This document shows, in pieces, positions 1 to 64,000 of a stretch of DNA of 64,000 bases. The stretch's first letter is position 1. Every line of letters starts with the position of its first letter. Made by a program: the position numbers and the translations under genes. Location of the stretch: the IMG/VR virus record IMGVR_UViG_3300007177_000042; one strand, written 5' to 3'. The notes under the pieces are model-generated. The model was not told the DNA's origin, ran no database searches, and saw only the letters and a list, made by a program, of their open reading frames with translations. This DNA comes from a virus. Taxonomy: Duplodnaviria; Caudoviricetes.

Positions 1-546
1 GATATGGATGGTGTATTAGTTGATTTTGACGGAGGTTTTGAAAAAATATCAGGCGGTAAAAAAGCTGAAGAATTCGACAAAGAAAACCGTAGTGATGAAA
101 TATGGAATTTGATTAAAAAACAACCCAACAATGGAATTGATTATTGGGCAAATTTGCCAAAACTTCCGGATGCAGATACATTATGGGGATTTATAAATTC
201 ATTAGGATTTTCTGTAAAAATATTGAGTAGCACTGGTTCTAGACACTCAAAAAGCAACTCTGCACAAATTGGAAAGCTCAAATGGTTGCAAACGCATATA
301 TCACCCGTTCCATCCGAAGAAAATACAATTTTGGTAGATAGTTCGGATGCAAAAAGACAATATGCTCATGGACCAAATCACATATTGATTGATGATCTTA
401 TTTCAAATATTACACAATGGCGTGCCGCAGGCGGAACAGCAATACAACACAAAAATGCTGCACAATCTATTGCAGAGATAAAGCAAATCCTAGGAGTACA
501 ATCTTCAAAAGATGAAAGTCATGGTTACAGCTGGTCAAACAGATAA
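1..546 (+). CDS. HAD-superfamily 5'(3')-deoxyribonucleotidase-like protein, 5' truncated by the window
   Basis: Frame is open from base 1 (GAT ATG GAT GGT = DMDGV, HAD motif I); later ILSS and ILIDD motifs fit the NT5C-like family. Confidence 0.8.
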   Translation, partial: DMDGVLVDFDGGFEKISGGKKAEEFDKENRSDEIWNLIKKQPNNGIDYWANLPKLPDADTLWGFINSLGFSVKILSSTGSRHSKSNSAQIGKLKWLQTHISPVPSEENTILVDSSDAKRQYAHGPNHILIDDLISNITQWRAAGGTAIQHKNAAQSIAEIKQILGVQSSKDESHGYSWSNR

Positions 547-551
547 AACGT

Positions 552-1238
552 ATGAAATACAGAGTTTACAACGATACACTCAATCCTAACATTTGGAATC
601 CGGACAATTCCTTGAAACAAGATGTTCGTGAAGCATTGCTTAAGATTGCCCAAGATTTTTACACAGATACAGAATTGTCGGCACCTATTATAGACATTTA
701 TATATTAGGAAGCGTTGCAAATTATAACTGGTCTGCCGGAAGTGATATCGATCTACATGTTTTGGTAGATTTCACAAAAATAGGAAACGATCCGATATTA
801 GTAAAACAACTTGTAGATAACATCAAAGCAAACTGGAACAAAAAACACGACATTCGCATAAAAGGATATAAAGTAGAACTATATATTCAGGATATTAAAG
901 AAACAAATAGAGCAATGGGTGTTTATAGCATTTTGAATAACAAGTGGGTAAAAGTGCCACAAAAATTAAACCTTGATCTTGATAAAGATGCTATTCAACG
1001 AAAATACACGGAAACTGTATTGAAAATCAAAAAAGCAATCAAATCATCCGAGATGAGTGAGTTAAAAAAAGTCATGAAATCGTTGTACGACATGCGTGAA
1101 GCCGGATTATCAACTGAGGGCGAATTCAGCACAGAAAATATTGTGTTTAAATTGATCCGATCAAAAAACTACATTGAACAGTTAAAAACAGCAATATCAA
1201 AAATTTACGACACACAGCATTCATTAAAAGAATCCTAA
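552..1238 (+). CDS. Pol-beta-superfamily nucleotidyltransferase
   Basis: GSVANYNWSAGSDIDLH (GS...DxD) motif and third acidic residue in KVELYIQD. Confidence 0.75.
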   Translation: MKYRVYNDTLNPNIWNPDNSLKQDVREALLKIAQDFYTDTELSAPIIDIYILGSVANYNWSAGSDIDLHVLVDFTKIGNDPILVKQLVDNIKANWNKKHDIRIKGYKVELYIQDIKETNRAMGVYSILNNKWVKVPQKLNLDLDKDAIQRKYTETVLKIKKAIKSSEMSELKKVMKSLYDMREAGLSTEGEFSTENIVFKLIRSKNYIEQLKTAISKIYDTQHSLKES

Positions 1239-1268
1239 TCTTTTTTAGAAAAATCCGAAACGTGGCAC

Positions 1269-1276
1269 TATTTATA
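1269..1276 (+). promoter_or_regulatory. Candidate late promoter TATTTATA (representative copy; others at 1954, 3476, 13983, 18973, 25984, 32006)
   Basis: Recurs in short intergenic gaps 3-27 nt upstream of start codons of tail tube, tape measure and other probable virion genes. Confidence 0.6.
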
Positions 1277-1303
1277 TACAAGACCTATTAAGGAAAAAAA
1301 ACT

Positions 1304-1795
1304 ATGGCAGACCTACTAAATCCAAATGAAATGTTTTATACGGTATTTGAACCTAAAGTTCAAAATCGTTTTATTTTTTCAGTTGAAGGAGTTCCAGCAT
1401 TTGTAATTAAGAAAGCTGACCGACCAAAACTTTCGAGCGAAAAGAAAACCATCGACTATATCAACATCCAACGCACATACAAAGGTAAGAGTGTATGGAA
1501 CGATATCACCCTTGAATTGTATGATCCAATCGTGCCAGCCGGTTCCCAGGCCGTAATGGAATGGGTTCGTCTATCTCACGAAAGCGTAACTGGACGTGAT
1601 GGATATCTTGATTTCTACAAGAAAGATTGTACCATGAACATTCTTGGACCTGTAGGCGACAAGGTTGAGGAATGGTTGATCCGTGGTGCATTCATCACTA
1701 ATGCTGAGTTTGGTTCACCAGACTGGAGCAACACGGGTGATCCTCTCACAATCACTTTGACACTTGCATACGATTACGCGATTTTACAATATTGA
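1304..1795 (+). CDS. Tail tube protein (T4 gp19-like)
   Basis: 163 aa; FEPKVQNRFIF, WNDITLELYDPI, VMEWVRL, GPVGDKVEEW, LTLAYDYAIL are typical of gp19-like tube proteins. Confidence 0.9.
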   Translation: MADLLNPNEMFYTVFEPKVQNRFIFSVEGVPAFVIKKADRPKLSSEKKTIDYINIQRTYKGKSVWNDITLELYDPIVPAGSQAVMEWVRLSHESVTGRDGYLDFYKKDCTMNILGPVGDKVEEWLIRGAFITNAEFGSPDWSNTGDPLTITLTLAYDYAILQY

Positions 1796-1852
1796 CATTG
1801 TTGTACGACTACGCAGGTAGGGCGTTATCGAACAATAAAGTTAAAGGTCTTG

Positions 1853-1887
1853 AAAATCTCTCAACTATTTATGTTGGGAGATTTTTT
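1853..1887 (+). terminator. Intrinsic terminator after tail tube gene
   Basis: AAAATCTCTCAAC-TATTTAT-GTTGGGAGATTTT, 13-bp stem with one G:U, T-tract. Confidence 0.8.
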
Positions 1888-1965
1888 ATGCATATATGTA
1901 ATCGCTGTAAACATCCTTCTTTAAATTTTGAATGATGAATTGTGTACATCAACTATTTATAACAT

Positions 1966-2325
1966 ATGAAGATTTCCAAAGCAGATTTGATATCATTGAT
2001 ACACGAAGTTATCGATGAACAATTGAGTGAAGACACTGACAAATTTACATCTGCTATTAATACAATAGATAAACAAATTACCGATTTGAACGTAAAAGTG
2101 GGTCGGTTGAAATTGCAAAAAGCCAAAGTTAAATTGGCAAAGGCATCCGATGTACGAACAGCAGCGGAAGAGCGATTGGATGCTGCCGAACGCAGAGGTG
2201 AAGATACTTCGGAAGAAGATGATTCTTATAATACAGCGGCTGAAGCAGAAAAACAAGCAAGAGATGGTGTATCAGCAGCTAACAACAATTTGAAAGCAGT
2301 ACAAAAGGGTGGAGCCACCAATTAA
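1966..2325 (+). CDS. Hypothetical coiled-coil protein, probably virion-associated
   Basis: 119 aa, heptad-rich, N-terminal MKISKADLISLIHEVIDE, TATTTATA at 1954-1961. Confidence 0.6.
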   Translation: MKISKADLISLIHEVIDEQLSEDTDKFTSAINTIDKQITDLNVKVGRLKLQKAKVKLAKASDVRTAAEERLDAAERRGEDTSEEDDSYNTAAEAEKQARDGVSAANNNLKAVQKGGATN

Positions 2326-2380
2326 AAAATCAAAAAAATACAAACAATCACTATATATTCAAAGATCAACGTTATAATTT

Positions 2381-3250
2381 ATGGACGACCAGACAATTCC
2401 TATTACTAGACCAAACACCTTGATAGCCGGACCTGCGCTTCAACGGGGACCTTCTATTTCACAACCGGTACCAACCGTAGTCAAATCATTTTCTGCGTAT
2501 CCAACCGAAACCATCGATTTGCCGAGTGAAGGGTATTTTTATTCTGAAGATCATCCACTGAGTAACGGTCAAATCGAAATAAAGATGATGACTGCAAAAG
2601 AAGAAGATATTCTCACCAACCAGAATCTTATCAAAAAAGGCATAGTTCTTGACAAACTTTTGGAGTCTTTGATCATAACCCCGGTTAAACTAGATGATTT
2701 GTTGGTAGGTGATAAAAACGCAGTATTCTTTGCTGCAAGACGGTTGGCTTACGGTGACACTTATGGTCCAGTAAAAGTGGCATGTCCAAAATGTCAATCT
2801 GAGAACGAAAAACGCATCGATTTGTCTAAAATGAATTCTAAACCGTTTGATTTCACTAAGTTTCAACGTGGAAAAAATGAGTTTGAGTTCATTCTTCCGT
2901 ATTCAAAGAAACTGGTCAAGTACAAGCTGTTGACTCACAAGGATGAAAATCAGATTGACGCTGAAATAAAGGGTCTGAGCCGAATCAACAAAAATACCAG
3001 TGCTGAAATGACTACTCGGTTGAGAGCCATGATTATTTCTATAGATGGCGAAACTGATAGAAACTACATCAAGAAGTATGTCGAACAGGAACTTGCGTCG
3101 AGAGACAGTTTAGCATTGAGATCCAATGTACGAGAAAACAGTCCTGATTTGGACATGACGTTTGAGTTTTCATGTGATGAATGTGGAAACGAAGAAAGGA
3201 TCATGGTGCCGTTGACGGCACAGTTTTTTTGGCCTGACTCCGGAAGATAA
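2381..3250 (+). CDS. Baseplate-hub/tail assembly chaperone (T4 gp26/gp51-like)
   Basis: IDLPSEGYFY, MTAKEEDILT, two CxxC pairs (CPKC, CDEC), C-terminal FFWP; sits directly upstream of the tape measure gene. Confidence 0.8.
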   Translation: MDDQTIPITRPNTLIAGPALQRGPSISQPVPTVVKSFSAYPTETIDLPSEGYFYSEDHPLSNGQIEIKMMTAKEEDILTNQNLIKKGIVLDKLLESLIITPVKLDDLLVGDKNAVFFAARRLAYGDTYGPVKVACPKCQSENEKRIDLSKMNSKPFDFTKFQRGKNEFEFILPYSKKLVKYKLLTHKDENQIDAEIKGLSRINKNTSAEMTTRLRAMIISIDGETDRNYIKKYVEQELASRDSLALRSNVRENSPDLDMTFEFSCDECGNEERIMVPLTAQFFWPDSGR

Positions 3251-3437
3251 ACTGACAATACACACACAAGTGTTTGACTTGGCGTACTATTCAGAAGGTG
3301 CTTTTACACAAGAAATTGCGTATAATCTTCCTACACATCTACGTATTTTTTATCTTCGTAAATTAGCCGATGTTCGTAAAAAAGAAAACGAACAGATGGA
3401 AAAAGCCAACAAAGAACCGGGCGGATCCAAACGGTAA
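3216..3437 (+). CDS. Unannotated +1-frame ORF, probable frameshifted C-terminal extension of the chaperone
   Basis: Frame open from 3216 to TAA at 3435-3437: ...FFGLTPEDKLTIHTQVFDLAYYSEGAFTQEIAYNLPTHLRIFYLRKLADVRKKENEQMEKANKEPGGSKR; the only ATG is near its end, GTG at 3270 is an alternative start. Confidence 0.7.
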   Translation, partial: RHSFFGLTPEDKLTIHTQVFDLAYYSEGAFTQEIAYNLPTHLRIFYLRKLADVRKKENEQMEKANKEPGGSKR

Positions 3438-3498
3438 ATAAAACCTAAAAAATGTAGATAAACATGTTATTTCTATATTTATACTGAAGTAACATATT

Positions 3499-6400
3499 AT
3501 GGCGGATACCGATTTACCAAGAGACGCAGCTAAAATTTTGCAACAGGCAGCTGATGCTACACGTTATTCTCGAAAAGAATACGCATTGACGGCTGACCAG
3601 ATCAGAATTTTAGCAAAATCGTTCAATCAAATGCAAAGTGCTGCAACGTCGGCAAGCCAAGATGTTGCAGATGCTGCAAAAAATATCAAAGATGCATTTG
3701 AGAAATCGACCGAGACTTTGGTATTGTTTACAAGTACAGGGTTGTCTACCGGCAGAGATCTTCAATCGTTGTTTGCATCAATTGCATCAATGGTTCTTGA
3801 TGCTCCTGTAAAAAAGCTTAACGACGAATTGTCGAAAGAACAAAAGATTTTGAATGATCTTGTAAAAGAACAAAACAAATCTCTTGAACAATCGAAGGTT
3901 GAAGCTAAGGCATCTGAAGATGCTATTAAAGCGTTAAAAGACAAAATAACAGAAGAAGAAAAACTTTGTGGAAAGAAAACCAAGTGTAATGAAAGCATGG
4001 TAGCGTCACTGAAAGATCAGTTGAAGAATGAACAAAATTTGTTGAAAAACAAAAATGATGAAGTTAAAAAGTACGAAGAAATATCAAAAATTGAATCAGA
4101 CGACGTAAAGGTACAAAAAGATAAGATCAAGTTGATGCAAGATAAAATTGCAAAACTTGAAAAAGTCAAAGAAATCGCCAAGAAGGTTTTGGAGATTTTT
4201 TCTGATGCTTTTGATCGTTTTGTAGAGTTAGACAAGGCAGCTGAAGATTTTAGAAAATCCACACGGTTGATGCGTGATCAAATGGTGGAGATTGAAAAAG
4301 CAGCTCTCAACATCAACCAAGAATTGATAAGTCAGGGTGTTACTATAGACAAAGCATATGAATCTGCTAGAGCTCTAACCGATGCATTTTCTAATTCGTA
4401 TACGATAACACAAGAACAAATAAAAGCGGTTGCACAATTAAACGCTAATTTGGGTGTCACCGAAGCAAATGCTGCAGGATTTCTTCAAAGAATGGAAAGC
4501 GCTGGAGGATTGACATCCAAACAGGCTATAGGAATGGCTGGATTAGCCGCAAACGCCGCCAAAGCAGCTGGAGTTCCTCTTGATAAGGTTATGCATGATG
4601 TAGCTAATGCATCTGATACGACATTATCAATGATGAAAGGCAATGTTCGTCAAATGACACTAGCGGCAATTCAAGCTCAAAGACTGGGTGTAAGTTTGGA
4701 AAAAGCAGCAAATTCTGCTAGAGGGTTGTTGAATTTCCAAGAAAGCGTAGATGCTGAAATGGAAGCAAGTGTGTTGTTGGGTCGAAATCTCAACCTAAAC
4801 TATGCTCGTCAACTTTCGTTTGCTGGTGACGTTGCTGGTGCACAAAAAGAAATTTTGAATCAAGTAAAATCCGTTGGAGATTTCACTAAAATGAATGTGT
4901 TCCAACAAGAAGCTCTTGCAAAAGCTACTGGTTATAGTGTTGCTGAATTGACATCGATGTTGAAGAATGAAGAAAAATTGAGCAAATTGAAACCAGAACA
5001 ACGAAAAGCATATGAAGACGCAACTAAGTCTCTTAAAGAACAAAATGAAGAGACAGGTGAACAACTTCTTCAACAGGCACAAATGCAGGGTGCTATGTCA
5101 CAGTTGAGTAACACATTCAAATCGTTTAAACAAATTCTAGCTGATATTTTGACTCCGGTGGTCATGGTTGCCGTTAAGTTGTTAATTCCTACATTGAAAT
5201 TGGCATTGTTCATTTTCAATGCAATTTTAATTCCAGTCAAAATTTTGTCAAAAGCATTATATGCAATGTGGCAACCAATCGAACCACTAGTTCAATCAGT
5301 AAGTGACGTTTTTGATTACATGAACGCAAGTGTTGAAAAACTCGTTCAATATGGGGTAGATCTTGGTGTTATTCTTCTCAAAATATCAGCACCAATACGA
5401 CTCATGTTTCATCTTTTTACTGGGATCGGACAAGCTGTTAGAATTGTGGGAGCTGAAATTTACACTATAGGTAGATCAATTCGATCAGCGGGCGGAATTT
5501 TCAACGTTATCGGAAACGTTGTAACTTTTATAGGCAAACAGATCAATATGATTGGTAAAACGGGGAACATTTTGACTCCGATATTTGCTGCAACAGCAAA
5601 AGTATTTCAATTTATATCCAATATTGCTGGATCCATTCTTGGCCCTATTAGAGGAATTGTAACAGCATTTGGCAGCGCTGGAGGTATGGTAGCCCGTTTT
5701 GCATCTGGGTTTGGAGCTGTAGGACGTATTGTTGGATTGTTGGGGGTAGCAGGAAAAGCTATGCCAATTGTGGGATGGATTATTACTGGATTGCAAGCAG
5801 TATGGGGATTATTTTCACGTTTAATGAAGGGTATGAATTTCTTTCAAGCACTCGGTGAAACTCTATACGAAGTGGTTGTTGAACCGTTTGTCATGTTGTT
5901 TGACTTGCTGGGTAAAATCCCAGTCATTGGTGAATTTTTCAAAATGATCACAACAGTTTTCACGACACTCAAATCGGTGGTTACATCTGTGTTTTCTAGT
6001 ATATGGACCGAAGTAAAATCGTTCTTCTCAAACATAACAGAAAATTTCAAATCGATGTTCACTGGTGGAGATGGATTGATAAGTAAACTTATAGGTTTCA
6101 TGACATTCATTCCGAAATTGGTGATTGGAGCGGTAATGTGGTATGTCACGACAGTTCCTAAACTTTTGTTTGGTGGGATATTAAGCGCCATCACTACAAT
6201 ATCAACAGTAATTTGGGATACACTCACCGGTGTCTTCACAAAAATCAAAGAGTGGTTCTCCAATTTTAACCTAATGGGTGGATTATTCAGTGGAATAACA
6301 TCTGTTGGTGGAGGGTTGTTGAGTGGATTATTCTCTGGAATTGCATCAGCTACATCTGGTGCGACATCTATATTTTCAAGTAATACCGCTGAAGGCAAAC

Positions 6401-6564
6401 CAGAAATAACAACAACACCCGAATCAAGCGGAAACATTATTAATGCAATTCAAGAGACCAATCGTAAATTAGATATGTTGATAACCATGATGGCGAATGG
6501 TGGTATTGCTGTTAACTTGGATGGTCGTAAAGTAAGTGAACAACTTGCTATAGCAAGTTCATAA
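3499..6564 (+). CDS. Tail tape measure protein
   Basis: 1021 aa, helical Ala/Gln/Lys-rich N-terminal half, hydrophobic Gly-rich repetitive C-terminal half, ends VNLDGRKVSEQL; tail gene context. Confidence 0.85.
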   Translation: MADTDLPRDAAKILQQAADATRYSRKEYALTADQIRILAKSFNQMQSAATSASQDVADAAKNIKDAFEKSTETLVLFTSTGLSTGRDLQSLFASIASMVLDAPVKKLNDELSKEQKILNDLVKEQNKSLEQSKVEAKASEDAIKALKDKITEEEKLCGKKTKCNESMVASLKDQLKNEQNLLKNKNDEVKKYEEISKIESDDVKVQKDKIKLMQDKIAKLEKVKEIAKKVLEIFSDAFDRFVELDKAAEDFRKSTRLMRDQMVEIEKAALNINQELISQGVTIDKAYESARALTDAFSNSYTITQEQIKAVAQLNANLGVTEANAAGFLQRMESAGGLTSKQAIGMAGLAANAAKAAGVPLDKVMHDVANASDTTLSMMKGNVRQMTLAAIQAQRLGVSLEKAANSARGLLNFQESVDAEMEASVLLGRNLNLNYARQLSFAGDVAGAQKEILNQVKSVGDFTKMNVFQQEALAKATGYSVAELTSMLKNEEKLSKLKPEQRKAYEDATKSLKEQNEETGEQLLQQAQMQGAMSQLSNTFKSFKQILADILTPVVMVAVKLLIPTLKLALFIFNAILIPVKILSKALYAMWQPIEPLVQSVSDVFDYMNASVEKLVQYGVDLGVILLKISAPIRLMFHLFTGIGQAVRIVGAEIYTIGRSIRSAGGIFNVIGNVVTFIGKQINMIGKTGNILTPIFAATAKVFQFISNIAGSILGPIRGIVTAFGSAGGMVARFASGFGAVGRIVGLLGVAGKAMPIVGWIITGLQAVWGLFSRLMKGMNFFQALGETLYEVVVEPFVMLFDLLGKIPVIGEFFKMITTVFTTLKSVVTSVFSSIWTEVKSFFSNITENFKSMFTGGDGLISKLIGFMTFIPKLVIGAVMWYVTTVPKLLFGGILSAITTISTVIWDTLTGVFTKIKEWFSNFNLMGGLFSGITSVGGGLLSGLFSGIASATSGATSIFSSNTAEGKPEITTTPESSGNIINAIQETNRKLDMLITMMANGGIAVNLDGRKVSEQLAIASS

Positions 6565-6573
6565 TTATAGAAT

Positions 6574-9450
6574 ATGGCAAACGTAAATCAACCAAACTCG
6601 GTTCCAGCAGTCAACAGTGTTCCGGAGACATTTCCAAATACTCCGCAGCCTGGCAAAATCGAGACCTTGTATATTGCAAATAATCGGTCCATAATCGACA
6701 GATACAGTCCAAAAACTGGTTATAGCAACAGTCTCTTGAAATTTGGTCCTCGACAACCGTTTGTTTGGTATACGCCGAACGACGGAAACAGTGGACTCAA
6801 TGCTATACGTAAATATGACAGTCGGGCATTTCCAATAGGATCTACCCTACAAGACGTTATTCGTATCTCCAAATACACGGTATCTGGTCCCGGTGTTATT
6901 TTTGCTTTGAAACAATTGTTGCTTCAGAACCTACAGCCACACAATGAAACAACACTGTACAATCCAGCGATGCCTATTGTCGGTGCATTACGGCCAGGCA
7001 GTCTTGGATTGTTACCAAGACCAACTCGTCACATTGACCTCGGAGGCGGAATCCTAGGAGCCTTGGCGAGCGTAGTTGGTTTTAGCGTTGGAGACAGAAG
7101 TCAAAGTTCACCTAGTGGAACCGTTGGTTCTGGTATCCAAGACACAGCAGAAAACTCACCTCTTCCAAAACAATCAGTTGGTGGGGGGCGTGGATTGATT
7201 AGAGGCAAGACGGCTTCATCTGGTTATACATCACTCGCATCACGATGGGGTGGTAATGCATCAAAAAGTAGTTTTTTGAAATCAATGGCAGCATCCGTTT
7301 TTCCTTCATTGATTAGTTCCAAACAACCAGTGGACACCGGATATAGAGCCGATGAAGGTGCATACGGAATGATGATCAACGACCTGAAAGGAAAGTTTAA
7401 AAAACAAAATCCCGTCACTGGTATTGACATTCCAATGACTCAGTTGTGGATAGCAGGTTCTTCAGATGGTGGTGCAAAAAACATAAGAAAAAAGAACGAA
7501 GCTCCGCAAGATAGAAAAATTGTGTATGTGGATGGAACAGAGCAAAAAATAGGTGTACAAACCACGATAACGGGGCCATCAATTAACAATGCTTCTACCG
7601 GTTTTACGTTTGAAACAGACGTTGACAATGTTACAAAATATGGCAAATCCTTGGGTATTGATGTAAACCGATTGCATACAGATGAAGTATTCAAGTATTC
7701 TATCATGTTGATAAACTACAAAAAGTACATCGATAAAATTGGAAAATTTCCAACCAAGATGGATGGACCGCCAATTGATGTGACAAATGCTGATGACAAA
7801 ACAATAATTCAGCCACAGACGGATTTCTACAAAAAATATGGGTTTGATAACACCCCTATCATATTCAGTGTAAAATCGTTTACCGATATTCCTACTCGTA
7901 AAGGAAGTGGAGATGAAAACAGACCTGCATATCAGGTTGATAAAACATACTCGAAACAACGAAAAGATGATGGTGGTAATGGTAATTTGGCCAACTTTAA
8001 ACAAAATCTTGAAGACAACAAATTCAAGAATATACCAACGTCTTTCAATGATATTGGTGAATTGAATAACGCCACGCTTCAACAAAAGCAAGATGATCGA
8101 ATTGTTAAAGAATTGACAGACGATAGAAAAAACGTATTCACAAAGTTTGGGTTGACCGATACGCCGGATATATCAAAAATCAAGACGATTGCTGAAACAC
8201 CAGAACGAGGTGACGACTCTAAAAAAGATGCGTATACTGTTGATGGAACGTATTCAAAGAATAGAAAAACAGCAATTGATGATGGTAAACCCAATGGAAA
8301 TCTAGCAGACATTTTGTCATCTGTCATGGAAGGTAAGTTTCAAAAATTACCAACCGAAACTACAGATCTAAAAGGTAATAAGATCGACAAAATCAATACC
8401 ACTTTGCAAATTGAATCGGGTGATCGTTTGAATGTTGAAAGAAAACAAGCATTGACCGATTTGATAAACAACATCAAAGCTAGTGGATACAACGTATCGT
8501 TTCAAAACGCTGACACACGGGTATTTTCGAATCCGAATGCAACCAAATTTGGTATACAGACATTGGAAAGCGGTCATACAATTTATCAGGATGACTACGA
8601 TGAAAACGAACAGTTGTTGGATGGTTTTGATAAAGCTGGTAGACGAAACAACAGCAACAAAAAATTTTCAGGTACACACAAATCAGATGAGTTGAATAGA
8701 CTCACAATATTGGATAAAAACAAAACAATTACGGATGATACCGACGTTGACGATTGGACGGAATATGATCCATATAAAGACGATTTGATTGCATTTTATT
8801 TCTATGATTTGGTAAATGAACGATACATTCCTTTTAGAGCGTCTATAACAGGAATTAACGATAGTTTTCAAGCAGATTGGACCAATTATGAATATATTGG
8901 TCGTGCTGATAAATTGTACAATTACAAGGGATTTACTCGGTCTTTGAGCTTTAATTTTAAAGTCATAGCAAATAGCATAAAAGAGTTGTTACCAATGTGG
9001 AAACGTATCAACTATCTATGTGGACTAACAATGCCTGCGGATTATACAAATGCACAAAGTCAAAACAATTTGAGTCAAAATCAATTTATTGTACCTCCTT
9101 TTGTTCTATTGACTGTTGGTGACATGTATAAAGAACAACCTATTATTATCAATCGAGTTGGGTTAAATATACCAGATGGAGCTTCGTGGGAAACTTTAAA
9201 CGAAACGTATGGGCAGGACTGGTCATACTTAAATAATATAATATCATGGACTGGATCCAATGGAAAATATGCTCAATTTCCAAGAGAAGTTGAAATTTCA
9301 CTGGATTTATCAGTGTTGCAAAAAGAAAGGGCAATAGTAGGATCTGCTGCATTTGGTCACTCGGTTAGAGATCTTATTAACGTAAATCAAATTGCTGGCA
9401 ATGAAAATCAATTTTCGAAACAATTGATGGTGCCACGTCTTAATTCGTAA
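6574..9450 (+). CDS. Large baseplate/tail-tube initiator-like structural protein
   Basis: C-terminal DLIAFYF...IPFRASITGINDSFQADW...IGRADKLYNYKGFTRSLSFNF domain typical of tube-initiator/baseplate proteins; position after tape measure. Confidence 0.65.
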   Translation: MANVNQPNSVPAVNSVPETFPNTPQPGKIETLYIANNRSIIDRYSPKTGYSNSLLKFGPRQPFVWYTPNDGNSGLNAIRKYDSRAFPIGSTLQDVIRISKYTVSGPGVIFALKQLLLQNLQPHNETTLYNPAMPIVGALRPGSLGLLPRPTRHIDLGGGILGALASVVGFSVGDRSQSSPSGTVGSGIQDTAENSPLPKQSVGGGRGLIRGKTASSGYTSLASRWGGNASKSSFLKSMAASVFPSLISSKQPVDTGYRADEGAYGMMINDLKGKFKKQNPVTGIDIPMTQLWIAGSSDGGAKNIRKKNEAPQDRKIVYVDGTEQKIGVQTTITGPSINNASTGFTFETDVDNVTKYGKSLGIDVNRLHTDEVFKYSIMLINYKKYIDKIGKFPTKMDGPPIDVTNADDKTIIQPQTDFYKKYGFDNTPIIFSVKSFTDIPTRKGSGDENRPAYQVDKTYSKQRKDDGGNGNLANFKQNLEDNKFKNIPTSFNDIGELNNATLQQKQDDRIVKELTDDRKNVFTKFGLTDTPDISKIKTIAETPERGDDSKKDAYTVDGTYSKNRKTAIDDGKPNGNLADILSSVMEGKFQKLPTETTDLKGNKIDKINTTLQIESGDRLNVERKQALTDLINNIKASGYNVSFQNADTRVFSNPNATKFGIQTLESGHTIYQDDYDENEQLLDGFDKAGRRNNSNKKFSGTHKSDELNRLTILDKNKTITDDTDVDDWTEYDPYKDDLIAFYFYDLVNERYIPFRASITGINDSFQADWTNYEYIGRADKLYNYKGFTRSLSFNFKVIANSIKELLPMWKRINYLCGLTMPADYTNAQSQNNLSQNQFIVPPFVLLTVGDMYKEQPIIINRVGLNIPDGASWETLNETYGQDWSYLNNIISWTGSNGKYAQFPREVEISLDLSVLQKERAIVGSAAFGHSVRDLINVNQIAGNENQFSKQLMVPRLNS

Positions 9451-9457
9451 ATGACAT

Positions 9458-9754
9458 ATGAGATACGATACAACAGTTAACATAAAGAAAAGATGGGACG
9501 GAAAACGATATTTTGGAGCCAGAATTTATCCACCCATACCCGTCACTGACAACGACTTATATGTGATAACGAATGAAACAGATTATCTTGATAATTTGGC
9601 TTTCAAGTATTACAAAGACCCATCATTGTGGTGGGTTTTAGCTCAGGCCAATAGTCTAGGCAAAGGAAAAATGTCGGTGCCAGCAGGAACACAATTGAGA
9701 GTACCAGCTAATATCAACAGCATCATCAATACTTATAAGGCGTTCAATAGATAA
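9458..9754 (+). CDS. Baseplate wedge protein with LysM-like fold (gp53/P2 gpX-like)
   Basis: 98 aa; DYLDNLAFKYYKDPSLWWVLAQAN...GTQLRVP. Confidence 0.8.
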   Translation: MRYDTTVNIKKRWDGKRYFGARIYPPIPVTDNDLYVITNETDYLDNLAFKYYKDPSLWWVLAQANSLGKGKMSVPAGTQLRVPANINSIINTYKAFNR

Positions 9755-9759
9755 ATGTT

Positions 9760-12213
9760 ATGTCAATCAAAGCACCATTTGAGTTACAACCTATCAGCTT
9801 GTTCATACGAAAAGAACTTGAAAGACGAGAGGGTGATGTAGGTTTTAATTACATAAAAGCAGACCAAGCTGGATGGGATGCTGACGGAACATGGAATTCA
9901 TACAAAGGACCGCTTCGTGCATGGGTTCGTGTTTGTTCAAATGGCATTGGTGATCCAAAATATAGTGCTAAAGAAGGTTTTGTATTACACGGAGTAAATG
10001 GTTTTTACAAAGACTATGGATTTGATCCAATAACCAAAGCTCGTACTCAAACCGTTTTAGGCTTCACACCAAGTGGTGATGAACATAAAATTGACGGTGA
10101 GTATGCTAACTCTGGAACTGCAATAAACAAACACGTTCCTCCTCCGGGTATTGTAAGTATTGATGCTACGTTAAAAGGAAATCCACCGTCATCTTATAGA
10201 TCTGTCACAATTAAATGGAAATGTCATTCTAAAGACCATTTGAATTATCTAACTCCGTATTTTATGACTCCCGGCGTTAGTATGTTTATTGAATGGGGAT
10301 GGAATCATTTTAACCCAAGTTGTTTACTTGATCTAACAGATGTAGGATCGCCTTCTTTATACAATCTATCAACAGACGCTCCTGCTCGATCTAACGCAAA
10401 TGCAGAAGATCCACGCTCATTAGAGGGAAGCGGGTTGTTGGGAATATACACAGATCCTTGGAAACAGGAAGAACAAATTGAAAAGGGTAGAGCACTATAT
10501 GAGTTGACATGTGGGATCATAACATCTTTTGAATATACAATTGAGGCAGATGGATCCTATGATTGTACTACTGTAGTTAGTAGTAACACGTCTATTTACA
10601 GCGGAGCAGTAACAAAATCAACAGCACTCGCGTCTACATCGAAATCAGATAGTGGCGGAAACAAAAAACCAGAACCGGTACAAGACTTAAAAACATATAT
10701 CAACTATCAATTCAAAAATATTCCACGAGCAATATTGAATGGATTGGATCCAAAGTTGAAGTTATTTGACATCCAAGGATGGCCAGAACCAGAAACCAGA
10801 GTTTTTATTCCTAGAAACATTGATACAGGAAAAGACCCACGGTCAAAAATAGCCAGACCAACCGCGTATAGTTTTGACAAATCAGGAACAGACGATTTCT
10901 GGATATCATTTGGATTGTTTGTTGATATCATCAACAAGTTTACTAGACAAGAGTCAGTCAGAACAGGGGCTACATTCAATCAGATTGATATCAAATCATC
11001 ATGGATTGGTGGACACAAAAATATCATTTCGACTAATGGTAAAGTATTGTTAATACCAAATTCACAAGCGCCTAACATATCACCTGATGCTGAAGTTCGT
11101 GGTAGATCTCCAAATTATGCATATCCACCTGATAGCATTGATTCCAATCCTGCTAATCCAAAATCGGAAGCAGATAAGACTCTTGAATCGGTAATGAATG
11201 GTAATGTCAGACAAGATCTAAATGAGATTGTAAACTTTTTTAGACATCACACCGGACAAAAAACAAAAGCCGACACAGAATTTCCATCTAGCAAATACGA
11301 CTATTTCTTGGGCAAACTCGAAAATCTCTATATTCACAAAGATGTGGTTATTGATGCCGTTAATAAATCCGAAACTGTGGCTGATATATTGAATTTTGTT
11401 TTAAGCAAAATGAGCGAATGTGTGAAAGGATTTTGGAAATTTAATGTCATACAGTATGGTGGATCGAATTCTCTGTTGACAATCATTGATGTAGACGCAA
11501 TAAATGTTCAACGGATTAAAGAACTTAGTTCGGATCAAGCGCCATATTTGTATTCATTCAAACACAGATCGTCAAAAAACGTAATTCAAGCATTGAGTTT
11601 TACTGTTAAGTTAAGCGACAAAGTAGCCCAAACTGTATTACAAAATTATAAAAGTGATGATCGGGTGACGGTTCCTATCAAAAATCCGTTTGGGTTCAAT
11701 CCAACTGATCGATTATACAGAAAAACATCCGAAGACTCTTATTTGGTTCCTGCGGACCCAGAAACGTTGAAAAAGAAAGAACAGAATCCAGAACTTGAAC
11801 GACCCCGTGAAGACGGAAAACGTTCTGATTTGTTGAAAAAAGAAAAAGATAACAAATCAGAAGCATTTATATACGGTGAAACGTATGATGATGGATCTAC
11901 ATACATTAGAAAACTTGTATTGACGCAATTGGATTTGTTGACGTTGTTGGTAAATGACAAAGATCCAAGAAATGCGTCTGTAAACAGTGTTTTGCAACCG
12001 GGCATTAAAGCAGAAATAACATTACTTGGTATAGCAGGGTTCAAAACACAACAAATTTTTGCCATCGACAATTTACCTACACCGTATGATAAAGACATTT
12101 TGTTTCAAGTCATTGACGTGAAACACACTCTTCAAAATGGAAATTGGACAACAACAATCACAGCCGGATTACGTCCAATTAAAGATCTAAACACATCAGC
12201 ACCAACGTCATGA
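9760..12213 (+). CDS. Baseplate hub-like structural protein
   Basis: 817 aa; MFIEWGWNHF, C-terminal EITLLGIAGFK...FQVIDVKHTL...WTTTITA typical of hub proteins; synteny. Confidence 0.6.
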   Translation: MSIKAPFELQPISLFIRKELERREGDVGFNYIKADQAGWDADGTWNSYKGPLRAWVRVCSNGIGDPKYSAKEGFVLHGVNGFYKDYGFDPITKARTQTVLGFTPSGDEHKIDGEYANSGTAINKHVPPPGIVSIDATLKGNPPSSYRSVTIKWKCHSKDHLNYLTPYFMTPGVSMFIEWGWNHFNPSCLLDLTDVGSPSLYNLSTDAPARSNANAEDPRSLEGSGLLGIYTDPWKQEEQIEKGRALYELTCGIITSFEYTIEADGSYDCTTVVSSNTSIYSGAVTKSTALASTSKSDSGGNKKPEPVQDLKTYINYQFKNIPRAILNGLDPKLKLFDIQGWPEPETRVFIPRNIDTGKDPRSKIARPTAYSFDKSGTDDFWISFGLFVDIINKFTRQESVRTGATFNQIDIKSSWIGGHKNIISTNGKVLLIPNSQAPNISPDAEVRGRSPNYAYPPDSIDSNPANPKSEADKTLESVMNGNVRQDLNEIVNFFRHHTGQKTKADTEFPSSKYDYFLGKLENLYIHKDVVIDAVNKSETVADILNFVLSKMSECVKGFWKFNVIQYGGSNSLLTIIDVDAINVQRIKELSSDQAPYLYSFKHRSSKNVIQALSFTVKLSDKVAQTVLQNYKSDDRVTVPIKNPFGFNPTDRLYRKTSEDSYLVPADPETLKKKEQNPELERPREDGKRSDLLKKEKDNKSEAFIYGETYDDGSTYIRKLVLTQLDLLTLLVNDKDPRNASVNSVLQPGIKAEITLLGIAGFKTQQIFAIDNLPTPYDKDILFQVIDVKHTLQNGNWTTTITAGLRPIKDLNTSAPTS

Positions 12214-12563
12214 CGAATTTAGAAAAATATACAAAACTTGTAAAAAACCCTACACCAACGGAGTTTCCAAAATCATATTTTTTCAATCCGTCCGGTGATG
12301 ATTTTACGGTTCCTTTTGTTCGTAGATATTTTGTCAAAAAAATAAACGGACAAGACATAATTGAAGTTGATGGCGATAACTTCAAAACTATATCGCCTAC
12401 AATTTATCTACTGACATCGATAAAGTGGAAATTGTCCGGACAACCCGATTCGGTATACGAAAACGGTGTGTTAAAAACAGAAGGATACGTTGACTTCAAT
12501 AAAAGACAGGTAAAAGATGCAGAGAAAACATTGCCAGGTATTTCATCGGTCATCAAGTTTTGA
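12210..12563 (+). CDS. Hypothetical baseplate-module protein
   Basis: 117 aa, ATGA overlap with the upstream gene, RRYFVKK...IKWKLSG. Confidence 0.55.
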   Translation: MTNLEKYTKLVKNPTPTEFPKSYFFNPSGDDFTVPFVRRYFVKKINGQDIIEVDGDNFKTISPTIYLLTSIKWKLSGQPDSVYENGVLKTEGYVDFNKRQVKDAEKTLPGISSVIKF

Positions 12564-12574
12564 GATATATAAAG

Positions 12575-12603
12575 TTGACTCTTTGACACTTTGGTATCAT
12601 CAT
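12575..12603 (+). promoter_or_regulatory. Sigma70-type promoter TTGACT-N17-CATCAT, probably leaderless
   Basis: 17-nt spacer; ATG 12611 lies 7 nt after the -10 box. Confidence 0.5.
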
Positions 12604-12610
12604 TAATACG

Positions 12611-13954
12611 ATGAGTCCCTTTTTGTCAGAAATATTATCCAGAATAGGGTTACACGATATTATCATTGATGTTATCCCCTTGTCGGATGTTTACCATCCA
12701 ACAACAGTACCACCGGCCATGGTACTTGTTAAGTGTGTTGGAATGAATAGTTGCGTGGTAATACCAATTGATTGTTATGACACAAGCATTCGTATTAGCA
12801 AATCCGAAGTAGAATTGTTTTTCCGACAAATTCGTGGAAAAATTTATTGTTTCTCTAAGAAGAAAATTCTTCATCAACTTCAAATCAACAACCTATATGA
12901 TTTGTCGTTGAAAATGTTTTTGAAATCCGGCGAAATAATCGATGAATCCGAATACGATACATCGTGCCATACATTTTTCAAAAATCAATACGGATTGCAC
13001 AAAGAAATCAACAAAATCATTCCTCATACGTCTCATTTGTCTAAATTTTTAGACATCTGTAAAGATATTGAACCCGGTATCAAGTATGATACCGAAGATT
13101 CTTATATCCGCATCAACAATGATGTGTTAGAGACATTTCAAAAGATTGAATCAAATGGTCTTGCTGTAGACATCGAAGAGTTTTCTTTGCATTTCAATGA
13201 TAAGACCTATTTGGTTCATAATAATCTGGTATATACCGAGTACAATGTTCTAACTTCGACCGGTCGTCCTAGTAACAGATTTGGCAGCATCAACTATTCG
13301 GCCCTAAACAAAGAAAACGGTTGCCGAAAGAGCTTTGTGTCCAGATATGGAGCGGACGGATTATTAATGATGTTGGATTATAGTGCATATCATCCGCATA
13401 TCATCGCCAGACTTATAAATTACAATTTCCCACCGGGAACAAACGTATATCACTATCTTGGCAAATATTACTTTGGATCCGAAGATCTTTCCGAAGATCA
13501 AGAGAAAATGTCTAAGACATTGACATTTCAACAGTTATATGGGTCGATTTCTGAAGAATACTTGGAAATTCCGTATTTTGCGAAGATCCGTGAGTATATG
13601 AATCATAGGTGGAAATATTTCGATGAATACGGTTATGTTGAAACACCAATATTCAAACGAATGATTTCGCCAAGTCACATCAAAGATGCTTCACCGAGCA
13701 AATTGTTCAACTATATTCTACAGGCATCGGAAACCGAATATTCGGTCGAGATATTGATGGAGTTGAACAAGTTTCTAGAAAACAGACTCACTAAATGTGT
13801 ATTATATACATACGATTCGGTTCTTTTTGATGTACATAAAGACGACGGAAAACAGATGATCTTGGAAATTAAGAAATTGATGGAGTCCACTGGATTTCTA
13901 ACAAAATGTTACATCGGGAAGAATTATAATAACATGCAGCGATTGACGATTTGA
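12611..13954 (+). CDS. Short family A DNA polymerase (Pol I-like palm, no 5'-3' nuclease domain)
   Basis: TSTGRPSN, motif A LDYSAYHP, motif B KTLTFQQLYG, FNYILQASETE, motif C YTYDSVLFD. Confidence 0.8.
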   Translation: MSPFLSEILSRIGLHDIIIDVIPLSDVYHPTTVPPAMVLVKCVGMNSCVVIPIDCYDTSIRISKSEVELFFRQIRGKIYCFSKKKILHQLQINNLYDLSLKMFLKSGEIIDESEYDTSCHTFFKNQYGLHKEINKIIPHTSHLSKFLDICKDIEPGIKYDTEDSYIRINNDVLETFQKIESNGLAVDIEEFSLHFNDKTYLVHNNLVYTEYNVLTSTGRPSNRFGSINYSALNKENGCRKSFVSRYGADGLLMMLDYSAYHPHIIARLINYNFPPGTNVYHYLGKYYFGSEDLSEDQEKMSKTLTFQQLYGSISEEYLEIPYFAKIREYMNHRWKYFDEYGYVETPIFKRMISPSHIKDASPSKLFNYILQASETEYSVEILMELNKFLENRLTKCVLYTYDSVLFDVHKDDGKQMILEIKKLMESTGFLTKCYIGKNYNNMQRLTI

Positions 13955-14005
13955 AAAACTACAGTTTTCACAAGACACACGATATTTATAAGATATTGTG
14001 TTGTC

Positions 14006-15631
14006 ATGAATCGAGAAAATATCATAAAATCAATTTTGTTGGAGTATTCACTGTTATCACCGAACGGTGGTGCTGATAGAGTCGATGTAGATCTTCTATT
14101 ACAAGCGATTGATAATCTTGGATACCAAGAATATTTTTCTCTTGATGTATTGTCTGAATCTGCTGAGGTAATCAACAAAATGGTTCCTCATTTGCCGGAG
14201 TCAGAGAAAAAGGAAAAGTCACCCAAGTATCTTAACAGCGAAGAAATTTCTATTATCTACAACATATTGGGCGGCAATACCGCTCGTAGAAATTTCACCG
14301 ATGAAGAATTAAAATCCGTTGATCTCAATAAGATTGATTTACCTACGGAATTTTCAACTGCAAATGAACCTATCGAACCATCGTCGTACAGTGTGATGGT
14401 AGCCAAGTTAAACGCATCAGAAAATAGCTTCAAGATCACTTATTCAGAAACAAAACTTAGAATCGTAGGCGGTGACGGAAAAAGCTTGTCGGTCATCAAT
14501 ATACCAAAAGGTCTTAGTATCTACGATACACGAACGGGTCTTCCGACCACGTATTTCAAACAACTGCTTTTGTGGACAAAGTTTTATAAAGAACACAAGT
14601 CAAAAATCAAAATCGAAGAAGCAGCTGATCCAAACGAAAAAACAAAAATCAGCGCAACCAGTCTCAAAGATTATTTTGACAAAAATAATCCTGACAAAAT
14701 TTCATTTAATCTGTTTGTAAAAAACGTATCTGAAGTTTTTAATGCGAAAGTCAAAGTAGATGGTGCTGAATATATTGCGGGTGTCAAAAAAGCCGACATC
14801 GCGCTGACAGATCGATCAAAGCAAAACTTTTGGATTTCATTTAAAGCATCCGATTATTTTACGGCCGAAGGTTCACAAGTGTTGGCGAAAGTAGGATTGC
14901 GACACTACGGAATGGTAAATTCATTGTCGGATCAGTTGTCTAATAACCCAACATGGAAATCTTTGGAAACCAAGTTGTTGACGGGATTGAGAAAAAATAT
15001 CACTGGTATAGAGATTGATGCAACGAAAACAACGTTTGATCAAAAAACCGGACGATTATCAGTTTTAAATGGAAAGCCTCTTGACCAATATGGATTTACA
15101 GACGAACAAATTTCCACCTTGATACATTTCAATAAAGCTATTCAAAGAATGGTAACCAACACAGGTGTCAAAAAACGATATCTCTATTTTAGCAGACCAT
15201 TTTCTGGATATCTGGAATTTCTTGACACAAACAGCACATCCGAGATGAAAGAGATTGCTGGAAAATCAATTTATGGAGTGGACTTCAAATTGGATGGATC
15301 TGCTCCATTTGGTCCTGAGAATTGTAGTGTGGTTATGTTCTCTGGAACCCAACTGATGATGGAAAAACATGTAACCGATACGCCAGACCCAGCATTATTG
15401 ATACGCACAGATGGTAAAGGAAATGTCTATCCTAATCCGTATTTGCCTTTGCCAAAGGGTGAGGGAGATCCGATTTTAAGATATCTTCCTACATTTCAAA
15501 TTGTAACTAAGTCTATCAATGATAAACATGATTTTTATATTGGAGACGAACAACATTTGTTTTTGAACCTTCGTATTGTTATAACCGCAAAAGCAAAAGT
15601 GCCAGCTGACGCTGTAGACATGGGAAAGTAA
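14006..15631 (+). CDS. Hypothetical protein with possible PD-(D/E)xK-like core
   Basis: 541 aa; KADIALTD...FWISFKAS resembles a nuclease core; TATTTATA at 13983-13990. Confidence 0.5.
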   Translation: MNRENIIKSILLEYSLLSPNGGADRVDVDLLLQAIDNLGYQEYFSLDVLSESAEVINKMVPHLPESEKKEKSPKYLNSEEISIIYNILGGNTARRNFTDEELKSVDLNKIDLPTEFSTANEPIEPSSYSVMVAKLNASENSFKITYSETKLRIVGGDGKSLSVINIPKGLSIYDTRTGLPTTYFKQLLLWTKFYKEHKSKIKIEEAADPNEKTKISATSLKDYFDKNNPDKISFNLFVKNVSEVFNAKVKVDGAEYIAGVKKADIALTDRSKQNFWISFKASDYFTAEGSQVLAKVGLRHYGMVNSLSDQLSNNPTWKSLETKLLTGLRKNITGIEIDATKTTFDQKTGRLSVLNGKPLDQYGFTDEQISTLIHFNKAIQRMVTNTGVKKRYLYFSRPFSGYLEFLDTNSTSEMKEIAGKSIYGVDFKLDGSAPFGPENCSVVMFSGTQLMMEKHVTDTPDPALLIRTDGKGNVYPNPYLPLPKGEGDPILRYLPTFQIVTKSINDKHDFYIGDEQHLFLNLRIVITAKAKVPADAVDMGK

Positions 15632-15641
15632 CTTTAATACA

Positions 15642-16325
15642 ATGAATACTATTTACAAAAACGTATCTGAATTGTTGTCAGATTTGTGTTTGGACGAAAG
15701 AGTCCAAGACGGAATTTTTGACATGTTCAACAATGAACATTTGCAGGTTCTTCGTGAAAAACTAGAAAGTATTGGAATTTCTAAGCAAGAAGCAGTCGAA
15801 ATGTCCAACAAGGTAATTGAAGGAAAATATCCAGAGCGACAGGCATACAATCGTAACGGCATATTAGTCACATTTCCAAATCCACAATATAAAGCTGCTG
15901 CAATAAAAAGAGGTACACATTTTGAAGAAGATCCTACAAAGGGACAATCAAATATTGATTTTTCATCAGAACCAACACCATCCCAACCAGTTGCAGAACC
16001 GGCTCCACAAGTAGAACCAGCTGCACAACCTACATCTGCTGTGCCACAATCAGGGCCACCTTCTGCTCCAACTACACCTTCGGTGCCACAACCTGCTTCA
16101 CAGCCGGAACTTGATGATTTGAAATCTAGACCAGCAGATCAAATCAAAAAAGATGCTGAAGATGTACAAAAAATTTTGACGACTGAATTTACTTTAGATG
16201 AAGCAAAAAACAACGGATGGATTCGGTCCAAATCATCATCTTGGTATGATAACGAAGGCAATTTTAAAGGTTATGAGTGGTACTGCATCGATAGTAAACA
16301 GAAGAAAATATTATCCACAAGATGA
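15642..16325 (+). CDS. Hypothetical protein with Pro/Ala/Gln/Ser-rich linker
   Basis: 227 aa ORF, low-complexity EPAPQVEPAAQPTS... segment. Confidence 0.6.
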   Translation: MNTIYKNVSELLSDLCLDERVQDGIFDMFNNEHLQVLREKLESIGISKQEAVEMSNKVIEGKYPERQAYNRNGILVTFPNPQYKAAAIKRGTHFEEDPTKGQSNIDFSSEPTPSQPVAEPAPQVEPAAQPTSAVPQSGPPSAPTTPSVPQPASQPELDDLKSRPADQIKKDAEDVQKILTTEFTLDEAKNNGWIRSKSSSWYDNEGNFKGYEWYCIDSKQKKILSTR

Positions 16326-16708
16326 AAGATTCTCAATTACTTTGTACCTTTTCTACACAAGGTGATTACAAATCCCTTGTTGCTTTGATTAAGGAATCAT
16401 ACTCGCTTTCTAACAACAAAATTTTCATTTTCTCAAATGAAAAAAACCAAAACGAGATGTTTCTTACGTATAATATTTGGATTAGTGGGGCCAGAAAACT
16501 GAGCAATACTATATCGATTCATAGAAAAAAACAGACAAACACTTTATATACTCTAAACGCCATGAACCGACTAATTGCCGAAGAAAATGGCGGAGTGTTT
16601 GATAAGGCATTTCAATTAAATTGGGAGCTATATAAGAACTCATTGATTATAACAAATGAGATATCGATTAAGATAATTCCGCTCACAATTTTCACTATAA
16701 TAAGTTGA
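16322..16708 (+). CDS. Hypothetical protein
   Basis: 128 aa, ATGA overlap; LLCTF...TISIHRKKQTNTLYTLNAMN. Confidence 0.6.
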   Translation: MKDSQLLCTFSTQGDYKSLVALIKESYSLSNNKIFIFSNEKNQNEMFLTYNIWISGARKLSNTISIHRKKQTNTLYTLNAMNRLIAEENGGVFDKAFQLNWELYKNSLIITNEISIKIIPLTIFTIIS

Positions 16709-16733
16709 CGCTTTCATACTCTCATACTATAGT
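16705..16733 (+). promoter_or_regulatory. Sigma70-type promoter TTGACG-N17-TATAGT for the SSB gene
   Basis: Near-consensus hexamers, 17-nt spacing. Confidence 0.8.
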
Positions 16734-16818
16734 TATGGGAGTAATGAGTTACACAGTCCCTTCTGAGTAGATGGGATATTAAACTAATTACTAATTAACA
16801 ATTAATGAATGAAAAATT

Positions 16819-17676
16819 ATGGCAGTAGATCTATCAAAACTTAAAAATCGTTTGTCATCCCTGACAAGCAAAAACAATCAAACTCAGTTGCTTTGGAAGC
16901 CCAAAGCTGGTGAGCAAGTTATTCGAATCGTTCCCTACAAGTACCAACCTGATAATCCTTTTATCGAACTGAAGTTCCATTACGGAATTGGTGGTAAGGA
17001 CTCTGGTGGTAATCAAGTTAACAAGACCTATCTTTCGCCTGACACGTTTCATCGTCCCGATCCAATTGTCGAGTTTAGTAATAGACTCAAGAAGAACGGA
17101 TCTAAGGAAGATTGGCGTAGAGGTAAGGATATGGAGCCAAAGATGCGTACCTTTGTTCCCGTCATCGTCCGTGGTGAAGAGGAGCTTGGAGTCCGTTTTT
17201 GGGGATTCGGTAAGCAAGTGTATCAGGACATTCTGTCGTTCATGGCAGATCCCGATTACGGTGATATTACCGACTTGCTCAATGGTAAGGACGTGACTGT
17301 TATTTTCACGACCGCTGAGAAGTCTGGAAAGAACTTCCCAGAGACTACAATTCGTGTCAAACCAAAGACCACTCCTGCTGTGGATCCAACCAACTCAGCT
17401 CTGGTCGAGGCATTGAAGAATCAAGTCAATATTCTTGATTTGTTCCCAGAGCCAACCTACGACGAACTCAAGAACGCAATGAACGCGTGGTTGAATCCGG
17501 GTGACGAGCCGGCAGTCGATGTTCAGGAACAGTCTCAACCAGAGGTTGTTACGGCACCAACTCCAACGGTTAGTGCGCCTACGCCAAAGGCTACGTCAAA
17601 GTCTCCATCAGCAACTGCTTCACAGGCAAATACTGATGATCTGACAAAGGCTTTTGATAATTTGTTCAATAGCTAA
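16819..17676 (+). CDS. Single-stranded DNA-binding protein (T4 gp32-like)
   Basis: LWKPKAGEQVIRIVPY, FVPVIVRGEEELGVRFWGFGK, DYGDITD, low-complexity tail ending FDNLFNS. Confidence 0.88.
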   Translation: MAVDLSKLKNRLSSLTSKNNQTQLLWKPKAGEQVIRIVPYKYQPDNPFIELKFHYGIGGKDSGGNQVNKTYLSPDTFHRPDPIVEFSNRLKKNGSKEDWRRGKDMEPKMRTFVPVIVRGEEELGVRFWGFGKQVYQDILSFMADPDYGDITDLLNGKDVTVIFTTAEKSGKNFPETTIRVKPKTTPAVDPTNSALVEALKNQVNILDLFPEPTYDELKNAMNAWLNPGDEPAVDVQEQSQPEVVTAPTPTVSAPTPKATSKSPSATASQANTDDLTKAFDNLFNS

Positions 17677-17689
17677 TCACACTATGTAT

Positions 17690-17726
17690 GAGAGATGGTG
17701 TACACAGGTGCACCATCTCTCTTTTT
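17690..17726 (+). terminator. Intrinsic terminator between SSB and recA
   Basis: GAGAGATGGTGTAC-ACAG-GTGCACCATCTCTC, 14-bp stem with one G:U, followed by TTTTT. Confidence 0.85.
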
Positions 17727-17738
17727 ATTTCAAATGTT

Positions 17739-18938
17739 ATGTCAGAATCAAAAGATACACCAAAAAAGAAAAAACTGTCTACGCATGTAACCCATGAAGT
17801 AGATACAAAGAGAGATGAACTTACCGAATCCTTGGCAGATATGCTTAACAAAGCAAATAAGGACGGTGGAAAAAGCGCATTTTTCTTGGATGACAAAGAA
17901 GATCCATCTGTAATTACGGACTGGATCAGCACAGGATCGGATTTGCTCGATCTTGCTATATCAAATCGACCACATGGTGGAATTCCCGTTGGACGAATTA
18001 CTGAAATCACCGGATTGGAAGCATCTGGTAAGAGTTTGCTTTCGGCACATTTGCTTGCTGAGACTCAAAAGAAGGGCGGCGTTGCTGTGTTTATCGACAC
18101 AGAACAGTCTGTTTCTGATGATTTCTTGACAGCAATCGGTGTCAATACAAAGCAAATGTTGTATATCGCATCACAAACAGTAGAGGATATTTTCGAGAAG
18201 ATCGAAAACATTATTGCTCACGTTCGTAAGTCGAACAAAGATCGATTGGTCACAATCGTTGTTGACAGTGTTGCGGCTGCTTCTACAAAAGCAGAATTGG
18301 AAGCTGATCATGGTAAAGACGGTTTCGCAACCGGCAAAGCCATCATCATTTCTAAGGCTATGAGAAAGATTAACGACATGATTGGTAAACAACGTATTGC
18401 GTTGATTTTTACCAATCAGTTGCGAGTCAATCTTCAAGCTGCTATGTTTGGTGACAAGTATATCACAAGTGGTGGTAAAGCATTGCAGTTTCATGCTAGC
18501 GTTCGTCTTCGATTGAAGGGAATGGGTGCATTGAAAGTTACACAAAATGGAGAACCAGTTCATATTGGTGTCAAGACCCGCGCTGTGGTTGTCAAAAATC
18601 GTCTCGGACCTCCTATGAGACATGCAGACTTCAGTATCTACTACGATAGTGGAATCGACAATTATGGAAACTGGCTTGAAGTGTTGAAGAAAACTTCTTT
18701 GATTACCGGTGCCAAGAGTCCTTACAATTATACGAAGAATGACGGATCTGTTATCAAACTTGATGCAAAGACCTTTGCTAAAGACATGAAGGCAGATGCT
18801 GAACTTCGTGAAGAGTTGTATTTGAAGATCGTTGATGCATCTATTATGAGATATAAGTCTCAGGATAGTGAAATTCGTGAAGACGTTGAACTTGACGATT
18901 CAGACGACGACGGTGATACTAGTGGCGGAGAAGAATAA
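17739..18938 (+). CDS. recA: RecA/UvsX recombinase (start re-assigned to ATG 17739, MSESKD)
   Basis: GRITEITGLEASGKS Walker A, IVVDSVAA Walker B, FTNQLR, TSGGKALQFHASVRL, VVKNRLGPP; the longer ORF start overlaps the terminator. Confidence 0.95.
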   Translation: MSESKDTPKKKKLSTHVTHEVDTKRDELTESLADMLNKANKDGGKSAFFLDDKEDPSVITDWISTGSDLLDLAISNRPHGGIPVGRITEITGLEASGKSLLSAHLLAETQKKGGVAVFIDTEQSVSDDFLTAIGVNTKQMLYIASQTVEDIFEKIENIIAHVRKSNKDRLVTIVVDSVAAASTKAELEADHGKDGFATGKAIIISKAMRKINDMIGKQRIALIFTNQLRVNLQAAMFGDKYITSGGKALQFHASVRLRLKGMGALKVTQNGEPVHIGVKTRAVVVKNRLGPPMRHADFSIYYDSGIDNYGNWLEVLKKTSLITGAKSPYNYTKNDGSVIKLDAKTFAKDMKADAELREELYLKIVDASIMRYKSQDSEIREDVELDDSDDDGDTSGGEE

Positions 18939-18983
18939 ATAAGTTACACAGGTGTTTTTCCGCTTTACCTTATATTTATTAAT

Positions 18984-19904
18984 ATGAATAAAGCGGAAAA
19001 CACTGATTTAGATACATTAGCAGATGACGTTTATAACGAGTTCATCAGAAACGAAAGTTATTGTGGACTCAATTCAATATTTAAAGACAAAAAGATTGGA
19101 AGTAAAACTGCATTAAAAATAAGAAAAATTATTTACAACAAATATGGTGAAAAACCAATGAAGTCTATTTCGGTTCATCGTACTGCTAAACACGCTCATA
19201 AAAATAGAACTAAAGAAAGTTACAATATACCATCGAATCGTCGTAAAAAAATGATTGAAGGTATGAAAAAGTATTGGGAAGGTAACGACGCCGCTAAACA
19301 AAAATCAAGAGAATCGATGATTAAACACTGTCTTCCTAAGAGTCAGTCTCCAAGTACAAAATTAAAAAGACGTGAAAGTCGGAGAGGATACCGACATAGT
19401 GAAGATACTAAACTAAAAATAAAAAATTCCATGAAAGGAAAACCATTAAGTGTTGAACATCGATTAAAGTTACGAAAGAAAAAATCAAAAACACGTCAAA
19501 ACTTTAAACACACAATCGATACTAAACAATTGTTATCAAAGTTGACTAAAAAACAATGGGAAGATGGAATACACAAACCGGTTTTCAAATCAAAAGGACA
19601 TGCTGAAATACTAGATATCATTCTAAAATTAGGTTATAATGTAGAAGAGGAATACTTAATTGAAGGTCGTCCATATGATATTCATGTTCCACAAAAAAAT
19701 TTATTGATTGAATTTAACGGTACTTATTGGCATAGAGATCCGAGATTTTATAATAAAGAAGATTCTCAATTAATATGGAATAAAGATAAGTCGAAAGTTG
19801 ACATTGCATTAAAAAATGGATATCGTATTGAAACGATATGGCAATACGATTGGGAAATCACAGAAGAAAAAATACAACTAATAAATAAAATACTAAATGG
19901 ATAA
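18984..19904 (+). mobile_element. Free-standing homing endonuclease-like gene (NUMOD3-like repeats plus Vsr/DUF559-like nuclease domain)
   Basis: HSEDTKLKIKNSMKG, LSVEHRLKL, HTIDTKQLLS repeats; C-terminal PYDIHVP..LLIEFNGTYWH...IETIWQYD; very AT/Lys-rich. Confidence 0.75.
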
Positions 19905-20974
19905 TTTAAACAGTAACGAAAAAAAGAGGTTGTTTTCTCTTTTTAACAACATGAAAGGAGAGGCCGTCACAGCAGAACTTAATACAAGTTTGAATAGCAA
20001 TGTTCTGTTGGTTGACGGCCTCTAGCGTCAACACTTTTATTAGAGCATATTCAGTTGTACCATCAATGAATGACGATGGTCTTCATACTGGCGGTATATC
20101 TGGATTTCTAAAAAGTGTTGGGTATGCTTTAAAACTATTGAATGCTTCTCGGTGCGTCATTGTATTTGACGGATCGGGTGGAAGCATGAAACGTAGAAAA
20201 ATTTATCCGGAGTACAAAGATAGAAAGAAAACTAAGCTCAGACTCAATAGAGCCTATACCGATCTATCCACCTCCGATTTGGAGGAGAAAAACCTCAAGG
20301 CACAGTTGATGAGGTCAATTCATTATTTGGATTGTCTTCCAGTCACAACTATGGCTATCGATCATATCGAAGCCGACGATGCGATTGCATACATTGCACA
20401 ACAGTATTACAAAGACGATACTAACGTGACAATTATGAGTGCAGATAAAGACTTTTTGCAACTCGCTGGGGATCGTATCCAGATATGGAGTCCTACCAAG
20501 AAAAAGTTGTATGGATGTGCTGAAATTATTAATGAATACGGTATCAACTGTAAGAACTTTATTTGGTATCGAGTCCTAGAAGGAGATGAATCCGACAACA
20601 TTGATGGTATTCATGGTGCTGGTCTTAAAACGATCATAAAGGCGTTTCCTTTTTTGGCAGAAGACAGACGAGTAGAATTAGACGAGATTTATACCCACGC
20701 TGAAAACAATCAGAGTAAGTATAAAATCTATAGAACAATTCTAGAAAACAAACATATTGTGGAACGTAATCATACGTTGATGCAATTGAAAGATACGGAG
20801 ATTCAAACGTTCTCACAACTTCGTATCAACGAAATATTGGATAAGCCAGTAAAAAAGCTGGACAGGTTCAATTTTTCCAAACTAATCACCGAAGATAAAA
20901 TGTGGAATAATATTCCCAATTATCAAGTATGGTTGAACGAAGCGTTTGGAAGATTAGACACCTTTGTGAGATAA
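19897..20974 (+). CDS. rnh: 5'-3' exonuclease/RNase H (T4 rnh/FEN-like), interrupted at 20023-20029
   Basis: Upstream part 19897-20025 MDNLNSNEKKRLFSLF...NVLLVDGL* and downstream frame NTFIRAY...VFDG..GS..RRKIYPEYK..R, EADDAIAY, SADKDFLQL, GDESDNIDGI together form a complete FEN-family enzyme. Confidence 0.85.
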
Positions 20975-21030
20975 TCTAAACAAAAAAACTATGCGCTACC
21001 ACAGGCGTAGTGTATACTAGAGGTAGATAT

Positions 21031-22428
21031 ATGAGTATTACTAAACAAACACAAGTCATTGATAATCTTAAGAAGTACGGAACAGAATTTCAGATCAAAT
21101 GCATATCGGGCATTTTAAGTGATAAAACGTTTCTAGAACGACTATCGGACATCATCGATCCAACGTCGTTTGAATCGGATGCCCAACAATGGATTGTACG
21201 AGAAACAGTGGCATACTTTATGGAATATAAAGACTTGCCTACTATGAACGTGTTTCGTGTCAAGGTTGATACAATCGAAAACGATCTGCTTAAGACAGCA
21301 GTCAAAGATCAACTGAGAAACGTGTATCAGAAAATTACAGACACCGATCTACAGTTTGTAAAAGAACAATATCTTGAGTTTTGTAAAAACCAAAAACTTA
21401 AAAACGCTATTGTTGAAAGTATCGACTTGTTGAAGGCAGGTAAATACGAAACGATCAAATCAGTAGTTGATTCTGCTCTTAAGGCTGGTATGGAGAGAAA
21501 CATCGGGCATGATTATATGACCGAAGTTGAGGACCGTATGAGTGTTATGGCTCGTAACACCGTGAAGACCAACTGGACCGAAATCGATACAATTATGGAC
21601 GGTGGACTTGCTGCTGGAGAGCTTGGAATTATTACTGCCTGTGCTGGTAGTGGTAAGAGTTGGGTATTGAGTAAATTGGGAGCCGAAGCCATGAAACAGG
21701 GTAAGAATGTTGTACATTATACTCTTGAATTGAACCAGAATTATGTAGGTCTACGATATGATTCTTGTTTCACAGGAATCGACTTCCAAAATATTAGAAA
21801 TCATGTGGATGTGGTTCGGGATAAGATTGCAAAGGTTCCGGGCAAACTGATTATCAAATATTTTCCTATCAAGACTGTTAGTGCTCATCATTTGAAATTG
21901 CACGTTGAACGTGTACAAATGCTTGGCACGAAAATTGACATGATTATCGTTGACTATGCTGATATTTTGAGACCATCTCAGAGTGATCGTAATAGTAACA
22001 GTTATAGCGAAGCCGGTGGTATATACGAAGAACTACGTGGCATTGCTGGCGAACTACAAGTTCCAATTTGGAGTGCGTCACAAAGCAACAGAGCTGCTAT
22101 GGATGAGGATATCATTCAAGCCAACAATATTTCAGATTCATACCGAAAGATTATGACTGCTGACTTTGTTATGTCACTCAGCCGTAAGGTTACCGATAAA
22201 GTTGCTAACACTGCACGGTTTCATATCATTAAGAACCGATTTGGACCGGATGGTTTGACTTTCCCAAGTCGCATGAATGCTGGTTGTGGAGATATTCAAA
22301 TTTTCTCCGAAAACTCAAAGGAGGGTATGTCAATCACCAACGAAATGGGTGACAGTGAGAATCTTGTTAAGAAAGCACTGGCTTCCAAGTGGAATGCACA
22401 TGTCAGTTCAATGGAAGACGAGGAGTGA
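21031..22428 (+). CDS. Replicative DNA helicase (DnaB/T4 gp41-like)
   Basis: GELGIITACAGSGKS Walker A, IIVDYAD, WSASQSNR, IIKNRFGPDG; ATG 21031 follows GAGGT. Confidence 0.92.
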   Translation: MSITKQTQVIDNLKKYGTEFQIKCISGILSDKTFLERLSDIIDPTSFESDAQQWIVRETVAYFMEYKDLPTMNVFRVKVDTIENDLLKTAVKDQLRNVYQKITDTDLQFVKEQYLEFCKNQKLKNAIVESIDLLKAGKYETIKSVVDSALKAGMERNIGHDYMTEVEDRMSVMARNTVKTNWTEIDTIMDGGLAAGELGIITACAGSGKSWVLSKLGAEAMKQGKNVVHYTLELNQNYVGLRYDSCFTGIDFQNIRNHVDVVRDKIAKVPGKLIIKYFPIKTVSAHHLKLHVERVQMLGTKIDMIIVDYADILRPSQSDRNSNSYSEAGGIYEELRGIAGELQVPIWSASQSNRAAMDEDIIQANNISDSYRKIMTADFVMSLSRKVTDKVANTARFHIIKNRFGPDGLTFPSRMNAGCGDIQIFSENSKEGMSITNEMGDSENLVKKALASKWNAHVSSMEDEE

Positions 22429-22540
22429 TCTATATCACGGTCACAGACAAAAGCTACAGAGTTAAGTAAAATTTTCAAACTTTTTTTTGTATAAACCGTG
22501 ATGTAAAACACATACTTATTTGTTACCGAAATTTTAGTTT

Positions 22541-24841
22541 ATGAACAAAGAAATTTTCATTAAGAAGCGAACAGGAAAACAAGAAAAGTTTAACGCAGAT
22601 AAAATTAACAAAGTTCTTCAATGGGCTACCGAAGATATTAAAGGTGTTAGTTTTGAAGAAGTTGCTATGAACGCACGTTTGTCGTTCTTCGATGGTATGA
22701 CTACCGAGAACATTCATAGTATGTTGATTGAAGCCGCTGCAAATTTGATAAGCATAGAAAAACCTAATTATCAATACGTTGCTTCACGTTTGTTAAATTA
22801 TCAACTTCGCAAGAAAGTCTGGGGTGGAAAAAACGCACCCAAGTTGTACGACCTTGTAAAGAAAAATATTGAATCGTTAGTATATGACGAGTCTATTTTG
22901 GATTGGTATTCTAAAAACGAGTTCAATAAGATCGACGAATATTTGAAACACGATAGAGATTTTGATTTCACATATGCTGGTATTAAACAATTGTGTGACA
23001 AGTATTTGATCCAGAATCGAAGCACCAAAGAAATCTACGAAACACCGCAGTTCGCGTATATGCTTATTGCTATGACATTTTTCAAAGACTACAAAGAGAA
23101 CAGACTTGAATATGTCAAAAAAGCGTACAATTATTTTAGCAAACATAAGATTAATCTTCCAACCCCTATTATGGCGGGCGTTCGATCTGTAATGAAGAGT
23201 TACGCATCATGCTCGTTGTTTACAGTTGATGATGATCTACGTAGTATTTTTAGCAACAACAGCGCTGTAGGATTTGCTACTGCTAGTCGTTATGGCATTG
23301 GATTAAACTTGTCACGTCTTCGTGCTACAAACGCTCCAATTCGTAATGGTGAGGTTATTCATACCGGTCCAATTCCATTTAGCAAGGCGTTTGAATCGAC
23401 TGTAAAGAGTTGTCATCAAAACGGAATTCGTGGTGGAAGCGCCACGGTGAACTTTGCTTGGTTCCATTACGATATCATGGATATTATGGTATTGAAGAAT
23501 AACGCAGGAACTGACGATAATCGCGTTCGCAAACTCGATTATTGTATTGGTCTTGACAAACTGATTTTTGAACGATTTATCCAAAACAAAGACGTTACAT
23601 TATTTAGTTATCATGAGTGTCCAAGTCTCTGGAATAACTTCGGGTTGCCAGGATTCCGTGAATTGTATGAAAAAGCCGAAGCTAACAAAAACATCAAGTT
23701 CAAGAAAAAAGTTTCTGCTCGTGAATTGATGGGACTACTTGCAAAGGAACGACTAGAAACTGGTCGTATTTACACAATGTTTGTGGATCATGCAAACGAA
23801 CATGGAAGCTGGTTGGATCAGGTTGACACTAGTAATCTTTGTTTGGAAGTAAATCACCCGTTGACACCGATCTATGATGTCAATGACAAAAATGGAGAAA
23901 TCGGAGTGTGTATCTTGGCTGCTCTGAACTGGCTTGAAATCAAAGACGACGAAGAAATGGAAAGCGTGTGTGACATCATTGTGAGAATGCTTGACTCGTT
24001 GATTGAACATCAAAACTACTTTGTTCCTGCTGCAGAAAACTTTGCAAAGAAACGTAGAAGTCTAGGTGTTGGTGTAAGCAATCTTGCTGCCTTGCTTGCG
24101 AAGAACGAATTGAAATATTGGGATCCAAAGGCACCAAATCTTGTAGCACAGTGGATGGAAAAGACCAGTTATTATCTTATAAAAGCAAGTGTTGCGATGG
24201 CTAAAGAATATGGTCCTTGTGAAAAGTTTGATAGAACCAAGTTTAGCAAGGGTGTATTGCCAATTGACACATACAAGAGAGACATTGATGAATTTGTAAC
24301 ACAACCTCTCAGTATGAATTGGGAAGATCTACGTGAAGATATCAAGAAATATGGAATGAGACACAGTACGTTGACGGCTTGTATGCCTGTCGAATCTAGT
24401 AGTGTAATTCAAAGTTCTACTAACGGTATTGAACCTCCTCGTAGTTTGATCAGTTACAAAGGCAGCAAGAGTAATATTTTGCCAGTCGTTGTGCCTGGTA
24501 TTGACAAATATAGTGAACATTATACGTTTGCTTTTGACATGCCAAATAACGAGGGATATCTTAAGGTAGCGGCTGCAATTCAAAAGTTCACTGATATGAG
24601 TATCAGTGTAAATACTTACTATATTCCTTCTCGATATGATAAGAACAAAGTACCAGTCGAAGCTGTTATCAAGGACATATTGTTGGCTTACAAATATGGA
24701 TTGAAAAATTTGTATTACGCCAACACAGACGATGGAGACAAACAAACCGCTATGGACGCGGGCGAAAAAGCACAGAAAGTTACAACAAACAACCAAACCG
24801 ACGAACAATCCGGGTGCGCAAGTGGTGCTTGTGCCTTGTAA
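22541..24841 (+). CDS. nrdA: Class Ia ribonucleotide reductase alpha subunit
   Basis: N-terminal ATP cone, PTPIMAGVR, SCSL, SNLCLE, GVCILAALN, MPVESSS, C-terminal CASGAC. Confidence 0.97.
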   Translation: MNKEIFIKKRTGKQEKFNADKINKVLQWATEDIKGVSFEEVAMNARLSFFDGMTTENIHSMLIEAAANLISIEKPNYQYVASRLLNYQLRKKVWGGKNAPKLYDLVKKNIESLVYDESILDWYSKNEFNKIDEYLKHDRDFDFTYAGIKQLCDKYLIQNRSTKEIYETPQFAYMLIAMTFFKDYKENRLEYVKKAYNYFSKHKINLPTPIMAGVRSVMKSYASCSLFTVDDDLRSIFSNNSAVGFATASRYGIGLNLSRLRATNAPIRNGEVIHTGPIPFSKAFESTVKSCHQNGIRGGSATVNFAWFHYDIMDIMVLKNNAGTDDNRVRKLDYCIGLDKLIFERFIQNKDVTLFSYHECPSLWNNFGLPGFRELYEKAEANKNIKFKKKVSARELMGLLAKERLETGRIYTMFVDHANEHGSWLDQVDTSNLCLEVNHPLTPIYDVNDKNGEIGVCILAALNWLEIKDDEEMESVCDIIVRMLDSLIEHQNYFVPAAENFAKKRRSLGVGVSNLAALLAKNELKYWDPKAPNLVAQWMEKTSYYLIKASVAMAKEYGPCEKFDRTKFSKGVLPIDTYKRDIDEFVTQPLSMNWEDLREDIKKYGMRHSTLTACMPVESSSVIQSSTNGIEPPRSLISYKGSKSNILPVVVPGIDKYSEHYTFAFDMPNNEGYLKVAAAIQKFTDMSISVNTYYIPSRYDKNKVPVEAVIKDILLAYKYGLKNLYYANTDDGDKQTAMDAGEKAQKVTTNNQTDEQSGCASGACAL

Positions 24842-24848
24842 AGGAAAT

Positions 24849-25913
24849 ATGAAAACCGTACTAAATAAAGTGAATATTGATCAATTAAGAAATCCAATGT
24901 TCTTTGGAGAGGATTTATCTCTTCAAAGATACGATCAAATCAAATATCCAAAATTCTATGAGTTGTATGATCAACAATTGAATTTCTTTTGGAGACCACA
25001 AGAAGTATCGTTGGTCAAAGACATCAGCGATTACAAAGCGTTGTCGGACGAAGAAAGATTCGTTTTTGATAGTAACCTGAAGTTTCAGACTATGACCGAT
25101 TCTATGTTGAGTCGTAGTATTCATGAACTGATGAAATACGTAACGAATCCCGAACTAGAGATTTGTATGAATACGTGGAGTTTCTTTGAGACTATCCACA
25201 GCAACAGTTACACGTATATTCTCAACAATGTATATCCGGATGCTACTAAGTTCTTTAATAGTATTTTGGAGGACAAAGAAATTGTCAAACGAGCCACCGC
25301 TATTAGTGAAAAGTATGACAGACTGTTGGGATATGACGGCACAAAGGATCCTAAGCAACAATTGTTTGATGCAGTCTTATCAACACAGATCACCGAAGGG
25401 TTGATTTTTTATGTGTCATTTGCATGTAGTTTCTATTTCGGATATCGTGGTAAAATGGAAGGTAATGCTAAAATCATCAAGTTTATCAGCCGTGACGAAA
25501 ATCTTCATGTAGCTATCACACAAAATATCATGAAGAATTGGATCAACAATCCAGATGAAGGATTCCAAGATCTAGTCAAGAAAAACGAAGACAAGGTGTA
25601 CGAAGCATATAAAATTGCAGTGGAAGCCGAAAAGGATTGGGCAGAGTATTTGTTCAGCAGAGGAAATCTAGTGGGATTAACCTCTGATAGTCTAAAACAC
25701 TATATTGAGTGGTTGGCAAACAATAGACTGTCGAGTCTTGGATATAAGAAGATCTATGCTGATGCAAAAACCAATCCTTTGGCTGGATGGTTGGATAGTT
25801 ACTATGATAGCAAAAAGTTACAAGTAGCACCACAAGAAACTGAACTCAGCAGTTATGTTAAAGGTGTGGACAGCACTATATCGGATTCGACGTTTGCTGA
25901 TTTCAAACTTTGA
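24849..25913 (+). CDS. nrdB: Class Ia ribonucleotide reductase beta subunit (start ATG 24849, MKTVLN)
   Basis: FFWRPQEVSL, FETIHSNSYTYI, TEGLIFYVSFA, ISRDENLH, VAPQETE; preceded by AAGGA. Confidence 0.97.
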   Translation: MKTVLNKVNIDQLRNPMFFGEDLSLQRYDQIKYPKFYELYDQQLNFFWRPQEVSLVKDISDYKALSDEERFVFDSNLKFQTMTDSMLSRSIHELMKYVTNPELEICMNTWSFFETIHSNSYTYILNNVYPDATKFFNSILEDKEIVKRATAISEKYDRLLGYDGTKDPKQQLFDAVLSTQITEGLIFYVSFACSFYFGYRGKMEGNAKIIKFISRDENLHVAITQNIMKNWINNPDEGFQDLVKKNEDKVYEAYKIAVEAEKDWAEYLFSRGNLVGLTSDSLKHYIEWLANNRLSSLGYKKIYADAKTNPLAGWLDSYYDSKKLQVAPQETELSSYVKGVDSTISDSTFADFKL

Positions 25914-25927
25914 TAGTGGTAATATAT

Positions 25928-25960
25928 AAAGAACACCTTTTAAACGAGGTGTTCTTTTTT
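25928..25960 (+). terminator. Intrinsic terminator after nrdB
   Basis: AAAGAACACCT-TTTAAACG-AGGTGTTCTTT plus T-tract. Confidence 0.85.
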
Positions 25961-25998
25961 TGTTTTTATATGTAACCCACATATATTTATTCCTATAT

Positions 25999-26670
25999 AT
26001 GAAACTTGATGATCTACGTAAACTTGTAAAAGAAGAGCTTCAATCTGCTTTGGTTGAAAAACAAAAAATCACAGAAACGATGAAATTTAAGTCTGCATTA
26101 AAGAAAATCATAGCAGAAGTATTAGAGGATCGTCGTAAAGAATTTGAAAAAACTTGTGTAGAAATTGCTGAAGAATTGGATAAAGAAGCCAAAAAGATCA
26201 ACAAATCATATAGTGTAACAAAAAACGACGCTGGCAATTTTGAACTTTGTGGATGTGAACCACATCACATTTTTGTTCGTCCTCGTTGGAACAACAATTT
26301 CGAAGTTCTTGCCTATAAAGATAAATCAGACAGAACAAAGAAGATCGGGTTGTCATATGAAGATGTTGTCAAGTTCATCAAAGAAACATTGACTTCCGAA
26401 CAAGACAATTACGTGGATGCTGCATATAACAAAGCAGCTGAAAACAGTGTTGATAAGGAAAAGAAAAAGAATCAAGGCGATAAGCCACAAGAAACCGATG
26501 AAAAGGTAGTCGATGCTGTAGAAAAGAAAGAAGACCTACCTGACCAACCAATGCAAGATGTAAATATCAAGAAGGTTGAAAAACAATCGGATCATTCTTT
26601 GAAGGGTGAAAAAGCCAAATACAAATATCCTAAACAAACGGATGACGATTTGACAGTCAAGTTCAAGTAA
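25999..26670 (+). CDS. Hypothetical, probably virion-associated protein (start ATG 25999, MKLDDLRKLVKEE)
   Basis: TATTTATT at 25984-25991; duplicated LRKLVKEEL/LKKIIAEVL helix; charged C-terminal half. Confidence 0.6.
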   Translation: MKLDDLRKLVKEELQSALVEKQKITETMKFKSALKKIIAEVLEDRRKEFEKTCVEIAEELDKEAKKINKSYSVTKNDAGNFELCGCEPHHIFVRPRWNNNFEVLAYKDKSDRTKKIGLSYEDVVKFIKETLTSEQDNYVDAAYNKAAENSVDKEKKKNQGDKPQETDEKVVDAVEKKEDLPDQPMQDVNIKKVEKQSDHSLKGEKAKYKYPKQTDDDLTVKFK

Positions 26671-26693
26671 ATAGTTGAAAACAAATAGTTTAG

Positions 26694-26724
26694 AAAAACC
26701 GCTGGCGATGTCCAGCGGTTTTTT
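26694..26724 (+). terminator. Intrinsic (likely bidirectional) terminator
   Basis: AAAAACCGCTGG-CGATGT-CCAGCGGTTTTT perfect 12-bp stem. Confidence 0.88.
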
Positions 26725-26725
26725 G

Positions 26726-26754
26726 TTGACTTTGGACCCGACTTGATATAAAGT
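26726..26754 (+). promoter_or_regulatory. Sigma70-type promoter TTGACT-N17-TAAAGT
   Basis: Directly after the terminator and upstream of the AAA gene. Confidence 0.65.
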
Positions 26755-26775
26755 GATGTCGGAATAAATACTAAA

Positions 26776-27711
26776 ATGAACATCACTCAAACACTCAAAG
26801 ACTCTATCAATCTGAAGCCGGACAACCTTATCATTTCCGACACCAAGTGGAAGTATCTGGTCCGATCAACAATCTACGGAAAGAACATTCTAATGGTTGG
26901 CCCAACGGGCTGTGGAAAAACTCTTGTGGCACAGTCTCTTGCAAAGGTCTTGAATAAGAAGTATTTCTATTTCAACATGGGTGCTACCCAAGACGCTCGT
27001 AGTTCGTTGATTGGTAATACCAACTTCGACAAAAACACCGGTACCGTGTTTAATGAGTCAACTTTTGTACGGGCTATTAAGACGCCAGGAGCTGTTATTC
27101 TCTTGGACGAGATTAGTCGAGCCCACCACGATGCTTGGAACATTTTGATGACGGTTCTGGATCCTCTTCAACGATACCTCCGACTCGATGAAAAGCGTGA
27201 CAATGAGGTTATTTCCGTTGCTGACGGGGTTACCTTTGTTGGTACCGCTAACATTGGAAATGAGTATACCGCTACCCGAGTCATGGATAGGGCACTCATG
27301 AACCGATTTCCAGTCAAGATTGAGATGGATTTTCTTACAAAGGAGGAAGAACTCAACTTGATGGTCAAAAAGTATAATGTTGATACAAACGATGCTAATG
27401 TTTTCAACACTATTAGCGCAATTTGTGACATTGCTTCACACACCCGTTCTCAAGTTAAGCTTGATGATGGAAAATTGAGCAACTTTTTGTCTACCCGAAG
27501 TGTTGGTGAAATGACCGAACTCATCAACGATGGGTTTTCACTGGCAGAAATTGCTGAGGCAGCAATCTATCCTGAATTTTCCAATGATGGCGGTGTTGAA
27601 AGTGAACGAACCTATGTGAAACAGTTGGTTCAAAAGTACATTCACGTCAACAATACCGACAAGAAACTGTTCAACGATCTAATGACCACTGTTAACGCCC
27701 CTCCATTTTAA
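26776..27711 (+). CDS. MoxR/CbbQ/CobS-type AAA+ ATPase
   Basis: GPTGCGKT Walker A, ILLDEISRA Walker B, VGTANIG, DRALMNRF. Confidence 0.88.
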   Translation: MNITQTLKDSINLKPDNLIISDTKWKYLVRSTIYGKNILMVGPTGCGKTLVAQSLAKVLNKKYFYFNMGATQDARSSLIGNTNFDKNTGTVFNESTFVRAIKTPGAVILLDEISRAHHDAWNILMTVLDPLQRYLRLDEKRDNEVISVADGVTFVGTANIGNEYTATRVMDRALMNRFPVKIEMDFLTKEEELNLMVKKYNVDTNDANVFNTISAICDIASHTRSQVKLDDGKLSNFLSTRSVGEMTELINDGFSLAEIAEAAIYPEFSNDGGVESERTYVKQLVQKYIHVNNTDKKLFNDLMTTVNAPPF

Positions 27712-27717
27712 AAGTCA

Positions 27718-27746
27718 TTGACTTTTGATAAAATCTGGAGCATAAT
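27718..27746 (+). promoter_or_regulatory. Sigma70-type promoter TTGACT-N17-CATAAT, leaderless
   Basis: ATG 27753 lies 6 nt after the -10 box. Confidence 0.75.
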
Positions 27747-27752
27747 GACGAT

Positions 27753-29867
27753 ATGAAATCAAAGACAAACAACGTTTACTCCGATTTTTGGTTGGATGAC
27801 TTCGACATCGAACCAGATGTCGAGGGAACTAATTCGATGGATACTCGACGCATGATTAAAATGAGCATGGCACGTCGAGCCATTTCCAATTTTGTTAACA
27901 TTCTTACAAACAAGACCATTCCGGTCATTTTCAATTCTTCTGATCAAAACATGACGGATGGAAAAACCGTATTTCTATCCGCTGATATTGCTGAGACAAA
28001 AGATTTTGATCCAGCGGTGGGTCTTGCTCTGCACGAAGGTTCACATGTGTATCTTACAGACTTTGATATTCTCCATACGATCTGGCAAAATATTCCCAGA
28101 TCGTTGTATAACATCGCAGAATCAAAGGGATACTCAAAATCCGATGTAGCGGACTTTGTTAAAAGGGTCTTCAACTACGTTGAGGATCGTTATATTGATA
28201 ATTTCATCTACAGTACTGCGCCGGGATATCGTGGATATTACAAGTCGCTGTATGATAAATACTTTCACAACGATAAAATCGCTATCATGTTGAAATCACA
28301 GATGTTTCGTGTTCCTACACTAGTTGCGTATGATGCACGACTCATTAACCTGACCAACGAGTTTACCGATCTTGATGCTTTGCCTGGTCTTCGCGATATT
28401 GCCAAGACCATCGATTTGCAAAATATTGATCGTCTAAAAATGACCGCTGATCGTTTCAACGTTGCATTGGAGGTCTGTGAAATCATTTACAAAAATGTCA
28501 ACGACTACGACGATGTTGATTCTTCAACTTTGGGTCAATCGTCACAGATTATGAGTGGTACTGGAACTGGATCACAAACCAGCGGATCAATCACGGTTTT
28601 GGTAGAGGATTCCGACGATACATCAACCGATAATAACTCTGACAACGACGATCAATCCGCTGATGATATCCTAGGCGGAGGAAATGCATCTATAGACAGG
28701 CCAAAGGTCGAAGACTCCACTGAATTGAAGAAGAAAAAAGAAGATATTGATGACAATAACAGTGGAATTTCCAAGACAAACCGTGATGCTATCTATCGTG
28801 CATTGAAGAAGCAACATGTTTTTATCGAAGGTGATCTCAAGAAAAAGAAAGTCACTGCAAAAGAAAACGAGGTACTTATTCAACTTGAAAAGTCGGGCGT
28901 CCAAATCGTGGATGTTGGAATGAAACTTGGCGATAAACAAACTATTACCAAGGGAGTCGAATGTATCATATTCAAGAATGTGACAAAAGAACTGTTGATG
29001 TCGGGTACATTTCCATGTCGTAATTATTCTCACGACGGCACACCGTCGCTTGAATTGTTAAATGCTGTAAACCGTGGCATCCAGCTTGGAGTTTTGCTAG
29101 GTCGTAGACTCAAAGTCAGAAGCGAAGTCAATGTTACCAAGTATATGAGAAAGACAGTTGGTAAAATTGATCGTCGTGTTTTGTCTGAACTTGGATTTGA
29201 AAATGAAAATGTCTTTTACAAAATGGACGTTGACAAGTTTAAGTCCGTAAAGCTTCATATTTCGATTGATGCTAGTTCCAGTATGACTGGAGAAAAGTGG
29301 ATCAACGCTATTACAACCGTCACTGCTATCTGCAAAGCAGCCTCTATGATCAATAACCTTGAGGTGATGGTTAGCCTTCGTTCAACCACCAATTCTGGAA
29401 AGTCCCTGCCTTGTGTTGACATCGTGTATGATTCTAGTAAGGACTCGTTTACGAAGGTAAAAACGACGTTTCCATACTTGTATCCTCATGGAAGCACCCC
29501 CGAAGGATTGTGTTATGAAGCAATTATGGATTATTTGGGCGAACCTAACAGTGAAAGCGACTATTACTTTCTGAACTTTTCAGATGGACAACCCGCTTAT
29601 GCATATTTTGACGGTTCACATAACATATCCTATGATTATCAGTCGGGCGGCCAACACACCCGACGCATGGTCAATGAGATTAGAAACCGTGGATATAAGG
29701 TGTTGTCATATTTTATCAGCGAATCTAGATATCGAGGGATGTTTATCAACAATAACGAAGAAGTTTGTTTTAAGCTGATGTATGGTACCGATGCCAAGTT
29801 CATCGATGTCACCAATATTATTGGTGTGGCAAATACTATGAATCAACTTTTTCTGTCAAAGGCATGA
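27753..29867 (+). CDS. vWA-domain protein with N-terminal HExxH metallopeptidase-like domain (CobT-like partner of the AAA ATPase)
   Basis: GLALHEGSH and NYVEDRYID; acidic linker; MIDAS motif ISIDASSSM, GSTPEG, NFSDGQP. Confidence 0.85.
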   Translation: MKSKTNNVYSDFWLDDFDIEPDVEGTNSMDTRRMIKMSMARRAISNFVNILTNKTIPVIFNSSDQNMTDGKTVFLSADIAETKDFDPAVGLALHEGSHVYLTDFDILHTIWQNIPRSLYNIAESKGYSKSDVADFVKRVFNYVEDRYIDNFIYSTAPGYRGYYKSLYDKYFHNDKIAIMLKSQMFRVPTLVAYDARLINLTNEFTDLDALPGLRDIAKTIDLQNIDRLKMTADRFNVALEVCEIIYKNVNDYDDVDSSTLGQSSQIMSGTGTGSQTSGSITVLVEDSDDTSTDNNSDNDDQSADDILGGGNASIDRPKVEDSTELKKKKEDIDDNNSGISKTNRDAIYRALKKQHVFIEGDLKKKKVTAKENEVLIQLEKSGVQIVDVGMKLGDKQTITKGVECIIFKNVTKELLMSGTFPCRNYSHDGTPSLELLNAVNRGIQLGVLLGRRLKVRSEVNVTKYMRKTVGKIDRRVLSELGFENENVFYKMDVDKFKSVKLHISIDASSSMTGEKWINAITTVTAICKAASMINNLEVMVSLRSTTNSGKSLPCVDIVYDSSKDSFTKVKTTFPYLYPHGSTPEGLCYEAIMDYLGEPNSESDYYFLNFSDGQPAYAYFDGSHNISYDYQSGGQHTRRMVNEIRNRGYKVLSYFISESRYRGMFINNNEEVCFKLMYGTDAKFIDVTNIIGVANTMNQLFLSKA

Positions 29868-29875
29868 AATTTCAG

Positions 29876-29904
29876 TTGACATTATAACAAGTATCTGTTA
29901 GAAT
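29876..29904 (+). promoter_or_regulatory. Sigma70-type promoter TTGACA-N17-TAGAAT with extended -10 TG
   Basis: Consensus -35, 17-nt spacer, TGnTAGAAT. Confidence 0.8.
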
Positions 29905-29957
29905 ATATAATGTAGGTTAGAAATACTAAAAACTAAAACTAAACAAAGGAATACAAA

Positions 29958-30356
29958 ATGAAAAAGACAAATCGTAAGAACAAGACCAACCTCGTTGTCA
30001 ACTGGCCGACTGGCTGGTTTACCGTGGATTCTCTGTTGTCCCAGAATTCAGAGTTTGAGAAGATTACTCTTCGTGTCCGAGTTAAGAAGGCATTGGAAGA
30101 TAAGAATATCGGTATGATCGGTACCCTAAAGGGAGCCAAGGGCCGTCCGAAGCTTGTGTTTGCTACACTTCCGGTGTCTCAAGAGACTTTGATTGATGCC
30201 AAGACCGCTGGCACAATTCTCGATAATGATACCACTAATGTTATGCCAGTCGTTGATGTTAAGTCTTCGTCCGAGACCCCCGATGTTGTTAGTGAGTTTA
30301 CCGAAGGAACATCTGCTGAAGTTGAGGAATCGGCTGATAATCAAGTTCATGCCTGA
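29958..30356 (+). CDS. Putative winged-helix DNA-binding early protein
   Basis: FTVDSLL...ITLRVRVKKALED...GAKGRPKLVF pattern, acidic tail, AAGGA upstream. Confidence 0.45.
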   Translation: MKKTNRKNKTNLVVNWPTGWFTVDSLLSQNSEFEKITLRVRVKKALEDKNIGMIGTLKGAKGRPKLVFATLPVSQETLIDAKTAGTILDNDTTNVMPVVDVKSSSETPDVVSEFTEGTSAEVEESADNQVHA

Positions 30357-30385
30357 TGTGTATGAAGAAGAAAAAGGTGCCATGT

Positions 30386-30541
30386 ATGAATCAAAAGATT
30401 GTCATATATGGCATCTTTTCTTTGCGCAAAAATAAACTCATAAAGGTCGATTTGTCCCGTAAAAAGATCGAAAATGAGTTTGATTTGTCTATGTATAGTG
30501 ACGAACAATACCGTATTTGTAAAATTGAAGTCACTATATGA
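30386..30541 (+). CDS. Small hypothetical protein (MNQKIVIYGIF...)
   Basis: AAGGTG upstream of ATG 30386; ATGA overlap with the next gene. Confidence 0.45.
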   Translation: MNQKIVIYGIFSLRKNKLIKVDLSRKKIENEFDLSMYSDEQYRICKIEVTI

Positions 30542-30819
30542 AAAAATACCACTACATAGAGTTGATTAAGGGACAGGCCTATTTGTTGTATGATGCTACA
30601 ACATCAAAAGACTTCTTCGATACCAAATCGATCATAGCAATCGGAGACGAACGAACAGTAAAAAACGAAATCAAAAAACTTTCGGGTGACTGTGTGTTCA
30701 TGTACTATCAACTTAAAGACGTAAAGTTGGCAAAGGACGGATCTATATTTCAGTTGGATTTCAAAAAATACCTTACTAAAAACTTTACCGAATATAAACC
30801 GGAAGAAAAGACTAAATGA
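30538..30819 (+). CDS. Hypothetical protein
   Basis: 93 aa, ATGA overlaps on both sides. Confidence 0.55.
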   Translation: MKKYHYIELIKGQAYLLYDATTSKDFFDTKSIIAIGDERTVKNEIKKLSGDCVFMYYQLKDVKLAKDGSIFQLDFKKYLTKNFTEYKPEEKTK

Positions 30820-32000
30820 GCGCTGCACACGAATTTTTTGACATAGACGAGTTTGATTTCGAGGCGGAAAAGAAAAAGTTTGTAGATAATATGAACTTTT
30901 TGAAATCTATGAGCGTCGAAGAAGCCACGTTTTACAAAAAATATGAAGAAGTACAGGGATATCGTTCGTATGTTTCACGTAGTTCTTTGGTAAAAGCCAA
31001 AATCTGGACTCCTACAGACATAAATAACGAAGAACTTACACTCAAAGAGTTGGATGCTATCAACCCAACTGTAGTTCATGTAACCACCGATGACCAAGAG
31101 TTTGATTGGCTGATGTTACGAGTGTTTTGTCACACAATGGAGTTCAGTCAAACGCCTGGTCGTTTTCTTAAGTTTCTGATTACAGATGGAAATGCCGATT
31201 CACCACGATACTTGGGTGCTGTATCAGTTTCAAGTGACGTTATTACAATTACAGACCGTGATACGTACATTGGGTGGACACCTGAAAACAAATTAGAAGG
31301 TAAAAAACTGGTTCATAGTGCAATTGGAAGTTGTATTATGAGCACGCAACCATTTGGATACAATTTTCTAGGTGGTAAATTGGTAGCATGTTTGGTGACT
31401 TCGGGTGTTGTAAGAGATGTTTGGAAAAAACTGTACGATCAAACGTTGGTGGGTATGACAACAACCAGTTTGTATGGCAGTTATAGCATGTACAATAGTC
31501 TAAAGTGGTGGCACAAGTGTGGATCCAGTGCTGGAAAAATCCCTATCAAGCCAGATGATAATGTTTACAAAATTTGGCATGATTATATCAAGGAAAATAG
31601 AAAAGAAGAGTATAACAAAAAAATGACCCAAAAGGAGAATGTATCAGGACCAGTAACAGGTGCTAAACAACGGGTCATTAGTATGATTTTTCAGACGTTG
31701 AACCTGAAAACACAAGAATATGTTCACGGTTACGAACGAGGAGTGTACTACAGTTCGTTTTATAATAACACCAAAGATTATTTGTGTGGTAAAATAACAG
31801 AGGATAAACTGGTTATGAAACCACTTTTCGCTGAAGACACTAAATCGATTGTTGATTGGTGGAAACCAAAAGCTAAAGATCGTTATTTGAAGTTAAAAAG
31901 CGAAGGAAATCTTAAAACGGACGTTCTTTTCTATAATAGAATGATTGGAATGTCATATGATGATGCTAAAAACAACTTTTTTAACGAAGTTGGTCGATAA
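30816..32000 (+). CDS. DUF4338 (Druantia DruA-like) domain protein
   Basis: PGRFLKFLI...YLGAVSV..D.....RDTYIGW, STQPFGYNFLGGKLVA, TTTSLYG...YN pattern. Confidence 0.7.
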   Translation: MSAAHEFFDIDEFDFEAEKKKFVDNMNFLKSMSVEEATFYKKYEEVQGYRSYVSRSSLVKAKIWTPTDINNEELTLKELDAINPTVVHVTTDDQEFDWLMLRVFCHTMEFSQTPGRFLKFLITDGNADSPRYLGAVSVSSDVITITDRDTYIGWTPENKLEGKKLVHSAIGSCIMSTQPFGYNFLGGKLVACLVTSGVVRDVWKKLYDQTLVGMTTTSLYGSYSMYNSLKWWHKCGSSAGKIPIKPDDNVYKIWHDYIKENRKEEYNKKMTQKENVSGPVTGAKQRVISMIFQTLNLKTQEYVHGYERGVYYSSFYNNTKDYLCGKITEDKLVMKPLFAEDTKSIVDWWKPKAKDRYLKLKSEGNLKTDVLFYNRMIGMSYDDAKNNFFNEVGR

Positions 32001-32031
32001 CTCTATATTTATACCCTGACTAAAGAAGGGT

Positions 32032-32676
32032 TTGTCTGTGTTAGATTTTATAGCATACAATCGAATCAATACGTTTGTGAATAAATTGGTAACTGTTTCT
32101 GAAACGGTTACTGATGCAAACTATATTGATAATTCTCCTAACGGCATTTTCACCGGACCTAAAGGTACAATTCTTCAAAAACGAGGAAATGTACTGTCTT
32201 ATAAGTACCCAACAGACGTAAACTATACTGTTTTGAATTATGCTAGTAATAGTATAGGTAATTTGTTAAACAAATACGCTGTAATTCTTAATAGAGGTGT
32301 AAATAAAAACGTTACATGGATCAAACAAGATTCTGAAAACGGAACAAAATGGAAAAACCAAGGAACTTCCAACACAGATTGTCAAATTTGTGAAGTTATT
32401 GTTCCGACATCTCCATGTTTGACGCCGGTAATCACTTATTTTGGTCCTCCAGCACCAACAAATCCTACTCCAATTCCACCTACACCGGGATGTACTAATA
32501 TAAATTGTTTGTATGTGGACTATCTTACAGCAAATAACTTGGTTGTAATTAGTGAAAAATGTGAACCGGGCCCCGGAACGCCTGGCACATTTGGTGAAAT
32601 CGTTATTTGTGAAAATTATATCTACGTCTACGACGGTGTGAAGTGGAAACGTACTGAACTTTCAGTTTATTATTAA
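32032..32676 (+). CDS. Probable virion fibre/decoration protein
   Basis: SPNGIFTGPKGT motif, Pro-rich linker, C-terminal GTFGEIVICENYIYVYDGVKWKRTEL; TATTTATA at 32006-32013. Confidence 0.5.
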   Translation: MSVLDFIAYNRINTFVNKLVTVSETVTDANYIDNSPNGIFTGPKGTILQKRGNVLSYKYPTDVNYTVLNYASNSIGNLLNKYAVILNRGVNKNVTWIKQDSENGTKWKNQGTSNTDCQICEVIVPTSPCLTPVITYFGPPAPTNPTPIPPTPGCTNINCLYVDYLTANNLVVISEKCEPGPGTPGTFGEIVICENYIYVYDGVKWKRTELSVYY

Positions 32677-32681
32677 AGATC

Positions 32682-32710
32682 TTTACCTTTACCCATTTCT
32701 GTGGTATAGT
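32682..32710 (+). promoter_or_regulatory. Sigma70-type promoter TTTACC-N17-TATAGT with extended -10, leaderless
   Basis: TGgTATAGT; ATG 32717 lies 6 nt after the -10 box. Confidence 0.7.
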
Positions 32711-32716
32711 AAGTCC

Positions 32717-33646
32717 ATGAAAAATATCAAATTTGGACTTTGTTGCATTTCTCTTCAACTTCAAGAACAAGGCATCAAAAGTTCTACAATGACTAAAACT
32801 CGATTTTTGCAATTGGACCGCAAAAATGCAGAATCAATTGTTGCGGATCGTACACTCAACAACGTTTATGTTACACGACGTACTGTTGAACTGTGCGCAG
32901 CCAAAGGGTGGAACTATCGTGTCAGTAGCGGTATGATGCCGTTGGAAACATTGCCAGACGCCAATTTGGTATTGGAAAATTGCTACAATTTCGATAAGAT
33001 TAAACGAGAGTTCGATCTTGCATCACAGATTATCAAACAACATAATATTCGTTGTAGTACACATCCCGATCAGTTTGTCGTACCAGCCAGTGGTAATCCT
33101 TCTGTAGTACAAAAGTCTATTGTTGAGTTGGAAGCTCATTCCAAAATGATGGATTATCTTGGTCTTCCTCAAAGTTACGACTCACCCATCAACATTCATA
33201 TGAATTGTTTCAAGGGTGCTGATTTAAAAGACATTGCAAAACGTTTTATTGACGTATACAACGCTTTTTCTGTAGGAGTGAGGAATAGACTGGTGTTGGA
33301 AAATGAAGACAAGCCTAATAGCTGGAATGTAGAACAGTTGTATGAACACATTTATTCACAGACCGGTATTCCTATTACTTACGACAATCTACATCACCGT
33401 TGCAATCCCGGTAAACAGACTGCCCAAGAAGCATATGATATGGCACGATCTACGTGGGCAACTTCTATTCCTCTATTTCATTTTAGCGGAAACGATGTAA
33501 CCAACACCAATCCCCGTGCTCATGCTGATTATGTTTCTCAATTTCCACATGAGTACAAAAACGAATTCAAACCTTTACATTTGGAAATGGAATTCAAAGC
33601 AAAAGATTATGCCATTGATAAGTTTTTGAAGGAAACATCTGCGTAA
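32717..33646 (+). CDS. uvsE: UV-damage endonuclease
   Basis: FGLCCIS, YRVSSGMMP, STHPDQFVV, INIH, LVLENEDK, ITYDNLHH, PLFHFS, RAHADY, EMEFKAKD. Confidence 0.92.
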   Translation: MKNIKFGLCCISLQLQEQGIKSSTMTKTRFLQLDRKNAESIVADRTLNNVYVTRRTVELCAAKGWNYRVSSGMMPLETLPDANLVLENCYNFDKIKREFDLASQIIKQHNIRCSTHPDQFVVPASGNPSVVQKSIVELEAHSKMMDYLGLPQSYDSPINIHMNCFKGADLKDIAKRFIDVYNAFSVGVRNRLVLENEDKPNSWNVEQLYEHIYSQTGIPITYDNLHHRCNPGKQTAQEAYDMARSTWATSIPLFHFSGNDVTNTNPRAHADYVSQFPHEYKNEFKPLHLEMEFKAKDYAIDKFLKETSA

Positions 33647-33663
33647 TAAAATAACACTTTTCA

Positions 33664-33691
33664 TTGACATATATGGTATATATGTTATGAT
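33664..33691 (+). promoter_or_regulatory. Sigma70-type promoter TTGACA-N16-TATGAT with a palindrome in the spacer
   Basis: Consensus -35, TGtTATGAT; ACATATAT-GGT-ATATATGT at 33667-33685. Confidence 0.65.
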
Positions 33692-33741
33692 ATTAGGAGT
33701 TAGTAAAAAACACTAACAAAAAATCAATAAAACAAAAAGTT

Positions 33742-33975
33742 ATGAAGATCAATACACAAAATAGACGACACATTATTCAGTCAACCACCGCCGGCCTCGC
33801 TGCACAATTTGTTGTGCCAGTCGCCGGTGCCCACCGTGCTACCACTCTTACGATCCGTACCGGAAATCGTTCGGTAGCACTCAATGGCCGCCAAGTTCGT
33901 GCTTTGCGTGATGTTCTTGCTAAGAGCACCGAGTTGGTTCGTGGGACGAGTAAGACACGTTCGTCTAAGCGTTAA
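33742..33975 (+). CDS. Small basic early protein
   Basis: 77 aa, Arg-rich, higher GC than flanks, own promoter and A-rich leader. Confidence 0.6.
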   Translation: MKINTQNRRHIIQSTTAGLAAQFVVPVAGAHRATTLTIRTGNRSVALNGRQVRALRDVLAKSTELVRGTSKTRSSKR

Positions 33976-33992
33976 TAAGGGGGTGAATATTT

Positions 33993-34130
33993 ATGGGTAA
34001 AACATACAGACGTGATTCTGATTCGTTTGACAGACTTCGTAAGAAGTCCAAAACGAACAAGAATTCAAACAAGTCTAAGCCTAAGTTCGATAAGAACAAG
34101 GCATATGAACCAGTAGAATCCGAAGAATAA
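33993..34130 (+). CDS. 45-aa basic protein missing from the ORF track (MGKTYRRDSDSFDRLRKKSKTNKNSNKSKPKFDKNKAYEPVESEE)
   Basis: Fills the gap exactly; AAGGGGGTG 5 nt upstream; stop abuts the next ATG. Confidence 0.65.
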   Translation: MGKTYRRDSDSFDRLRKKSKTNKNSNKSKPKFDKNKAYEPVESEE

Positions 34131-34131
34131 A

Positions 34132-34410
34132 ATGTTCAAAAAAGCAATATTATGGTCGTATATAGTATTGGCTTTATTTACCTATAAATTTCCGATATTA
34201 GTGCCACTAAGTTTAATCTTAGTGGCATTTTCTTTTTATCATATGCATCGGATTTTATTGATGAATAAAGACATAATCGACCAAAACACAGACGATGTTA
34301 ATCGTAGTATAACATCTTTACTTAACAATCAGAAAACCATACAATCTGACCTTAGAAAACTCAAATCATATACCGAGAAAAATGGCAAAAAAAGCGACAA
34401 CAAAAACTAA
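34132..34410 (+). CDS. Small membrane protein with coiled-coil tail
   Basis: Hydrophobic N-terminal ~40 aa then heptad segment. Confidence 0.55.
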   Translation: MFKKAILWSYIVLALFTYKFPILVPLSLILVAFSFYHMHRILLMNKDIIDQNTDDVNRSITSLLNNQKTIQSDLRKLKSYTEKNGKKSDNKN

Positions 34411-34894
34411 GAAGGTTCAGGTCGATGAAAGTGGTAATCCGATACCAAAAGCACTGGGTCTATTTGACCATGTGAATCATATACGTAAAGTCCAATCACT
34501 AGATTATTACGACACATTGTCTGATGTGGACAAAAAATCGTTTAATCATTTTATGATTTTGAGGACTTTATCGATGGACAGAAGTTCTATAGATTCGATT
34601 TCAAGTATAGCAAAATATCAATCTATAGTTCCCTCTAGAAATTTTTACATGTTGTGTACTGCTGTTACTAATCAAACTAATACCTATTTTCCTTATATCA
34701 AATCGTCTGCCAAATCGTTTAGTGATAAATTGATAGAATTGGTATCAAAAAAGTTTGAAGTGTCTACATTTGAAGCCAAAGAATATTGCAGAATTTATAT
34801 GAAAGATGAATCGGGTGTTAACGAGCTTCGACTCATATGTAAAGGGTACGGATTAACAGATAAAGAAGTTGATCAAGCAATGAAATATGAGTAA
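34382..34894 (+). CDS. Clamp-loader small subunit (T4 gp62-like)
   Basis: LFDHVNHI, FNHFMILRTLSM, YFPYIK, LIELVSKKFEVSTFEAKEY align by eye with gp62 blocks (FFEIIGAI, YSKFMVENALS, YGKWAK, IKLLAKRYQVNTNDAINY). Confidence 0.75.
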   Translation: MAKKATTKTKKVQVDESGNPIPKALGLFDHVNHIRKVQSLDYYDTLSDVDKKSFNHFMILRTLSMDRSSIDSISSIAKYQSIVPSRNFYMLCTAVTNQTNTYFPYIKSSAKSFSDKLIELVSKKFEVSTFEAKEYCRIYMKDESGVNELRLICKGYGLTDKEVDQAMKYE

Positions 34895-35549
34895 ACGTTA
34901 TATTGGAATTTCAGGTGTAGCAAGATCTGGTAAAAACCTATTTTGTGACATATCAAAAAATATACTGACCGAGAAGTATGGAGTCACATGTAACTCCTAC
35001 GCATTGGCATTTTATCTAAAGAACGATTGTCGTGAGTTTATCAAAGACAAACTCGGATTGGATGTTTTCACCGAAAATACCGATGAAAAGAAAATTTTCA
35101 GAGAAATGCTTGTTTGGTATGGTGACGTAAAACGTAAACAGTCTAACGGTCGTTATTGGACGGAAAAGTTACAAGCTGATATTGAAAAGGACAATTCGGA
35201 TGTTATCTTTATTACAGACATTCGTTATGATTTTTATCCAAAAGATGAAGTATACTGGATTAAGAAAGACCTAAATGGAACTTTGATTCACGTATCCAAA
35301 TATACATATGGATTTCCTCCGGACGGTCGTCGTATTCGTAGTGATGTAGCTGACACACAACAAAAAATTTGGGTTGAACCTGCCAACGATCATGAACGTT
35401 GGAACGATCCAAAAGTTAAAGCAGCTGCAGATTATACTGTTGCGTGGCCACATATAAAATCAGATGGGAAGACATATGATGATATTGTTAGGGACGAGTA
35501 TCTTAATACATTGATTTCTCCTATTTACGAACGAATATTTGGAAAATGA
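34887..35549 (+). CDS. Deoxynucleoside monophosphate kinase (T4 gp1-like)
   Basis: IGISGVARSGKN P-loop, FREMLVWYG..KR, FITDIRY. Confidence 0.8.
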   Translation: MSKRYIGISGVARSGKNLFCDISKNILTEKYGVTCNSYALAFYLKNDCREFIKDKLGLDVFTENTDEKKIFREMLVWYGDVKRKQSNGRYWTEKLQADIEKDNSDVIFITDIRYDFYPKDEVYWIKKDLNGTLIHVSKYTYGFPPDGRRIRSDVADTQQKIWVEPANDHERWNDPKVKAAADYTVAWPHIKSDGKTYDDIVRDEYLNTLISPIYERIFGK

Positions 35550-36385
35550 AAGGAATCATTCTATCAGGCGGCACTGGTTCTAGATTATATCCACTAACAA
35601 CGGTGGTCAATAAACAACTATTGCCTGTGTATGACAAACCAATGATATACTATCCTTTGTCTACACTTATATCGTGTGGGATAAAGGATATATGCATCAT
35701 TTCATCTTACGATTTTTTGCCTCTATATGAACGGTTGTTTGGCGACGGTAATAAACTTGGATTAAACTTGACATATAAAGTTCAACCAAAACCAGATGGT
35801 ATTGCCCAGTCTTTTATTATCGCTGAAGATTTTATCGGAGATGACAGTGTATCTTTGATTCTCGGTGATAATATTTTCCATGGGTTTAATCGAATGAGAG
35901 TCGATTTCACCGGTGCGGTTGTATTTGCTTACAAAGTCAATAATCCACAGGAATATGGTGTGGTTGAATTTAACGATGACGGTAAGGTTTTGTCCATTGA
36001 GGAAAAACCAACCTCACCTAAGACAAAATACGCCGTTCCTGGCCTATATTTCTACGACAACAGAGTCGTGAGTATAGCGAAACAACTAAAACCCTCTAAA
36101 CGAGGTGAACTAGAAATCACGGACATCAACCAAAAATATCTTGAAACCAACGATTTGAACGTGGTTAGGATGCCAAAAGGAACTGTTTGGCTGGATGCTG
36201 GTGTACCTTCTACTTTATCACAGGCAAGTAATTATGTACAAACAGTGCAAGAACGACAGGGGTGTAAAATAGCGTGTATTGAAGAAGATTGTTTGAATCA
36301 AGGGTTCATTGATAAAAAACAATTCAAGACGTTAATAAGCAAACTACCAAAATCGGAATATAGAACATACTTAGAATCTTTATGA
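35546..36385 (+). CDS. rmlA: Glucose-1-phosphate thymidylyltransferase
   Basis: KGIILSGGTGSRLYPLT, KQLLPVYDKPMIYYPL, LILGDNIF, RGELEITD, WLDAG. Confidence 0.95.
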   Translation: MKGIILSGGTGSRLYPLTTVVNKQLLPVYDKPMIYYPLSTLISCGIKDICIISSYDFLPLYERLFGDGNKLGLNLTYKVQPKPDGIAQSFIIAEDFIGDDSVSLILGDNIFHGFNRMRVDFTGAVVFAYKVNNPQEYGVVEFNDDGKVLSIEEKPTSPKTKYAVPGLYFYDNRVVSIAKQLKPSKRGELEITDINQKYLETNDLNVVRMPKGTVWLDAGVPSTLSQASNYVQTVQERQGCKIACIEEDCLNQGFIDKKQFKTLISKLPKSEYRTYLESL

Positions 36386-37248
36386 TATTATTACTTGGAT
36401 CAACGGGATATATTGGTACAGAATTTTATAGACAACTGTTTCAAAGGGGTATACCTACACGAAGTTGTACAGTACCCACAAAGGAATTGACGTTTAATCA
36501 GCTTAAAATGTTACACAAAACATTAAAATTGACAGCAGTTATTAACTGCGCTGGATATACCGGCAAACCAAACGTAGATGCTTGTGAGACTGACAAACAT
36601 AATGCGATATATGGAAACGTCGTTGTACCAGAAATGGTATCTATTTTTTGTGCTGATAACAACATCACGTTTGGACATGTATCATCTGGATGTATTTATA
36701 CGGGTCGTAGATTAGATGGACAACCATTTACAGAACATGATCGACCAAATTTTAGTTTTGAACAAAACAATTGTAGTTTTTATAGCGGAACTAAAGCTCT
36801 TGCAGAAGACATAATAAAGAAAAATGGAAACAAACATTATATATGGAGACTGCGTATACCATTTGAAGAGAAAAACAACTCTCGAAATTATTTGTCTAAA
36901 ATGTTGAATTACAAAAAACTTTTGGACGCAGAAAACTCTATATCTAATAAACAAGAATTTGTAAATGCTTGTATAGAAACATTGGTAAAAGAAGTTCCGT
37001 ATGGAATCTACAATGTTACAAACACTGGTTTTATAACCACCAAACATGTTATTCAAAAAATGCAAAATACAATCGCTAAAGACAAAGTGTTTGAATTTTT
37101 TGAAAATGAAGAAGACTTTTACAAGATCGCTGCAAAAACACCTAGATCAAATTGTGTGATGAGTAATAAAAAGTTATTGGATGCTGGTATTAAAATGCGA
37201 GATGTAGACGAAGCATTGGATTATTGTTTAACAAATTGGATCTCATGA
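36382..37248 (+). CDS. NDP-4-keto-6-deoxyglucose 3,5-epimerase/4-reductase-like (RmlD-superfamily SDR)
   Basis: GSTGYIG, NCAGYTGKPNVDACE, SSGCIY, SFYSGTK, LRIPF, RNYLSK. Confidence 0.8.
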   Translation: MILLLGSTGYIGTEFYRQLFQRGIPTRSCTVPTKELTFNQLKMLHKTLKLTAVINCAGYTGKPNVDACETDKHNAIYGNVVVPEMVSIFCADNNITFGHVSSGCIYTGRRLDGQPFTEHDRPNFSFEQNNCSFYSGTKALAEDIIKKNGNKHYIWRLRIPFEEKNNSRNYLSKMLNYKKLLDAENSISNKQEFVNACIETLVKEVPYGIYNVTNTGFITTKHVIQKMQNTIAKDKVFEFFENEEDFYKIAAKTPRSNCVMSNKKLLDAGIKMRDVDEALDYCLTNWIS

Positions 37249-38204
37249 ACTTGCTTGTTACCGGCGGATGTGGTTTTATAGGATCACATTTTATAGATGA
37301 AATGTTAAAACGTGACAATGTATATTCCATTGTGAATGTGGATAACATGTCGTATGCAGCCAATAAACAACTTTCATTTTCAAACAATGAAAGATATCAT
37401 CACTACAGTCTGGATATTTCTAAAAATCCAATTGATTTTTTGCTAAAATCGTATCATATCACCGACATAGTACATTTTGCGGCTGAAAGTCACGTTGATA
37501 ATAGCATCAATGATAGTGATCCTTTTATACAAACAAACATCGTTGGAACACACAAACTTTTGACAGATTGTTTGAAATATTCAAAGACGACGAACATTAG
37601 GTTTATTCATGTATCAACGGACGAAGTGTTTGGAAGTTTGGACTATACAGATGAACGATTCACTGTGCGTAGTCCATATAGACCAAACAGTCCATATGCA
37701 GCCAGTAAAGCTGCAAGTGATTTATTGGTAAGAAGTTTTGTAAGAACACACAGATTTCCAGCAATCATAACCAATTGTAGCAACAATTTTGGTCCTCGAC
37801 AACATAAAGAAAAGATGATACCAACGTGCATTCGGAATTTGAGAAATAAAACTCCGATTCCACTGTACGGAACCGGAACAAATATTCGTGATTGGATTTA
37901 CGTAAAAGATCATGTAAACATGTTGGTAAAAATACTTTATCAGGGAACAATTGGAAAACAATACTTAATAGGTGGTGATAATGAGATGACCAATATCCAA
38001 TTGATTACAGCGATAAAAGAACAATATTCATTGTTAACAGGTATTGATGTTGATTGGACATGGGTAAAATATGTGAATGATCGAAAGGGTCACGATTTGC
38101 GTTATGCGATTGATAATACCGATCTCATTGCAGAGTTTGGTGATCTTAATTATAACAACTTTACAAATGCGTTAAAGCAGACTATATTGTCGTATATATC
38201 ATGA
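37245..38204 (+). CDS. rmlB: dTDP-glucose 4,6-dehydratase (start ATG 37245)
   Basis: [72 protein letters not shown]. Confidence 0.95.
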
Positions 38205-39544
38205 GTGAATTTTTTGAAATTGAATCGTCCGATAAAGAGTACAAACATAAGGTTTTAGTATGGCCAAACATTACATACTCTGAAAATCTTGAAAAAGACT
38301 CGTATGTTATTGTATTATCAAATGTTATTAAAGCATTGAAATCGGTTCGCGATGATATATTTTGGACTATTGTAACGCCTGCTCATACAAAACTGTTGCA
38401 ATATGAAAATACTGAACAACTTATTTACAAATTCCCGACTTATCCAAATACGATGCGAGTTCATTTCGATGTGGATAAAGTTGCAAATATTCTTGATGTA
38501 CATAATCAGGATTATGACATAATCTATTCTCATCTGCCAGAACATACACTACAATTGGCTAATTATATTTACAACAATGCTGGAATTCGTCCTAAAATTG
38601 TTGGATACTGTCATTGGTATGAAGTCGAAGAAAACACCGGATACAGCAAAAACGTATTTGATCTCAATATTCTAGGTACGTTGGAGATGGAACAATGTGG
38701 TGTCAACTCAAAGTGGTTGAAAGAATTGGTATTACAACGTGCCGAAAGAACATTTAGTGCAGAAGTAATAAACAAACTGAATAGAATTATTCAACCACAT
38801 TATCTATCAAGCGATAGTGATTTTGACAACACCAATAAAACGATTGATAAAAGCATATTTTTCAATCACCGACCAAATGACTATACAGGATGGAACAGTT
38901 TTGTACAAGTCATGGATAAGTTGTGGGAAAAACGACAAGATTTTACTGTATATGTGACTCTTGCTGACGAATGTCGTCCTTACATCAAACGTGTCGAGTT
39001 AGAACGAAACAAATATTTTGACTTCATCAAACAAATGCACGTCGGAGTTGGATATTTTCAGACATATAGTGCATGGTCTTTGAGTGTAACCGATGGATTA
39101 ACAAGAGGTCTTCCATATCTTCTTCCAAAGAAACTATGCTATCCTGAAATGGTTGGCCCCGACTATCCGTTATTTTACGAAAACGAGGCAGAGTTTTTGA
39201 ATAAGCTTGAGGCAGCATTGGATAATAAAAACTTCAAAGTCGATCACGCAAACGAAATGAAAGAAATCGCGGATAGTCTTAGTTATAAAAATACCGTGCT
39301 TCAATGGTTCGATGAGTGGAGTATATTTGATGAATACGAAGTAATAAAGAGAAGTAAGGCGTATACTGATATTGTTAAGTTTATTGAACAAAACAAATGT
39401 GTTTCAAAACGTGATATTCTTGATTACTTGAACTGGGGTAGACAAATATCGTTTACTCCATATCGAAATACATTGAGAGAAGATCCAAGAATCATATTGA
39501 CTAAGGATCGATACATTTTCAAGACCGAGAAAACGACCGGATAA
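38201..39544 (+). CDS. GT-B (GT4-like) glycosyltransferase with extra C-terminal ~50-aa domain
   Basis: [38 protein letters not shown] acceptor/donor motifs. Confidence 0.7.
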
Positions 39545-39815
39545 TTGCGTTGTTGTGAACAAACGTAATTTTTGGTTGATCTAATACGGTAAAAAACACA
39601 TTGATATTGGCTGCTATTGTAGATGTCACCAACAATCTATATTGTGTTTCACATTCCATTTTAAGTCTGATTTTTTCTGCTTTTCGATTACACGAACACA
39701 TGTCTCTATAAGACTCGACAAGCAAAATATAATCCTTCATACCACCAATCGTATTTGAAATGGCATCATTGTTTTTAAGCAAATTGTAAAACTCCGTAAA
39801 ATTATTGATCGTCAT
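39519..39815 (-). CDS. Hypothetical protein (start ATG 39815, MTINNF)
   Basis: ATGA overlap with the upstream minus-strand gene; CSC motif. Confidence 0.5.
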
Positions 39816-40150
39816 AGAATCTTGTTCGTTATGGTAAAATATAACACCATTGATATTAAGTATTGAACACACACGGTATCGATTGTATTAAAGAAAATAG
39901 ACGATAGTATGTTAATCCAAAATCCTATACACCAAGGACACGATATCAATTTTGTAAAGAAACACGGATAAGTCGATTTTAACCAAGGAAGATATTCTAA
40001 TGTAAAATCGTTTTTGTATGCTTCTTCAAATTGGTCGATTTTGAATATCTTTGTTAACTTGAACAGTTTTGAGTATTCGATAAATGCTTCAGTATTGAAC
40101 CAAAGTATAAGTGTTACCGTCGAAAAGCATATTGTGTTTACAAAGTTCAT
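39812..40150 (-). CDS. Small membrane protein with CPWC motif (start ATG 40150)
   Basis: Hydrophobic segments, SCPWCIGFW; ATGA overlap. Confidence 0.5.
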   Translation of the reverse strand: MNFVNTICFSTVTLILWFNTEAFIEYSKLFKLTKIFKIDQFEEAYKNDFTLEYLPWLKSTYPCFFTKLISCPWCIGFWINILSSIFFNTIDTVCVQYLISMVLYFTITNKIL

Positions 40151-41055
40151 AGGGCAGATCTGATAGTGTATTGGTTTTTGATCTGAAACTCTTGTAGGCA
40201 CCTGCCTAACGCCGCCTCAGCCTTACTCTTGAAGTTGTTTCTATCCTCAAAGTATACCACGTAGTTTTTGTATGGGTTTGACCGCAACAAATAGTTCTCT
40301 GCTACAATTATATTGTTCATCAGATATTGTTCAACGTCGATCTTGTTTAGTTTCATTATTTGCGCAGCAAACATAACATAGGTATCATCTACACCGTATG
40401 GACCCAATACGTCTGGAATATCGGTGTGAGTCAGTAAATTAGAACTGATCATGTTAAACCATCCACCACCAAACTTTATTGGATTGCATGGCATAAGATT
40501 GACCGAATCAGAGTATGATTTTCTATTTACCTCGAAATATGGGTTGATGGTTCGTTCACTGCCGTACTTGTTGTCAATAAACTGTGAATTTACCAAATGG
40601 TCCCATGTAGAATCCCATATTTTTGTTATTTGTGGAGAAACGATATAATACTTGTTGGAAATGTGTTTAGCACAATGTATAGCGTAAGCCAAAATCCCAA
40701 CGGGAAATACCAAATCAGAATCAAGATAGATGAATGCATCTACACTATTTCCGAATTTACGTACACTGTTTCGTCTTTTGTCGTTAATACCTCTACATGA
40801 ACCATAGTCATCCACGTCAAAAATATAGTTTTTTGCCCACGATGTGTGTGTTACATATTTCGTAAGCGATTCAAACTTTTCTATGAAAAACTCTTTCGGA
40901 ATTTTGGTTTGATCCCAATTTACAGTGTTTAGATTAAGAGTTACATCCAATGTAACTTCCGCAGAATCAATAACTTCTTGACTCAAAACAGTTAGTTGAC
41001 GTTCAAATTCGTCAAGTTCATGGGGTAGAAGATGTGTAACTATTTGAATTTTCAT
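40147..41055 (-). CDS. GT-A fold glycosyltransferase-like protein
   Basis: FIYLDSD (DxD), KFGGGWF, YGVDDTY. Confidence 0.65.
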   Translation of the reverse strand: MKIQIVTHLLPHELDEFERQLTVLSQEVIDSAEVTLDVTLNLNTVNWDQTKIPKEFFIEKFESLTKYVTHTSWAKNYIFDVDDYGSCRGINDKRRNSVRKFGNSVDAFIYLDSDLVFPVGILAYAIHCAKHISNKYYIVSPQITKIWDSTWDHLVNSQFIDNKYGSERTINPYFEVNRKSYSDSVNLMPCNPIKFGGGWFNMISSNLLTHTDIPDVLGPYGVDDTYVMFAAQIMKLNKIDVEQYLMNNIIVAENYLLRSNPYKNYVVYFEDRNNFKSKAEAALGRCLQEFQIKNQYTIRSAL

Positions 41056-42149
41056 AGGATGTGTTTCTTAAACTTATGCATAGCAGAAGATATTACCTGA
41101 TGCATATCATAATACTTATACTCAGCTAATCGACCGCCAAATATGTATTTTGAGTCTTCTGAGAATAATAATCGATATTGTTGATAACGGTGCATATTTT
41201 TTTCATCATTGATCGGATAGTATTTTTCTTTTCCACGTTCCCACGTTTGTGGAAATTCTTTTGATATAATTGTAAAGTCTTGCGTACCAAACTCAAAATG
41301 TTTGTGTTCGACAATACGAGTGTATGGAATTGATTGTTCTGTAAAGTTCATTACAGCACATCCTTGATAATCTGGTTTGTTTAATCTATATTCTTCGAAA
41401 CGAAGACTTCGATATTCAAGTTCTCCATATTTGTAATCACAAAATTCATCTAATGCACCAGTATAAACCACCTTTTTTGCTAGATTGTCCCATTTATCTT
41501 GGTTTTTCAAATAATCTTCGTTGAGGATAACATCACATCCTTCTTGCATGTTTTCCAACATACGTGTGTATCCTCCAATAGGAATGCCTTGATGACAATC
41601 ATAGAAATAGTTATCGTCAAAGTTGGTACGTATTGGTATTCTGGAAATTATGCTTTTAGGTAATTCTTTGGGTTCTCGTCCCCATTGTTTTTTAGTATAT
41701 CCATGAAAAAATTTCAAATAAATCTCTTCTCCAACCGTAGATAAAAGATGTTCCTCTAAGTTTGAAGGGTTATCAATTTTGACACGAACTTCATTTAGTT
41801 TATTTATAGCTTCTTCTGGAGTGTTGCATCCGAAGATTTGATACAATGTAAACAAATTGATCGGAAACGAGTATATTTGATTTTGATAGTTTACCTTTAC
41901 ACGATTAGTAAAGTGGTTGAATTTTGCAAATCTATTGACGTATGTCCATACGTCTGCATTGGATGTTCTAAAAATGTGAGGACCATATTTGTGGACGTTG
42001 ATGCCGTTGACATTTTCTGTGTACACGTTTCCAGCATTATGCGTCCGTTTGTCAATGATCAAACATTTTAGTCCATGTTCAGTTGCTTGTTGTGCAAAAA
42101 CACTACCAAACATACCACTACCCACTATCAAAAGGTCGTATGATTTCAT
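41052..42149 (-). CDS. glf: UDP-galactopyranose mutase (start ATG 42149)
   Basis: IVGSGMFG, HKYGPHIFRT, GYTKKQWG, LEYRSL, TRIVEHKHF, EKYYPIND, GGRLAEYKYYDM. Confidence 0.95.
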   Translation of the reverse strand: MKSYDLLIVGSGMFGSVFAQQATEHGLKCLIIDKRTHNAGNVYTENVNGINVHKYGPHIFRTSNADVWTYVNRFAKFNHFTNRVKVNYQNQIYSFPINLFTLYQIFGCNTPEEAINKLNEVRVKIDNPSNLEEHLLSTVGEEIYLKFFHGYTKKQWGREPKELPKSIISRIPIRTNFDDNYFYDCHQGIPIGGYTRMLENMQEGCDVILNEDYLKNQDKWDNLAKKVVYTGALDEFCDYKYGELEYRSLRFEEYRLNKPDYQGCAVMNFTEQSIPYTRIVEHKHFEFGTQDFTIISKEFPQTWERGKEKYYPINDEKNMHRYQQYRLLFSEDSKYIFGGRLAEYKYYDMHQVISSAMHKFKKHIL

Positions 42150-43093
42150 TTGCATAAATCAACCATCATATTTGCGTAATGTTTATATGTATTTGGTTTG
42201 TCATGTACAAACCCAGTATTTGTGTTTTTATATTTCGTAATATACGATTCTATAGCGTTAATCATTTCATCGGTGTTATTGAATGATTCGTGATCCGGAA
42301 CAGTGCTATGATTCTTTGCAAAAGTTTTCATTTGTTCTATCGGATTTAGTGCAAATACTTTTGAGTTACACATGGACGATTCCCCAAGTCTTACTGGATA
42401 CTCTAAATGTACTGGTCCAACTTGTTCGTGGAGAGTGACAATAGACCTGTTATAATAACCGATACACTCTTCTGGACTAATAAATCCGTTTCGATTATAT
42501 GTTACTTTGAATCCTCTACGTTCAAGAACATTTAGAATTTTTACGACATTTGGTCTGTTGTTGAGGGTGCCAAAATATGTAACATCAACGTCTTTGTTCA
42601 CAGATCGACGAATATTTGACTGTGCTAGAGAACATGGAATGTACATATAGAACAAATTATCCGTTAACTGATAAAGGTGTTCATTGATTTTTTTACTTTT
42701 TGCAATTTTTTTTCTGAACTCTATAACGTTGATACCCTCCAAACCATATCTTTGATATTCTGGATCGAACCCCTTTGTAAGATATTCTTCGATTACATCG
42801 TTATCGTGTAATATGCTTTTTGAACAAAGATAAAAGTTTGTTTGTGGATTTTTTGCAGCAAGTTGTTCAATATCAAATACTGACCACAAAAATACGTTTG
42901 TTATGTTTGTATATGGAATGTCGAAAAAATCTCCAGATTCTCCAAACAATACGTCTATGTATTTGTTTGAAATGTGATTTCGAAGAGGGGGTGCAAAATG
43001 ATGTGTAGATTGTATGCTCGAAAAAGCATCAATAAAGCCAGTGATTTTGTGTTTATCTCGTATCGCGATATCTCCCGTAACGGCTATTTGCAT
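42146..43093 (-). CDS. Putative glycosyltransferase (GT-B C-terminal-like domain)
   Basis: DVTYFGTLNNRP, YPVRLGE; cluster context. Confidence 0.45.
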   Translation of the reverse strand: MQIAVTGDIAIRDKHKITGFIDAFSSIQSTHHFAPPLRNHISNKYIDVLFGESGDFFDIPYTNITNVFLWSVFDIEQLAAKNPQTNFYLCSKSILHDNDVIEEYLTKGFDPEYQRYGLEGINVIEFRKKIAKSKKINEHLYQLTDNLFYMYIPCSLAQSNIRRSVNKDVDVTYFGTLNNRPNVVKILNVLERRGFKVTYNRNGFISPEECIGYYNRSIVTLHEQVGPVHLEYPVRLGESSMCNSKVFALNPIEQMKTFAKNHSTVPDHESFNNTDEMINAIESYITKYKNTNTGFVHDKPNTYKHYANMMVDLCK

Positions 43094-43839
43094 AAAATTG
43101 AGTTTCTTTCTTTTGTTATAAGCACCGAATAACTATTAGATTTGTAATATACTTGATTTGATATATTTCCAAACGAATCTATTTTTTGAAGTACGTTTTC
43201 AATATAGTCCGTTGTTACATATAATTGTTCTAATGACTCGGGAACAAACGATAACTGGTTCAGAAGATCATTTCTAACCAATATTGCATTACCTGTATAG
43301 CAAACCATTTTATACCCTTTTGTTTGTGCTAATTTTGATACGGATAAAATAGAACATCCACCTGAAGATTTGAATTCTTGATCCACAGTATAGTTACTAT
43401 TTGTTTCTATTAGAACAATTTTTGGACGAAATTTGTTCATTGATTCAAATATCAAACAGTCGCAGGAGTCTACATCTATCGACATCAAACAAAATTCGTC
43501 ATCCGTCAAGTTAAATTTCGATTTTGTGAGAATGTTATCTATCGAATTGTTGTGATTTATGTCTGGTTCAATAAATGCGTTGATACATTCTATGTTTTTA
43601 TTTTTTGATGATAGATCGTTTAAATCCACACATCGAGATTTGTTTCCTTCGATCAATATCGCATTAAATCTCTGATCTTTCCATAAGTTAAATACGTTAC
43701 TCAAATATATGCCGTCCCATGCTCCAAATTCAACAACGACTCCATTAGAAATGTGTAATTCTTTAAACAACTGTTCTATAATACCGTCTTCTCCATTCTG
43801 AGAAAAAACGTTTTTTGCATATTTAATGTATCCATTCAT
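43084..43839 (-). CDS. FkbM-like SAM-dependent methyltransferase
   Basis: FSQNGEDGII, VEFGAWDG, LIEG, SIDVDSCD, IETN. Confidence 0.75.
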   Translation of the reverse strand: MNGYIKYAKNVFSQNGEDGIIEQLFKELHISNGVVVEFGAWDGIYLSNVFNLWKDQRFNAILIEGNKSRCVDLNDLSSKNKNIECINAFIEPDINHNNSIDNILTKSKFNLTDDEFCLMSIDVDSCDCLIFESMNKFRPKIVLIETNSNYTVDQEFKSSGGCSILSVSKLAQTKGYKMVCYTGNAILVRNDLLNQLSFVPESLEQLYVTTDYIENVLQKIDSFGNISNQVYYKSNSYSVLITKERNSILCK

Positions 43840-43842
43840 AGT

Positions 43843-44550
43843 TTATATTTTGATGTATTCCACAGACGGAACGACAAAAAATTTTGTTTTCATTTGATAA
43901 TCATACCAACTTTCGTTAGTATTTGGTTTGATATGTGACGACATTATACAGATTTGTTTGAAATTTTGGTTAATATGTCGAATGGACGATGCCAACATAT
44001 GAGGTCCTGAATTTAAAGAAACAAAAGTATGACAACAGTTGATCAAGTCAACATATGTAGTAAGATCCGGTACCTCAATGTATTCAAATCCAAATGTTAA
44101 TCCGGAAGAATTTTTGTTTACAATCAATTTGACATTTGTATATGTTGACTTTATGTATTTTACAACACGGTCTATATCATATGATACGGTAATAGATCCC
44201 AAATCAATTAACACATCAATGTTTGATATATCGTTTTTTGGTTGATAGTATATCTTTGGAAAGCTGTTTTTTGGAACCAATCCATGAATATATTCCCAGT
44301 TTTTGATAAAATCATCGAATCGATTTTCGTATGATCTTCCGGGAATATCTCCCAATGTCCATTTGACATCTGATTGCCCTTTTATGTATGGATTTTTATC
44401 CCATACTATGGATCTTGTTGATGCGCTTCGAAACGGTGCGTCGTTGGTAAGAAACACCTCATGACCCTGTTCATGAAAACGTTCTGGTAAAGTGGAGAAT
44501 TGCAGCGTGTCACCTAGTCCACCAAAATAAGATTTGATTCCGTGTATCAT
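43843..44550 (-). CDS. GT9-like glycosyltransferase
   Basis: GGLGDTLQFS and FVSLNSGPHMLAS motifs. Confidence 0.55.
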   Translation of the reverse strand: MIHGIKSYFGGLGDTLQFSTLPERFHEQGHEVFLTNDAPFRSASTRSIVWDKNPYIKGQSDVKWTLGDIPGRSYENRFDDFIKNWEYIHGLVPKNSFPKIYYQPKNDISNIDVLIDLGSITVSYDIDRVVKYIKSTYTNVKLIVNKNSSGLTFGFEYIEVPDLTTYVDLINCCHTFVSLNSGPHMLASSIRHINQNFKQICIMSSHIKPNTNESWYDYQMKTKFFVVPSVEYIKI

Positions 44551-45155
44551 GACCCAAAAATAAAACCCAATTGGTAGTTTTCAAAAATAGGAGATTTTCC
44601 AATTTGTGCCATAAATTCCTTTATCAGATATCCTTTGGCCATACTATCTTTATTTATATGATCGTCTATAACGATAAGTGTATGTGGTTGTAAATTCTTC
44701 ATGATCGCACAAAGTTCTTTCAGATGATGAATTTGTGACGGCATTGGGTTTTTTGTATCCAAATCAAATGAGTCGAGATAAACCATATCTACTTTTTCTT
44801 TGTATCCCCAAAGAAATGGAATTGAGTCTGAACATATTATGTTTGATTTTTTACTCACTTTAGAACGAGCATGTGAACAGTTTTTTTCGTTTATATCCAC
44901 TGAAGTAAAACTTCCACCATGTACATTTATAAATTGATCAAACAAAAAGGAGCTACATCCATCGTCACCAAAGGCCATATCACCGTGATCCGAACGCATG
45001 ACGCCAGTCTCCAAGATTACCGGGTTTGATATTTTCTCCAAATATTCAAATATAAACTGAAAGTTATCACCTCTGTTACGTATTGGATTGGAAGGATGTC
45101 CCGGTTTGAACATCAACGGATAATATGTAGATTTAAACGTCTCTGAAAATTTCAT
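44547..45155 (-). CDS. Class I SAM-dependent methyltransferase
   Basis: ILETG, SVDI, CSDSI, MVYLDSFD, IVIDD. Confidence 0.75.
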   Translation of the reverse strand: MKFSETFKSTYYPLMFKPGHPSNPIRNRGDNFQFIFEYLEKISNPVILETGVMRSDHGDMAFGDDGCSSFLFDQFINVHGGSFTSVDINEKNCSHARSKVSKKSNIICSDSIPFLWGYKEKVDMVYLDSFDLDTKNPMPSQIHHLKELCAIMKNLQPHTLIVIDDHINKDSMAKGYLIKEFMAQIGKSPIFENYQLGFIFGS

Positions 45156-45961
45156 GGTAAATATAGGTTTTGGTTTCGTTTGGGACCACAGATCAAATCA
45201 CGATGTCGAGATAATACAATTTTTGAATTTTTGAAATTGGACATCAACAACCATTTTTTGGGTCTGTTGTTTTCTCTTGTACCACCCCACACATCTTGTG
45301 ATTCAAAATCGATCCAATAACATCCGGATTTGTATCCTTTTTTAAACGCTCTATAACACAAATCATGATCATCCATATCCTGTGGAGAAAATGATTCATC
45401 AAAATAATTCAATTCTTGTAAGACGCTGTGTTTCAACAATAACGGTCCTCGATTGACAGAATCACGCATAGCGAACGTGTTTCGATCTATATTTCTTCTA
45501 TCTGCGTGATCTGTGTGAAACAAAATATCGGCCCAATCGTTTCCGTGAAATTCTGATACATGTACATCTTTTGATTGAGGATTCAAAATCCAATTGTGAG
45601 CCATTCTGGCCGTTACCGCAAACACATCTCCGAACGTGTATATCGGTTTTAACATTCGTATGTTCCATCCGTGTTCCTTGACAATCATATCATCTTGAAC
45701 AATGATAATATGATCTCCGTCACTATTTTTTGCAGCCAAATTGTTTGCTTGTGTTTCGAATACATTTGGGGCATATAGTTTTTTTGTTTTTATGGATGGG
45801 TTGGATAACATGAACCGATCTACAATAGATTCAGATTCATCAGTACAACCATCTAGTACAATTACAAGTTCGTATGGACCGACTGTATTTTCTTTAATAC
45901 CATCGAGAACACGTTGTAAAAGAAACCCTTTGTTATGAACCGTTAAATTTACACTCAGCAT
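45152..45961 (-). CDS. GT2 glycosyltransferase
   Basis: LVIVLDGCTDES, IVQDD, DMDDHDLCYR. Confidence 0.85.
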   Translation of the reverse strand: MLSVNLTVHNKGFLLQRVLDGIKENTVGPYELVIVLDGCTDESESIVDRFMLSNPSIKTKKLYAPNVFETQANNLAAKNSDGDHIIIVQDDMIVKEHGWNIRMLKPIYTFGDVFAVTARMAHNWILNPQSKDVHVSEFHGNDWADILFHTDHADRRNIDRNTFAMRDSVNRGPLLLKHSVLQELNYFDESFSPQDMDDHDLCYRAFKKGYKSGCYWIDFESQDVWGGTRENNRPKKWLLMSNFKNSKIVLSRHRDLICGPKRNQNLYLP

Positions 45962-45962
45962 A

Positions 45963-46637
45963 TTATTTCACGTCATTTACATTACATTTTACAAAACATC
46001 GCAATATACTAGGAAAGTATTGTTTGTTGTGTTTTATTATTAAATTTGATAGTACACTCTGATCATATCTGTGATCGACATATTCTGGTAAGTTAGGAAG
46101 ACCACAAACATTTGGATCGTCAGTGATAATACGTGCATCTTTACAATATCCAAGCCATTCTGATATAAAATCTTTGGATTCGTCGGTATTTTTAAATGCA
46201 CATATACCAGCTTCACATTGAATTTCGTCCCAATAATGATGTGAGTCACAGTTCATATAATAAAAGGTATCTCGTTTTGTATACATTTTATTTTTGAATG
46301 AACCTTTTAGAAACAACATTGATGGACTTGTCATGTTTTCTTTTATAACGTCGATTGCCTCTCCAGTGTATATGTCTGCACAATCGATATAAAACACAAC
46401 ATCTCCATGTGGTATTTGGGTTAACGCATCCAATATAATGTGTGGTTTCCACAGACAAAACCCACTCCCTCGTTCTCTATCCAAAATTGTTTTGTTTTCG
46501 GCATAAAACGACGTAGTTTTTAATTGATCAAACGTGTATGTAAAGGTATTCAAATTTAACGATTTTGAATATTCTTTCAAATTCATTTGATGATCTGTGT
46601 ATTTGTAATTTGAAAATGTAACAACGTGTATGTTCAT
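45963..46637 (-). CDS. GT-A fold glycosyltransferase-like protein
   Basis: GFCLWKPHII, FYIDCAD, HRYDQSVLS. Confidence 0.6.
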   Translation of the reverse strand: MNIHVVTFSNYKYTDHQMNLKEYSKSLNLNTFTYTFDQLKTTSFYAENKTILDRERGSGFCLWKPHIILDALTQIPHGDVVFYIDCADIYTGEAIDVIKENMTSPSMLFLKGSFKNKMYTKRDTFYYMNCDSHHYWDEIQCEAGICAFKNTDESKDFISEWLGYCKDARIITDDPNVCGLPNLPEYVDHRYDQSVLSNLIIKHNKQYFPSILRCFVKCNVNDVK

Positions 46638-46638
46638 A

Positions 46639-47703
46639 TCACACCTTATATTTATCTGTGTATTCCACGCGCGTATAGTATGCTTGCAAATATTCTTTTG
46701 GCTTCGATTTTAAGATGTTGTATAAACGGTCGTTTTGTGAAAAAAATGGATTTTTTGAAGAAGAATTTGAACCACGTTCGTGTTCAAAGTGATAAACAAT
46801 TCTATCTTTTAAATGTAATACTTTTGTTTCTAAATTTACAAAACGACTGTATCGTTCAAAGTCTTCGGGGCCATATGATACAAAATACTCATTTTCACCA
46901 CCATATTGTTTATAAGTATTTGTATTGAAAAATTGGCAATGTCCGAACCAACTTAGAAAATACATTGTTTCAAAATCAGAGTCTACCAATTTTGTAAGTG
47001 ACGGATCCACAATAATCTTGTCTCTACCAGACGGGTTTACCTTGTGTTGAAAGTTTCCGTAGCCATACGGATATACCAAATCATAGTTTTCATTTAGAAT
47101 TTTTTTACACGCTTCCACATAAGATTCAACAGGAAGCACAACATCTATATCATAATTCACCGTTATTGGTGTTTTTGACATGTTTAACATGTAATTTAGA
47201 TATCTAGTTCTATGAAATATTTGAGTATCGTTTTGTTCAAAAATGTGTGTTACATTGTCTTTGACAATATTTTGTAACTTTGAATGTTCATCCATTTCAT
47301 AGATTATGATATTGGTATCTAAATTGGTTGATAGATAATTTATCGTTGCATGAAAGTTCTGTAGTCTGTCGTTGCTGTCAATTTTTACGGGTATTATGAA
47401 AGTAGCATCCGTCAACTTTACAAACCCATTTGTTGTTGATTTTGCATGCTTTATTGTTATCTGTCCCTTTTTTAGGCTATTTGTTTTGTTGATACAATCC
47501 GACAAAAAAGTATTTTCGTTTTGGTTGTAATTGGGAATCGATATAGTTTCTTTAACTGTGTTGGTTTGCTGTGTCTCAAGAACCCGTAACAACGCAGGAT
47601 CAGCATTTCGTCGTCTTGCTTTATCGCTAATATATGAGTTATCGCCGTTCATGTTTTTTAAATCCGATTGTTTGTAGAGTTTGCCAGCATCAAATGTTTT
47701 CAT
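46639..47703 (-). CDS. GT7/GT2-like galactosyltransferase
   Basis: FIIPVKIDS, NYDIDVV, GGENEYFVSYGPEDFER, YHFEH. Confidence 0.75.
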   Translation of the reverse strand: MKTFDAGKLYKQSDLKNMNGDNSYISDKARRRNADPALLRVLETQQTNTVKETISIPNYNQNENTFLSDCINKTNSLKKGQITIKHAKSTTNGFVKLTDATFIIPVKIDSNDRLQNFHATINYLSTNLDTNIIIYEMDEHSKLQNIVKDNVTHIFEQNDTQIFHRTRYLNYMLNMSKTPITVNYDIDVVLPVESYVEACKKILNENYDLVYPYGYGNFQHKVNPSGRDKIIVDPSLTKLVDSDFETMYFLSWFGHCQFFNTNTYKQYGGENEYFVSYGPEDFERYSRFVNLETKVLHLKDRIVYHFEHERGSNSSSKNPFFSQNDRLYNILKSKPKEYLQAYYTRVEYTDKYKV

Positions 47704-48518
47704 AGAAGAAGCCAGTCGGGTTGATATAAGTCTTTGGTGTCAAGATCTTTAAGGTGTTCTTTAAACCATCTAGAAGGCGCCACGGTTTTTTTGGAATTGG
47801 ACTTACTAAGCCAACAACCCCACCAACTATATGAACTATTTGCTAAAATATAATGATCACACATGGTCATGATACACAAATCTACATATTGATTTTTGCT
47901 TTCAGAGATGAAAAAATTATCTGATCCAGCAAAAGTTGATTTGGCCCAGTTGATATCGTCTGTTAAAACAATAAAATTGTAAGGTTTGTCTGAAAAATAT
48001 GTAGTCAATGCTTTGTTGTAATAGTCTGTTGTACAAATTCCTCCGTGCCATGGGAAATCTAAATAATCTCCACGACGCACGTGAATAGATACGGTTTCTT
48101 GATCTTTTTTTGGATCAACAAACGATCTTGCTTCAGAAATAATATCATCGTGAAACGTAAATTCTTTTTTAACCAGATCGTTTACATGGTCAAAATACTT
48201 GTTGGTTTGAAAATATCCACGCAGATTTACGTTGTCTCCTGTATTAAAGAATCTATCTTGAAAATGAAAGTTTTGATCACCCTCGGTTATTTCTGGATAC
48301 GATTGTGTTGTATGTTTTGCCGACAAATTAAAACACTTATTCAATGACAATATATCTCTTCTATTATCTACACCAAACTCTCTCCATGTTTTGGAGTCAC
48401 CGATATCATAATTTATACCATATTCACAATTTTGTTTTGATGCAATGCCAAGTAGGGCAGCATATTGAAACATTTGATTGCCCAAACGTCCGTGTGTACC
48501 GATCTTACATGTAATCAT
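47700..48518 (-). CDS. GT11 alpha-1,2-fucosyltransferase-like protein
   Basis: GRLGNQMFQYA, GYFQ, SIHVRRGDY, TDD, ANSSYSWWG. Confidence 0.9.
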   Translation of the reverse strand: MITCKIGTHGRLGNQMFQYAALLGIASKQNCEYGINYDIGDSKTWREFGVDNRRDILSLNKCFNLSAKHTTQSYPEITEGDQNFHFQDRFFNTGDNVNLRGYFQTNKYFDHVNDLVKKEFTFHDDIISEARSFVDPKKDQETVSIHVRRGDYLDFPWHGGICTTDYYNKALTTYFSDKPYNFIVLTDDINWAKSTFAGSDNFFISESKNQYVDLCIMTMCDHYILANSSYSWWGCWLSKSNSKKTVAPSRWFKEHLKDLDTKDLYQPDWLLL

Positions 48519-48519
48519 A

Positions 48520-49179
48520 TCATTTTCTTATGTTATCATCAGCTGAAAATTTGGACATGTATCTTTCATTGTCGTTGCGCTGTTTCTCTATCGTTTTTTC
48601 GTGATACAATGATAGTTCATATACATCCGGAATGTACGAATATTTGTCCATTCCAACAATCGTTTCGTGCAACTTTCGTTCCCACTTGATTCTAGGGTCA
48701 TTTTTATAGATTCTACTTTGATAATCTGGCCAATTGACCAATCCATCTTTATTGGTTCTCCACCCCCATTTCTTGATGTCGAGGTCAGTCATCCCAATAA
48801 ACATGTTTTTTCGTGGAACATGAAATACATCAATCTGAGGATTTGATTCGAAGATTGAAGGCAAGTTTAACAACAGTATTTCGTTTGGAAGTTCGTCACC
48901 ATCGATTTGAAATATGTACTTTCCATTGCACAAAGAGTTTCCATAATTCTTATGTTCTCCATAATGGTCGTTCAGAGCATGCTTATGTAGTTTGATAGAT
49001 TTGTTGTTACTCCATCGAGTTAGTATTTCGATGGTTTTTTCATCTGTAGAATAGTCATCTACAACAACAATTTCTTTGGTGTGATCACCGGATTCATAAG
49101 CTACTCTCCAAAACAATTTTTGAAGGTTTTCTCCTTCATTGTGGGTGGTGATTAGATACGATATCAAAATATCACTCAT
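48520..49179 (-). CDS. GT2 glycosyltransferase
   Basis: ITTHNE, VVDDYSTD, FQIDGDE, WPDYQSR, LHE. Confidence 0.85.
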   Translation of the reverse strand: MSDILISYLITTHNEGENLQKLFWRVAYESGDHTKEIVVVDDYSTDEKTIEILTRWSNNKSIKLHKHALNDHYGEHKNYGNSLCNGKYIFQIDGDELPNEILLLNLPSIFESNPQIDVFHVPRKNMFIGMTDLDIKKWGWRTNKDGLVNWPDYQSRIYKNDPRIKWERKLHETIVGMDKYSYIPDVYELSLYHEKTIEKQRNDNERYMSKFSADDNIRK

Positions 49180-50489
49180 GGAGTAGGTGGTTTAGGGGTT
49201 GTAGGAACTTTGAGTTGAGGAATAACAATTTTTTGTTCGACTGCAAACTTTGGTACATAACTATCTAACAGTCCGTGTAAAACTTTATCCATTGCCTCCA
49301 ATGAAAATTCCGTAGAGTTTCGTTTACCCAATTCTTCTGCTTTATCTTTTGTTTTTTGACTCATTCCAAAGAACATATTTTTCAGTTTGTCTTGTGCGAG
49401 CCCATATGACACATTGAACCAACCAGATTCCTTTATTAACCACTGATTTGCAGCAGCGGGATTGATTTGTTCGACTTTTCCTTGTAGAAGATTTTCTGGA
49501 TTTGATGATAGAAAATCTAAATGTCCACTCCAATTAGGAGCAAGTACGGGTTTTCCACTCAATGACGCTAACAAAAGAGGATGTCCAAATCCTTCGCCGT
49601 GAGTAAATGAAACATGACATTTAACCTTTTCATGATTATACAAAGCGTTCATTTCAACGTCAGTTAGTTCGCCGTGTACAAGATATACCTTCGGAAGATC
49701 ACCACCGACCATAGATTCTACAATTTTGATTTTTTTGAGGGTGTCAGCACGATCCATCTTTGAAAAGTTTGTGCCACTAGTTTTCAAAATCAAACAAGGC
49801 TTTTGACTTCGATCTTTAAAGGTCTCAAGAAACGTCTTAATCAGGTTGCCTATGTCTTTTCGATCTGTGAATGGAGACGAACTAGTCCACTGACCTACAA
49901 ACAAAAATGCAAAGTTCTCAGGAATAGTAGACATGATTTTTTCTACAGATTCTACTTTCTCATCTGTCTTTTTATACACATTTGTATTTGCACCCCAGAA
50001 ACATACCTCCAAAGGTTTTTCAACTTTGAGTTTTTCGGTTCTTCCACTTCCATCTTTGTAAGTTTTTACATACTCGGCATCAAGAAATACTTTTTCGGAA
50101 TGCTTGGATGTAACGACGTTCATGTTCATTCTGTTCAGTCCATCGATCCATTCACCGGGTGCTGCTGTGGTTTCGATACCAGCCGTCATTCCAATGTTGT
50201 ATTTTCCAATAGGATTGAATTCATTTGGGATAGAAATTTGAATAAACAAGTCTGGTTGTCTATTCAATGGTTCACGAATAGTTTTTTCAAACAACAGTTT
50301 GTTCATTGGATCCGACATGTCCAAATCCTCTACATTGCGTTTGAGTACATTTGCGCCCCATTTTGTAGCTGCGATTTTTACATCGAATTTATCGTATCTA
50401 ATGATGCTTTTTGCGACTTCTTTTGCCCAATCGCCATATCCGCTACGGCTAAATACTGGGGCTTGTATAACACATAATGGTTTACTCAT
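49176..50489 (-). CDS. GT4-like glycosyltransferase
   Basis: SRSGYG, FLFVGQW, THGEGFGHPLL, WSGHLDF. Confidence 0.85.
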   Translation of the reverse strand: MSKPLCVIQAPVFSRSGYGDWAKEVAKSIIRYDKFDVKIAATKWGANVLKRNVEDLDMSDPMNKLLFEKTIREPLNRQPDLFIQISIPNEFNPIGKYNIGMTAGIETTAAPGEWIDGLNRMNMNVVTSKHSEKVFLDAEYVKTYKDGSGRTEKLKVEKPLEVCFWGANTNVYKKTDEKVESVEKIMSTIPENFAFLFVGQWTSSSPFTDRKDIGNLIKTFLETFKDRSQKPCLILKTSGTNFSKMDRADTLKKIKIVESMVGGDLPKVYLVHGELTDVEMNALYNHEKVKCHVSFTHGEGFGHPLLLASLSGKPVLAPNWSGHLDFLSSNPENLLQGKVEQINPAAANQWLIKESGWFNVSYGLAQDKLKNMFFGMSQKTKDKAEELGKRNSTEFSLEAMDKVLHGLLDSYVPKFAVEQKIVIPQLKVPTTPKPPTP

Positions 50490-50491
50490 AG

Positions 50492-51052
50492 TTATTTGTT
50501 GAAAATTTTATTGTCTCGTTCTCTGATAGCTTCTGAATATTTCTGACCTACGCTAATTTGTGCTTCTTTGATCTTTAACAAGTCTTCCAATGTTCTTGGC
50601 GACGACTTGACTGGATTTTTTTGTGCATCGGTACTTCCAAATCCACCTGTTCCACGATCTGTTTCATCTAGATTATCGGTCTCTGTGAACGTGTAGTCCG
50701 AATACTTTTCAAAGATGATTTGAGCTATGGCTGTTTCTTTTCCATCTTTGATAATCGGTAGTGTAACATTTTTATCTCCATGGTTCACTAATGCAACGAG
50801 AAGTTCACCTCGGTAATCTGCGTCAATGACTCCTGCGAGTACATCAATTCCGTGTTTTACGGCTAAACCACTTCGTGGTGCAATACGTCCATATGTTCCT
50901 TCTGGAATTGCTAATGCTATACCTGTTTTGAAAATTTTTCTTTCGCCTGGCTTCAAAACATGACTTTCGATGGCGTATAGATCGTAGCCAGCAGCCAGTG
51001 ACGATGCTTTGGATGGAATTTTAGCGTGTTCTGATACTTTTTTTACGTTCAT
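50492..51052 (-). CDS. dut: Trimeric dUTPase
   Basis: All five motifs: AAGYDL, RIAPRSGLA, GVIDADYRGE, IAQ, RGTGGFGST. Confidence 0.97.
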   Translation of the reverse strand: MNVKKVSEHAKIPSKASSLAAGYDLYAIESHVLKPGERKIFKTGIALAIPEGTYGRIAPRSGLAVKHGIDVLAGVIDADYRGELLVALVNHGDKNVTLPIIKDGKETAIAQIIFEKYSDYTFTETDNLDETDRGTGGFGSTDAQKNPVKSSPRTLEDLLKIKEAQISVGQKYSEAIRERDNKIFNK

Positions 51053-52029
51053 GTTAAGTTTTTAAGTTGTTCTTTGATTTTATTTACATCTGGTGATGGA
51101 AATGTCATACCGATGTGGTTATCCGGTTGAATGTTGTTGATATAATCATCAGTGGTGTGAATCGAAAACGACGGTTCTGGTTCAAAATTTGCAATAGTAT
51201 AGTCCATAGCAGCAATCAATTGATTGCACATGTTTTTTGCATTTAACCCACCTTCATTTAGGGCCCACCGTCTTCCTTCTCTTCCACACTTTTCTCTGAG
51301 TTCTGGTCCCGCCAAGTACCAGTACATTAAAGCTTCAACGATATCTGGAATCGATGCCATGTCATCAAAAATATATGGAGTTTGGTTACTACCATGCATA
51401 TCGTGATGAACTGGCCAAATAGGCTTGGCCCATGATCCATGTTTTTTGTAACGACCGATGTTGTTTGTAGAAAATTCTTTTGTGAATTCTACTGGGTTGC
51501 CGTTTTCGTCAACTTGTCCAATTTGATCCTGAAGACCGCCGGTCACATTCACAATAACGGGTGTTCCGGCCATGATGGATTCTGCTACGCTTAATCCAAA
51601 TCCTTCGTTACTTGCGATACCAACAGTGACATCAGCTAGATTGTACATCAAGTTCATATCTTTTGCTGAAATCTTTTGTTGTGAAAAATACACGGGATAG
51701 TCCTTGCACAATGATTCTTTAACTGCCAAAAGATCAGTACCATGTCCGTGTTGTCCTATTAGTTCGGTATGTAAAATAAGACAACATTTTTCTGATTGTT
51801 CTTTTGTTAAAGAATCACAAAACAATCGAAATGCTAACAACAAATTAGATACTTGTTTTCGTTTTGTATTTCGACTGTTGAAAAATACAGCATAATCATA
51901 TGACTTACCATTGTAAAATCTCTTTTTTCCTTCCAACAATTCTTTGTCATTGGAAGGCAGAGGCTTAAATGTTTCATCATTTATTCCGTGTGGAACATAA
52001 TGCAATAGTGTTTTACCTTTTACTGGCAT
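51049..52029 (-). CDS. GT4 glycosyltransferase, C-terminal half
   Basis: HYVPHGI, FFNSRNTKRKQ, SNEGFGLSVAESIMAGTPVIVNVTGGLQDQ. Confidence 0.85.
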   Translation of the reverse strand: MPVKGKTLLHYVPHGINDETFKPLPSNDKELLEGKKRFYNGKSYDYAVFFNSRNTKRKQVSNLLLAFRLFCDSLTKEQSEKCCLILHTELIGQHGHGTDLLAVKESLCKDYPVYFSQQKISAKDMNLMYNLADVTVGIASNEGFGLSVAESIMAGTPVIVNVTGGLQDQIGQVDENGNPVEFTKEFSTNNIGRYKKHGSWAKPIWPVHHDMHGSNQTPYIFDDMASIPDIVEALMYWYLAGPELREKCGREGRRWALNEGGLNAKNMCNQLIAAMDYTIANFEPEPSFSIHTTDDYINNIQPDNHIGMTFPSPDVNKIKEQLKNLT

Positions 52030-52562
52030 AGCTTTCCTTCTTTATCTAGATCTCCATTGATAGTTGTACAGTTTTCAGGCCCCAATACCCATTTATTGAT
52101 GTTATATGTTTGTTTGCTTATGCTAAACAAAGCATCACAACTTTGATAAAAAGGTTTGTTCCACATCGGATAGGGCAAATCGTCCCAAATGTTAAGATAT
52201 GTGATGGGTATTTTCTTTCTAATTTCTTTTTCAATAGCATACAACCAATCCCAATATCTTGGATCTGTGAAATGCATGATTGCATCTGGGTTTTCTTTTG
52301 CCATAACTGAGTATAATATGTCTTCGTTTCCATATCCGTTTACCGGATAGATCATTAAATATGGGTCAGAAACATTTGTTTCTTTTTTCATTAGATCACG
52401 AACGTCAATAACTTTTCCGGCTTCTGGATGATCCCGAGCACCTGCTATTTGGACCCAATCGTAATGATGAATGGTGCCACGTACTAATTCTTTAGACATC
52501 GTAGCAACACCGCTATTCATTCTAAGATCATCACTAAGTAATAGAATTTTTTTCTTGTCCAT
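52020..52562 (-). CDS. GT4 glycosyltransferase, N-terminal half (start ATG 52562, MDKKKI)
   Basis: KILLLSDDLRMNSGVATMS, HFTDPRYW, NIWDDLPYP. Confidence 0.8.
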   Translation of the reverse strand: MDKKKILLLSDDLRMNSGVATMSKELVRGTIHHYDWVQIAGARDHPEAGKVIDVRDLMKKETNVSDPYLMIYPVNGYGNEDILYSVMAKENPDAIMHFTDPRYWDWLYAIEKEIRKKIPITYLNIWDDLPYPMWNKPFYQSCDALFSISKQTYNINKWVLGPENCTTINGDLDKEGKLCQ

Positions 52563-52563
52563 A

Positions 52564-52789
52564 TTATGTTTGTTCAGATGCAACAGAAGTAATCACAGAT
52601 TGACTCTCTGGAGACAATTGTGATATCTGGTGGTTATAAATTTGATCTCTAAAGTTGGTATCATTTACAAACAGATGTAGCGATTTGTTCACTAAATCTT
52701 GTAAATAAAACTTCTTTGAAGACGATAGTTGTTTGAATTGTTCGTAGATTTCTTTATCTACTTTTACGCTTGTTAACGATTTTGACATA
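52564..52789 (-). CDS. Ribbon-helix-helix-like small DNA-binding protein (start ATG 52789)
   Basis: TSVKVDKEIYEQFK...LQDLVNKSLHLF beta-alpha-alpha pattern. Confidence 0.6.
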
Positions 52790-52836
52790 ACTTTGAACAA
52801 TACATATATATTCGTTAACAGTGTATATATTTTTAT

Positions 52837-53742
52837 TTACTCTTTTTCTGATTTATCTTCTTTGGCATCACAATTTGTTTTGTAATGAGGACAATATTTG
52901 CAATTCTTCTTGTTTTTTCCGGGATTTTTTGGATAACGTCCGTTTTCGTTGTATTGTCCATCCGGTGTAAAACATTCGTCTACAAACTGAGTAAACGTCG
53001 TCAATGCACTAGAAATGTGTTGTTTTCCATGAGACGGTTCAAAAATCTGAATACGATTCTGTGGGAAATCTACATTTTCAAGCAGTTTTCTCTTCAAAAT
53101 GTAAAATTCAATATCAATCATGTTCAATGGAACGTCGAATTTCTTTGAATAAAACGCCTTGTACAAGAGTAACTGTGAAAACTTGCTTTCATCTGCAAGC
53201 TGATACTTGTTCCAACCAAGCGAACTGGTTTTGAAATCCCAAATTTTATATTTACCGGTGGTTTTATCTTTCAGGATCAAGTCTACATACGCAATAAAAT
53301 TCACGTTATTTTTGATAGGAACTTCAAGGGGAAGTTCAACGCCAATGAACTCATATTTCCTACTCGGAAAATGCTTCATACGATTTGTAGAACTAATGAA
53401 TGTATTGAGAATGTTTTCACCATCGGTGAGAAATTCTTGATATTCTTCCTCAGTATATTTTAGTTTATCTTTATTTTCGTCTAACTCATTACGAAATTCC
53501 TTACGGAATTCGGTAACCAAACTAATTTCATCTGCTTTTTCATGACCTTCCGTATACAGAGTTTTGATGTAATTCTGAATAGTATTGTGAATTGCAGTTC
53601 CGAAACAGGTGTTTAGACTAGCTTCATACACTCTTAAACCTTTCAGATAATTCAAATACCAACTATGTGCACATTTGAACCATCCAGCATACTGGGAAAA
53701 GCTTACCGATTTTTTCTTTTTTTCTTCTATATTTTCAGACAT
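52837..53742 (-). CDS. PD-(D/E)xK nuclease, Cas4/RecB-like
   Basis: SFSQ...KC, GTAIH, YVDL...WDFKTS, QLLLY, C-terminal CKYC...C. Confidence 0.85.
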   Translation of the reverse strand: MSENIEEKKKKSVSFSQYAGWFKCAHSWYLNYLKGLRVYEASLNTCFGTAIHNTIQNYIKTLYTEGHEKADEISLVTEFRKEFRNELDENKDKLKYTEEEYQEFLTDGENILNTFISSTNRMKHFPSRKYEFIGVELPLEVPIKNNVNFIAYVDLILKDKTTGKYKIWDFKTSSLGWNKYQLADESKFSQLLLYKAFYSKKFDVPLNMIDIEFYILKRKLLENVDFPQNRIQIFEPSHGKQHISSALTTFTQFVDECFTPDGQYNENGRYPKNPGKNKKNCKYCPHYKTNCDAKEDKSEKE

Positions 53743-53748
53743 AGTTAT

Positions 53749-53777
53749 ATGATATCATAACCAAAACCAAAAGTCCA
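53749..53777 (-). promoter_or_regulatory. Sigma70-type promoter TGGACT-N17-TATCAT, leaderless
   Basis: Minus strand; ATG 53742 lies 6 nt after the -10 box. Confidence 0.65.
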
Positions 53778-53791
53778 TTATATATTCACGT

Positions 53792-54559
53792 ATGAAAACT
53801 TTCGTCATTTCACTTTTATCCATTTTAACTGCTTTTAATTTATATTCTCAAGGAGTATTTTTTGTAGATAAACAAACCGGTACTGTATCTTTAGAAAATG
53901 TAGTGAATAATACTCTCTCAACTAATTCTCCATTATCCGGTCAGACATACACTATCAACAACCAAAATTATGCAATCAAAACAGGAACAAATTCGGACGT
54001 AACCTTATTTTTGTCTAATGACGTCTATATCAGATCCAAAGAATCTACTCACTTGACACTTGATAATTTTGATCAATCATTTTCAAACATCGATGGATTG
54101 CCATCTAAGACAAGTTACACAACATTTAACAGTTCTTTGTCTTTGATAGAAGGAGAACTTGAAGTGGTTTCTGATCAAAAATCTGGCGACGAAAACATTG
54201 CAATCGTTGCTACATCATTGGCTTCTATCGTGTTGTCTAAAGGAAAATATGTTATAAGTGCAGATGATCGCACAACAATTGTTGTTGTACTTGAAGGATC
54301 CGCCACGCTGTTAGACAATTCTTCTAAAAAGAAAGAGATTGTAAAATCAAATCATACAGCTGTAGTTGTACCAGCACCAAAGTTTCAAGGACGAGGCGTA
54401 GAGACTTCTATTAAACGAGGCAATATTTTTACGATCAAACAAACAGCGAATACCGATTCTGAATCATATCTATTGAACGTTAATACAGTTGAAGAATCTG
54501 CCAAACAGTTTAGATTTATAACAATCGATAAGACAGTTCGCGGTGTTAGAATAAATTGA
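53792..54559 (+). CDS. Secreted FecR-like beta-domain protein
   Basis: Signal-peptide-like MKTFVISLLSILTAFNLYSQ; IKTGTNSDVTL, LSLIEGEL, IATSLASI, VVVLEGSA resemble the FecR domain. Confidence 0.55.
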   Translation: MKTFVISLLSILTAFNLYSQGVFFVDKQTGTVSLENVVNNTLSTNSPLSGQTYTINNQNYAIKTGTNSDVTLFLSNDVYIRSKESTHLTLDNFDQSFSNIDGLPSKTSYTTFNSSLSLIEGELEVVSDQKSGDENIAIVATSLASIVLSKGKYVISADDRTTIVVVLEGSATLLDNSSKKKEIVKSNHTAVVVPAPKFQGRGVETSIKRGNIFTIKQTANTDSESYLLNVNTVEESAKQFRFITIDKTVRGVRIN

Positions 54560-54584
54560 CACGCAACATCTTGATTGATACTGT
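54556..54584 (+). promoter_or_regulatory. Sigma70-type promoter TTGACA-N17-TACTGT, leaderless
   Basis: ATG 54591 lies 6 nt after the -10 box. Confidence 0.7.
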
Positions 54585-54590
54585 GATTGG

Positions 54591-54821
54591 ATGAATCTTG
54601 AACAACTCCAATCATTGAACGACGACGAAATTTCGATGCTTTGGTATATTGTCAATAAACTGACAACACCAATTATATCAGGTATCGAACTGGAACCAAC
54701 ACTTTTTACATCTATTGATAACCGAGCATTGATTGATCGAGTCGTACAAGCACAATCATCCGTTACAGAGGCAGCATTGCCTATTTATGACAGTCTGAAA
54801 CTCAAGATGGGTATTAGTTAA
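54591..54821 (+). CDS. Hypothetical protein
   Basis: 76 aa ORF between promoter and polymerase. Confidence 0.55.
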   Translation: MNLEQLQSLNDDEISMLWYIVNKLTTPIISGIELEPTLFTSIDNRALIDRVVQAQSSVTEAALPIYDSLKLKMGIS

Positions 54822-54827
54822 TAAGTT

Positions 54828-57494
54828 ATGTATCAAAACATTTATATCGACAAAAAGAATGAAATCGTCCATTTGTGGGACGATCAAAAGGGTTATCTTC
54901 AATTTAAGATGCCTAAGTATGCATATCGTAAGAAAGCTGGCGGAAGATATCGTTCTGTATACGGTGATGAATTGGAAAAGGTTACCTTTTTTAATAGAAA
55001 CGATCCTAGTATTTTTGAAGGCGACGTACCAACCGAAACGAGAGTTCTGATTGATGCATACGAAGATAGTGACGAACCATCTAAAGGACACCGTATTTTG
55101 TTTTTCGATATCGAGGTTGACAGCGAAGGAGGATTTCCAAATATCGAAGAAGGAGATAAGGAAATCACCGCTATTGCCTTGTATGAAAGCGTAAGCAAAA
55201 AGTATATTGCCATGATTTTGGATAAGGAACAAAAGCTCCAAAATTATGAAACCGACGACACGACTGTATTGAGTTTTTCAGATGAAGAGTCGTTGATCAG
55301 TTACTTCATGAATAAGTGGGAAGAAATCCAACCAACCATTGTAACGGGATGGAATATTGATGGATTTGACGTTCCATATTTGTATAATCGTATCAAACGA
55401 GTCATGGGTGGAGCTTTTGCTAAAAGATTGAGTCCAATTCAGGAATGTTATTACAATACATTTTCTAAACGAATGGTTGTAGCTGGTATTTCCTGTCTTG
55501 ACTATCTTACGCTATATCAGAAGTTTAGTGGTAAGAACGAGCCTACTTATGCATTGGGTGCTATTGGTAAAAAAGTTGTTAATATCGAAAAGATTACGTA
55601 TCATGGTAGTTTGAATGATTTGTATAAAGCAGATCTTAAAAAGTACATTGATTATAACTTGAACGACGTTAAAATCGTTGTGGCAATCGACAAAAAGACA
55701 CAATTCATCGACTTGGCTCGTAGTATTTGCCATACTGGGCACGTTGGATACGAACAATTTGGAACATCTTCAAGATACCTTGAGGGTGCTATTCTGATGT
55801 ACTTGCGTCGTAAAGGACGTGTTGCACCTAATAAACCAATGGAGGGTCGAGACGAATATGAACAGAGATTGGAAGACGGAGAAGAAGGATTTGAGGGAGC
55901 TTATGTTAAAAGTCCTGTGCCTGGTCGTTACGAATGGGTTTATGATTTGGATCTTACATCAATGTATCCGAATATCATCATCTCACTTAACATATCTCCT
56001 GAAACTAAAGTAGGAGTAATCAATCGTATCGAATATGATGATTGTTATTTGGATGAACGTAAGGCTGAATTGATAGAGTCCTATGAAAATTTAAGTGACA
56101 GCACCAAATCTAAAACACCCGTAGAAGACTACATCAATCAACGATTGTATTTGTACAATGCTCGTATGTTCTCACAACGAAAAGTGAGTAAGTATTACAT
56201 TGGTAATATTGTATATACTCAAGATGAATTGGAGAATTTGTTGTTTCAGTCCAATATGAGCATTGCTAGCAATGGTGCTATCTATAAACTTCCAAAAGAA
56301 GTTGGTCAGGAAGGAACTGTTCCAAGCATTCTTATCAAGTGGTTCAATGAACGTAAAGAAATGCGTAAGTTGGCATCCAAGTATCATAATGAGGGAAACC
56401 ATGAGTTATATGAGTTTTATGATCTTCGTCAGAAGGTGCAAAAGATTTTGCTCAACTCTATTTACGGATGTCTTGGTCTTCCAGTCTTTCGATTTTATGA
56501 TAAGGACAATGCTGAGGCTGTAACACTAACAGGTGTGGACATTATTAAGACTGCTAATCGTTCAATCAACCAATATTATCGTGGTGTATTGAAAGACAAC
56601 ACCGTCAGAGATCATGTTATTTATGTAGACACCGATTCTTGTTTTGCAAGTGCGTTACCTATCATTCAACAAACCATGCCTGATGTAAATCTCAACGATG
56701 AAAAGCAAATGACCGATGCTATTTTGAAAGTCACTGCTGATGCACAAAAGTATGTAAATACAATGTTCGGCATAATGGCAAAGAAATTGTTCAATGTTGA
56801 ACGACATCGGTTTGACGCAAAACAGGAGGTTATTGCTAAGACGAGTTTTTGGCTTGCAAAAAAACGGTACTGTCAATTGATCATCAATAAAGGTGGATTG
56901 GTATGTGATGAACTAGAAGTCAAGGGCATTGACGTTGTTAGAACATCATTTCCACCACAATTTAGAAAGTTCATGGGAGAAATTCTCATGGATTTCTTAA
57001 AAAAGACAGACAGAGAAGTGGTTGATCAAAAAATCTTGGATTTCAAATCGTCAATTAAGAGTCTAAAAACATTTGATATTGCAAAAAATACAAGTGTTAA
57101 GTTTCGTAGTGGTGACAAGAAAAAGGATTACAATCCAAAACAACGACAACCATTTCAGATATTGAGCGGCACCCCAGCACAAGTAAAAGCTGCGTTGGTT
57201 TATAATGATCTTCTTGATAAGTTTGGACTGTCGAAAGTAGTACCGCCAATTTTCCACGGTCAGAAGATCAAGTGGGTATATGTAAGACAAAACGAGTTTG
57301 GTGTGGACTGTATTGCTATGAAAGCCGACGGTACCGATCCAAAACAAATTTTGGATTTTGTCGATAAATATATCGATAGAGACGCTATGTATGAACAAGA
57401 ATTGAAAAGCAAACTTCTTGAATTCTATAACGTATTGAAGTGGGAATATCCAAACGAAAATAGTGCGGTAGCGTCTGAGTTTTTTGATTTTTGA
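54828..57494 (+). CDS. Family B DNA polymerase (T4 gp43-like)
   Basis: ExoI FFDIEVD, ExoII GWNIDGFDVPY, ExoIII YNLND, motif A DLTSMYP, motif B KILLNSIYG, motif C YVDTDS, KKRY, C-terminal SEFFDF. Confidence 0.97.
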   Translation: MYQNIYIDKKNEIVHLWDDQKGYLQFKMPKYAYRKKAGGRYRSVYGDELEKVTFFNRNDPSIFEGDVPTETRVLIDAYEDSDEPSKGHRILFFDIEVDSEGGFPNIEEGDKEITAIALYESVSKKYIAMILDKEQKLQNYETDDTTVLSFSDEESLISYFMNKWEEIQPTIVTGWNIDGFDVPYLYNRIKRVMGGAFAKRLSPIQECYYNTFSKRMVVAGISCLDYLTLYQKFSGKNEPTYALGAIGKKVVNIEKITYHGSLNDLYKADLKKYIDYNLNDVKIVVAIDKKTQFIDLARSICHTGHVGYEQFGTSSRYLEGAILMYLRRKGRVAPNKPMEGRDEYEQRLEDGEEGFEGAYVKSPVPGRYEWVYDLDLTSMYPNIIISLNISPETKVGVINRIEYDDCYLDERKAELIESYENLSDSTKSKTPVEDYINQRLYLYNARMFSQRKVSKYYIGNIVYTQDELENLLFQSNMSIASNGAIYKLPKEVGQEGTVPSILIKWFNERKEMRKLASKYHNEGNHELYEFYDLRQKVQKILLNSIYGCLGLPVFRFYDKDNAEAVTLTGVDIIKTANRSINQYYRGVLKDNTVRDHVIYVDTDSCFASALPIIQQTMPDVNLNDEKQMTDAILKVTADAQKYVNTMFGIMAKKLFNVERHRFDAKQEVIAKTSFWLAKKRYCQLIINKGGLVCDELEVKGIDVVRTSFPPQFRKFMGEILMDFLKKTDREVVDQKILDFKSSIKSLKTFDIAKNTSVKFRSGDKKKDYNPKQRQPFQILSGTPAQVKAALVYNDLLDKFGLSKVVPPIFHGQKIKWVYVRQNEFGVDCIAMKADGTDPKQILDFVDKYIDRDAMYEQELKSKLLEFYNVLKWEYPNENSAVASEFFDF

Positions 57495-57497
57495 GTT

Positions 57498-57899
57498 ATG
57501 AAAAGAAAAAGTCTATTACAAATACCAGAATCAGGCAGCGACCTGAAACTATATACATCATCTGGTACATTAATATCCAATGGTTATGAACGAGTTGTTA
57601 TTGGTGGTCGTGGTCCATACATTGAATTCACTGATAAACAAATTGAATTGAATTCGTTTGTAATTCCAAAAAATCAATTGTATCGACTAACGGATTTACG
57701 AATATACTACATCGAGTTTAGAAGCAACGATGAATCCAACGTAAAACTTTATTATCAATTGAAAACGGTAGCATATGCAGACTATAAAATCGGATATTTC
57801 TATATCGATCCACATGATCTGTACACAGATACCAACAAGAAATGTATAAAGACATTCGATTATGTAGATGAAACGGCACAGTCGTTTTTTGAATTATGA
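57498..57899 (+). CDS. Hypothetical protein with C-terminal QSFFEL
   Basis: 133 aa; RVVIGGRGPYIEF, YADYKIG. Confidence 0.6.
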   Translation: MKRKSLLQIPESGSDLKLYTSSGTLISNGYERVVIGGRGPYIEFTDKQIELNSFVIPKNQLYRLTDLRIYYIEFRSNDESNVKLYYQLKTVAYADYKIGYFYIDPHDLYTDTNKKCIKTFDYVDETAQSFFEL

Positions 57900-58672
57900 A
57901 TATAGCCATATTGTTATCTGGTAGAACCGATTTATTTGAATATGCAGTACATGACAATTTGACAAAACTGATTCAACCGTTGATTCAGGATGGTCACGTC
58001 GTGCATTTACATGGCTCGTTTTGGGACACCGATGATGCAAAACAATGTATAAAAAAATACAATGAATATTGGAAAACGGTTGATGTTGAATCATTTACAG
58101 AATATTCATGTGGATTTATAAAAGATTTTAACGAATTCAAACAGTGTACACAAATATATGATTTAGAATATTCACACGCTGTACAAAACACACTTTACTT
58201 TTTGTATAAGATAAACCGTGGATACAAAATCATAAAACAGTACGAATTGACAAATAACTTTAAGTACGATTATTATATTAGATTGCGTCCGGACGTGTGT
58301 TTGGATTCTGAAATAGATATTGATACAATAAAAACCCTCAATGATCAATCGATAATGTTGTACGTAGATCATGTTTATCTACGTGACAACGAATATGTTG
58401 GATATCGAGAAGGGTGGGTCGATGATAATTTCTGTATCGCTACGAGACAACCATTTGAATTATTCTGTTCTGTGTATGATCGAGCAGTAGAACTTTCACA
58501 CAAATACCAATCGGTAGTCAGTCATATTTTGTTACAAAAACTGTTTATAGAAAACCAAATACAATGTATTAGACCCGATCCGAATCTGGTCATGTTTAAA
58601 AAACAAAATAACCAAATAAATCGGTTTGTGTTATTTGGACATACACATCCTGATATATATCCGCCGAAGTAG
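57896..58672 (+). CDS. Glycan-biosynthesis-associated protein (putative GT)
   Basis: IAILLSGR, YDYYIRLRPD, VDDNF. Confidence 0.5.
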   Translation: MNIAILLSGRTDLFEYAVHDNLTKLIQPLIQDGHVVHLHGSFWDTDDAKQCIKKYNEYWKTVDVESFTEYSCGFIKDFNEFKQCTQIYDLEYSHAVQNTLYFLYKINRGYKIIKQYELTNNFKYDYYIRLRPDVCLDSEIDIDTIKTLNDQSIMLYVDHVYLRDNEYVGYREGWVDDNFCIATRQPFELFCSVYDRAVELSHKYQSVVSHILLQKLFIENQIQCIRPDPNLVMFKKQNNQINRFVLFGHTHPDIYPPK

Positions 58673-58678
58673 TAAATT

Positions 58679-60040
58679 ATGATTAAACTAGTTGTTTTTG
58701 ATTTGGATGGTGTTTTGGTAGAAACCAAAAAACTTCACTATGATGCGTTCAATAAAGCGTTACGCGACGTTGATCCAAAGTACGAAATTAGTTATGACGA
58801 ACATCTTGCCAAATATGATGGATTGAGTACCCACAAGAAATTGAATTTACTCGGTCGAGAAAAAGGATTGTCCGGAATGGAGTTTGAAAGTATATGGTTG
58901 CGTAAACAGTTGTATACTTCACAAATGTTACGTGAATTGAAACCAGATAATAGACTTATAGAGGTTCTTAGAAAATTAAAAGAAAAATATACTATCGCGG
59001 TAGCTAGCAATAGTATTCGTGATAGTGTTAAAATTACACTTTTGAAGTTGGGGATAATGGAGTATGTTGATTTTTATTTATCTAACGAGGATGTTAAACA
59101 CCACAAACCACATCCGGAAATATATTTGAGATCCATGATTAACGCCGGTTTTACACCAAAAGAAACTCTAATTGTAGAAGATAGTGTTATTGGTCGTAAT
59201 GCTGCAAATAACAGTGGATCATATTTACTTGGAGTAAACAATCCATCTGATGTAACATATGAACACATCATGGAACGTATAGATTGTATCAATAAAAATG
59301 TAAAAGTTCCAAAGTGGCAAGGAGGAAAAATGAACGTAATAATACCAATGGCGGGTGCGGGAAGTCGGTTTGAGAAAGCGGGATATACGTTTCCTAAACC
59401 ATTGATCGATGTTCGTGGAAAACCGATGATTCAATGGGTTGTGGACAACTTAAATGTAGAAGCTAAATATATTTTCATCGTACAACGCAGCCATTTTGAA
59501 AAATATAACTTAAAAGAAACACTTAGTAATTTTTGTCCTAACAACGAAATTGTTCAGATTGACGGAATTACAGAAGGAGCAGCGTGTACAACATTGTTAG
59601 CAAAACAGTATATTGATACAGACGAACCATTGATTATCGCAAACAGCGACCAATTTGTTGAGTGGAACAATGAAGAGTTTATTTATACATCGACCACTGC
59701 TGATTTGGATGGAAATATTTTGACGTTTACATCTACACACCCTAAGTGGAGTTACGTTAAAGTAAATGATTTGGGTTATGTGACGGAGGTAGCGGAAAAG
59801 CGTCCTATAAGCGATATTGCAACTGTAGGCATATACTACTGGAGAAAAGGAAGTGATTATGTTAAGTACGCTGAACAAATGATTGCTAAAAACACTCGGG
59901 TCAACAACGAATTTTACGTATGTCCGGTATTTAATGAAGCTATTGCGGATGGCAAGAAAATAAGAACGTTTAACATAGAAAAAATGTGGGGACTTGGTAC
60001 ACCCGAAGATTTGGAGCAGTTTTTGAAGAATTACAAATAA
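58679..60040 (+). CDS. HAD phosphatase fused to sugar-phosphate nucleotidyltransferase
   Basis: N-terminal FDLDGVL, ASNS, KPHPEIY, VEDS; C-terminal IPMAGAGSRF...PKPLI, ANSDQ, EFYVCPVFN, GLGTPEDL. Confidence 0.88.
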   Translation: MIKLVVFDLDGVLVETKKLHYDAFNKALRDVDPKYEISYDEHLAKYDGLSTHKKLNLLGREKGLSGMEFESIWLRKQLYTSQMLRELKPDNRLIEVLRKLKEKYTIAVASNSIRDSVKITLLKLGIMEYVDFYLSNEDVKHHKPHPEIYLRSMINAGFTPKETLIVEDSVIGRNAANNSGSYLLGVNNPSDVTYEHIMERIDCINKNVKVPKWQGGKMNVIIPMAGAGSRFEKAGYTFPKPLIDVRGKPMIQWVVDNLNVEAKYIFIVQRSHFEKYNLKETLSNFCPNNEIVQIDGITEGAACTTLLAKQYIDTDEPLIIANSDQFVEWNNEEFIYTSTTADLDGNILTFTSTHPKWSYVKVNDLGYVTEVAEKRPISDIATVGIYYWRKGSDYVKYAEQMIAKNTRVNNEFYVCPVFNEAIADGKKIRTFNIEKMWGLGTPEDLEQFLKNYK

Positions 60041-60055
60041 GTTATATGATGTAAC

Positions 60056-60499
60056 ATGAAAATTATATCACACAGAGGAAACATTCGCGGTCCCAAACCA
60101 GAAAAAGAAAACCATCCATCATACATCCAAGATGCTTTCAAAAAGGGTTATGAGGTCGAAATAGATGTTTGGTATATTAATGATAATTGGTATCTTGGAC
60201 ACGATGAACCCCAATACGTAATACCATATGATTTTTTATTTAAAACGGGGTTGTGGCTTCATGCAAAAAATGGTGATGCGTTTTATGAACTCAAAACCAA
60301 CACATATGGGAATGTATTTTGGCATACTAATGAAGACTGGGTATTGACAAATAAAAACTACATATGGACATTTCCGGGTAAAAAGTTATACCCAAACAGC
60401 ATTTGTGTGTTGCCGGAACATGGTTATAACGGAGATATTGATCAATGTTATGCTATATGTACCGACTATCCACAAAAATTTGCAAAACAATATAATTAA
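60056..60499 (+). CDS. Glycerophosphodiester phosphodiesterase-like small protein
   Basis: ISHRGN, EN, VEIDV, LGHD, HAKN, ICTDY. Confidence 0.7.
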   Translation: MKIISHRGNIRGPKPEKENHPSYIQDAFKKGYEVEIDVWYINDNWYLGHDEPQYVIPYDFLFKTGLWLHAKNGDAFYELKTNTYGNVFWHTNEDWVLTNKNYIWTFPGKKLYPNSICVLPEHGYNGDIDQCYAICTDYPQKFAKQYN

Positions 60500-60528
60500 T
60501 GGACAATGTGTTGTTCATGAGTTAAGAT
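60500..60528 (+). promoter_or_regulatory. Sigma70-type promoter TGGACA-N17-TAAGAT
   Basis: 17-nt spacing, upstream of the sliding clamp gene. Confidence 0.6.
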
Positions 60529-60552
60529 AGTTAAAGTAAAATAGTTACAAAT

Positions 60553-61296
60553 ATGACAAAAACAAATCTACAAAAGTTTATTTCAAAATACTCCCTCAAA
60601 GGGACGATCAATGCAGTAAAGTGGGCCGTCAGCACTGCCGACAAGACACTTAGTGTGAAAGCAATAACAGAAGACAAAACGCTTCTGATTGATTTGGTAT
60701 GGAACAATTTTACCGATTTGACCAATGACGTTGAGATCGGTGTCTATGAAACTGATAGACTTGAAAAAATGCTCAAGGCACTCTCCGAAGAGGTTTCTGT
60801 ATCAGTTAATGAGAATGATGGAAAAATCACGTCATTGAACCTTTCAGACGTGAATACGGAGATTCAGTTTATGACGGCTGAATTGACTGTTATTCCTAAG
60901 TCATCGAGTCTTAAGAAAACCCCTCCATATGAAGTAGAAATTGAACTCACCAAGGATTTTACCTCCAAGTTCAAAAGTGCTAAGGACGCTTTGTCTGATG
61001 AAGAGAAGCTAACATTTTTGATGGGCAAAAAGAGCAAGAAGTTGCAGATGGTTATTGGATATAGTTCAATCAACAGTAATAGAGTAACTTTGGATGTACC
61101 AGCGGTTGATGGAAAGGATACCATCAAGAGTGAATTGAGTTTCAACGCCACGTATTTCAAATCTATTTTGGATGCTAATGGAGACTGTGAAAATGCTGTA
61201 CTCAAAGTGTCTGAATCGGGACTTGCATCTGTACAATTTATTTGTGGCGACTTTGTTGCTACATATCACATGACCAAGGTTCAGTCGGCTGATTAA
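60553..61296 (+). CDS. DNA polymerase sliding clamp (T4 gp45-like)
   Basis: 247 aa, two similar alpha/beta halves, IGVYETDRLEKML, FNATYFKSIL, VSESGLASVQF. Confidence 0.8.
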   Translation: MTKTNLQKFISKYSLKGTINAVKWAVSTADKTLSVKAITEDKTLLIDLVWNNFTDLTNDVEIGVYETDRLEKMLKALSEEVSVSVNENDGKITSLNLSDVNTEIQFMTAELTVIPKSSSLKKTPPYEVEIELTKDFTSKFKSAKDALSDEEKLTFLMGKKSKKLQMVIGYSSINSNRVTLDVPAVDGKDTIKSELSFNATYFKSILDANGDCENAVLKVSESGLASVQFICGDFVATYHMTKVQSAD

Positions 61297-61297
61297 T

Positions 61298-61831
61298 GTG
61301 GAAGACATATATCCTAGAGATCTGTTTATAGAAACCGGATCATTTATTGGGGATGGAATCGAACAAGCTTTAGAGTTGGGATACAAATCTGTAGTATCTA
61401 TTGAGTTGTCAGAAAAATACTACAATATTTGTTGTGAACGGTTTAGATTCCATCCCCATGTAAAAATAATCCACGGGGATTCCTATAAAGTTTTGCCAAA
61501 AGTGCTTGAACACGTTGAATGTGTGTGTACGTTTTGGCTTGATGGTCATTATTCTGGTGGTGACACTGCTCTAGGAGATTATAATTCGCCATTATTGTTG
61601 GAATTAGAATCGATTAAAAATCACTATATAAAATCACATACCATATTGATTGATGATTTGAGATGTTGGGTGAAAGATAAGACCCACTTTCATTACGAAA
61701 AAACAGATGTACGAAGCAATCAGTTTGATGTGACCGATATCATTACAAAAATAAAAGAAATCAACTCCGATTACAAATTGAAATATCTTGATGGATATGT
61801 CGAGAATGATGTATTGTTAGCACACTTATAA
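61298..61831 (+). CDS. SAM-dependent methyltransferase-like protein
   Basis: FIETGSFIGDG, SIELS, GDS, FWLDGHYSG, ILIDDLR. Confidence 0.7.
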   Translation: MEDIYPRDLFIETGSFIGDGIEQALELGYKSVVSIELSEKYYNICCERFRFHPHVKIIHGDSYKVLPKVLEHVECVCTFWLDGHYSGGDTALGDYNSPLLLELESIKNHYIKSHTILIDDLRCWVKDKTHFHYEKTDVRSNQFDVTDIITKIKEINSDYKLKYLDGYVENDVLLAHL

Positions 61832-61834
61832 ACT

Positions 61835-62803
61835 ATGAATGACCTATTTGAAGAAGAAGTTAGACCAGAAACCAATGCACACTCGTTGTGGGTCGAAAAA
61901 TATCGACCAACTACTTTGCAAAATTACATTGGAAATGAATCATTGAAGACAACCATTGGGTTTCTTTTGCAAGAAAAGAAAGACATTCCACATCTGTTGT
62001 TTTATGGTGGTGCTGGTACAGGAAAGACCACACTGGCTAAATTGATTACAAAAAACATCAATTGTGATGTGATGTATGTCAACGCATCTGACGAAACAGG
62101 TGTGGAAAACATTAGAACTAGGGTCAAAAGTTTTGCATCATCTGCTGGTTTCAAACCACTAAAAGTGGTAATTCTGGACGAGTGCGATTATTTGTCAGCA
62201 AACTCACAAGCGGCTCTACGTAACATGATGGAGACGTTTTCTGCTACTACCCGGTTTATTCTTACGTGTAACTATTATGAAAGAATTATCGGACCATTGG
62301 TGTCAAGATGTCAGACATATCAGATTTCTCCTCTTTCTAAAAGAGAGGTGGCGATTCATTTGACTAAGATTCTTAATGACGAAAAGGTGTCATACACACC
62401 AGAAGACATTGGATATATTGTTAACACGTATTATCCCGACATTCGTAAGGTCATCAATTTTTCTCAACAGAATTCTATCAACGGTGTGTTGAAAATTTCA
62501 AAGGAGAACGCTCTTAAAACAGACATTCATGAAAAGTTGATTTATCAGTTGAAAAATGGAATTGGAAAGCCTGCTGCGTTCAACGAGATTCGGCAATTTA
62601 TTGCGGATGCGGACATTACACAATTTGACGAATACTTTGAATTGTTGTATAACAAAGTTGACGAGTATGCTCCGGGAAAACAAGTAATTGCGACTGTTAT
62701 CATTGCAGAATATATGTATCAGAGTGCATTGGTTGTTGGTGCATTGAAAGAAGTGTCTTTTATGGCATGTATTAGTAAACTTCTTACAGATCTTAGAAAA
62801 TGA
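61835..62803 (+). CDS. Clamp-loader large subunit (T4 gp44/RFC-like)
   Basis: WVEKYRP, GGAGTGKT, NASDE, ILDECD, SRC, YPDIR. Confidence 0.95.
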   Translation: MNDLFEEEVRPETNAHSLWVEKYRPTTLQNYIGNESLKTTIGFLLQEKKDIPHLLFYGGAGTGKTTLAKLITKNINCDVMYVNASDETGVENIRTRVKSFASSAGFKPLKVVILDECDYLSANSQAALRNMMETFSATTRFILTCNYYERIIGPLVSRCQTYQISPLSKREVAIHLTKILNDEKVSYTPEDIGYIVNTYYPDIRKVINFSQQNSINGVLKISKENALKTDIHEKLIYQLKNGIGKPAAFNEIRQFIADADITQFDEYFELLYNKVDEYAPGKQVIATVIIAEYMYQSALVVGALKEVSFMACISKLLTDLRK

Positions 62804-62988
62804 AACGTATCGATCAAATAAAACAAATGTTTGGATCTAAATCTTGGTTTAATAGAATAGAAAATGGATGCACAAATCGTGAATTCGTAATTTATTCTAA
62901 TGGATACCCTTACACAGAAGACAATAATGTGTATGATTATGCCAAAGCCAACAAAATAAAAATAAAGATCATTCCAATCGGCGGATAA
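62800..62988 (+). CDS. Small hypothetical protein
   Basis: ATGA overlap, co-oriented. Confidence 0.45.
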   Translation: MKRIDQIKQMFGSKSWFNRIENGCTNREFVIYSNGYPYTEDNNVYDYAKANKIKIKIIPIGG

Positions 62989-62996
62989 TTATCAAC

Positions 62997-63368
62997 ATGG
63001 TAAAAATAAGTGTAGACGAAGCATATGCTTTCGATATCCTGAGTATTTATGCTGTCAAAATGATCAACTGTACTGACCCTCTGAGACACAAATCAAGCTC
63101 TATCGCATACAATTGTTTGTTCAATGAATTAGAGCAAACTTTTGGTTATGAAAAAATGAGGGATATCATGAACTCTAAAGAATATAGATCTTTGTTTAGA
63201 GCAAACGAAGATACATTTCATTTGGTAGACAAAATACGTTCTAGTAATGAAGTATCTGTTGGAAAAGATATTGATAATGCTAATATGGAGAGATTTTTTT
63301 GTAAACGTCGATTGCAAGAAAAGTTTTTTGAAGGAAAATTGTTAGAAACAAAGACACAACATGAATAA
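62997..63368 (+). CDS. Hypothetical protein
   Basis: 123 aa; ISVDEAYAFDILSI...RF..KRRLQ. Confidence 0.55.
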   Translation: MVKISVDEAYAFDILSIYAVKMINCTDPLRHKSSSIAYNCLFNELEQTFGYEKMRDIMNSKEYRSLFRANEDTFHLVDKIRSSNEVSVGKDIDNANMERFFCKRRLQEKFFEGKLLETKTQHE

Positions 63369-63564
63369 GAAACAGATACTAAAAGAAATTTGGGACAATT
63401 GGGCTCACAAACAATGGTTTAAGTTTGCCAATTACGAATCCGAACAATCTAATAAGATTGTCGTCGAAACACATTATTATCCGGCGTTGGAAGTAGCACA
63501 GTTTAGAATGTTTGTTGGAAAGTATCCGGATATAATTGTAGAGTTCAAAAACCCACGACAATAA
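63361..63564 (+). CDS. Small hypothetical protein
   Basis: Overlapping, co-oriented 67-aa ORF. Confidence 0.45.
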   Translation: MNKKQILKEIWDNWAHKQWFKFANYESEQSNKIVVETHYYPALEVAQFRMFVGKYPDIIVEFKNPRQ

Positions 63565-63571
63565 TCTTCAT

Positions 63572-64000
63572 ATGGACAAGTCTGTTTTCAACATTTTACC
63601 AACTTATGTAGGTTCACTCCGTGATAAATCCAAGATTTTGTATATAACACAATCGGGTACAAGCGGATACGCAAACGCTGCTAAAGGATATATTTATGAT
63701 TTGATCCAAAAAAAGTTTTCGGTAAAAATACAGACTGTCGATTTGGATGATTCTCGGAACGTAGAAAAGACTGAATTTGATGAATATATCACATCACATA
63801 ATCAATCCGTAGGTCATTTTTATGATACAGTCATTGTACACACAACACCAAACATTTGGGAGTCTCTTCTATCAAAAGAGAAAATCGGTACAAATAGATA
63901 TGTAATAGGTAGAACCGTGTGGGAGTTTGATCAACTTCCGGTCGAGTTAGTAAATTGTATAAACCAAAGCCGGGTTAATATCGTAAGTGTTCCAACACAA
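63572..64000 (+). CDS. GT4-like glycosyltransferase, 3' truncated by the window (not in ORF track)
   Basis: MDKSVF...SGTSGYANAAKGY...IVHTTP...IGRTVWEFDQLP, open to the end. Confidence 0.7.
   Translation, partial: MDKSVFNILPTYVGSLRDKSKILYITQSGTSGYANAAKGYIYDLIQKKFSVKIQTVDLDDSRNVEKTEFDEYITSHNQSVGHFYDTVIVHTTPNIWESLLSKEKIGTNRYVIGRTVWEFDQLPVELVNCINQSRVNIVSVPTQ

What the first reader, a model, noticed from the sequence alone, without database searches (positions are those of the whole stretch)
20011..20032. RNase H/5'-3' exonuclease split inside its catalytic motif by a stop codon held in a perfect hairpin: candidate ribosomal hop or +1 recoding
Seen: the ORF starting at ATG 19897 (MDNLNSNEKKRLFSLF...NVLLVDGL) ends at TAG 20023-20025, and the enzyme continues in the +1 frame from AAC 20030 (NTFIRAY...). 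Removing the 7 nt TAGCGTC gives the typical FEN-family VDGLNTFIR motif. Those nt complete a perfect stem GTTGACG(20011-17)/CGTCAAC(20026-32) with loop GCCTCTAG, so the stop sits in the loop right after the last sense codon. The ORF-track start (ATG 20000, MFCWLTASS) lacks the first catalytic Asp. Known: T4 gene 60 is decoded by bypassing from a take-off codon followed by UAG in a hairpin; prfB uses +1 shifting at CUU-UGA. Inference: a 7-nt hop CUC to GUC (356 aa) or a +1 shift (VDGL-SV-NTF, 358 aa) restores the enzyme and may regulate it. The downstream ~940 nt show no other decay, which argues against an old pseudogene. A recent template-switch insertion or an assembly error is possible.
Basis: partly seen in the sequence, partly recalled or inferred. 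Interest (0 to 1): 0.85.

Follow-up and report, generated by a model that had tools for sequence, protein, structure and literature searches.

The report
Homing-endonuclease cassette with ribosome-hop gap
A selfish nuclease gene has carried a replacement gene start, an RNA hairpin and a 7-base stop-led gap into this lake phage's flap-endonuclease gene; over 20 gap versions (5-11 bases) in relatives suggest ribosomes hop over it, though translation was never tested.

Summary
The 5'-3' exonuclease gene is split at VDGL|NTFIR by TAGCGTC (20023-20029), and independent contigs carry the same 7 nt, so it is no assembly error.

It is the 3' end of a mobile cassette. The parts are a free-standing EDxHD/Vsr-like homing endonuclease (18984-19904), a replacement 42-codon N-exon (19897-22), a 20-bp hairpin ending at the take-off codon (19959-78 / 20002-23), and the gap.

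Relatives carry about 22 gap versions of 5, 6, 7 and 11 nt. Every one starts with TAG, TAA or TGA directly after the last sense codon. All keep the covarying hairpin. Most end in a codon resembling the take-off codon (9/12 pairs, then 6/7 out of sample, two perfect).

No single frameshift can decode all these lengths; a short hop (here CUC to GUC, giving the 356-aa wild-type protein) can.

Caveats:
- No translation data exist.
- Four versions have poor landing matches.
- The cassette spreads so recently that downstream conservation says little.

I found no natural short stop-hop in the literature. This scan noted similar FEN cases earlier on other DNA.

The parts
17688..18938 (+). RecA/UvsX-like recombinase gene. 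It is the conserved left neighbour; in relatives without the cassette it directly abuts the exonuclease gene.
   Evidence: PF00154, E 7.6e-55. The order recA-(HE)-exo-helicase holds in all related loci.
18984..19904 (+). Free-standing homing endonuclease gene (306 aa) with N-terminal NUMOD-type DNA-binding repeats and a C-terminal EDxHD/Vsr-like nuclease domain. Its stop overlaps the N-exon start (ATGGATAA, 19897-19904).
   Evidence: Pfam NUMOD3 plus a weak MTES_1575 hit. PHROG 3339 'homing endonuclease', E 9e-14. AlphaFold model pLDDT 81; best PDB fold match is the I-Bth0305I catalytic domain 3r3p (E 6e-5, TM 0.72), then E. coli Vsr. Invariant D232, E243, H250, D252 and D268 across 14 homologs of 35-61% identity.
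19897..20022 (+). N-exon: a 42-codon replacement 5' end of the exonuclease gene, ending in the catalytic motif LLVDGL. It travels with the cassette.
   Evidence: Cassette alleles share a KGEAVT/SVT signature that insert-less alleles lack. N-exon dN/dS is 0.12-0.6 among cassette alleles. It is unlike the N-terminus of near-identical insert-less partners.
19959..19978 (+). 5' strand of the conserved hairpin. It includes GAGGCCGTCA (19960-19969), which encodes 'EAVT'.
   Evidence: Fold. RNAalifold gives 16 pairs, 5 with compensatory changes.
20002..20023 (+). 3' strand of the conserved hairpin (20002-20010 and 20013-20023). The basal helix TGACGGCCTC covers the Asp-Gly-Leu codons and ends at the take-off codon and the first base of the stop.
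   Evidence: In 25/25 gap alleles tested the helix ends -1 to +3 nt from the end of the take-off codon. Junction-abutting duplex is -17.4 kcal/mol against -8.0 in 20 insert-less alleles (Mann-Whitney p 2e-7).
20020..20022 (+). Proposed take-off codon CTC (Leu), the last sense codon of the N-exon.
20023..20029 (+). 7-nt coding gap TAGCGTC. The stop TAG (20023-25) is followed by C. The last three bases GTC (20027-29) are the proposed landing codon.
   Evidence: All roughly 22 gap versions in relatives begin with a stop codon. The landing codon resembles the take-off codon.
20030..20974 (+). C part of the 5'-3' exonuclease/FEN (314 codons plus stop). Decoding resumes at AAC 20030.
   Evidence: PF02739 88 bits; PF01367 33 bits. 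PDB relatives are the Taq/Pol I 5' nuclease, T5 FEN and T4 RNase H. More than 99% identical to an insert-less allele in other runs from 20028 onward.
20011..20032 (+). It is real but lineage-specific and competes with the long hairpin for the same 5' arm.
   Evidence: It is not present in the 5-, 6- and 11-nt gap types.

Best explanation
The split is the 3' end of a mobile homing-endonuclease cassette. The cassette sits between recA and the phage's only 5'-3' exonuclease gene. It consists of an EDxHD/Vsr-like endonuclease gene, a replacement N-terminal exon, and a short stop-led gap placed between the Leu and Asn codons of the catalytic VDGL|NTFIR motif.

Inferred steps:
- The gap breaks the endonuclease's target, so carriers escape cleavage, as the 50-nt gap does for MobA in T4 gene 60.
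- The enzyme is still made because ribosomes stall with CUC in the P site and UAG-C in the A site.
- The peptidyl-tRNA(Leu) lets go, the mRNA slides 7 nt, the tRNA re-pairs on GUC, and decoding resumes at AAC. This gives the exact 356-aa wild-type protein.
- The conserved hairpin, whose 3' strand ends at the take-off codon, would re-zip behind the stalled ribosome. That would compete for the take-off codon and pull the mRNA forward, like the 5' stem-loop of gene 60.

Shown here: the anatomy, recurrence, mobility, hairpin covariation and stop conservation.
Inferred only: the hop itself, the target-site protection and the hairpin's role.
For: 1. Linkage. In close relatives every locus with the endonuclease has a gap (window plus more than 25 loci). 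All 55 insert-less loci lack the endonuclease. Four loci keep the gap without it.

2. Mobility. Gap alleles are 98-99.7% identical to insert-less partners from the first base after the gap, while the N-exon is unlike them. The same holds for the window against public runs, with homology starting at 20028.

3. About 22 gap versions of 5, 6, 7 and 11 nt sit at the same codon boundary. All begin with TAG, TAA or TGA, including nine in-frame 6-nt versions. So the stop is conserved as a class. The base after the stop is C in most versions, which from general knowledge is a weak termination context.

4. The last gap codon matches the take-off codon at 2 or more of 3 positions in 9/12 non-redundant pairs (permutation p 1.5e-4). 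In a later pattern scan it matched in 6/7 new versions, including CTT-TAG-CTT and CTG-TGA-CTG. Covarying pairs are CTC/GTC, TTG/GTG, CTG/GTG, ACT/GCT and ACG/GCG.

5. A hairpin ends at the take-off codon in 25/25 gap alleles. It shows compensatory changes and is much weaker in insert-less alleles, including four lineages that have the endonuclease but no gap.

6. The N-exon keeps its ATG, its open frame and the [ILV]DG[LT] motif in all cassette lineages, with dN/dS 0.12-0.6.

7. Contigs from RNA-labelled runs keep the 5-nt gap, with no joined form.

8. Precedents are the T4 gene 60/MobA cassette and its 5' stem-loop and synthetic stop-hops.
Against: - There is no translation, proteomic or ribosome-profiling evidence for any member.
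- In the window, take-off and landing differ at the first codon position (CUC/GUC). That implies a G.G clash with nucleotide 36 of tRNA-Leu.
- Four versions match poorly: CTA/AAA, CTC/AAC, ACG/GCT and CTT/GTA.
- Landing similarity could partly reflect how the inserts arose (short flanking repeats).
- Downstream ORF integrity and low dN/dS are uninformative, because the cassette has spread recently into diverged backgrounds. N-exons are 3% or less apart while C parts are saturated at synonymous sites.
- At least four lineages have the endonuclease but an uninterrupted gene (L108, L110, L115, L190 group), so the gap is not the only route to coexistence.
- Some insert-less clades also have strong hairpins in this region, ending 8-11 nt upstream. 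One insert-less allele (L244) has a cassette-type hairpin.
- The cleavage site of the endonuclease is unknown.
- No cultured phage carries the cassette.
Confidence: 0.58

Rival explanations
1. Recoding occurs, but not as a full hop. The ribosome slips forward just past the stop (+1 in the window, +2 in 5-nt gaps, +3 or readthrough in 6-nt gaps) and decodes the rest of the gap. This adds 1-3 residues (VDGL-SV-NTF in the window, 358 aa).
For: The downstream frame is open through the gap in all frame-shifting versions. The two 7-nt versions with poor landing matches (TAGAAAA, TGACAAC) would be readable by a +1 skip. An upstream helix abutting the P site could stimulate a +1 shift, by analogy with the upstream Shine-Dalgarno stimulator of prfB (general knowledge).
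Against: - It needs three different slip sizes in homologous elements.
- It does not explain why the last gap codon resembles the take-off codon.
- CUC>UCU re-pairing is poor.
- More than 75 uninterrupted homologs show no length variation between the catalytic Asp and the FIR arginine. The same spacing is seen in Taq, so extra residues there are probably harmful.
Confidence: 0.14
2. The gene is simply broken. A selfish cassette spreads by homing even though it inactivates a dispensable exonuclease (host Pol I could substitute). The downstream ORF looks intact only because each insertion is recent.
For: The cassette is demonstrably recent in many backgrounds. T4 rnh is non-essential (general knowledge). 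There is no expression evidence.
Against: - All roughly 22 gap versions keep a stop codon of varying identity, even when in frame. Under neutrality most changes would give sense codons.
- The hairpin covaries and always ends at the take-off codon.
- The N-exon keeps its ATG, frame and catalytic motif under dN/dS below 1 across deeply diverged cassette lineages.
- Every gap allele with enough sequence has a full 313-322 codon C part.
- Gap alleles without the endonuclease are common.
- This is the only PF02739 gene in the 171-kb record.
Confidence: 0.12
3. A two-piece enzyme. The 42-aa N peptide terminates at TAG, the C part is initiated separately (ATG 20000 or TTG in the window, GTG in TAGTG alleles), and the pieces assemble non-covalently. 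Some endonuclease-split phage genes do work this way.
For: In TAGTG alleles, stop and GTG overlap like a coupling signal. Endonuclease-split genes that work in pieces are known, for example Aeh1 nrdA and T4 39/60.
Against: No start codon is conserved. Landing codons include GTC, GCT, GCG, ACA, CTC, CTA, CTT, CGC and AAA. Several versions (L106, L109, L113) have no ATG, GTG or TTG nearby. The N piece would have to donate a central beta-strand carrying a catalytic Asp.
Confidence: 0.05
4. An artefact or an RNA-level fix: a sequencing or assembly error, or removal of the 7 nt from the transcript.
For: The window is a metagenome-assembled contig. Its own allele was not recovered from the public runs served.
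Against: Identical or homologous gaps occur in more than 60 contigs from many metagenomes. Contigs from RNA-labelled libraries retain the gap with no joined form, although DNA carry-over cannot be excluded. No known mechanism removes 5-11 nt from bacterial mRNA.
Confidence: 0.02

Closest known systems
Phage T4 gene 60 translational bypass with the MobA homing-endonuclease element (Huang 1988; Bonocora 2011; Manning and Atkins preprint 10.1101/2022.08.31.505936)
   Same: - An endonuclease gene, a replaced gene segment and an untranslated gap move as one cassette.
- The gap sits in a conserved catalytic motif.
- A stop codon immediately follows the take-off codon.
- Take-off and landing codons are similar.
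- An RNA stem-loop lies 5' of the gap.
- The endonuclease is often lost while the gap stays ('hit and run').
- Vsr-like endonucleases can replace MobA in some gene 60 cassettes.
   Different: - The gap is 5-11 nt, not 50 nt.
- There is no sequence homology.
- The host gene is a FEN/5'-3' exonuclease, not topoisomerase.
- The endonuclease is of the EDxHD/Vsr type, not HNH.
- The gene is not also split into two ORFs by the endonuclease.
- There is no conserved A-site take-off stem-loop and no internal Shine-Dalgarno element.
- The hairpin's 3' strand includes the take-off codon.
- Codons are usually near-matched rather than identical.
- Bypass has not been shown experimentally.
Synthetic 'stop-hops' in E. 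coli (Weiss et al. 1987, as reviewed in PMC5009743)
   Same: Peptidyl-tRNA hops over a stop between matched codons, so that 9 nt encode one residue. Relatives with CTT-TAG-CTT and CTG-TGA-CTG have exactly this form.
   Different: Those were artificial and low-efficiency. The review states that no natural occurrences are known. Here the gap is natural, recurrent, of variable length (also frame-changing, as in the window) and comes with a conserved hairpin.
Mitochondrial 'byp' elements of Magnusiomyces capitatus (Lang 2014; Nosek 2015, cited)
   Same: Short mobile inserts in essential genes that are skipped by ribosomes.
   Different: Those are 27-55 nt GC-cluster-like elements in yeast mitochondria. 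The A-site codon is an unreadable sense codon, and there is no homing endonuclease.
prfB (RF2) +1 programmed frameshift at CUU UGA C
   Same: A Leu codon followed by a weak stop (stop plus C). An upstream RNA pairing element close to the P site acts as stimulator. Several relatives literally have CTT TGA C.
   Different: A +1 shift restores the frame only in the 7-nt versions. The window's CUC>UCU re-pairing is poor. The stimulator here is an intramolecular hairpin, not a Shine-Dalgarno:anti-Shine-Dalgarno pairing. No autoregulatory logic is apparent.
I-Bth0305I and the EDxHD homing endonuclease family (PMC3239194)
   Same: N-terminal NUMOD-type repeats plus a C-terminal Vsr-like nuclease domain. 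It is the best structural match. The family occurs in phage recombination and replication genes, and free-standing members are reported.
   Different: I-Bth0305I is intron-encoded in recA. This one is free-standing between recA and the exonuclease gene and is paired with a translational gap instead of an intron or intein.

Membership tests
T4 gene 60-type programmed bypass cassette | Stop (or hungry) codon immediately 3' of the take-off codon | tested here: met
   TAG at 20023-25 follows CTC. All roughly 22 gap versions in relatives start with TAG, TAA or TGA.
T4 gene 60-type programmed bypass cassette | Matched take-off and landing codons readable by one tRNA | tested here: inconclusive
   The window has CTC/GTC, a 2/3 match with a first-position mismatch. 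Across the family, 9/12 then 6/7 pairs match at 2 or more positions, two perfectly and four poorly.
T4 gene 60-type programmed bypass cassette | Take-off stem-loop with the take-off codon in its 5' side, able to form in the A site | tested here: not met
   In the window's local hairpin the take-off codon lies in the loop. That hairpin is not conserved in other gap types and is absent from the MFE fold.
T4 gene 60-type programmed bypass cassette | 5' stem-loop upstream of the gap | tested here: met
   A 16-20 bp hairpin with compensatory changes. The geometry differs, because its 3' strand reaches the take-off codon.
T4 gene 60-type programmed bypass cassette | Roughly 50-nt gap with an internal Shine-Dalgarno-like element 6 nt before landing; sequence homology; location in Topo2L | tested here: not met
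   The gap is 7 nt (5-11 nt in relatives) and the host gene is a FEN. There is no similarity to gene 60.
T4 gene 60-type programmed bypass cassette | Linked homing endonuclease whose cleavage is blocked by the gap | tested here: inconclusive
   Linkage and mobility are shown. Cleavage and protection cannot be tested with these tools. Four lineages have the endonuclease without a gap.
T4 gene 60-type programmed bypass cassette | Bypass product demonstrated | not testable with these tools
   No proteomic or reporter data exist.
Stop-hop (Weiss et al. 1987 type) | Identical or synonymous codons flanking an in-frame stop; 9 nt give one residue | tested here: not met
   Not met in the window, which has a 7-nt frame-changing gap with CTC/GTC. 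Met in relatives: CTT TAG CTT, CTG TGA CTG, CTT TGA CTC/CTA, CTT TAA CTG.
prfB-type +1 programmed frameshift | +1 shift restores the frame; slippery P-site re-pairing; Shine-Dalgarno-like stimulator about 3 nt upstream | tested here: not met
   A +1 shift would restore the frame in the window. However, CUC>UCU re-pairs poorly, and no Shine-Dalgarno-like run precedes CTC (the sequence is GGTTGACGGC). Homologous 5-, 6- and 11-nt gaps cannot use +1.
EDxHD / Vsr-like homing endonucleases | Vsr-like nuclease fold with conserved acidic and His catalytic residues; N-terminal NUMOD DNA-binding repeats | tested here: met
   Fold match to 3r3p (E 6e-5, TM 0.72) and to Vsr. Invariant D232, E243, H250, D252 and D268. 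NUMOD3 hit. The domain order is the same as in I-Bth0305I.
EDxHD / Vsr-like homing endonucleases | Site-specific cleavage of the element-free allele | not testable with these tools
   Supported only indirectly. The cassette boundary lies at the gap, and near-identical element-free partners exist.
FEN / 5'-3' exonuclease (PF02739 + PF01367) | Pfam domains above threshold and the full set of catalytic carboxylates, including the first Asp (Taq D18) | tested here: met
   PF02739 scores 88 bits (cut-off 34.3). PF01367 scores 33.3 bits, below its cut-off of 40. The first Asp is encoded only in the N-exon and aligns with Taq D18 in the intact relative.

The most novel reading that the evidence does not exclude
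This is one member of a widespread natural family of very short (5-11 nt) programmed translational hops. The hops are carried by homing-endonuclease cassettes as a self-immunity device. Their driver is an exit-side hairpin whose 3' strand includes the take-off codon. If so, ribosomes in ordinary aquatic bacteria routinely hop over stop-led gaps of any frame, and gene callers systematically mis-annotate such phage genes as truncated or as pseudogenes.
Probability: 0.5. Interest if true: 0.9.

Novelty: new variant of a known kind. Interest (0 to 1): 0.8.

Why it matters
Programmed translational bypassing in phages has one established example, T4 gene 60 and its homologs in the same topoisomerase gene. 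A 2016 review states that shorter natural counterparts were long expected but that no natural stop-hops are known.

A family of 5-11 nt gaps with a simple, covarying hairpin would supply natural sequence variants for working out what makes a ribosome let go of its codon and where it lands.

It would also show a general way for homing endonucleases to invade conserved catalytic motifs without introns or inteins.

It also matters for annotation. The gene here is called as a 324-aa protein lacking a catalytic Asp.

Tried and rejected
- **DNA search against GenBank phages:** no match. Cultured relatives (Microcystis phage Mel-JY01, Flavobacterium immuto phages) and LR756508 have uninterrupted genes. 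The endonuclease has no full-length homolog in cultured phages. So there is no laboratory system.
- **PDB sequence search with the endonuclease:** only spurious DARPin hits. The fold search was needed.
- **Window's own allele in public runs:** only insert-less near-identical alleles were found, so raw-read confirmation for this contig was not possible.
- **Purifying selection after insertion:** the C part has dN/dS 0.04-0.11 in a gap-bearing clade that mostly lacks an adjacent endonuclease. I rejected this as evidence, because the N-exons there are 3% or less diverged while the C parts are saturated. The cassette is younger than the backgrounds.
- **Suppressor or odd tRNAs:** none in the 171-kb record.
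- **Alternative genetic code:** all three stops end long ORFs, and TGA is not in frame in neighbouring genes of L113.
- **Rfam:** no family.
- **Scans with L113 and L111 exonucleases:** only insert-less relatives.
- **Shine-Dalgarno-like AGGAG next to the 5' arm:** also present in insert-less clades, so not claimed as a signal.
- **Split helicase in relatives:** this turned out to be inteins, not gaps.
Full report
**Observation**

The window comes from a 171,680-bp IMG/VR viral contig from aquatic metagenomes. At the given coordinates the sequence reads GTT GAC GGC CTC TAG CGT CAA C.

- ORF 19897-20025 encodes 42 residues ending NVLLVDGL.
- The 5'-3' exonuclease continues in the +1 frame from AAC 20030 to the stop at 20972-20974.
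- Pfam PF02739 matches the C part only from profile position 11.
- In an uninterrupted, 91%-identical relative, the missing VDG aspartate aligns with D18 of the Taq polymerase 5' nuclease.

**It is not an artefact and not unique**

A scan of viral contigs with the C part returned 80 loci. Fifty-five read straight through VDGLNTFIR or close variants. The rest carry an insert at exactly the same codon boundary:
- TAGCGTC in L023 and L025
- TAACGTC in L004 and L005
- TAGTG in 21 loci

Scans with the upstream ORF and a pattern scan added further versions: TAGCT, TAGCG, TGACA, TGACTC, TGACTA, TGACTG, TAACTG, TAGCTG, TAGCTT, TGAGTA, TAACGC, TAGAAAA, TGACAAC and TGAAGAAGCTG. Lengths are 5, 6, 7 and 11 nt. 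Together with the varying take-off codons this gives about 22 versions.

**The upstream ORF is a homing endonuclease, and the whole unit is mobile**

ORF 18984-19904 has these features:
- a NUMOD3 motif
- a match to PHROG 'homing endonuclease'
- invariant acidic and His residues across homologs of 35-61% identity
- a model (pLDDT 81) whose best PDB fold match is the I-Bth0305I catalytic domain, followed by E. coli Vsr

I-Bth0305I is the prototype of the EDxHD family. That family has the same N-terminal NUMOD / C-terminal Vsr-like order and includes free-standing members.

Among close relatives, every locus with this gene between recA and the exonuclease has a gap. No insert-less locus has it. 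Four loci have the gap but have lost the gene.

Gap alleles share a 42-codon N-exon with a signature (KGEAVT / SVT) that insert-less alleles lack. Downstream, gap alleles are 98-99.7% identical to insert-less partners from the first base after the gap, while the N-exon is unlike them. For the window itself, public runs hold an allele without the endonuclease and without the insert that is more than 99% identical from 20028 onward but different in 19955-20027.

The cassette is therefore endonuclease + N-exon + gap, with its right boundary at the gap. It has entered many backgrounds recently. This is the behaviour described for MobA and gene 60.

In a 101-nt fold the window forms a 20-bp hairpin, 19959-19978 with 20002-20010 and 20013-20023 (-34.7 kcal/mol, z -5.2). 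The local stem does not appear in that fold. The basal helix GAGGCCGTCA/TGACGGCCTC ends at the take-off codon.

- RNAalifold on 11 alleles gives 16 pairs, 5 with compensatory changes.
- Explicit pair counts show 90% pairing and covariation above all shuffles.
- More distant cassettes keep the helix with different letters, for example AAGACCATCA/TGATGGTCTT and TGCCGTCGATG/CATCGACGGCA.
- In 16 + 9 gap alleles the helix ends -1 to +3 nt from the end of the take-off codon.
- The junction-abutting duplex averages -17.4 kcal/mol, against -8.0 in 20 insert-less alleles. That insert-less set includes four lineages that have the endonuclease but no gap.

The 3' strand changes only synonymously for Asp-Gly-Leu/Thr, while the residues encoded by the 5' strand vary. 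So the 5' strand adapts to a protein-constrained partner.

Caveats:
- One insert-less clade has a strong hairpin ending 8-11 nt further upstream.
- One insert-less allele (L244) has a cassette-type hairpin, possibly after gap loss through its flanking repeat.

**How it is most likely decoded**

Gaps of 5, 6, 7 and 11 nt put the C part in all three frames relative to the N-exon. One frameshift type therefore cannot serve homologous elements. A hop can.

- All versions begin with a stop codon, and its identity varies (TAG, TAA, TGA), even in the nine in-frame 6-nt versions. So the stop function is what is conserved.
- The base after the stop is C in most versions. From general knowledge this is a weak termination context.
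- The last three gap bases resemble the take-off codon:
  - 9 of 12 non-redundant pairs match at 2 or more positions (permutation p 1.5e-4).
  - A later pattern scan gave 6 of 7 new versions matching, two of them perfectly (CTT TAG CTT, CTG TGA CTG).
  - L443 adds ACG/GCG beside ACT/GCT.
- For the window this means CUC (20020-22) to GUC (20027-29), resuming at AAC 20030. The product is 356 aa and colinear with all intact homologs.

The hairpin could act like the gene 60 5' stem-loop, whose re-formation behind the ribosome is proposed to propel the first steps of bypassing. Here, the apical helix can re-form while the ribosome sits on CUC. Zipping of the GC-rich basal helix would then compete for the take-off codon and pull the mRNA forward. 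This step is inference.

**What weakens the case**

- Nothing shows translation.
- CUC/GUC mismatches at the first codon position.
- Four versions (CTA/AAA, CTC/AAC, ACG/GCT, CTT/GTA) match poorly.
- Because the cassette is young relative to its backgrounds, intact downstream ORFs and a C-part dN/dS of 0.04-0.11 do not prove selection after insertion. In that clade the N-exons differ by 3% or less while the C parts are saturated.

The better functional arguments are:
- conservation of the stop as a class
- the hairpin covariation
- the N-exon, which evolves with the cassette yet keeps its ATG, its frame and the catalytic motif, with dN/dS 0.12-0.6

Contigs from RNA-labelled libraries retain the 5-nt gap. 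This argues weakly against removal at the RNA level.

The record holds no tRNA genes, and all three stops are used as stops.

**Comparison with what is known**

The closest system is the T4 mobA/gene 60 cassette. A 2022 preprint found its homologs only in topoisomerase genes. Synthetic stop-hops are known, but the 2016 review says no natural ones are. Literature searches found no report of this system.

Earlier notes of this scan describe CUU-UAA-CUC gaps in FEN genes of other genomes, and similar endonuclease-linked gaps in iscU, methylase, helicase and terminase genes. I did not rely on them. They agree with what I found here independently, and one similar case was later given low odds for its bold reading.

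**Verdict**

This is a real, recurrent, mobile endonuclease cassette with a stop-led gap and a covarying hairpin. A short programmed hop is the best-supported decoding (about 0.58). It is a new variant of a known kind.

Noticed in passing
L075:4560-6030 and L026:4560-5300 (relatives); window helicase 21010-22428 is uninterrupted: The DnaB/gp41-like helicase of some relatives carries an intein in the Walker A motif (GSGK|C...SHN|S). In L075 the intein holds a Vsr-like endonuclease domain; in L026 it is a mini-intein.
   Followed up: partly
L105:254-1738 and L111:860-2001: In two cassette-bearing relatives, recA is split near residue 260 by 1.1-1.5 kb that contains a second, weak Vsr-like endonuclease match. 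Whether this is an intron, an intein or another split-gene cassette was not determined.
   Followed up: no
L027, L033, L034, L037, L058, L065, L073 (about 100 nt before the VDGL codons): An insert-less clade has a 17-bp hairpin in the N-terminal coding region. Its arms look like a Shine-Dalgarno sequence and its complement (CAAGGAGG... / ...CCUCCUUG). It may be regulatory, and may be the ancestor of the cassette hairpin.
   Followed up: partly
L006-L022 and L002 (start of the exonuclease gene versus the LLVD codons): Other insert-less alleles show a 10-12 nt complementarity between the start-codon region and the LLVD-coding segment (for example CATCAACCAAGA / TCTTGGTTGATG), with different letters in different clades.
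   Followed up: no
window 19897-19904: The endonuclease stop codon overlaps the N-exon start (ATGGATAA). This suggests translational coupling of the exonuclease N-exon to the endonuclease gene.
   Followed up: no
whole record G000 (171,680 bp): No tRNA or tmRNA genes were found. TAG ends only 6 of 110 long ORFs (TGA 52, TAA 52), so the gap uses the genome's rarest stop.
   Followed up: partly
L108, L110, L115, L189-L198: Four lineages have the endonuclease gene between recA and an uninterrupted exonuclease gene. Their junction residues are unusual (GM|NLF, GY|NLF, GL|NQF), which may give target immunity by substitution instead of a gap. In L115 the endonuclease is in two pieces.
   Followed up: partly
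L109:3976-5182 and L067:2950-3080: The helicase is read in three frames in L109 and has a frame break near residue 232 in L067. This is most likely poor contig quality or deletions, but further gaps were not excluded.
   Followed up: partly
L070-L072:1903-2870: About 1 kb of extra sequence lies between recA and an uninterrupted exonuclease gene. It is not a homolog of this endonuclease.
   Followed up: no

Follow-up and report, generated by a model that had tools for sequence, protein, structure and literature searches.

In this study, we found that the 447-aa product of a plus-strand gene at 38201..39544 (GT447) is, by its predicted fold, a GT-B enzyme and appears to be a member of a large family lacking annotation, in which a GT4-like GT-B glycosyltransferase is joined to a C-terminal winged helix. 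Tentatively, and at somewhat less than an even chance, we regard GT447 as a DNA-directed enzyme. The gene lies in the window, which is the whole 64,000-nucleotide stretch analyzed, within a 171.7-kb record that is a fragment (CheckV 49%), and the GT447 phage is widespread in lakes. The original prediction had described an overlapping plus-strand run of six open reading frames, with the kinase leading through to the glycosyltransferase, and all of them were found as claimed at 34382-39544, with overlapping starts and stops, encoding the clamp-loader small subunit, a dNMP kinase, RmlA, an epimerase/reductase, RmlB, and GT447. The clamp-loader small subunit gene (T4 gp62-like, 170 aa; 34382..34894, plus strand; phrog_225, E 6.4e-12, with a weak Pfam Phage_clamp_A match) is located 5' of the kinase gene in relatives too. 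The kinase itself, a gp1-type dNMP kinase-like P-loop protein of 220 aa (34887..35549, plus strand; phrog_139, E 3.1e-13; Walker A GVARSGKN), had no match among PDB sequences. The whole operon was free of indels in contigs from independent freshwater runs.

The claim that the glycosyltransferase adopts a GT-B fold, here that of GT4-like retaining enzymes with two Rossmann-like domains and a nucleotide-sugar site in the C-terminal one, was borne out by an AF2 model (pLDDT 87.9), in which residues 16-375 (38246..39325, plus strand) form a GT4-like catalytic core (Foldseek E 8e-12). Structural comparison by VIA aligned it with 7qsg over 337 residues (Z 27.5, rmsd 3.3), followed by BshA (Z 25.4), sucrose-phosphate synthase 6kih (25.2), MshA (25.1), and the phage HY126 glycosyltransferase (21.0). 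GT447 had no matches to Pfam, PHROG, NCBIfam, or PADLOC models (threshold E 0.01 for Pfam and NCBIfam). The E-x7-E signature of Pfam Glycos_transf_1 was also absent, its counterpart in GT447 being the altered motif YSAWS(L/I)S(V/T)TD. The acceptor domain is almost invariant in freshwater and marine-type phages alike, which fits a universal acceptor.

The C-terminal domain (residues 376-447 with the stop codon; 39326..39544, plus strand) had been predicted to be an extra basic, winged-helix-like domain, and the winged helix was supported by its topology and by Foldseek and VIA matches, whereas the basic character amounted to a net charge of just about +4. When modeled by itself, the tail (pLDDT 85.9) showed the topology H-H-b-H-H-b-b, with helices assigned by DSSP at 11-23, 28-34, and 44-52 and strands at 25-27, 56-58, and 62-65, and thus has the three-helix core and beta-hairpin wing of a winged helix. 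All of the top 50 VIA matches were winged helices (Z 6.3-7.4), as were the top Foldseek matches, with every Z value below 8 and with DNA-binding and protein-binding members mixed among them, the latter including cullin WHB, Stn1, and Rpa2. The recognition-helix motif W..YRN.LR (YRN.LR) is invariant in the family, and distant bacterial homologues (20-30% identity) retain the winged helix with this motif. From the likeness of fold, we propose that the winged helix of GT447 may bind DNA.

At the other end of the protein, residues 1-15 (MSEFFEIE...; 38201..38245, plus strand) form a leader carrying a clamp-docking-type motif. The original prediction had noted a clamp-like peptide here, in agreement with our observation that the leader is disordered (pLDDT 41), conserved in the family, and similar to the clamp-docking tail of the polymerase. 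Of the 62 distinct leaders in the family, 54 carry an aromatic motif, starting with MSEFFE, MNIFDFT, or MDITNFLE, compared with 3.5% of internal 24-mers. The family-B DNA polymerase (PolB; 54828..57494, plus strand; PF00136 and PF03104) ends in SEFFDF, and its C-terminal xFF[SDE]F is conserved across relatives. The N-terminus of another protein of the window, DruA394, contains ..FF[DE] and resembles both the GT447 leader and the PolB tail. Proteome-wide, FF[DE] occurred at protein termini 5 times against about 2.3 expected, which is not significant alone. The N-terminal aromatic peptide is missing from the bacterial homologues. Judged from these sequence patterns, the leader appears to be the kind of peptide with which the phage DNA polymerase attaches to its clamp and to have been gained in aquatic T4-like phages.

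The probable sliding clamp is a 247-aa protein (gp45 analogue; 60553..61296, plus strand), assigned by transitive matches only and by its gene position, which in relatives falls between those of PolB and the clamp loader. The clamp of Pelagibacter phage HTVC008M matches homologues of this protein (E 2e-7 and 3e-4), and a direct search of the protein itself against Pfam, PHROG, and PDB gave no matches; the transitive nature of the assignment counts against a DNA-directed GT447. Farther along the window is the gene for the clamp-loader large subunit (gp44-like AAA+, 322 aa; 61835..62803, plus strand; phrog_168, E 1e-69). In complex prediction, three copies of the clamp candidate (modeled as a trimer, pLDDT 91) with GT447 residues 1-32 scored 0.54 compared with 0.01 for the best control, lending weak support. 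Among 80 solved complexes, 58 passed the mark, as did 2 of 110 mismatches; just 7 of the 80 complexes, together with both of the passing mismatches, did so with a score of 0.60 or lower. The runs had at least 50% of contacts in common, with a partner pLDDT of at least 43. Because clamp-peptide complexes have already been solved, the pass may reflect likeness only.

The genomic location of GT447 also points to replication. GT447 was found inside a T4-type replisome cluster in about 80 related viral contigs, where its neighbors are PolB, the clamp candidate, DruA394, and both clamp-loader subunits, the large-subunit gene being immediately 3' of GT447 in several relatives. DruA394 is a DUF4338/DruA-domain protein of 394 aa with an N-terminal EFFDID peptide (30816..32000, plus strand; PF14236, E 4e-22, 79 bits, cut-off 27; PADLOC DruA, E 2.7e-20). 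It is located among replication genes, 5' of GT447 in most loci, with F7 and F8 at least 90% conserved, and is present in cultured pelagiphages and cyanophages without GT447. The DruA domain has been termed GNAT (PMC10853773). The conserved neighbor of GT447 shares its domain with Druantia DruA and recalls phage Mu Mom, both acyltransferase-fold proteins, and true Mom-family genes occur in the same slot or cluster of GT447 relatives (3 of the 5 long relatives), although no profile similarity was detected between the DruA394 and Mom families by hhalign (probability 0.4%). Genes encountered in the slot that separates DruA394 from GT447 encode Mom (1e-38), an EcoRI-like nuclease together with a D12 methylase, an N6/N4 methylase, a protein resembling GmrSD_N, and a GHKL ATPase. 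The replisome position, the DruA partner, and this slot of Mom, methylase, nuclease, and GmrSD-like genes favor a DNA-directed GT447.

The three genes immediately upstream of GT447 appear, from profile and structure matches, to provide every enzyme for making NDP-L-rhamnose without RmlC. RmlA (glucose-1-phosphate thymidylyltransferase, 279 aa; 35546..36385, plus strand; PF00483, E 2e-61) scored 389.9 bits for TIGR01207, above the cut-off of 360.65. RmlB (NDP-glucose 4,6-dehydratase, 319 aa; 37245..38204, plus strand) scored 347.3 bits for TIGR01181, 18 bits short of the cut-off of 365.1, with its full length covered. Its start is the ATG at 37245, which overlaps the upstream stop, not the TTG at 37224, so that it reads [13 protein letters not shown], and its homologues in relatives are 317-320 aa long. 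Between them lies an RmlD-fold SDR of 288 aa (36382..37248, plus strand) that we assign as an NRS/ER-type bifunctional 3,5-epimerase/4-reductase, its best PDB matches being 4qqr ('3,5-epimerase/4-reductase', 5.4e-27) and 7jid ('UDP-L-rhamnose synthase', 8.5e-15), with RmlD structures behind them at 1e-10 or weaker. The enzyme failed the RmlD equivalog TIGR01214 (79.6 bits against a cut-off of 224), and a search for RmlC (PF00908) across the record gave no match. An RmlC-less L-rhamnose route operates in plants (NRS/ER, UER1) and mimivirus (R141/L780). The present SDR, nearer to 4qqr of A. thaliana and 7jid than to RmlD, fits that route, but it is partnered here, unlike there, with a bacterial-type RmlA, which makes dTDP-glucose; the nucleotide carrier may therefore be dTDP, not UDP.

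On this basis it had been supposed that the run works as one unit, in which GT447 adds to the phage DNA a sugar supplied by the Rml enzymes as NDP-L-rhamnose or another 6-deoxyhexose. The RmlB stop does overlap the GT447 start, the genes are co-transcribed with those for the clamp-loader subunit and the dNMP kinase, the three-enzyme route is complete, and the arrangement, unbroken in independent samples, is kept in the nearest relatives, where an NDP-sugar C-methyltransferase has been inserted, so that the product there would not be plain rhamnose. Against this, rmlA, the NRS/ER gene, and rmlB are confined among GT447 loci to the seven nearest relatives (L006-L012), whereas more than 60 GT447 loci lack them, and GT447 has the same donor-domain motifs whether or not a phage carries these genes. 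Fixed GT447 changes specific to the rml group number only two (H16 and A127), neither in the donor domain. The position directly 5' of GT447 is a hot spot of variation, where other lineages have unrelated genes such as those for a DruA-like protein of 254 aa, Mom, and restriction-modification enzymes; the rml genes co-vary with the adjoining minus-strand genes o46, o47, and glf; and the phage has many other glycosyltransferases to use rhamnose. We consequently consider the single-unit arrangement quite improbable, and the claim of rhamnosylated DNA was not supported. By this comparison of loci, the rml genes appear to be a lineage-specific cassette placed in a variable slot, which most likely feeds the separate large glycosyltransferase set of the phage, not GT447, and the minus-strand glycan block is the likely consumer of rhamnose. 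GT447 could use rhamnose as well, given the overlapping stop and start, and dTDP-rhamnose could come from the host in rml-less phages.

The glycan block comprises 14 minus-strand genes (39519..53742; Pfam matches), including Glf, GT2, GT11, GT4, a methyltransferase, a dUTPase, and a terminal PD-(D/E)XK nuclease. As predicted, it converges with the GT447 run in the present phage, but the two are not separate by descent, since in the 58%-identity relatives GT447 adjoins these glycan genes and runs in their direction: o61, GT4_326, dUTPase, GT1_437, and GT2_219, the distal genes of the present block, follow it on the same strand. The kinase adjoins GT447 in this 58%-identity group, not in marine-type relatives. 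With about 20 other glycosyltransferases in the phage and a place at the head of the glycan-cluster strand in those relatives, GT447 could prime a non-DNA glycan. It is conceivable, although unlikely, that GT447 glycosylates a protein, of either the virion or the replisome, or starts a glycan for the other enzymes to extend, its winged helix and peptide being protein-docking modules. Capsid glycosylation by virus-encoded enzymes occurs in chloroviruses, mimivirus, and mycobacteriophages. The 14-gene block and the further glycosyltransferase genes in the window agree with such a role, as do the GT4, GT1, GT2, and GT8 genes 3' of GT447 in the 58%-identity relatives, the PLOD-type GT-A or FkbM methyltransferase beside it in some relatives, the protein-binding winged helices among its matches, and the best viral structural matches outside its own family, which are Arthrobacter phage glycosyltransferases of unassigned target (E 1e-19). 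However, most GT447 phages are without any glycan cluster and yet keep GT447 by replisome, DNA-modification, and restriction genes, and the peptide resembles a polymerase tail, not a structural-protein motif. The likeness to MshA, BshA, and sucrose-phosphate synthase, which act on small molecules, raises in turn the idea of a small-molecule glycoside, which could serve auxiliary metabolism or act as a conflict-system signal or decoy. The cassette around the bacterial homologues is conserved and encodes a CHAT protease, a 230-aa protein related to CHAT, and often also a metallophosphoesterase, and the CHAT protease hints at protein or small-molecule chemistry. The fused winged helix and clamp-type peptide would nevertheless have no obvious role in such chemistry, and the replisome context also argues against it, so that we give this explanation very little probability.

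The base that a DNA-directed GT447 would modify was approached through the enzymes known to prepare acceptors. The statement that the window has no hydroxymethylase or TET-like gene proved correct: searches of the window and of the 171.7-kb record revealed neither a hydroxymethylase or hydroxylase of the ThyA type nor a TET/JBP enzyme or C5-methylase. The lack in the record of an enzyme making a hydroxylated acceptor base speaks against action on DNA, and the expectation of a modified-base pathway elsewhere in the genome was likewise disappointed, which is not decisive because the record is only a fragment. In the sole ThyA homologue, L215, C218, D278, and N286 correspond to the canonical E. 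coli L143, C146, D169, and N177, and two GT447 relatives that are 79-89% complete have no ThyA-family gene. The acceptor is thus probably not 5hmC, 5hoC, or 5hmU derived from a ThyA homologue, as far as these genes can tell.

Known DNA glycosylation systems provide partial parallels. In T4, alpha-glucosyltransferase acts with beta-GT in the post-replication glucosylation of 5hmC. T4 alpha-GT binds the gp45 clamp, with which it co-purifies (PMC13216743). GT447 resembles it as a GT-B of a T4-type phage that is expressed with replication genes, and the GT447 peptide, like a polymerase clamp-docking tail, recalls the gp45 association. It differs in its fused winged helix and in matching neither PF11440 nor PF09198 (Pfam scan, 0 families), and the record fragment, with its canonical ThyA, has no dCMP hydroxymethylase (N177D, acidic L143). 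The 5-hydroxycytosine arabinosyl/hexosyl systems (RB69, DLP3, HY126, and RL38J1) likewise use GT4-like GT-B enzymes and have PDB neighbors in common with GT447, the top matches of the RB69, DLP3, and RL38J1 enzymes being 3c4q, 6kih, 3mbo, 7qsg, and 7fg9 (PMC13326640), and the HY126 enzyme being similar to GT447 itself at Z 21. They also have a nucleotide kinase near the glycosyltransferase, as here at 34887-35549, and Rhizobium phage RL38J1 uses a phage UDP-galactopyranose mutase, which the present window encodes at 41052-42155. However, these systems depend on a ThyA homologue that carries D169N as well as N177D and L143E (PMC13326640), whereas the homologue here keeps D (position 278), N, and L and the two near-complete GT447 phages lack the family.

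Taken together, the notion that the glycosyltransferase acts on DNA gained support from the replisome position, the clamp-type peptide, the winged helix kept at 20% identity, and the Mom, methylase, and restriction neighbors, while its rhamnose part was not supported. We suggest, with a confidence that stops just short of even, a mechanism in which GT447 would be produced together with the replication proteins, its N-terminal peptide would tether it to the clamp at the fork, and its winged helix would keep it on DNA. GT447 might then move a sugar from a common nucleotide sugar onto newly made DNA, which may shield the phage DNA from host nucleases, with the rml genes as an add-on. More speculatively, and as an improbable extension, GT447 and DruA394 could be a clamp-tethered pair of an undescribed DNA hypermodification without a hydroxymethyl- or hydroxy-pyrimidine precursor, which would be shared by many uncultured T4-like phages of freshwater and marine habitats, and the bacterial glycosyltransferase-winged-helix/CHAT cassette could be a related uncatalogued conflict system. 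If so, an acyl group or some other handle might be put in place by the GNAT-like enzyme for GT447 to extend with a sugar or, alternatively, GT447 could glycosylate a canonical base directly.

The window comprises bases 9754-73753 of a 171,680-bp IMG/VR virus record, which is a fragment with a CheckV completeness of 49%. The source phage is T4-type, and its family-B polymerase was nearest to that of Microcystis phage Mel-JY01 (42% identity). The overlapping plus-strand run that had been claimed was found at 34382-39544, with start-to-stop overlaps between genes encoding, in this order, a gp62-like clamp-loader subunit, a gp1-type P-loop kinase with the Walker A motif GVARSGKN, RmlA (above the equivalog cut-off), an RmlD-fold SDR, RmlB, which actually begins at the ATG at 37245, and GT447, a 447-aa protein (38201-39544). 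This stretch was present without indels in contigs from independent freshwater, aquaculture and estuary sequencing runs (at least 10 studies), all the compared runs being represented by assembled contigs. Sigma-70-like sites occurred only at chance level, and the T4 late-promoter word TATAAATA was not enriched (9 seen vs 6 expected). Its reverse complement, TATTTATA, was observed in short intergenic gaps, preceding five plus-strand genes by 5-28 bases (1269, 1954, 3476, 13983 and 32006), with a total count not above chance.

GT447 was matched by no Pfam, PHROG, NCBIfam or PADLOC model, and its profile gave noise only against PDB sequences (gene V protein, E ~1). An AF2 model based on 32 homologues was confident (pLDDT 87.9) and VIA comparison identified residues 16-375 as a GT-B fold, in agreement with the original prediction, and more closely as one of the GT4 kind, with a Z of 27.5 to 7qsg and of 21 to the HY126 phage enzyme that glycosylates DNA. 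GT447 shares its PDB neighbours with the enzymes that transfer arabinosyl or hexosyl groups to DNA in RB69, DLP3 and RL38J1 (PMC13326640), indicating that its fold fits a DNA enzyme while singling none out. The predicted winged-helix tail was also borne out, as residues 376-447 modelled alone (pLDDT 85.9) show winged-helix topology; all top matches from two aligners were winged helices, with middling Z values of 6.3-7.4, and they mix DNA-binding and protein-binding examples. The YRN.LR motif in the third helix of the tail is invariant. The tail's language-model neighbours, with scores of at most 0.80, were uninformative. Residues 1-15, with the sequence MSEFFEIE, are disordered.

The sliding clamp of the Pelagibacter phage HTVC008M matches a 240-aa protein of the relatives (E 2e-7), which is, on this ground, taken as a candidate clamp (247 aa in the window, 60553-61296, +). 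The candidate had no direct match in Pfam or PHROGs, nor in PDB by sequence or profile, and was not found in a PF09116 search of the record. The polymerases of the clade have a C-terminal xFF[SDE]F, the DruA proteins have an N-terminal ..FF[DE] with both Phe at least 90% conserved, and GT447 homologues start with MSEFFE, MNIFDFT or MDITNFLE in 54 of 62 distinct leaders vs 3.5% of internal 24-mers; proteome-wide, FF[DE] at protein termini was seen 5 times vs ~2.3 expected, which is not significant alone. Complex prediction using three copies of the clamp candidate and residues 1-32 of GT447 gave a score of 0.54 (best control, 0.01), with a contact agreement of at least 50% between runs and a partner pLDDT of at least 43. 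The mark applied is passed by 58 of the 80 solved complexes and by 2 of the 110 mismatches, and scores of 0.60 or below comprise just 7 of the 80 solved complexes, plus both passing mismatches. The prediction lends weak support to docking of the GT447 peptide on the clamp candidate, and the pass may stem from the existence of solved structures of clamp-peptide complexes. The alpha-glucosyltransferase of T4 binds gp45 (PMC13216743). Judging by an FF[DE] motif at their ends, two small proteins may be further clamp clients: one directly after PolB (57498-57899) that ends QSFFEL, and one at 168556-169056 (-) of the whole record that ends AFFDGKEYDV, the copies of which in relatives adjoin the clamp loader.

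The GT447 family comprises more than 1100 clusters at 90% identity, nearly all of 440-450 aa, and 762 clusters at 50% identity. A tblastn search of 50,697 phage records, either cultured or deposited, found nothing at 1e-3 (Lak-phage noise at E 0.07); longer, fused versions were also sought and none turned up, although this is weak evidence. The genes of 80 viral contigs were assigned labels according to their similarity to the source genome. In the group with 58% identity, a 254-aa DruA-like protein lies upstream of GT447, and o61, GT4, dUTPase, GT1 and GT2, which are the far end of the minus-strand glycan block of the window (39519-53742), follow it on the same strand. An inversion therefore gave rise to the 'separate operon': the run is convergent with the glycan block in the window, as had been described, but is not separate from it by descent. 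The block itself contains a true dUTPase (TIGR00576 above cut-off) immediately preceded by a GT4 with a match to the Pfam 'GT4-conflict' family (50492-52029, -), and this pair is kept in the 58%-identity relatives.

In the marine-type groups, the glycan cluster is wholly absent, and GT447 is placed among the polymerase, the 240-aa protein, a 395-aa DUF4338/DruA protein and both clamp-loader subunits. The slot between DruA and GT447 is a hot spot across relatives, and its varied, unrelated contents include Mom (E 1e-38) and two kinds of DNA methylase, one of them D12 (Dam-type) and paired with an EcoRI-like nuclease, the other N6/N4. A GmrSD_N-like protein, a GHKL ATPase, a PLOD-type GT-A and numerous unknown proteins of 500-690 aa also occur there (examples in related contigs: L038:6028-6642, L029:8081-9992, L057:844-2004, L065:7710-9227 and L043:1709-3331). 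The records in which the PLOD-type GT-A precedes GT447 gave no match to TAGT (PF20691). Three of the five long relatives contain Mom-family genes, in one case 2 kb downstream of GT447 within the replisome cluster. The neighbourhood of GT447 is that of a DNA-modification gene. Its upstream partner in the window, DruA394 (30816-32000, +), has an N-terminal EFFDID peptide and is highly conserved (60% mean column identity); it also occurs, without GT447, among the recombination and replication genes of the cultured Pelagibacter phages Mosig and HTVC008M and of T4-like cyanophages. The DruA394 family showed no similarity to the Mom family by hhalign (probability 0.4%). Most marine-type relatives carry, after GT447, a protein of ~250-255 aa (L025:11738-12499 and homologues) with a weak HD-domain match and a match to phrog_28876 'metal-dependent phosphohydrolase', ending DLFDELFG, a clamp-type tail, and one marine-type lineage has an FkbM-type methyltransferase and a glutamine-synthetase-like protein there (L081:8697-10359).

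The family extends to bacteria at 20-35% identity, including Acidobacteriota, Methylobacterium, Planctomycetota, Bacteroidota and Sumerlaeota. The bacterial homologues keep the winged helix and the W..YR motif and begin at the first strand, without the peptide, which indicates that the peptide was added in phages alone, to an older enzyme that already joined GT and winged helix. At each of the nine loci whose flanks were long enough (L097:3524-9473, L103:8001-13512 and L104-L110, from several phyla; for five other distant homologues the flanking sequence was too short to read), a ~598-aa CHAT protease and a 230-aa protein sharing its domain adjoin the GT, a metallophosphoesterase (~465 aa) is present in five, and in one the cassette adjoins a DUF499/DUF1156/SNF2 system. 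Thus, the bacterial enzyme has its own conflict-type context. No PADLOC (v2) model matches it or any of these partners, which are absent from the phages. The marine-type 250-aa HD-like protein was rejected as a counterpart of the 230-aa protein (nothing by hmmsearch; hhalign probability 0.1%).

It had been proposed that the phage may rhamnosylate, or otherwise 6-deoxyhexosylate, its DNA by means of this operon. No RmlC (PF00908) was found in the record. The SDR scored far under the RmlD equivalog cut-off, and its best solved relatives, the Arabidopsis 3,5-epimerase/4-reductase 4qqr (5e-27) and the UDP-L-rhamnose synthase 7jid (8.5e-15), both outrank true RmlD structures. Being nearest to bifunctional epimerase/reductases, it would complete, with RmlA and RmlB, a three-enzyme NDP-L-rhamnose route that resembles the RmlC-less route of plants and mimivirus. 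A donor pathway adjoins GT447; however, the rml genes are confined to the seven closest relatives among the 80 contigs, and the donor-domain motifs of GT447 do not differ between phages with and without them. The rml-bearing group has just two differently fixed positions, H16 and A127, both outside the C-terminal donor domain, and the start-stop overlap seen with RmlB recurs in other lineages with whichever gene precedes GT447. The seven rml-bearing relatives carry, between SDR and RmlB, a 412-aa NDP-sugar C-methyltransferase (L007:7816-9054; PF08484, E 1e-42) that is absent from the window, indicating that they make a branched or methylated 6-deoxyhexose and that the sugar product varies even within close kin. 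The rml genes co-vary with the adjoining minus-strand genes o46, o47 and glf. Rhamnosylation of DNA by this operon is accordingly improbable, and the reading is corrected as follows: judged from the alignments, rhamnose is probably not the donor of GT447, and the rml genes are most likely a movable, lineage-specific, RmlC-less cassette of plant or giant-virus type that supplies the other glycosyltransferases of the phage. A 453-aa fusion of a HAD phosphatase and a sugar-1-phosphate nucleotidyltransferase (58679-60040), adjoining more GT-like genes, is a further donor-supply enzyme of the glycan set.

Phage DNA glycosylation is a classic shield against restriction and CRISPR, and, to our knowledge, all known DNA glycosylation begins with a 5hm- or 5ho-pyrimidine that TET or a ThyA homologue produces. 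The statement that no hydroxymethylase or TET-like gene is present held for the record. Its sole ThyA homologue (G000:C1:103182-104303, -, outside the window; 373 aa) keeps L143, C146, D169 and N177 in alignment with E. coli ThyA, indicating, by the criteria of PMC13326640, an ordinary dTMP synthase and not a 5hm- or 5ho-dCMP synthase. It has inserts of ~70 and ~40 residues compared with E. coli ThyA, and its length in relatives is 391-403 aa. TET/JBP models matched nothing in the record or in five long relatives, a weak negative since the control also matched nowhere; C5-methylase models likewise gave no match there, and two GT447-bearing relatives, 79% and 89% complete, have no ThyA-family gene. 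The N-terminal, acceptor domain of GT447 is near-invariant across phages of different waters, which favours a universal acceptor such as DNA or a core phage protein and disfavours a host-specific glycan. A role in protein glycosylation or glycan priming is a rather unlikely alternative. GT447 also aligned at a Z of ~25 with BshA, MshA and sucrose-phosphate synthase; small-molecule glycoside synthesis by an enzyme with this neighbourhood is improbable. We tentatively prefer, at somewhat less than an even chance, that GT447 is a replisome-tethered DNA glycosyltransferase of new architecture, every functional step assigned to it being argued from fold, conservation and context.

This study describes a conserved GT447 family in the replisome of abundant aquatic phages, with a DNA-type tail and a clamp-type peptide and with no pathway to a 5hm- or 5ho-pyrimidine precursor found. 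If GT447 acts on DNA, a new acceptor chemistry would be indicated, and GT447, with or without DruA394, would offer a clonable entry point for uncultured phages.

What the first reader, a model, noticed from the sequence alone, without database searches (positions are those of the whole stretch)
38201..38230. Shared xFF(D/E)(F/I/L) terminal peptide links PolB, a glycosyltransferase, the DUF4338-like protein and an unknown protein: possible sliding-clamp interactome
Seen: PolB ends SEFFDF (57474-57491); ORF 57498-57899 ends QSFFEL; GT 38201 begins MSEFFEIE; ORF 30816 begins MSAAHEFFDID. All lie at protein termini. Known: T4/RB69 gp43 dock on the gp45 clamp through a C-terminal hydrophobic peptide, and T4 alpha-glucosyltransferase has been reported to bind gp45. 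Inference: these three non-polymerase proteins ride the clamp (60553-61296) and act on newly replicated DNA.
Basis: partly seen in the sequence, partly recalled or inferred. Interest (0 to 1): 0.65.

Follow-up and report, generated by a model that had tools for sequence, protein, structure and literature searches.

The report
Clamp-docking tags on phage DNA enzymes
In this large lake phage and its relatives, the DNA polymerase, the clamp loader and several unrelated enzymes carry the same tiny Phe-Phe tag at one end, which most likely hooks them onto the phage's own sliding clamp so that they act on DNA as it is copied; binding has only weak computational support so far.

Summary
Observation confirmed. 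All four Phe-Phe peptides lie at the stated termini. In one genome this is only mildly beyond chance (4 of 8 hits terminal, 1.1 expected), but relatives keep the tag: PolB 67/67, DruA-like 89/92, 133-aa orphan 113/120, glycosyltransferase (GT) 20/63 strict and 54/63 with degenerate forms, against a 6-7% background. It sits on variable linkers and uses synonymous codons, so selection acts on the peptide. ORF 60553 folds as a PCNA/gp45 clamp. The tag equals the PIP-box core without the glutamine. A fold of clamp trimer plus GT residues 1-30 scored 0.51 against 0.00 for controls: weak support only. In some relatives the GT and DruA-like genes lie between clamp and loader genes. Distant DruA-like proteins lack the tag, some carrying ParB- or UDG-like domains instead. 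Clamp docking is likely (about 0.8); DNA as substrate is inferred (about 0.6). T4 alpha-glucosyltransferase binding gp45 is the precedent. This scan noted the same pattern before on other phage genomes. New variant of a known kind.

The parts
38201..38224 (+). N-terminal tag of the glycosyltransferase (M-S-E-F-F core; Met1 takes PIP position 4)
   Evidence: conserved in homologues; 12-17 residue variable linker to the first strand; weak pass with the clamp trimer
38201..39544 (+). 447-aa GT-B (GT4-like) glycosyltransferase with a probable C-terminal winged-helix domain (about residues 385-441)
   Evidence: Atlas features match PF00534 clusters; PF13692 in 4 of 50 homologues, best E 2e-4; three winged-helix Pfam families at E 0.017-0.08 on the C-terminal piece (weak)
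30816..30848 (+). N-terminal tag of the DruA/DUF4338-like protein (FF at residues 7-8)
   Evidence: 89/92 homologues from loci; indel-rich, otherwise unconserved N-terminus
30816..32000 (+). 394-aa DruA/DUF4338-family protein, predicted GNAT acyltransferase
   Evidence: PF14236 79 bits, cut-off 27; DUF4338 described as a GNAT domain in PMC10853773
57474..57491 (+). C-terminal tag of family B DNA polymerase
   Evidence: 67/67 full-length homologues
54828..57494 (+). Family B DNA polymerase, 888 aa
   Evidence: PF00136, PF03104, phrog_262 E 1.7e-166
57879..57896 (+). C-terminal tag of the 133-aa orphan
   Evidence: F130 97% and F131 95% conserved, preceding linker mostly 14-54%; model pLDDT 57-59 over the last two blocks
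57498..57899 (+). 133-aa orphan; predicted beta-tent (Yippee/MsrB/cereblon-CULT/RIG-I-CTD-like) domain plus tail; function unknown, possibly a nucleobase or DNA-end binder
   Evidence: AF2 pLDDT 90; best VIA Z 7.8, rmsd 3.7, 90 aligned, with the top 20 rows from this fold group; lies between polB and clamp in 18 of 27 loci, after DruA-like in 5
60553..61296 (+). Sliding clamp, PCNA/gp45 fold, 247 aa
   Evidence: AF2 pLDDT 92.8; Foldseek E 6e-14 to PCNA; VIA Z 20.7 to archaeal PCNA and 18.3 to T4 gp45
61835..61858 (+). N-terminal tag-like peptide of the clamp-loader ATPase (LF here, FF in many relatives)
   Evidence: 40/75 homologues with F[FW] or YF; homologues without it often lack the whole extension
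61835..62803 (+). Clamp-loader AAA+ subunit (gp44/RFC-like)
   Evidence: phrog_168 E 1e-69
34382..34894 (+). Probable clamp-loader small (gp62-like) subunit
   Evidence: PF16790 E 0.003, below cut-off
35546..38204 (+). rmlA, rmlD-like and rmlB genes (dTDP-sugar synthesis) directly upstream of the tagged GT; possible sugar donor pathway
   Evidence: TIGR01207, TIGR01214, TIGR01181; this adjacency holds in only 6 of 75 GT loci

Best explanation
The peptide is a short clamp-interaction motif: the hydrophobic core of a PIP box (aliphatic or Ala, x, x, Phe, Phe/Trp) without the leading glutamine, carried on a flexible N- or C-terminal tail. It plugs into the hydrophobic pocket of the phage's own PCNA/gp45-type clamp. 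PolB and the clamp loader use it in the ordinary way. The GT, the DruA-like acyltransferase and the 133-aa protein (and Mom enzymes in relatives) have acquired the same tag, so they ride or swap on clamps left on new DNA and modify or read it right behind the fork, probably to protect it from host restriction. Shown: conservation, protein-level selection, terminal and extra-domain position, clamp fold, gene neighbourhood. Weakly predicted: GT tag binds clamp. Inferred: binding of the other tags, DNA as substrate, coupling to replication, anti-restriction role.
For: Conservation far above background in six unrelated folds. FF columns conserved while flanking linkers are not. TTT and TTC are used at about background frequency, so it is not a DNA T-tract. 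The tag is shared with two obligate clamp partners, PolB and the loader ATPase. It recurs on Mom (PF25680, 132 bits) and a second DruA paralogue in relatives. Five other Pfam-recognised glycosyltransferases in the window have no terminal tag. The clamp folds like PCNA/gp45. ESMFold2 of clamp trimer plus GT 1-30: ipSAE 0.51, best control 0.00, runs share at least 56% of contacts, partner pLDDT at least 43; the mark was reached by 58 of 80 solved and 2 of 110 mismatched pairs, but at 0.60 or under by only 7 of those 80 solved and by both mismatches, so this is weak support and may reflect likeness to solved PIP complexes. GT and DruA-like genes lie between clamp and loader genes in L223, L227, L236, L263, L264, and there both switch to FW together. 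In distant DruA-like proteins the same N-terminal slot holds ParB_N, DUF3102 or UDG domains instead, which points to DNA tethering. Precedent: T4 alpha-GT co-purifies with gp45 (PMC13216743); 34% of verified PCNA motifs lack the glutamine (PMC6881253).
Against: No experiment. The tag is optional: L275 has the same clamp and an FF-tailed PolB but a tagless DruA-like gene directly after the clamp gene; only 24 of 106 distant representatives carry it; cyanophage and pelagiphage DUF4338 proteins lack it. In many marine GT homologues it degenerates. Acidic flanks weaken binding to human PCNA, and these tags are acidic while the clamp has net charge -5. Expected clients here (DNA ligase, flap nuclease) show no terminal tag. 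No TET/JBP or C5-methyltransferase to make a sugar acceptor was found, though the contig is only about 49% complete and the TET search rang in no control. In T4, clamp binding is not what sets alpha-glucosylation levels. A conserved terminal FW also occurs on the 704-aa protein at 27753, with no known link to DNA.
Confidence: 0.62

Rival explanations
1. The tags do bind the clamp, but the passengers do not modify DNA. The GNAT acylates a protein at the fork (as Eco1 does on PCNA; own knowledge), and the GT and the small protein act on replisome or late-transcription proteins, using the clamp as a location signal.
For: No DNA substrate is shown. The DruA-like and Mom alignments do not match by profile (hhalign probability 0.3%). 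PMC10853773 suggests DUF4338 GNATs may target proteins. No base-hydroxylating partner found in the held half of the genome.
Against: Mom-family DNA modifiers carry the same tag; DruA-like proteins fuse to ParB_N and UDG domains; the GT has a probable winged helix; DNA methylase-like genes share the clamp operon in relatives.
Confidence: 0.2
2. The tag is a docking or degradation signal for another phage hub, such as the SSB, the helicase, or the MoxR/CobS-type AAA+ ATPase and its partner (26776-29867), not the clamp.
For: The 704-aa partner of the AAA+ gene has its own conserved N-terminal FW (53/56). Ligase and flap nuclease lack the tag. The complex score is only weak.
Against: PolB's extreme C-terminus and the loader are the classic clamp contacts; the motif matches the PIP core; tagged genes insert next to the clamp gene; unrelated proteins in place of the clamp scored 0.00.
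Confidence: 0.1
3. The peptides bind the host beta clamp rather than the phage clamp.
For: Degenerate GT tags such as IFDF loosely resemble the bacterial QL[S/D]LF motif (own knowledge); other phages use the host clamp (titles).
Against: No glutamine and paired aromatics; the phage encodes its own clamp and loader, and its own PolB carries the tag.
Confidence: 0.03
4. Coincidence: each FF is conserved for its own structural reason, or reflects T-rich DNA at gene ends.
For: In one genome the excess is modest (P about 0.014, post hoc). A second FF near the DruA-like C-terminus is plainly structural.
Against: The tags lie outside the folded domains on length-variable linkers, are lost as whole tails, use both Phe codons, and occur in six unrelated families at 53-100% against 6-7% background.
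Confidence: 0.05

Closest known systems
PIP box of PCNA clients (Q-x-x-aliphatic-x-x-aromatic-aromatic; PMC6881253), e.g. p21, FEN1, DNMT1
   Same: Aliphatic-x-x-F-F core, terminal or disordered location, PCNA-fold trimeric clamp; DNMT1 is a DNA-modifying client.
   Different: No glutamine at position 1 (the GT chain starts at position 4); position 4 is often Ala; flanks are acidic, not basic; phage-encoded clamp with only 10-15% identity to PCNA.
T4/RB69 gp45 clients: gp43 tail, DNA ligase LDFLF loop (PMC6212786), gp55, gp33
   Same: Short hydrophobic peptide shared by the polymerase C-terminus and non-polymerase clients, with acidic flanks; phage clamp and gp44/gp62-type loader.
   Different: Different sequence (paired FF, not LDFLF); clients here are modification-type enzymes; the loader ATPase has an N-terminal tag; ligase and flap nuclease show no terminal tag.
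T4 alpha-glucosyltransferase bound to gp45 (Sommer 2004; confirmed in PMC13216743)
   Same: A phage GT-B glycosyltransferase tied to the sliding clamp.
   Different: No sequence match to alpha-GT (PF11440 not hit); this GT has an added C-terminal winged-helix-like piece; a defined peptide is proposed; acceptor base and sugar unknown.
Mu Mom (PF25680) and DruA/DUF4338 (PF14236) GNAT families
   Same: 30816 is a PF14236 member; Mom-family genes of relatives carry the same tag.
   Different: 30816 is not Mom by profile; it stands without other Druantia genes in the held contig; activity unknown.
ParB-dependent phage DNA-modifying dioxygenases (PMC13229309)
   Same: A DNA-tethering partner activates a phage DNA modifier; distant DruA-like proteins are fused to ParB_N where these carry the tag.
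   Different: Different enzyme class; ParB there is a separate protein and no stable complex was trapped.

Membership tests
Canonical PIP box | Gln at position 1 | tested here: not met
   Position 1 is Ser (PolB), Asp (133-aa ORF), Met1 (DruA-like) or absent (GT). 34% of verified PCNA motifs also lack it.
Canonical PIP box | Aliphatic L/M/I/V at position 4 | tested here: inconclusive
   Met in the GT; Ala in the other three here; across PolB homologues A 33, L 25, I 6, V 3, M 2; Mom homologues have polar residues.
Canonical PIP box | Two aromatics at positions 7-8 | tested here: met
   FF in all four; conserved in homologues.
Clamp-interaction motifs (PIP-like) | Lies in a disordered tail or loop outside the folded domain | tested here: met
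   133-aa ORF: fold matches end at residue 112-122, tail pLDDT 57-59; GT and DruA-like: indel-rich linkers. No model was made for GT, DruA-like or PolB.
Clamp-interaction motifs (PIP-like) | A cognate sliding clamp is encoded | tested here: met
   60553-61296 folds as PCNA/gp45.
Clamp-interaction motifs (PIP-like) | Binds the clamp's interdomain pocket | tested here: inconclusive
   Weak predicted pass for GT 1-30, 0.51 against 0.00; no interface given. Real binding needs an experiment.
T4 gp45-interaction motif (LDFLF) | LDFLF-type sequence | tested here: not met
   None of the four tails has it (motif from PMC6212786).
DruA/DUF4338 protein family (PF14236) | Pfam score above the curated cut-off | tested here: met
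   79 bits against 27.
Druantia defence system | DruE-type helicase with DUF1998 domain and other dru genes alongside | tested here: inconclusive
   No PF09369 match in the contig while 8 controls rang, but the contig is about 49% complete; neighbours of 30816 are not dru genes.
Mom family (PF25680) | Profile match to Mom | tested here: not met
   30816 hits DruA only; hhalign of DruA-like against Mom-like alignments gives probability 0.3%. A shared GNAT fold was not tested.
DNA glycosyltransferases (T4 alpha/beta-GT and TET-linked GT-B) | GT-B fold | tested here: inconclusive
   Feature and weak Pfam matches to GT4/PF00534; no structure predicted, no PDB sequence match.
DNA glycosyltransferases (T4 alpha/beta-GT and TET-linked GT-B) | Partner that makes a hydroxylated base (dCMP hydroxymethylase, or TET/JBP with methylase) | tested here: inconclusive
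   Only one thymidylate-synthase match, a strong ordinary one; no TET/JBP or C5-methylase match in a half genome.
DNA glycosyltransferases (T4 alpha/beta-GT and TET-linked GT-B) | Transfers sugar to DNA | not testable with these tools
   Needs an enzyme assay or nucleoside mass spectrometry.

The most novel reading that the evidence does not exclude
A large clade of uncultured freshwater and marine phages has turned its sliding clamp into a plug-in rail for DNA hypermodification. Unrelated enzymes (a new winged-helix GT-B family, DruA-type and Mom-type GNATs) and a beta-tent reader protein each gained a five-residue tag, interchangeable with ParB- or UDG-type tethers. The GT and DruA-like enzyme would act as a pair to install a new acylated-sugar base behind the fork. 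The tag would then be a search key for unknown DNA-modifying enzymes and would show that DruA acts on DNA.
Probability: 0.35. Interest if true: 0.8.

Novelty: new variant of a known kind. Interest (0 to 1): 0.56.

Why it matters
Clamp-tethered DNA modification is known from single cases (DNMT1 on PCNA, T4 alpha-GT on gp45), and I found no paper in the held library that describes a shared clamp tag on phage modification enzymes. If true, the tag sorts the one DNA-acting glycosyltransferase from the many surface-glycan ones, assigns orphan proteins such as the 133-aa ORF to the replication fork, and gives a cheap test (peptide plus purified clamp) bearing on how phages protect new DNA from restriction and on what DruA does.

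Tried and rejected
DNA-level explanation (T-tract, terminator): rejected, both Phe codons occur at near-background frequency (Mom slightly TTT-rich, 28:2). The second FF near the DruA-like C-terminus: part of a conserved terminal helix, often YL or YF, not a tag. Sequence searches of clamp, GT and DruA-like against PDB: nothing significant; best clamp-profile hit T4 gp45 at E 0.12. Foldseek and Atlas for the 133-aa protein: no match below E 0.001, best TM 0.55-0.57 to Yippee and DUF427; the beta-tent call rests on Z 7.8, which can be a common arrangement. DruA-like versus Mom profile: no match. Cultured relatives: no GT match in GenBank phages; Microcystis phage Mel-JY01 has a related clamp (28%) and an FF-tailed PolB, but no DruA-like or Mom match, so it cannot test the passengers. 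Two further candidates outside the window had one or no relatives. Contig look-ups for tagless DruA-like proteins mostly gave short contigs without replication genes. Only one complex job was allowed, so the DruA-like, 133-aa and PolB tails were not modelled. The FF-to-FW co-switch rests on two or three related lineages and was not tested on a tree.

Full report
Setting. The window is part of a 171,680-base linear virus contig, estimated 49% complete. It encodes a family B polymerase, a clamp-loader ATPase, SSB, UvsX, a DnaB-like helicase, ribonucleotide reductase and a tail tube. It is a large T4-like phage with many relatives in IMG/VR and no close cultured relative.

Observation. The two N-terminal starts overlap upstream stop codons and agree with homologues. 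In this contig FF[DE][FILMV] occurs 8 times, 4 at termini against 1.07 expected (P about 0.014). That alone is weak, because the pattern was picked after the fact.

Conservation. Among distinct proteins from 262 fetched loci, F[FW] or YF lies at the matching end in PolB 67/67, DruA-like 89/92, 133-aa ORF 27/27, Mom-family 17/21, a short DruA paralogue 7/7 and the loader ATPase 40/75. The GT has it in 20/63, or 54/63 when degenerate forms are allowed. Background in 2,597 other proteins is 7% (N) and 6% (C). These sequences are related, so the counts are not independent, but the contrast inside each alignment is clear. In the 133-aa family F130 and F131 are 97% and 95% conserved while the linker before them is mostly 14-54%; 113 of 120 homologues have the tag and those without mostly lack the whole tail. 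GT and DruA-like tags sit on indel-rich linkers. Both Phe codons are used at near-background rates, so selection is on the peptide. The residues after FF vary; the stable unit is a small or aliphatic residue, two residues, then F-F or F-W.

Who carries it. The tag marks PolB's extreme C-terminus and the N-terminal extension of the loader ATPase, both obligate clamp partners. In relatives it also marks Mom-family proteins (PF25680, 132 bits) and a second DruA paralogue that sits directly before the GT. Five other glycosyltransferases recognised by Pfam in the window's reverse-strand glycan cluster have no terminal tag. Ligase, flap nuclease, helicase, UvsX and UvdE have none either.

The clamp. 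ORF 60553 was not recognised by Pfam, but its AlphaFold2 model (pLDDT 92.8) matches PCNA (Foldseek E 6e-14; VIA Z 20.7, rmsd 3.4, 227 aligned) and T4 gp45 (Z 18.3, rmsd 2.9, 215 aligned). The tag equals positions 4-8 of the PIP box; a third of verified PCNA motifs lack the position-1 glutamine (PMC6881253).

Complex prediction. Clamp trimer plus GT residues 1-30 scored ipSAE 0.51 (three runs 0.49-0.53) against 0.00 for three controls. Runs shared at least 56% of contacts and partner pLDDT was at least 43. The mark was reached by 58 of 80 solved and 2 of 110 mismatched pairs, but at 0.60 or under by only 7 of the 80 and by both mismatches. This is weak support and may reflect likeness to solved PCNA-peptide complexes. 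The guess was likely beforehand, so it raises my odds a little. The other tails were not modelled.

Gene neighbourhood. In L223, L227 and L236 the order is polB, clamp, GT, DruA-like, methylase-like, loader; in L263 and L264 it is clamp, DruA-like, GT, loader. In these, GT and DruA-like both read FW while PolB keeps FF. DruA-like lies within the fetched flank in 42 of 75 GT loci and directly adjacent in 15. The 133-aa gene lies between polB and clamp in 18 of 27 loci and after the DruA-like gene in 5.

The passengers. The GT is GT-B/GT4-like with a probable C-terminal winged helix (weak). Here it follows rmlA, rmlD-like and rmlB genes, but that link holds in only 6 of 75 loci. ORF 30816 is a PF14236 member, a family described as GNAT (PMC10853773), and is not Mom by profile. 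In the wider family only 24 of 106 representatives have the tag; others start at the first helix or carry ParB_N, DUF3102 or UDG domains in the same slot. I read that slot as a DNA-tethering position; this is inference. The 133-aa protein models as a beta-tent domain like Yippee, MsrB, cereblon and the RIG-I C-terminal domain (best Z 7.8), with invariant Tyr, Arg and Glu residues. A base or DNA-end reader is my guess.

Against. L275 has this clamp, an FF-tailed PolB and a tagless DruA-like gene right after the clamp, so the tag is not required. L276 pairs a ParB-fused DruA-like protein with a tagless GT. Cyanophage and pelagiphage homologues lack the tag. Acidic flanks disfavour binding to human PCNA, though T4 motifs are acidic too (own knowledge). 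No acceptor-making enzyme was found in the held half genome. In T4, alpha-GT does co-purify with gp45, but promoter strength rather than clamp binding sets the modification ratio (PMC13216743).

Verdict. The motif is real and under protein-level selection. Clamp docking is likely (about 0.8). Clamp docking together with action on new DNA is about 0.62. It works like a PIP box or T4 gp45-binding peptide but is a member of neither sequence class. I found no paper describing it. Earlier notes of this scan saw the same pattern on other phage genomes with binding untested; they are not independent evidence. New variant of a known kind; interest 0.56.

Noticed in passing
window 27753-29867 (+), after the AAA+ gene 26776-27711: 704-aa protein of no recognised family beside a MoxR/CobS-like ATPase; it has a conserved N-terminal S-D-[FY]-W peptide followed by an acidic stretch in 53 of 56 homologues. 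It could be another clamp client or a signal for a different partner.
   Followed up: partly
window 61835-61858: The clamp-loader ATPase has an optional N-terminal extension starting with FF in about half of relatives; those without FF often lack the extension altogether.
   Followed up: partly
G000:C1:92607-92870 (+), L266:4608-4871: Small ORF after a SNF2-type helicase whose likely second start gives an N-terminal I-E-N-F-F-D peptide; only one relative found.
   Followed up: partly
G000:C1:129558-130013 (-), P0351: 151-aa orphan ending S-L-D-F-F, close to the T4 clamp motif; no relatives in IMG/VR.
   Followed up: partly
P0366, P0368, P0359, P0367, P0376, P0385; L276: DruA-like proteins fused to ParB_N, DUF3102 or uracil-DNA-glycosylase domains; in L276 the ParB fusion is followed by a tagless homologue of the GT.
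   Followed up: partly
L220-L265, around the clamp gene: One or two N6/N4 methylase-like genes often sit between clamp and loader genes in more distant relatives; none was found in this contig.
   Followed up: partly
window 12611-13954 (+): 447-aa protein with only the C-terminal part of a family A polymerase domain (PF00476 E 1e-9), in a phage that replicates with PolB.
   Followed up: no
window 39519-52583 (-), 57896-60499 (+): Large glycan cluster (GT2, GT11, GT4, UDP-galactopyranose mutase, HAD-nucleotidyltransferase fusion); a GT4 gene appears split over 52020-52583 and 51049-52029.
   Followed up: no
L120 (Synechococcus phage S-CAM9): A tagless DUF4338 gene lies between the two clamp-loader genes of this cultured cyanophage, a possible culturable system for the enzyme's activity.
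   Followed up: no
L104, L106, L124, L155, L223, L236, L238, L280: PolB is split into two or three reading frames in several relatives; the last piece keeps the FF tail.
   Followed up: no
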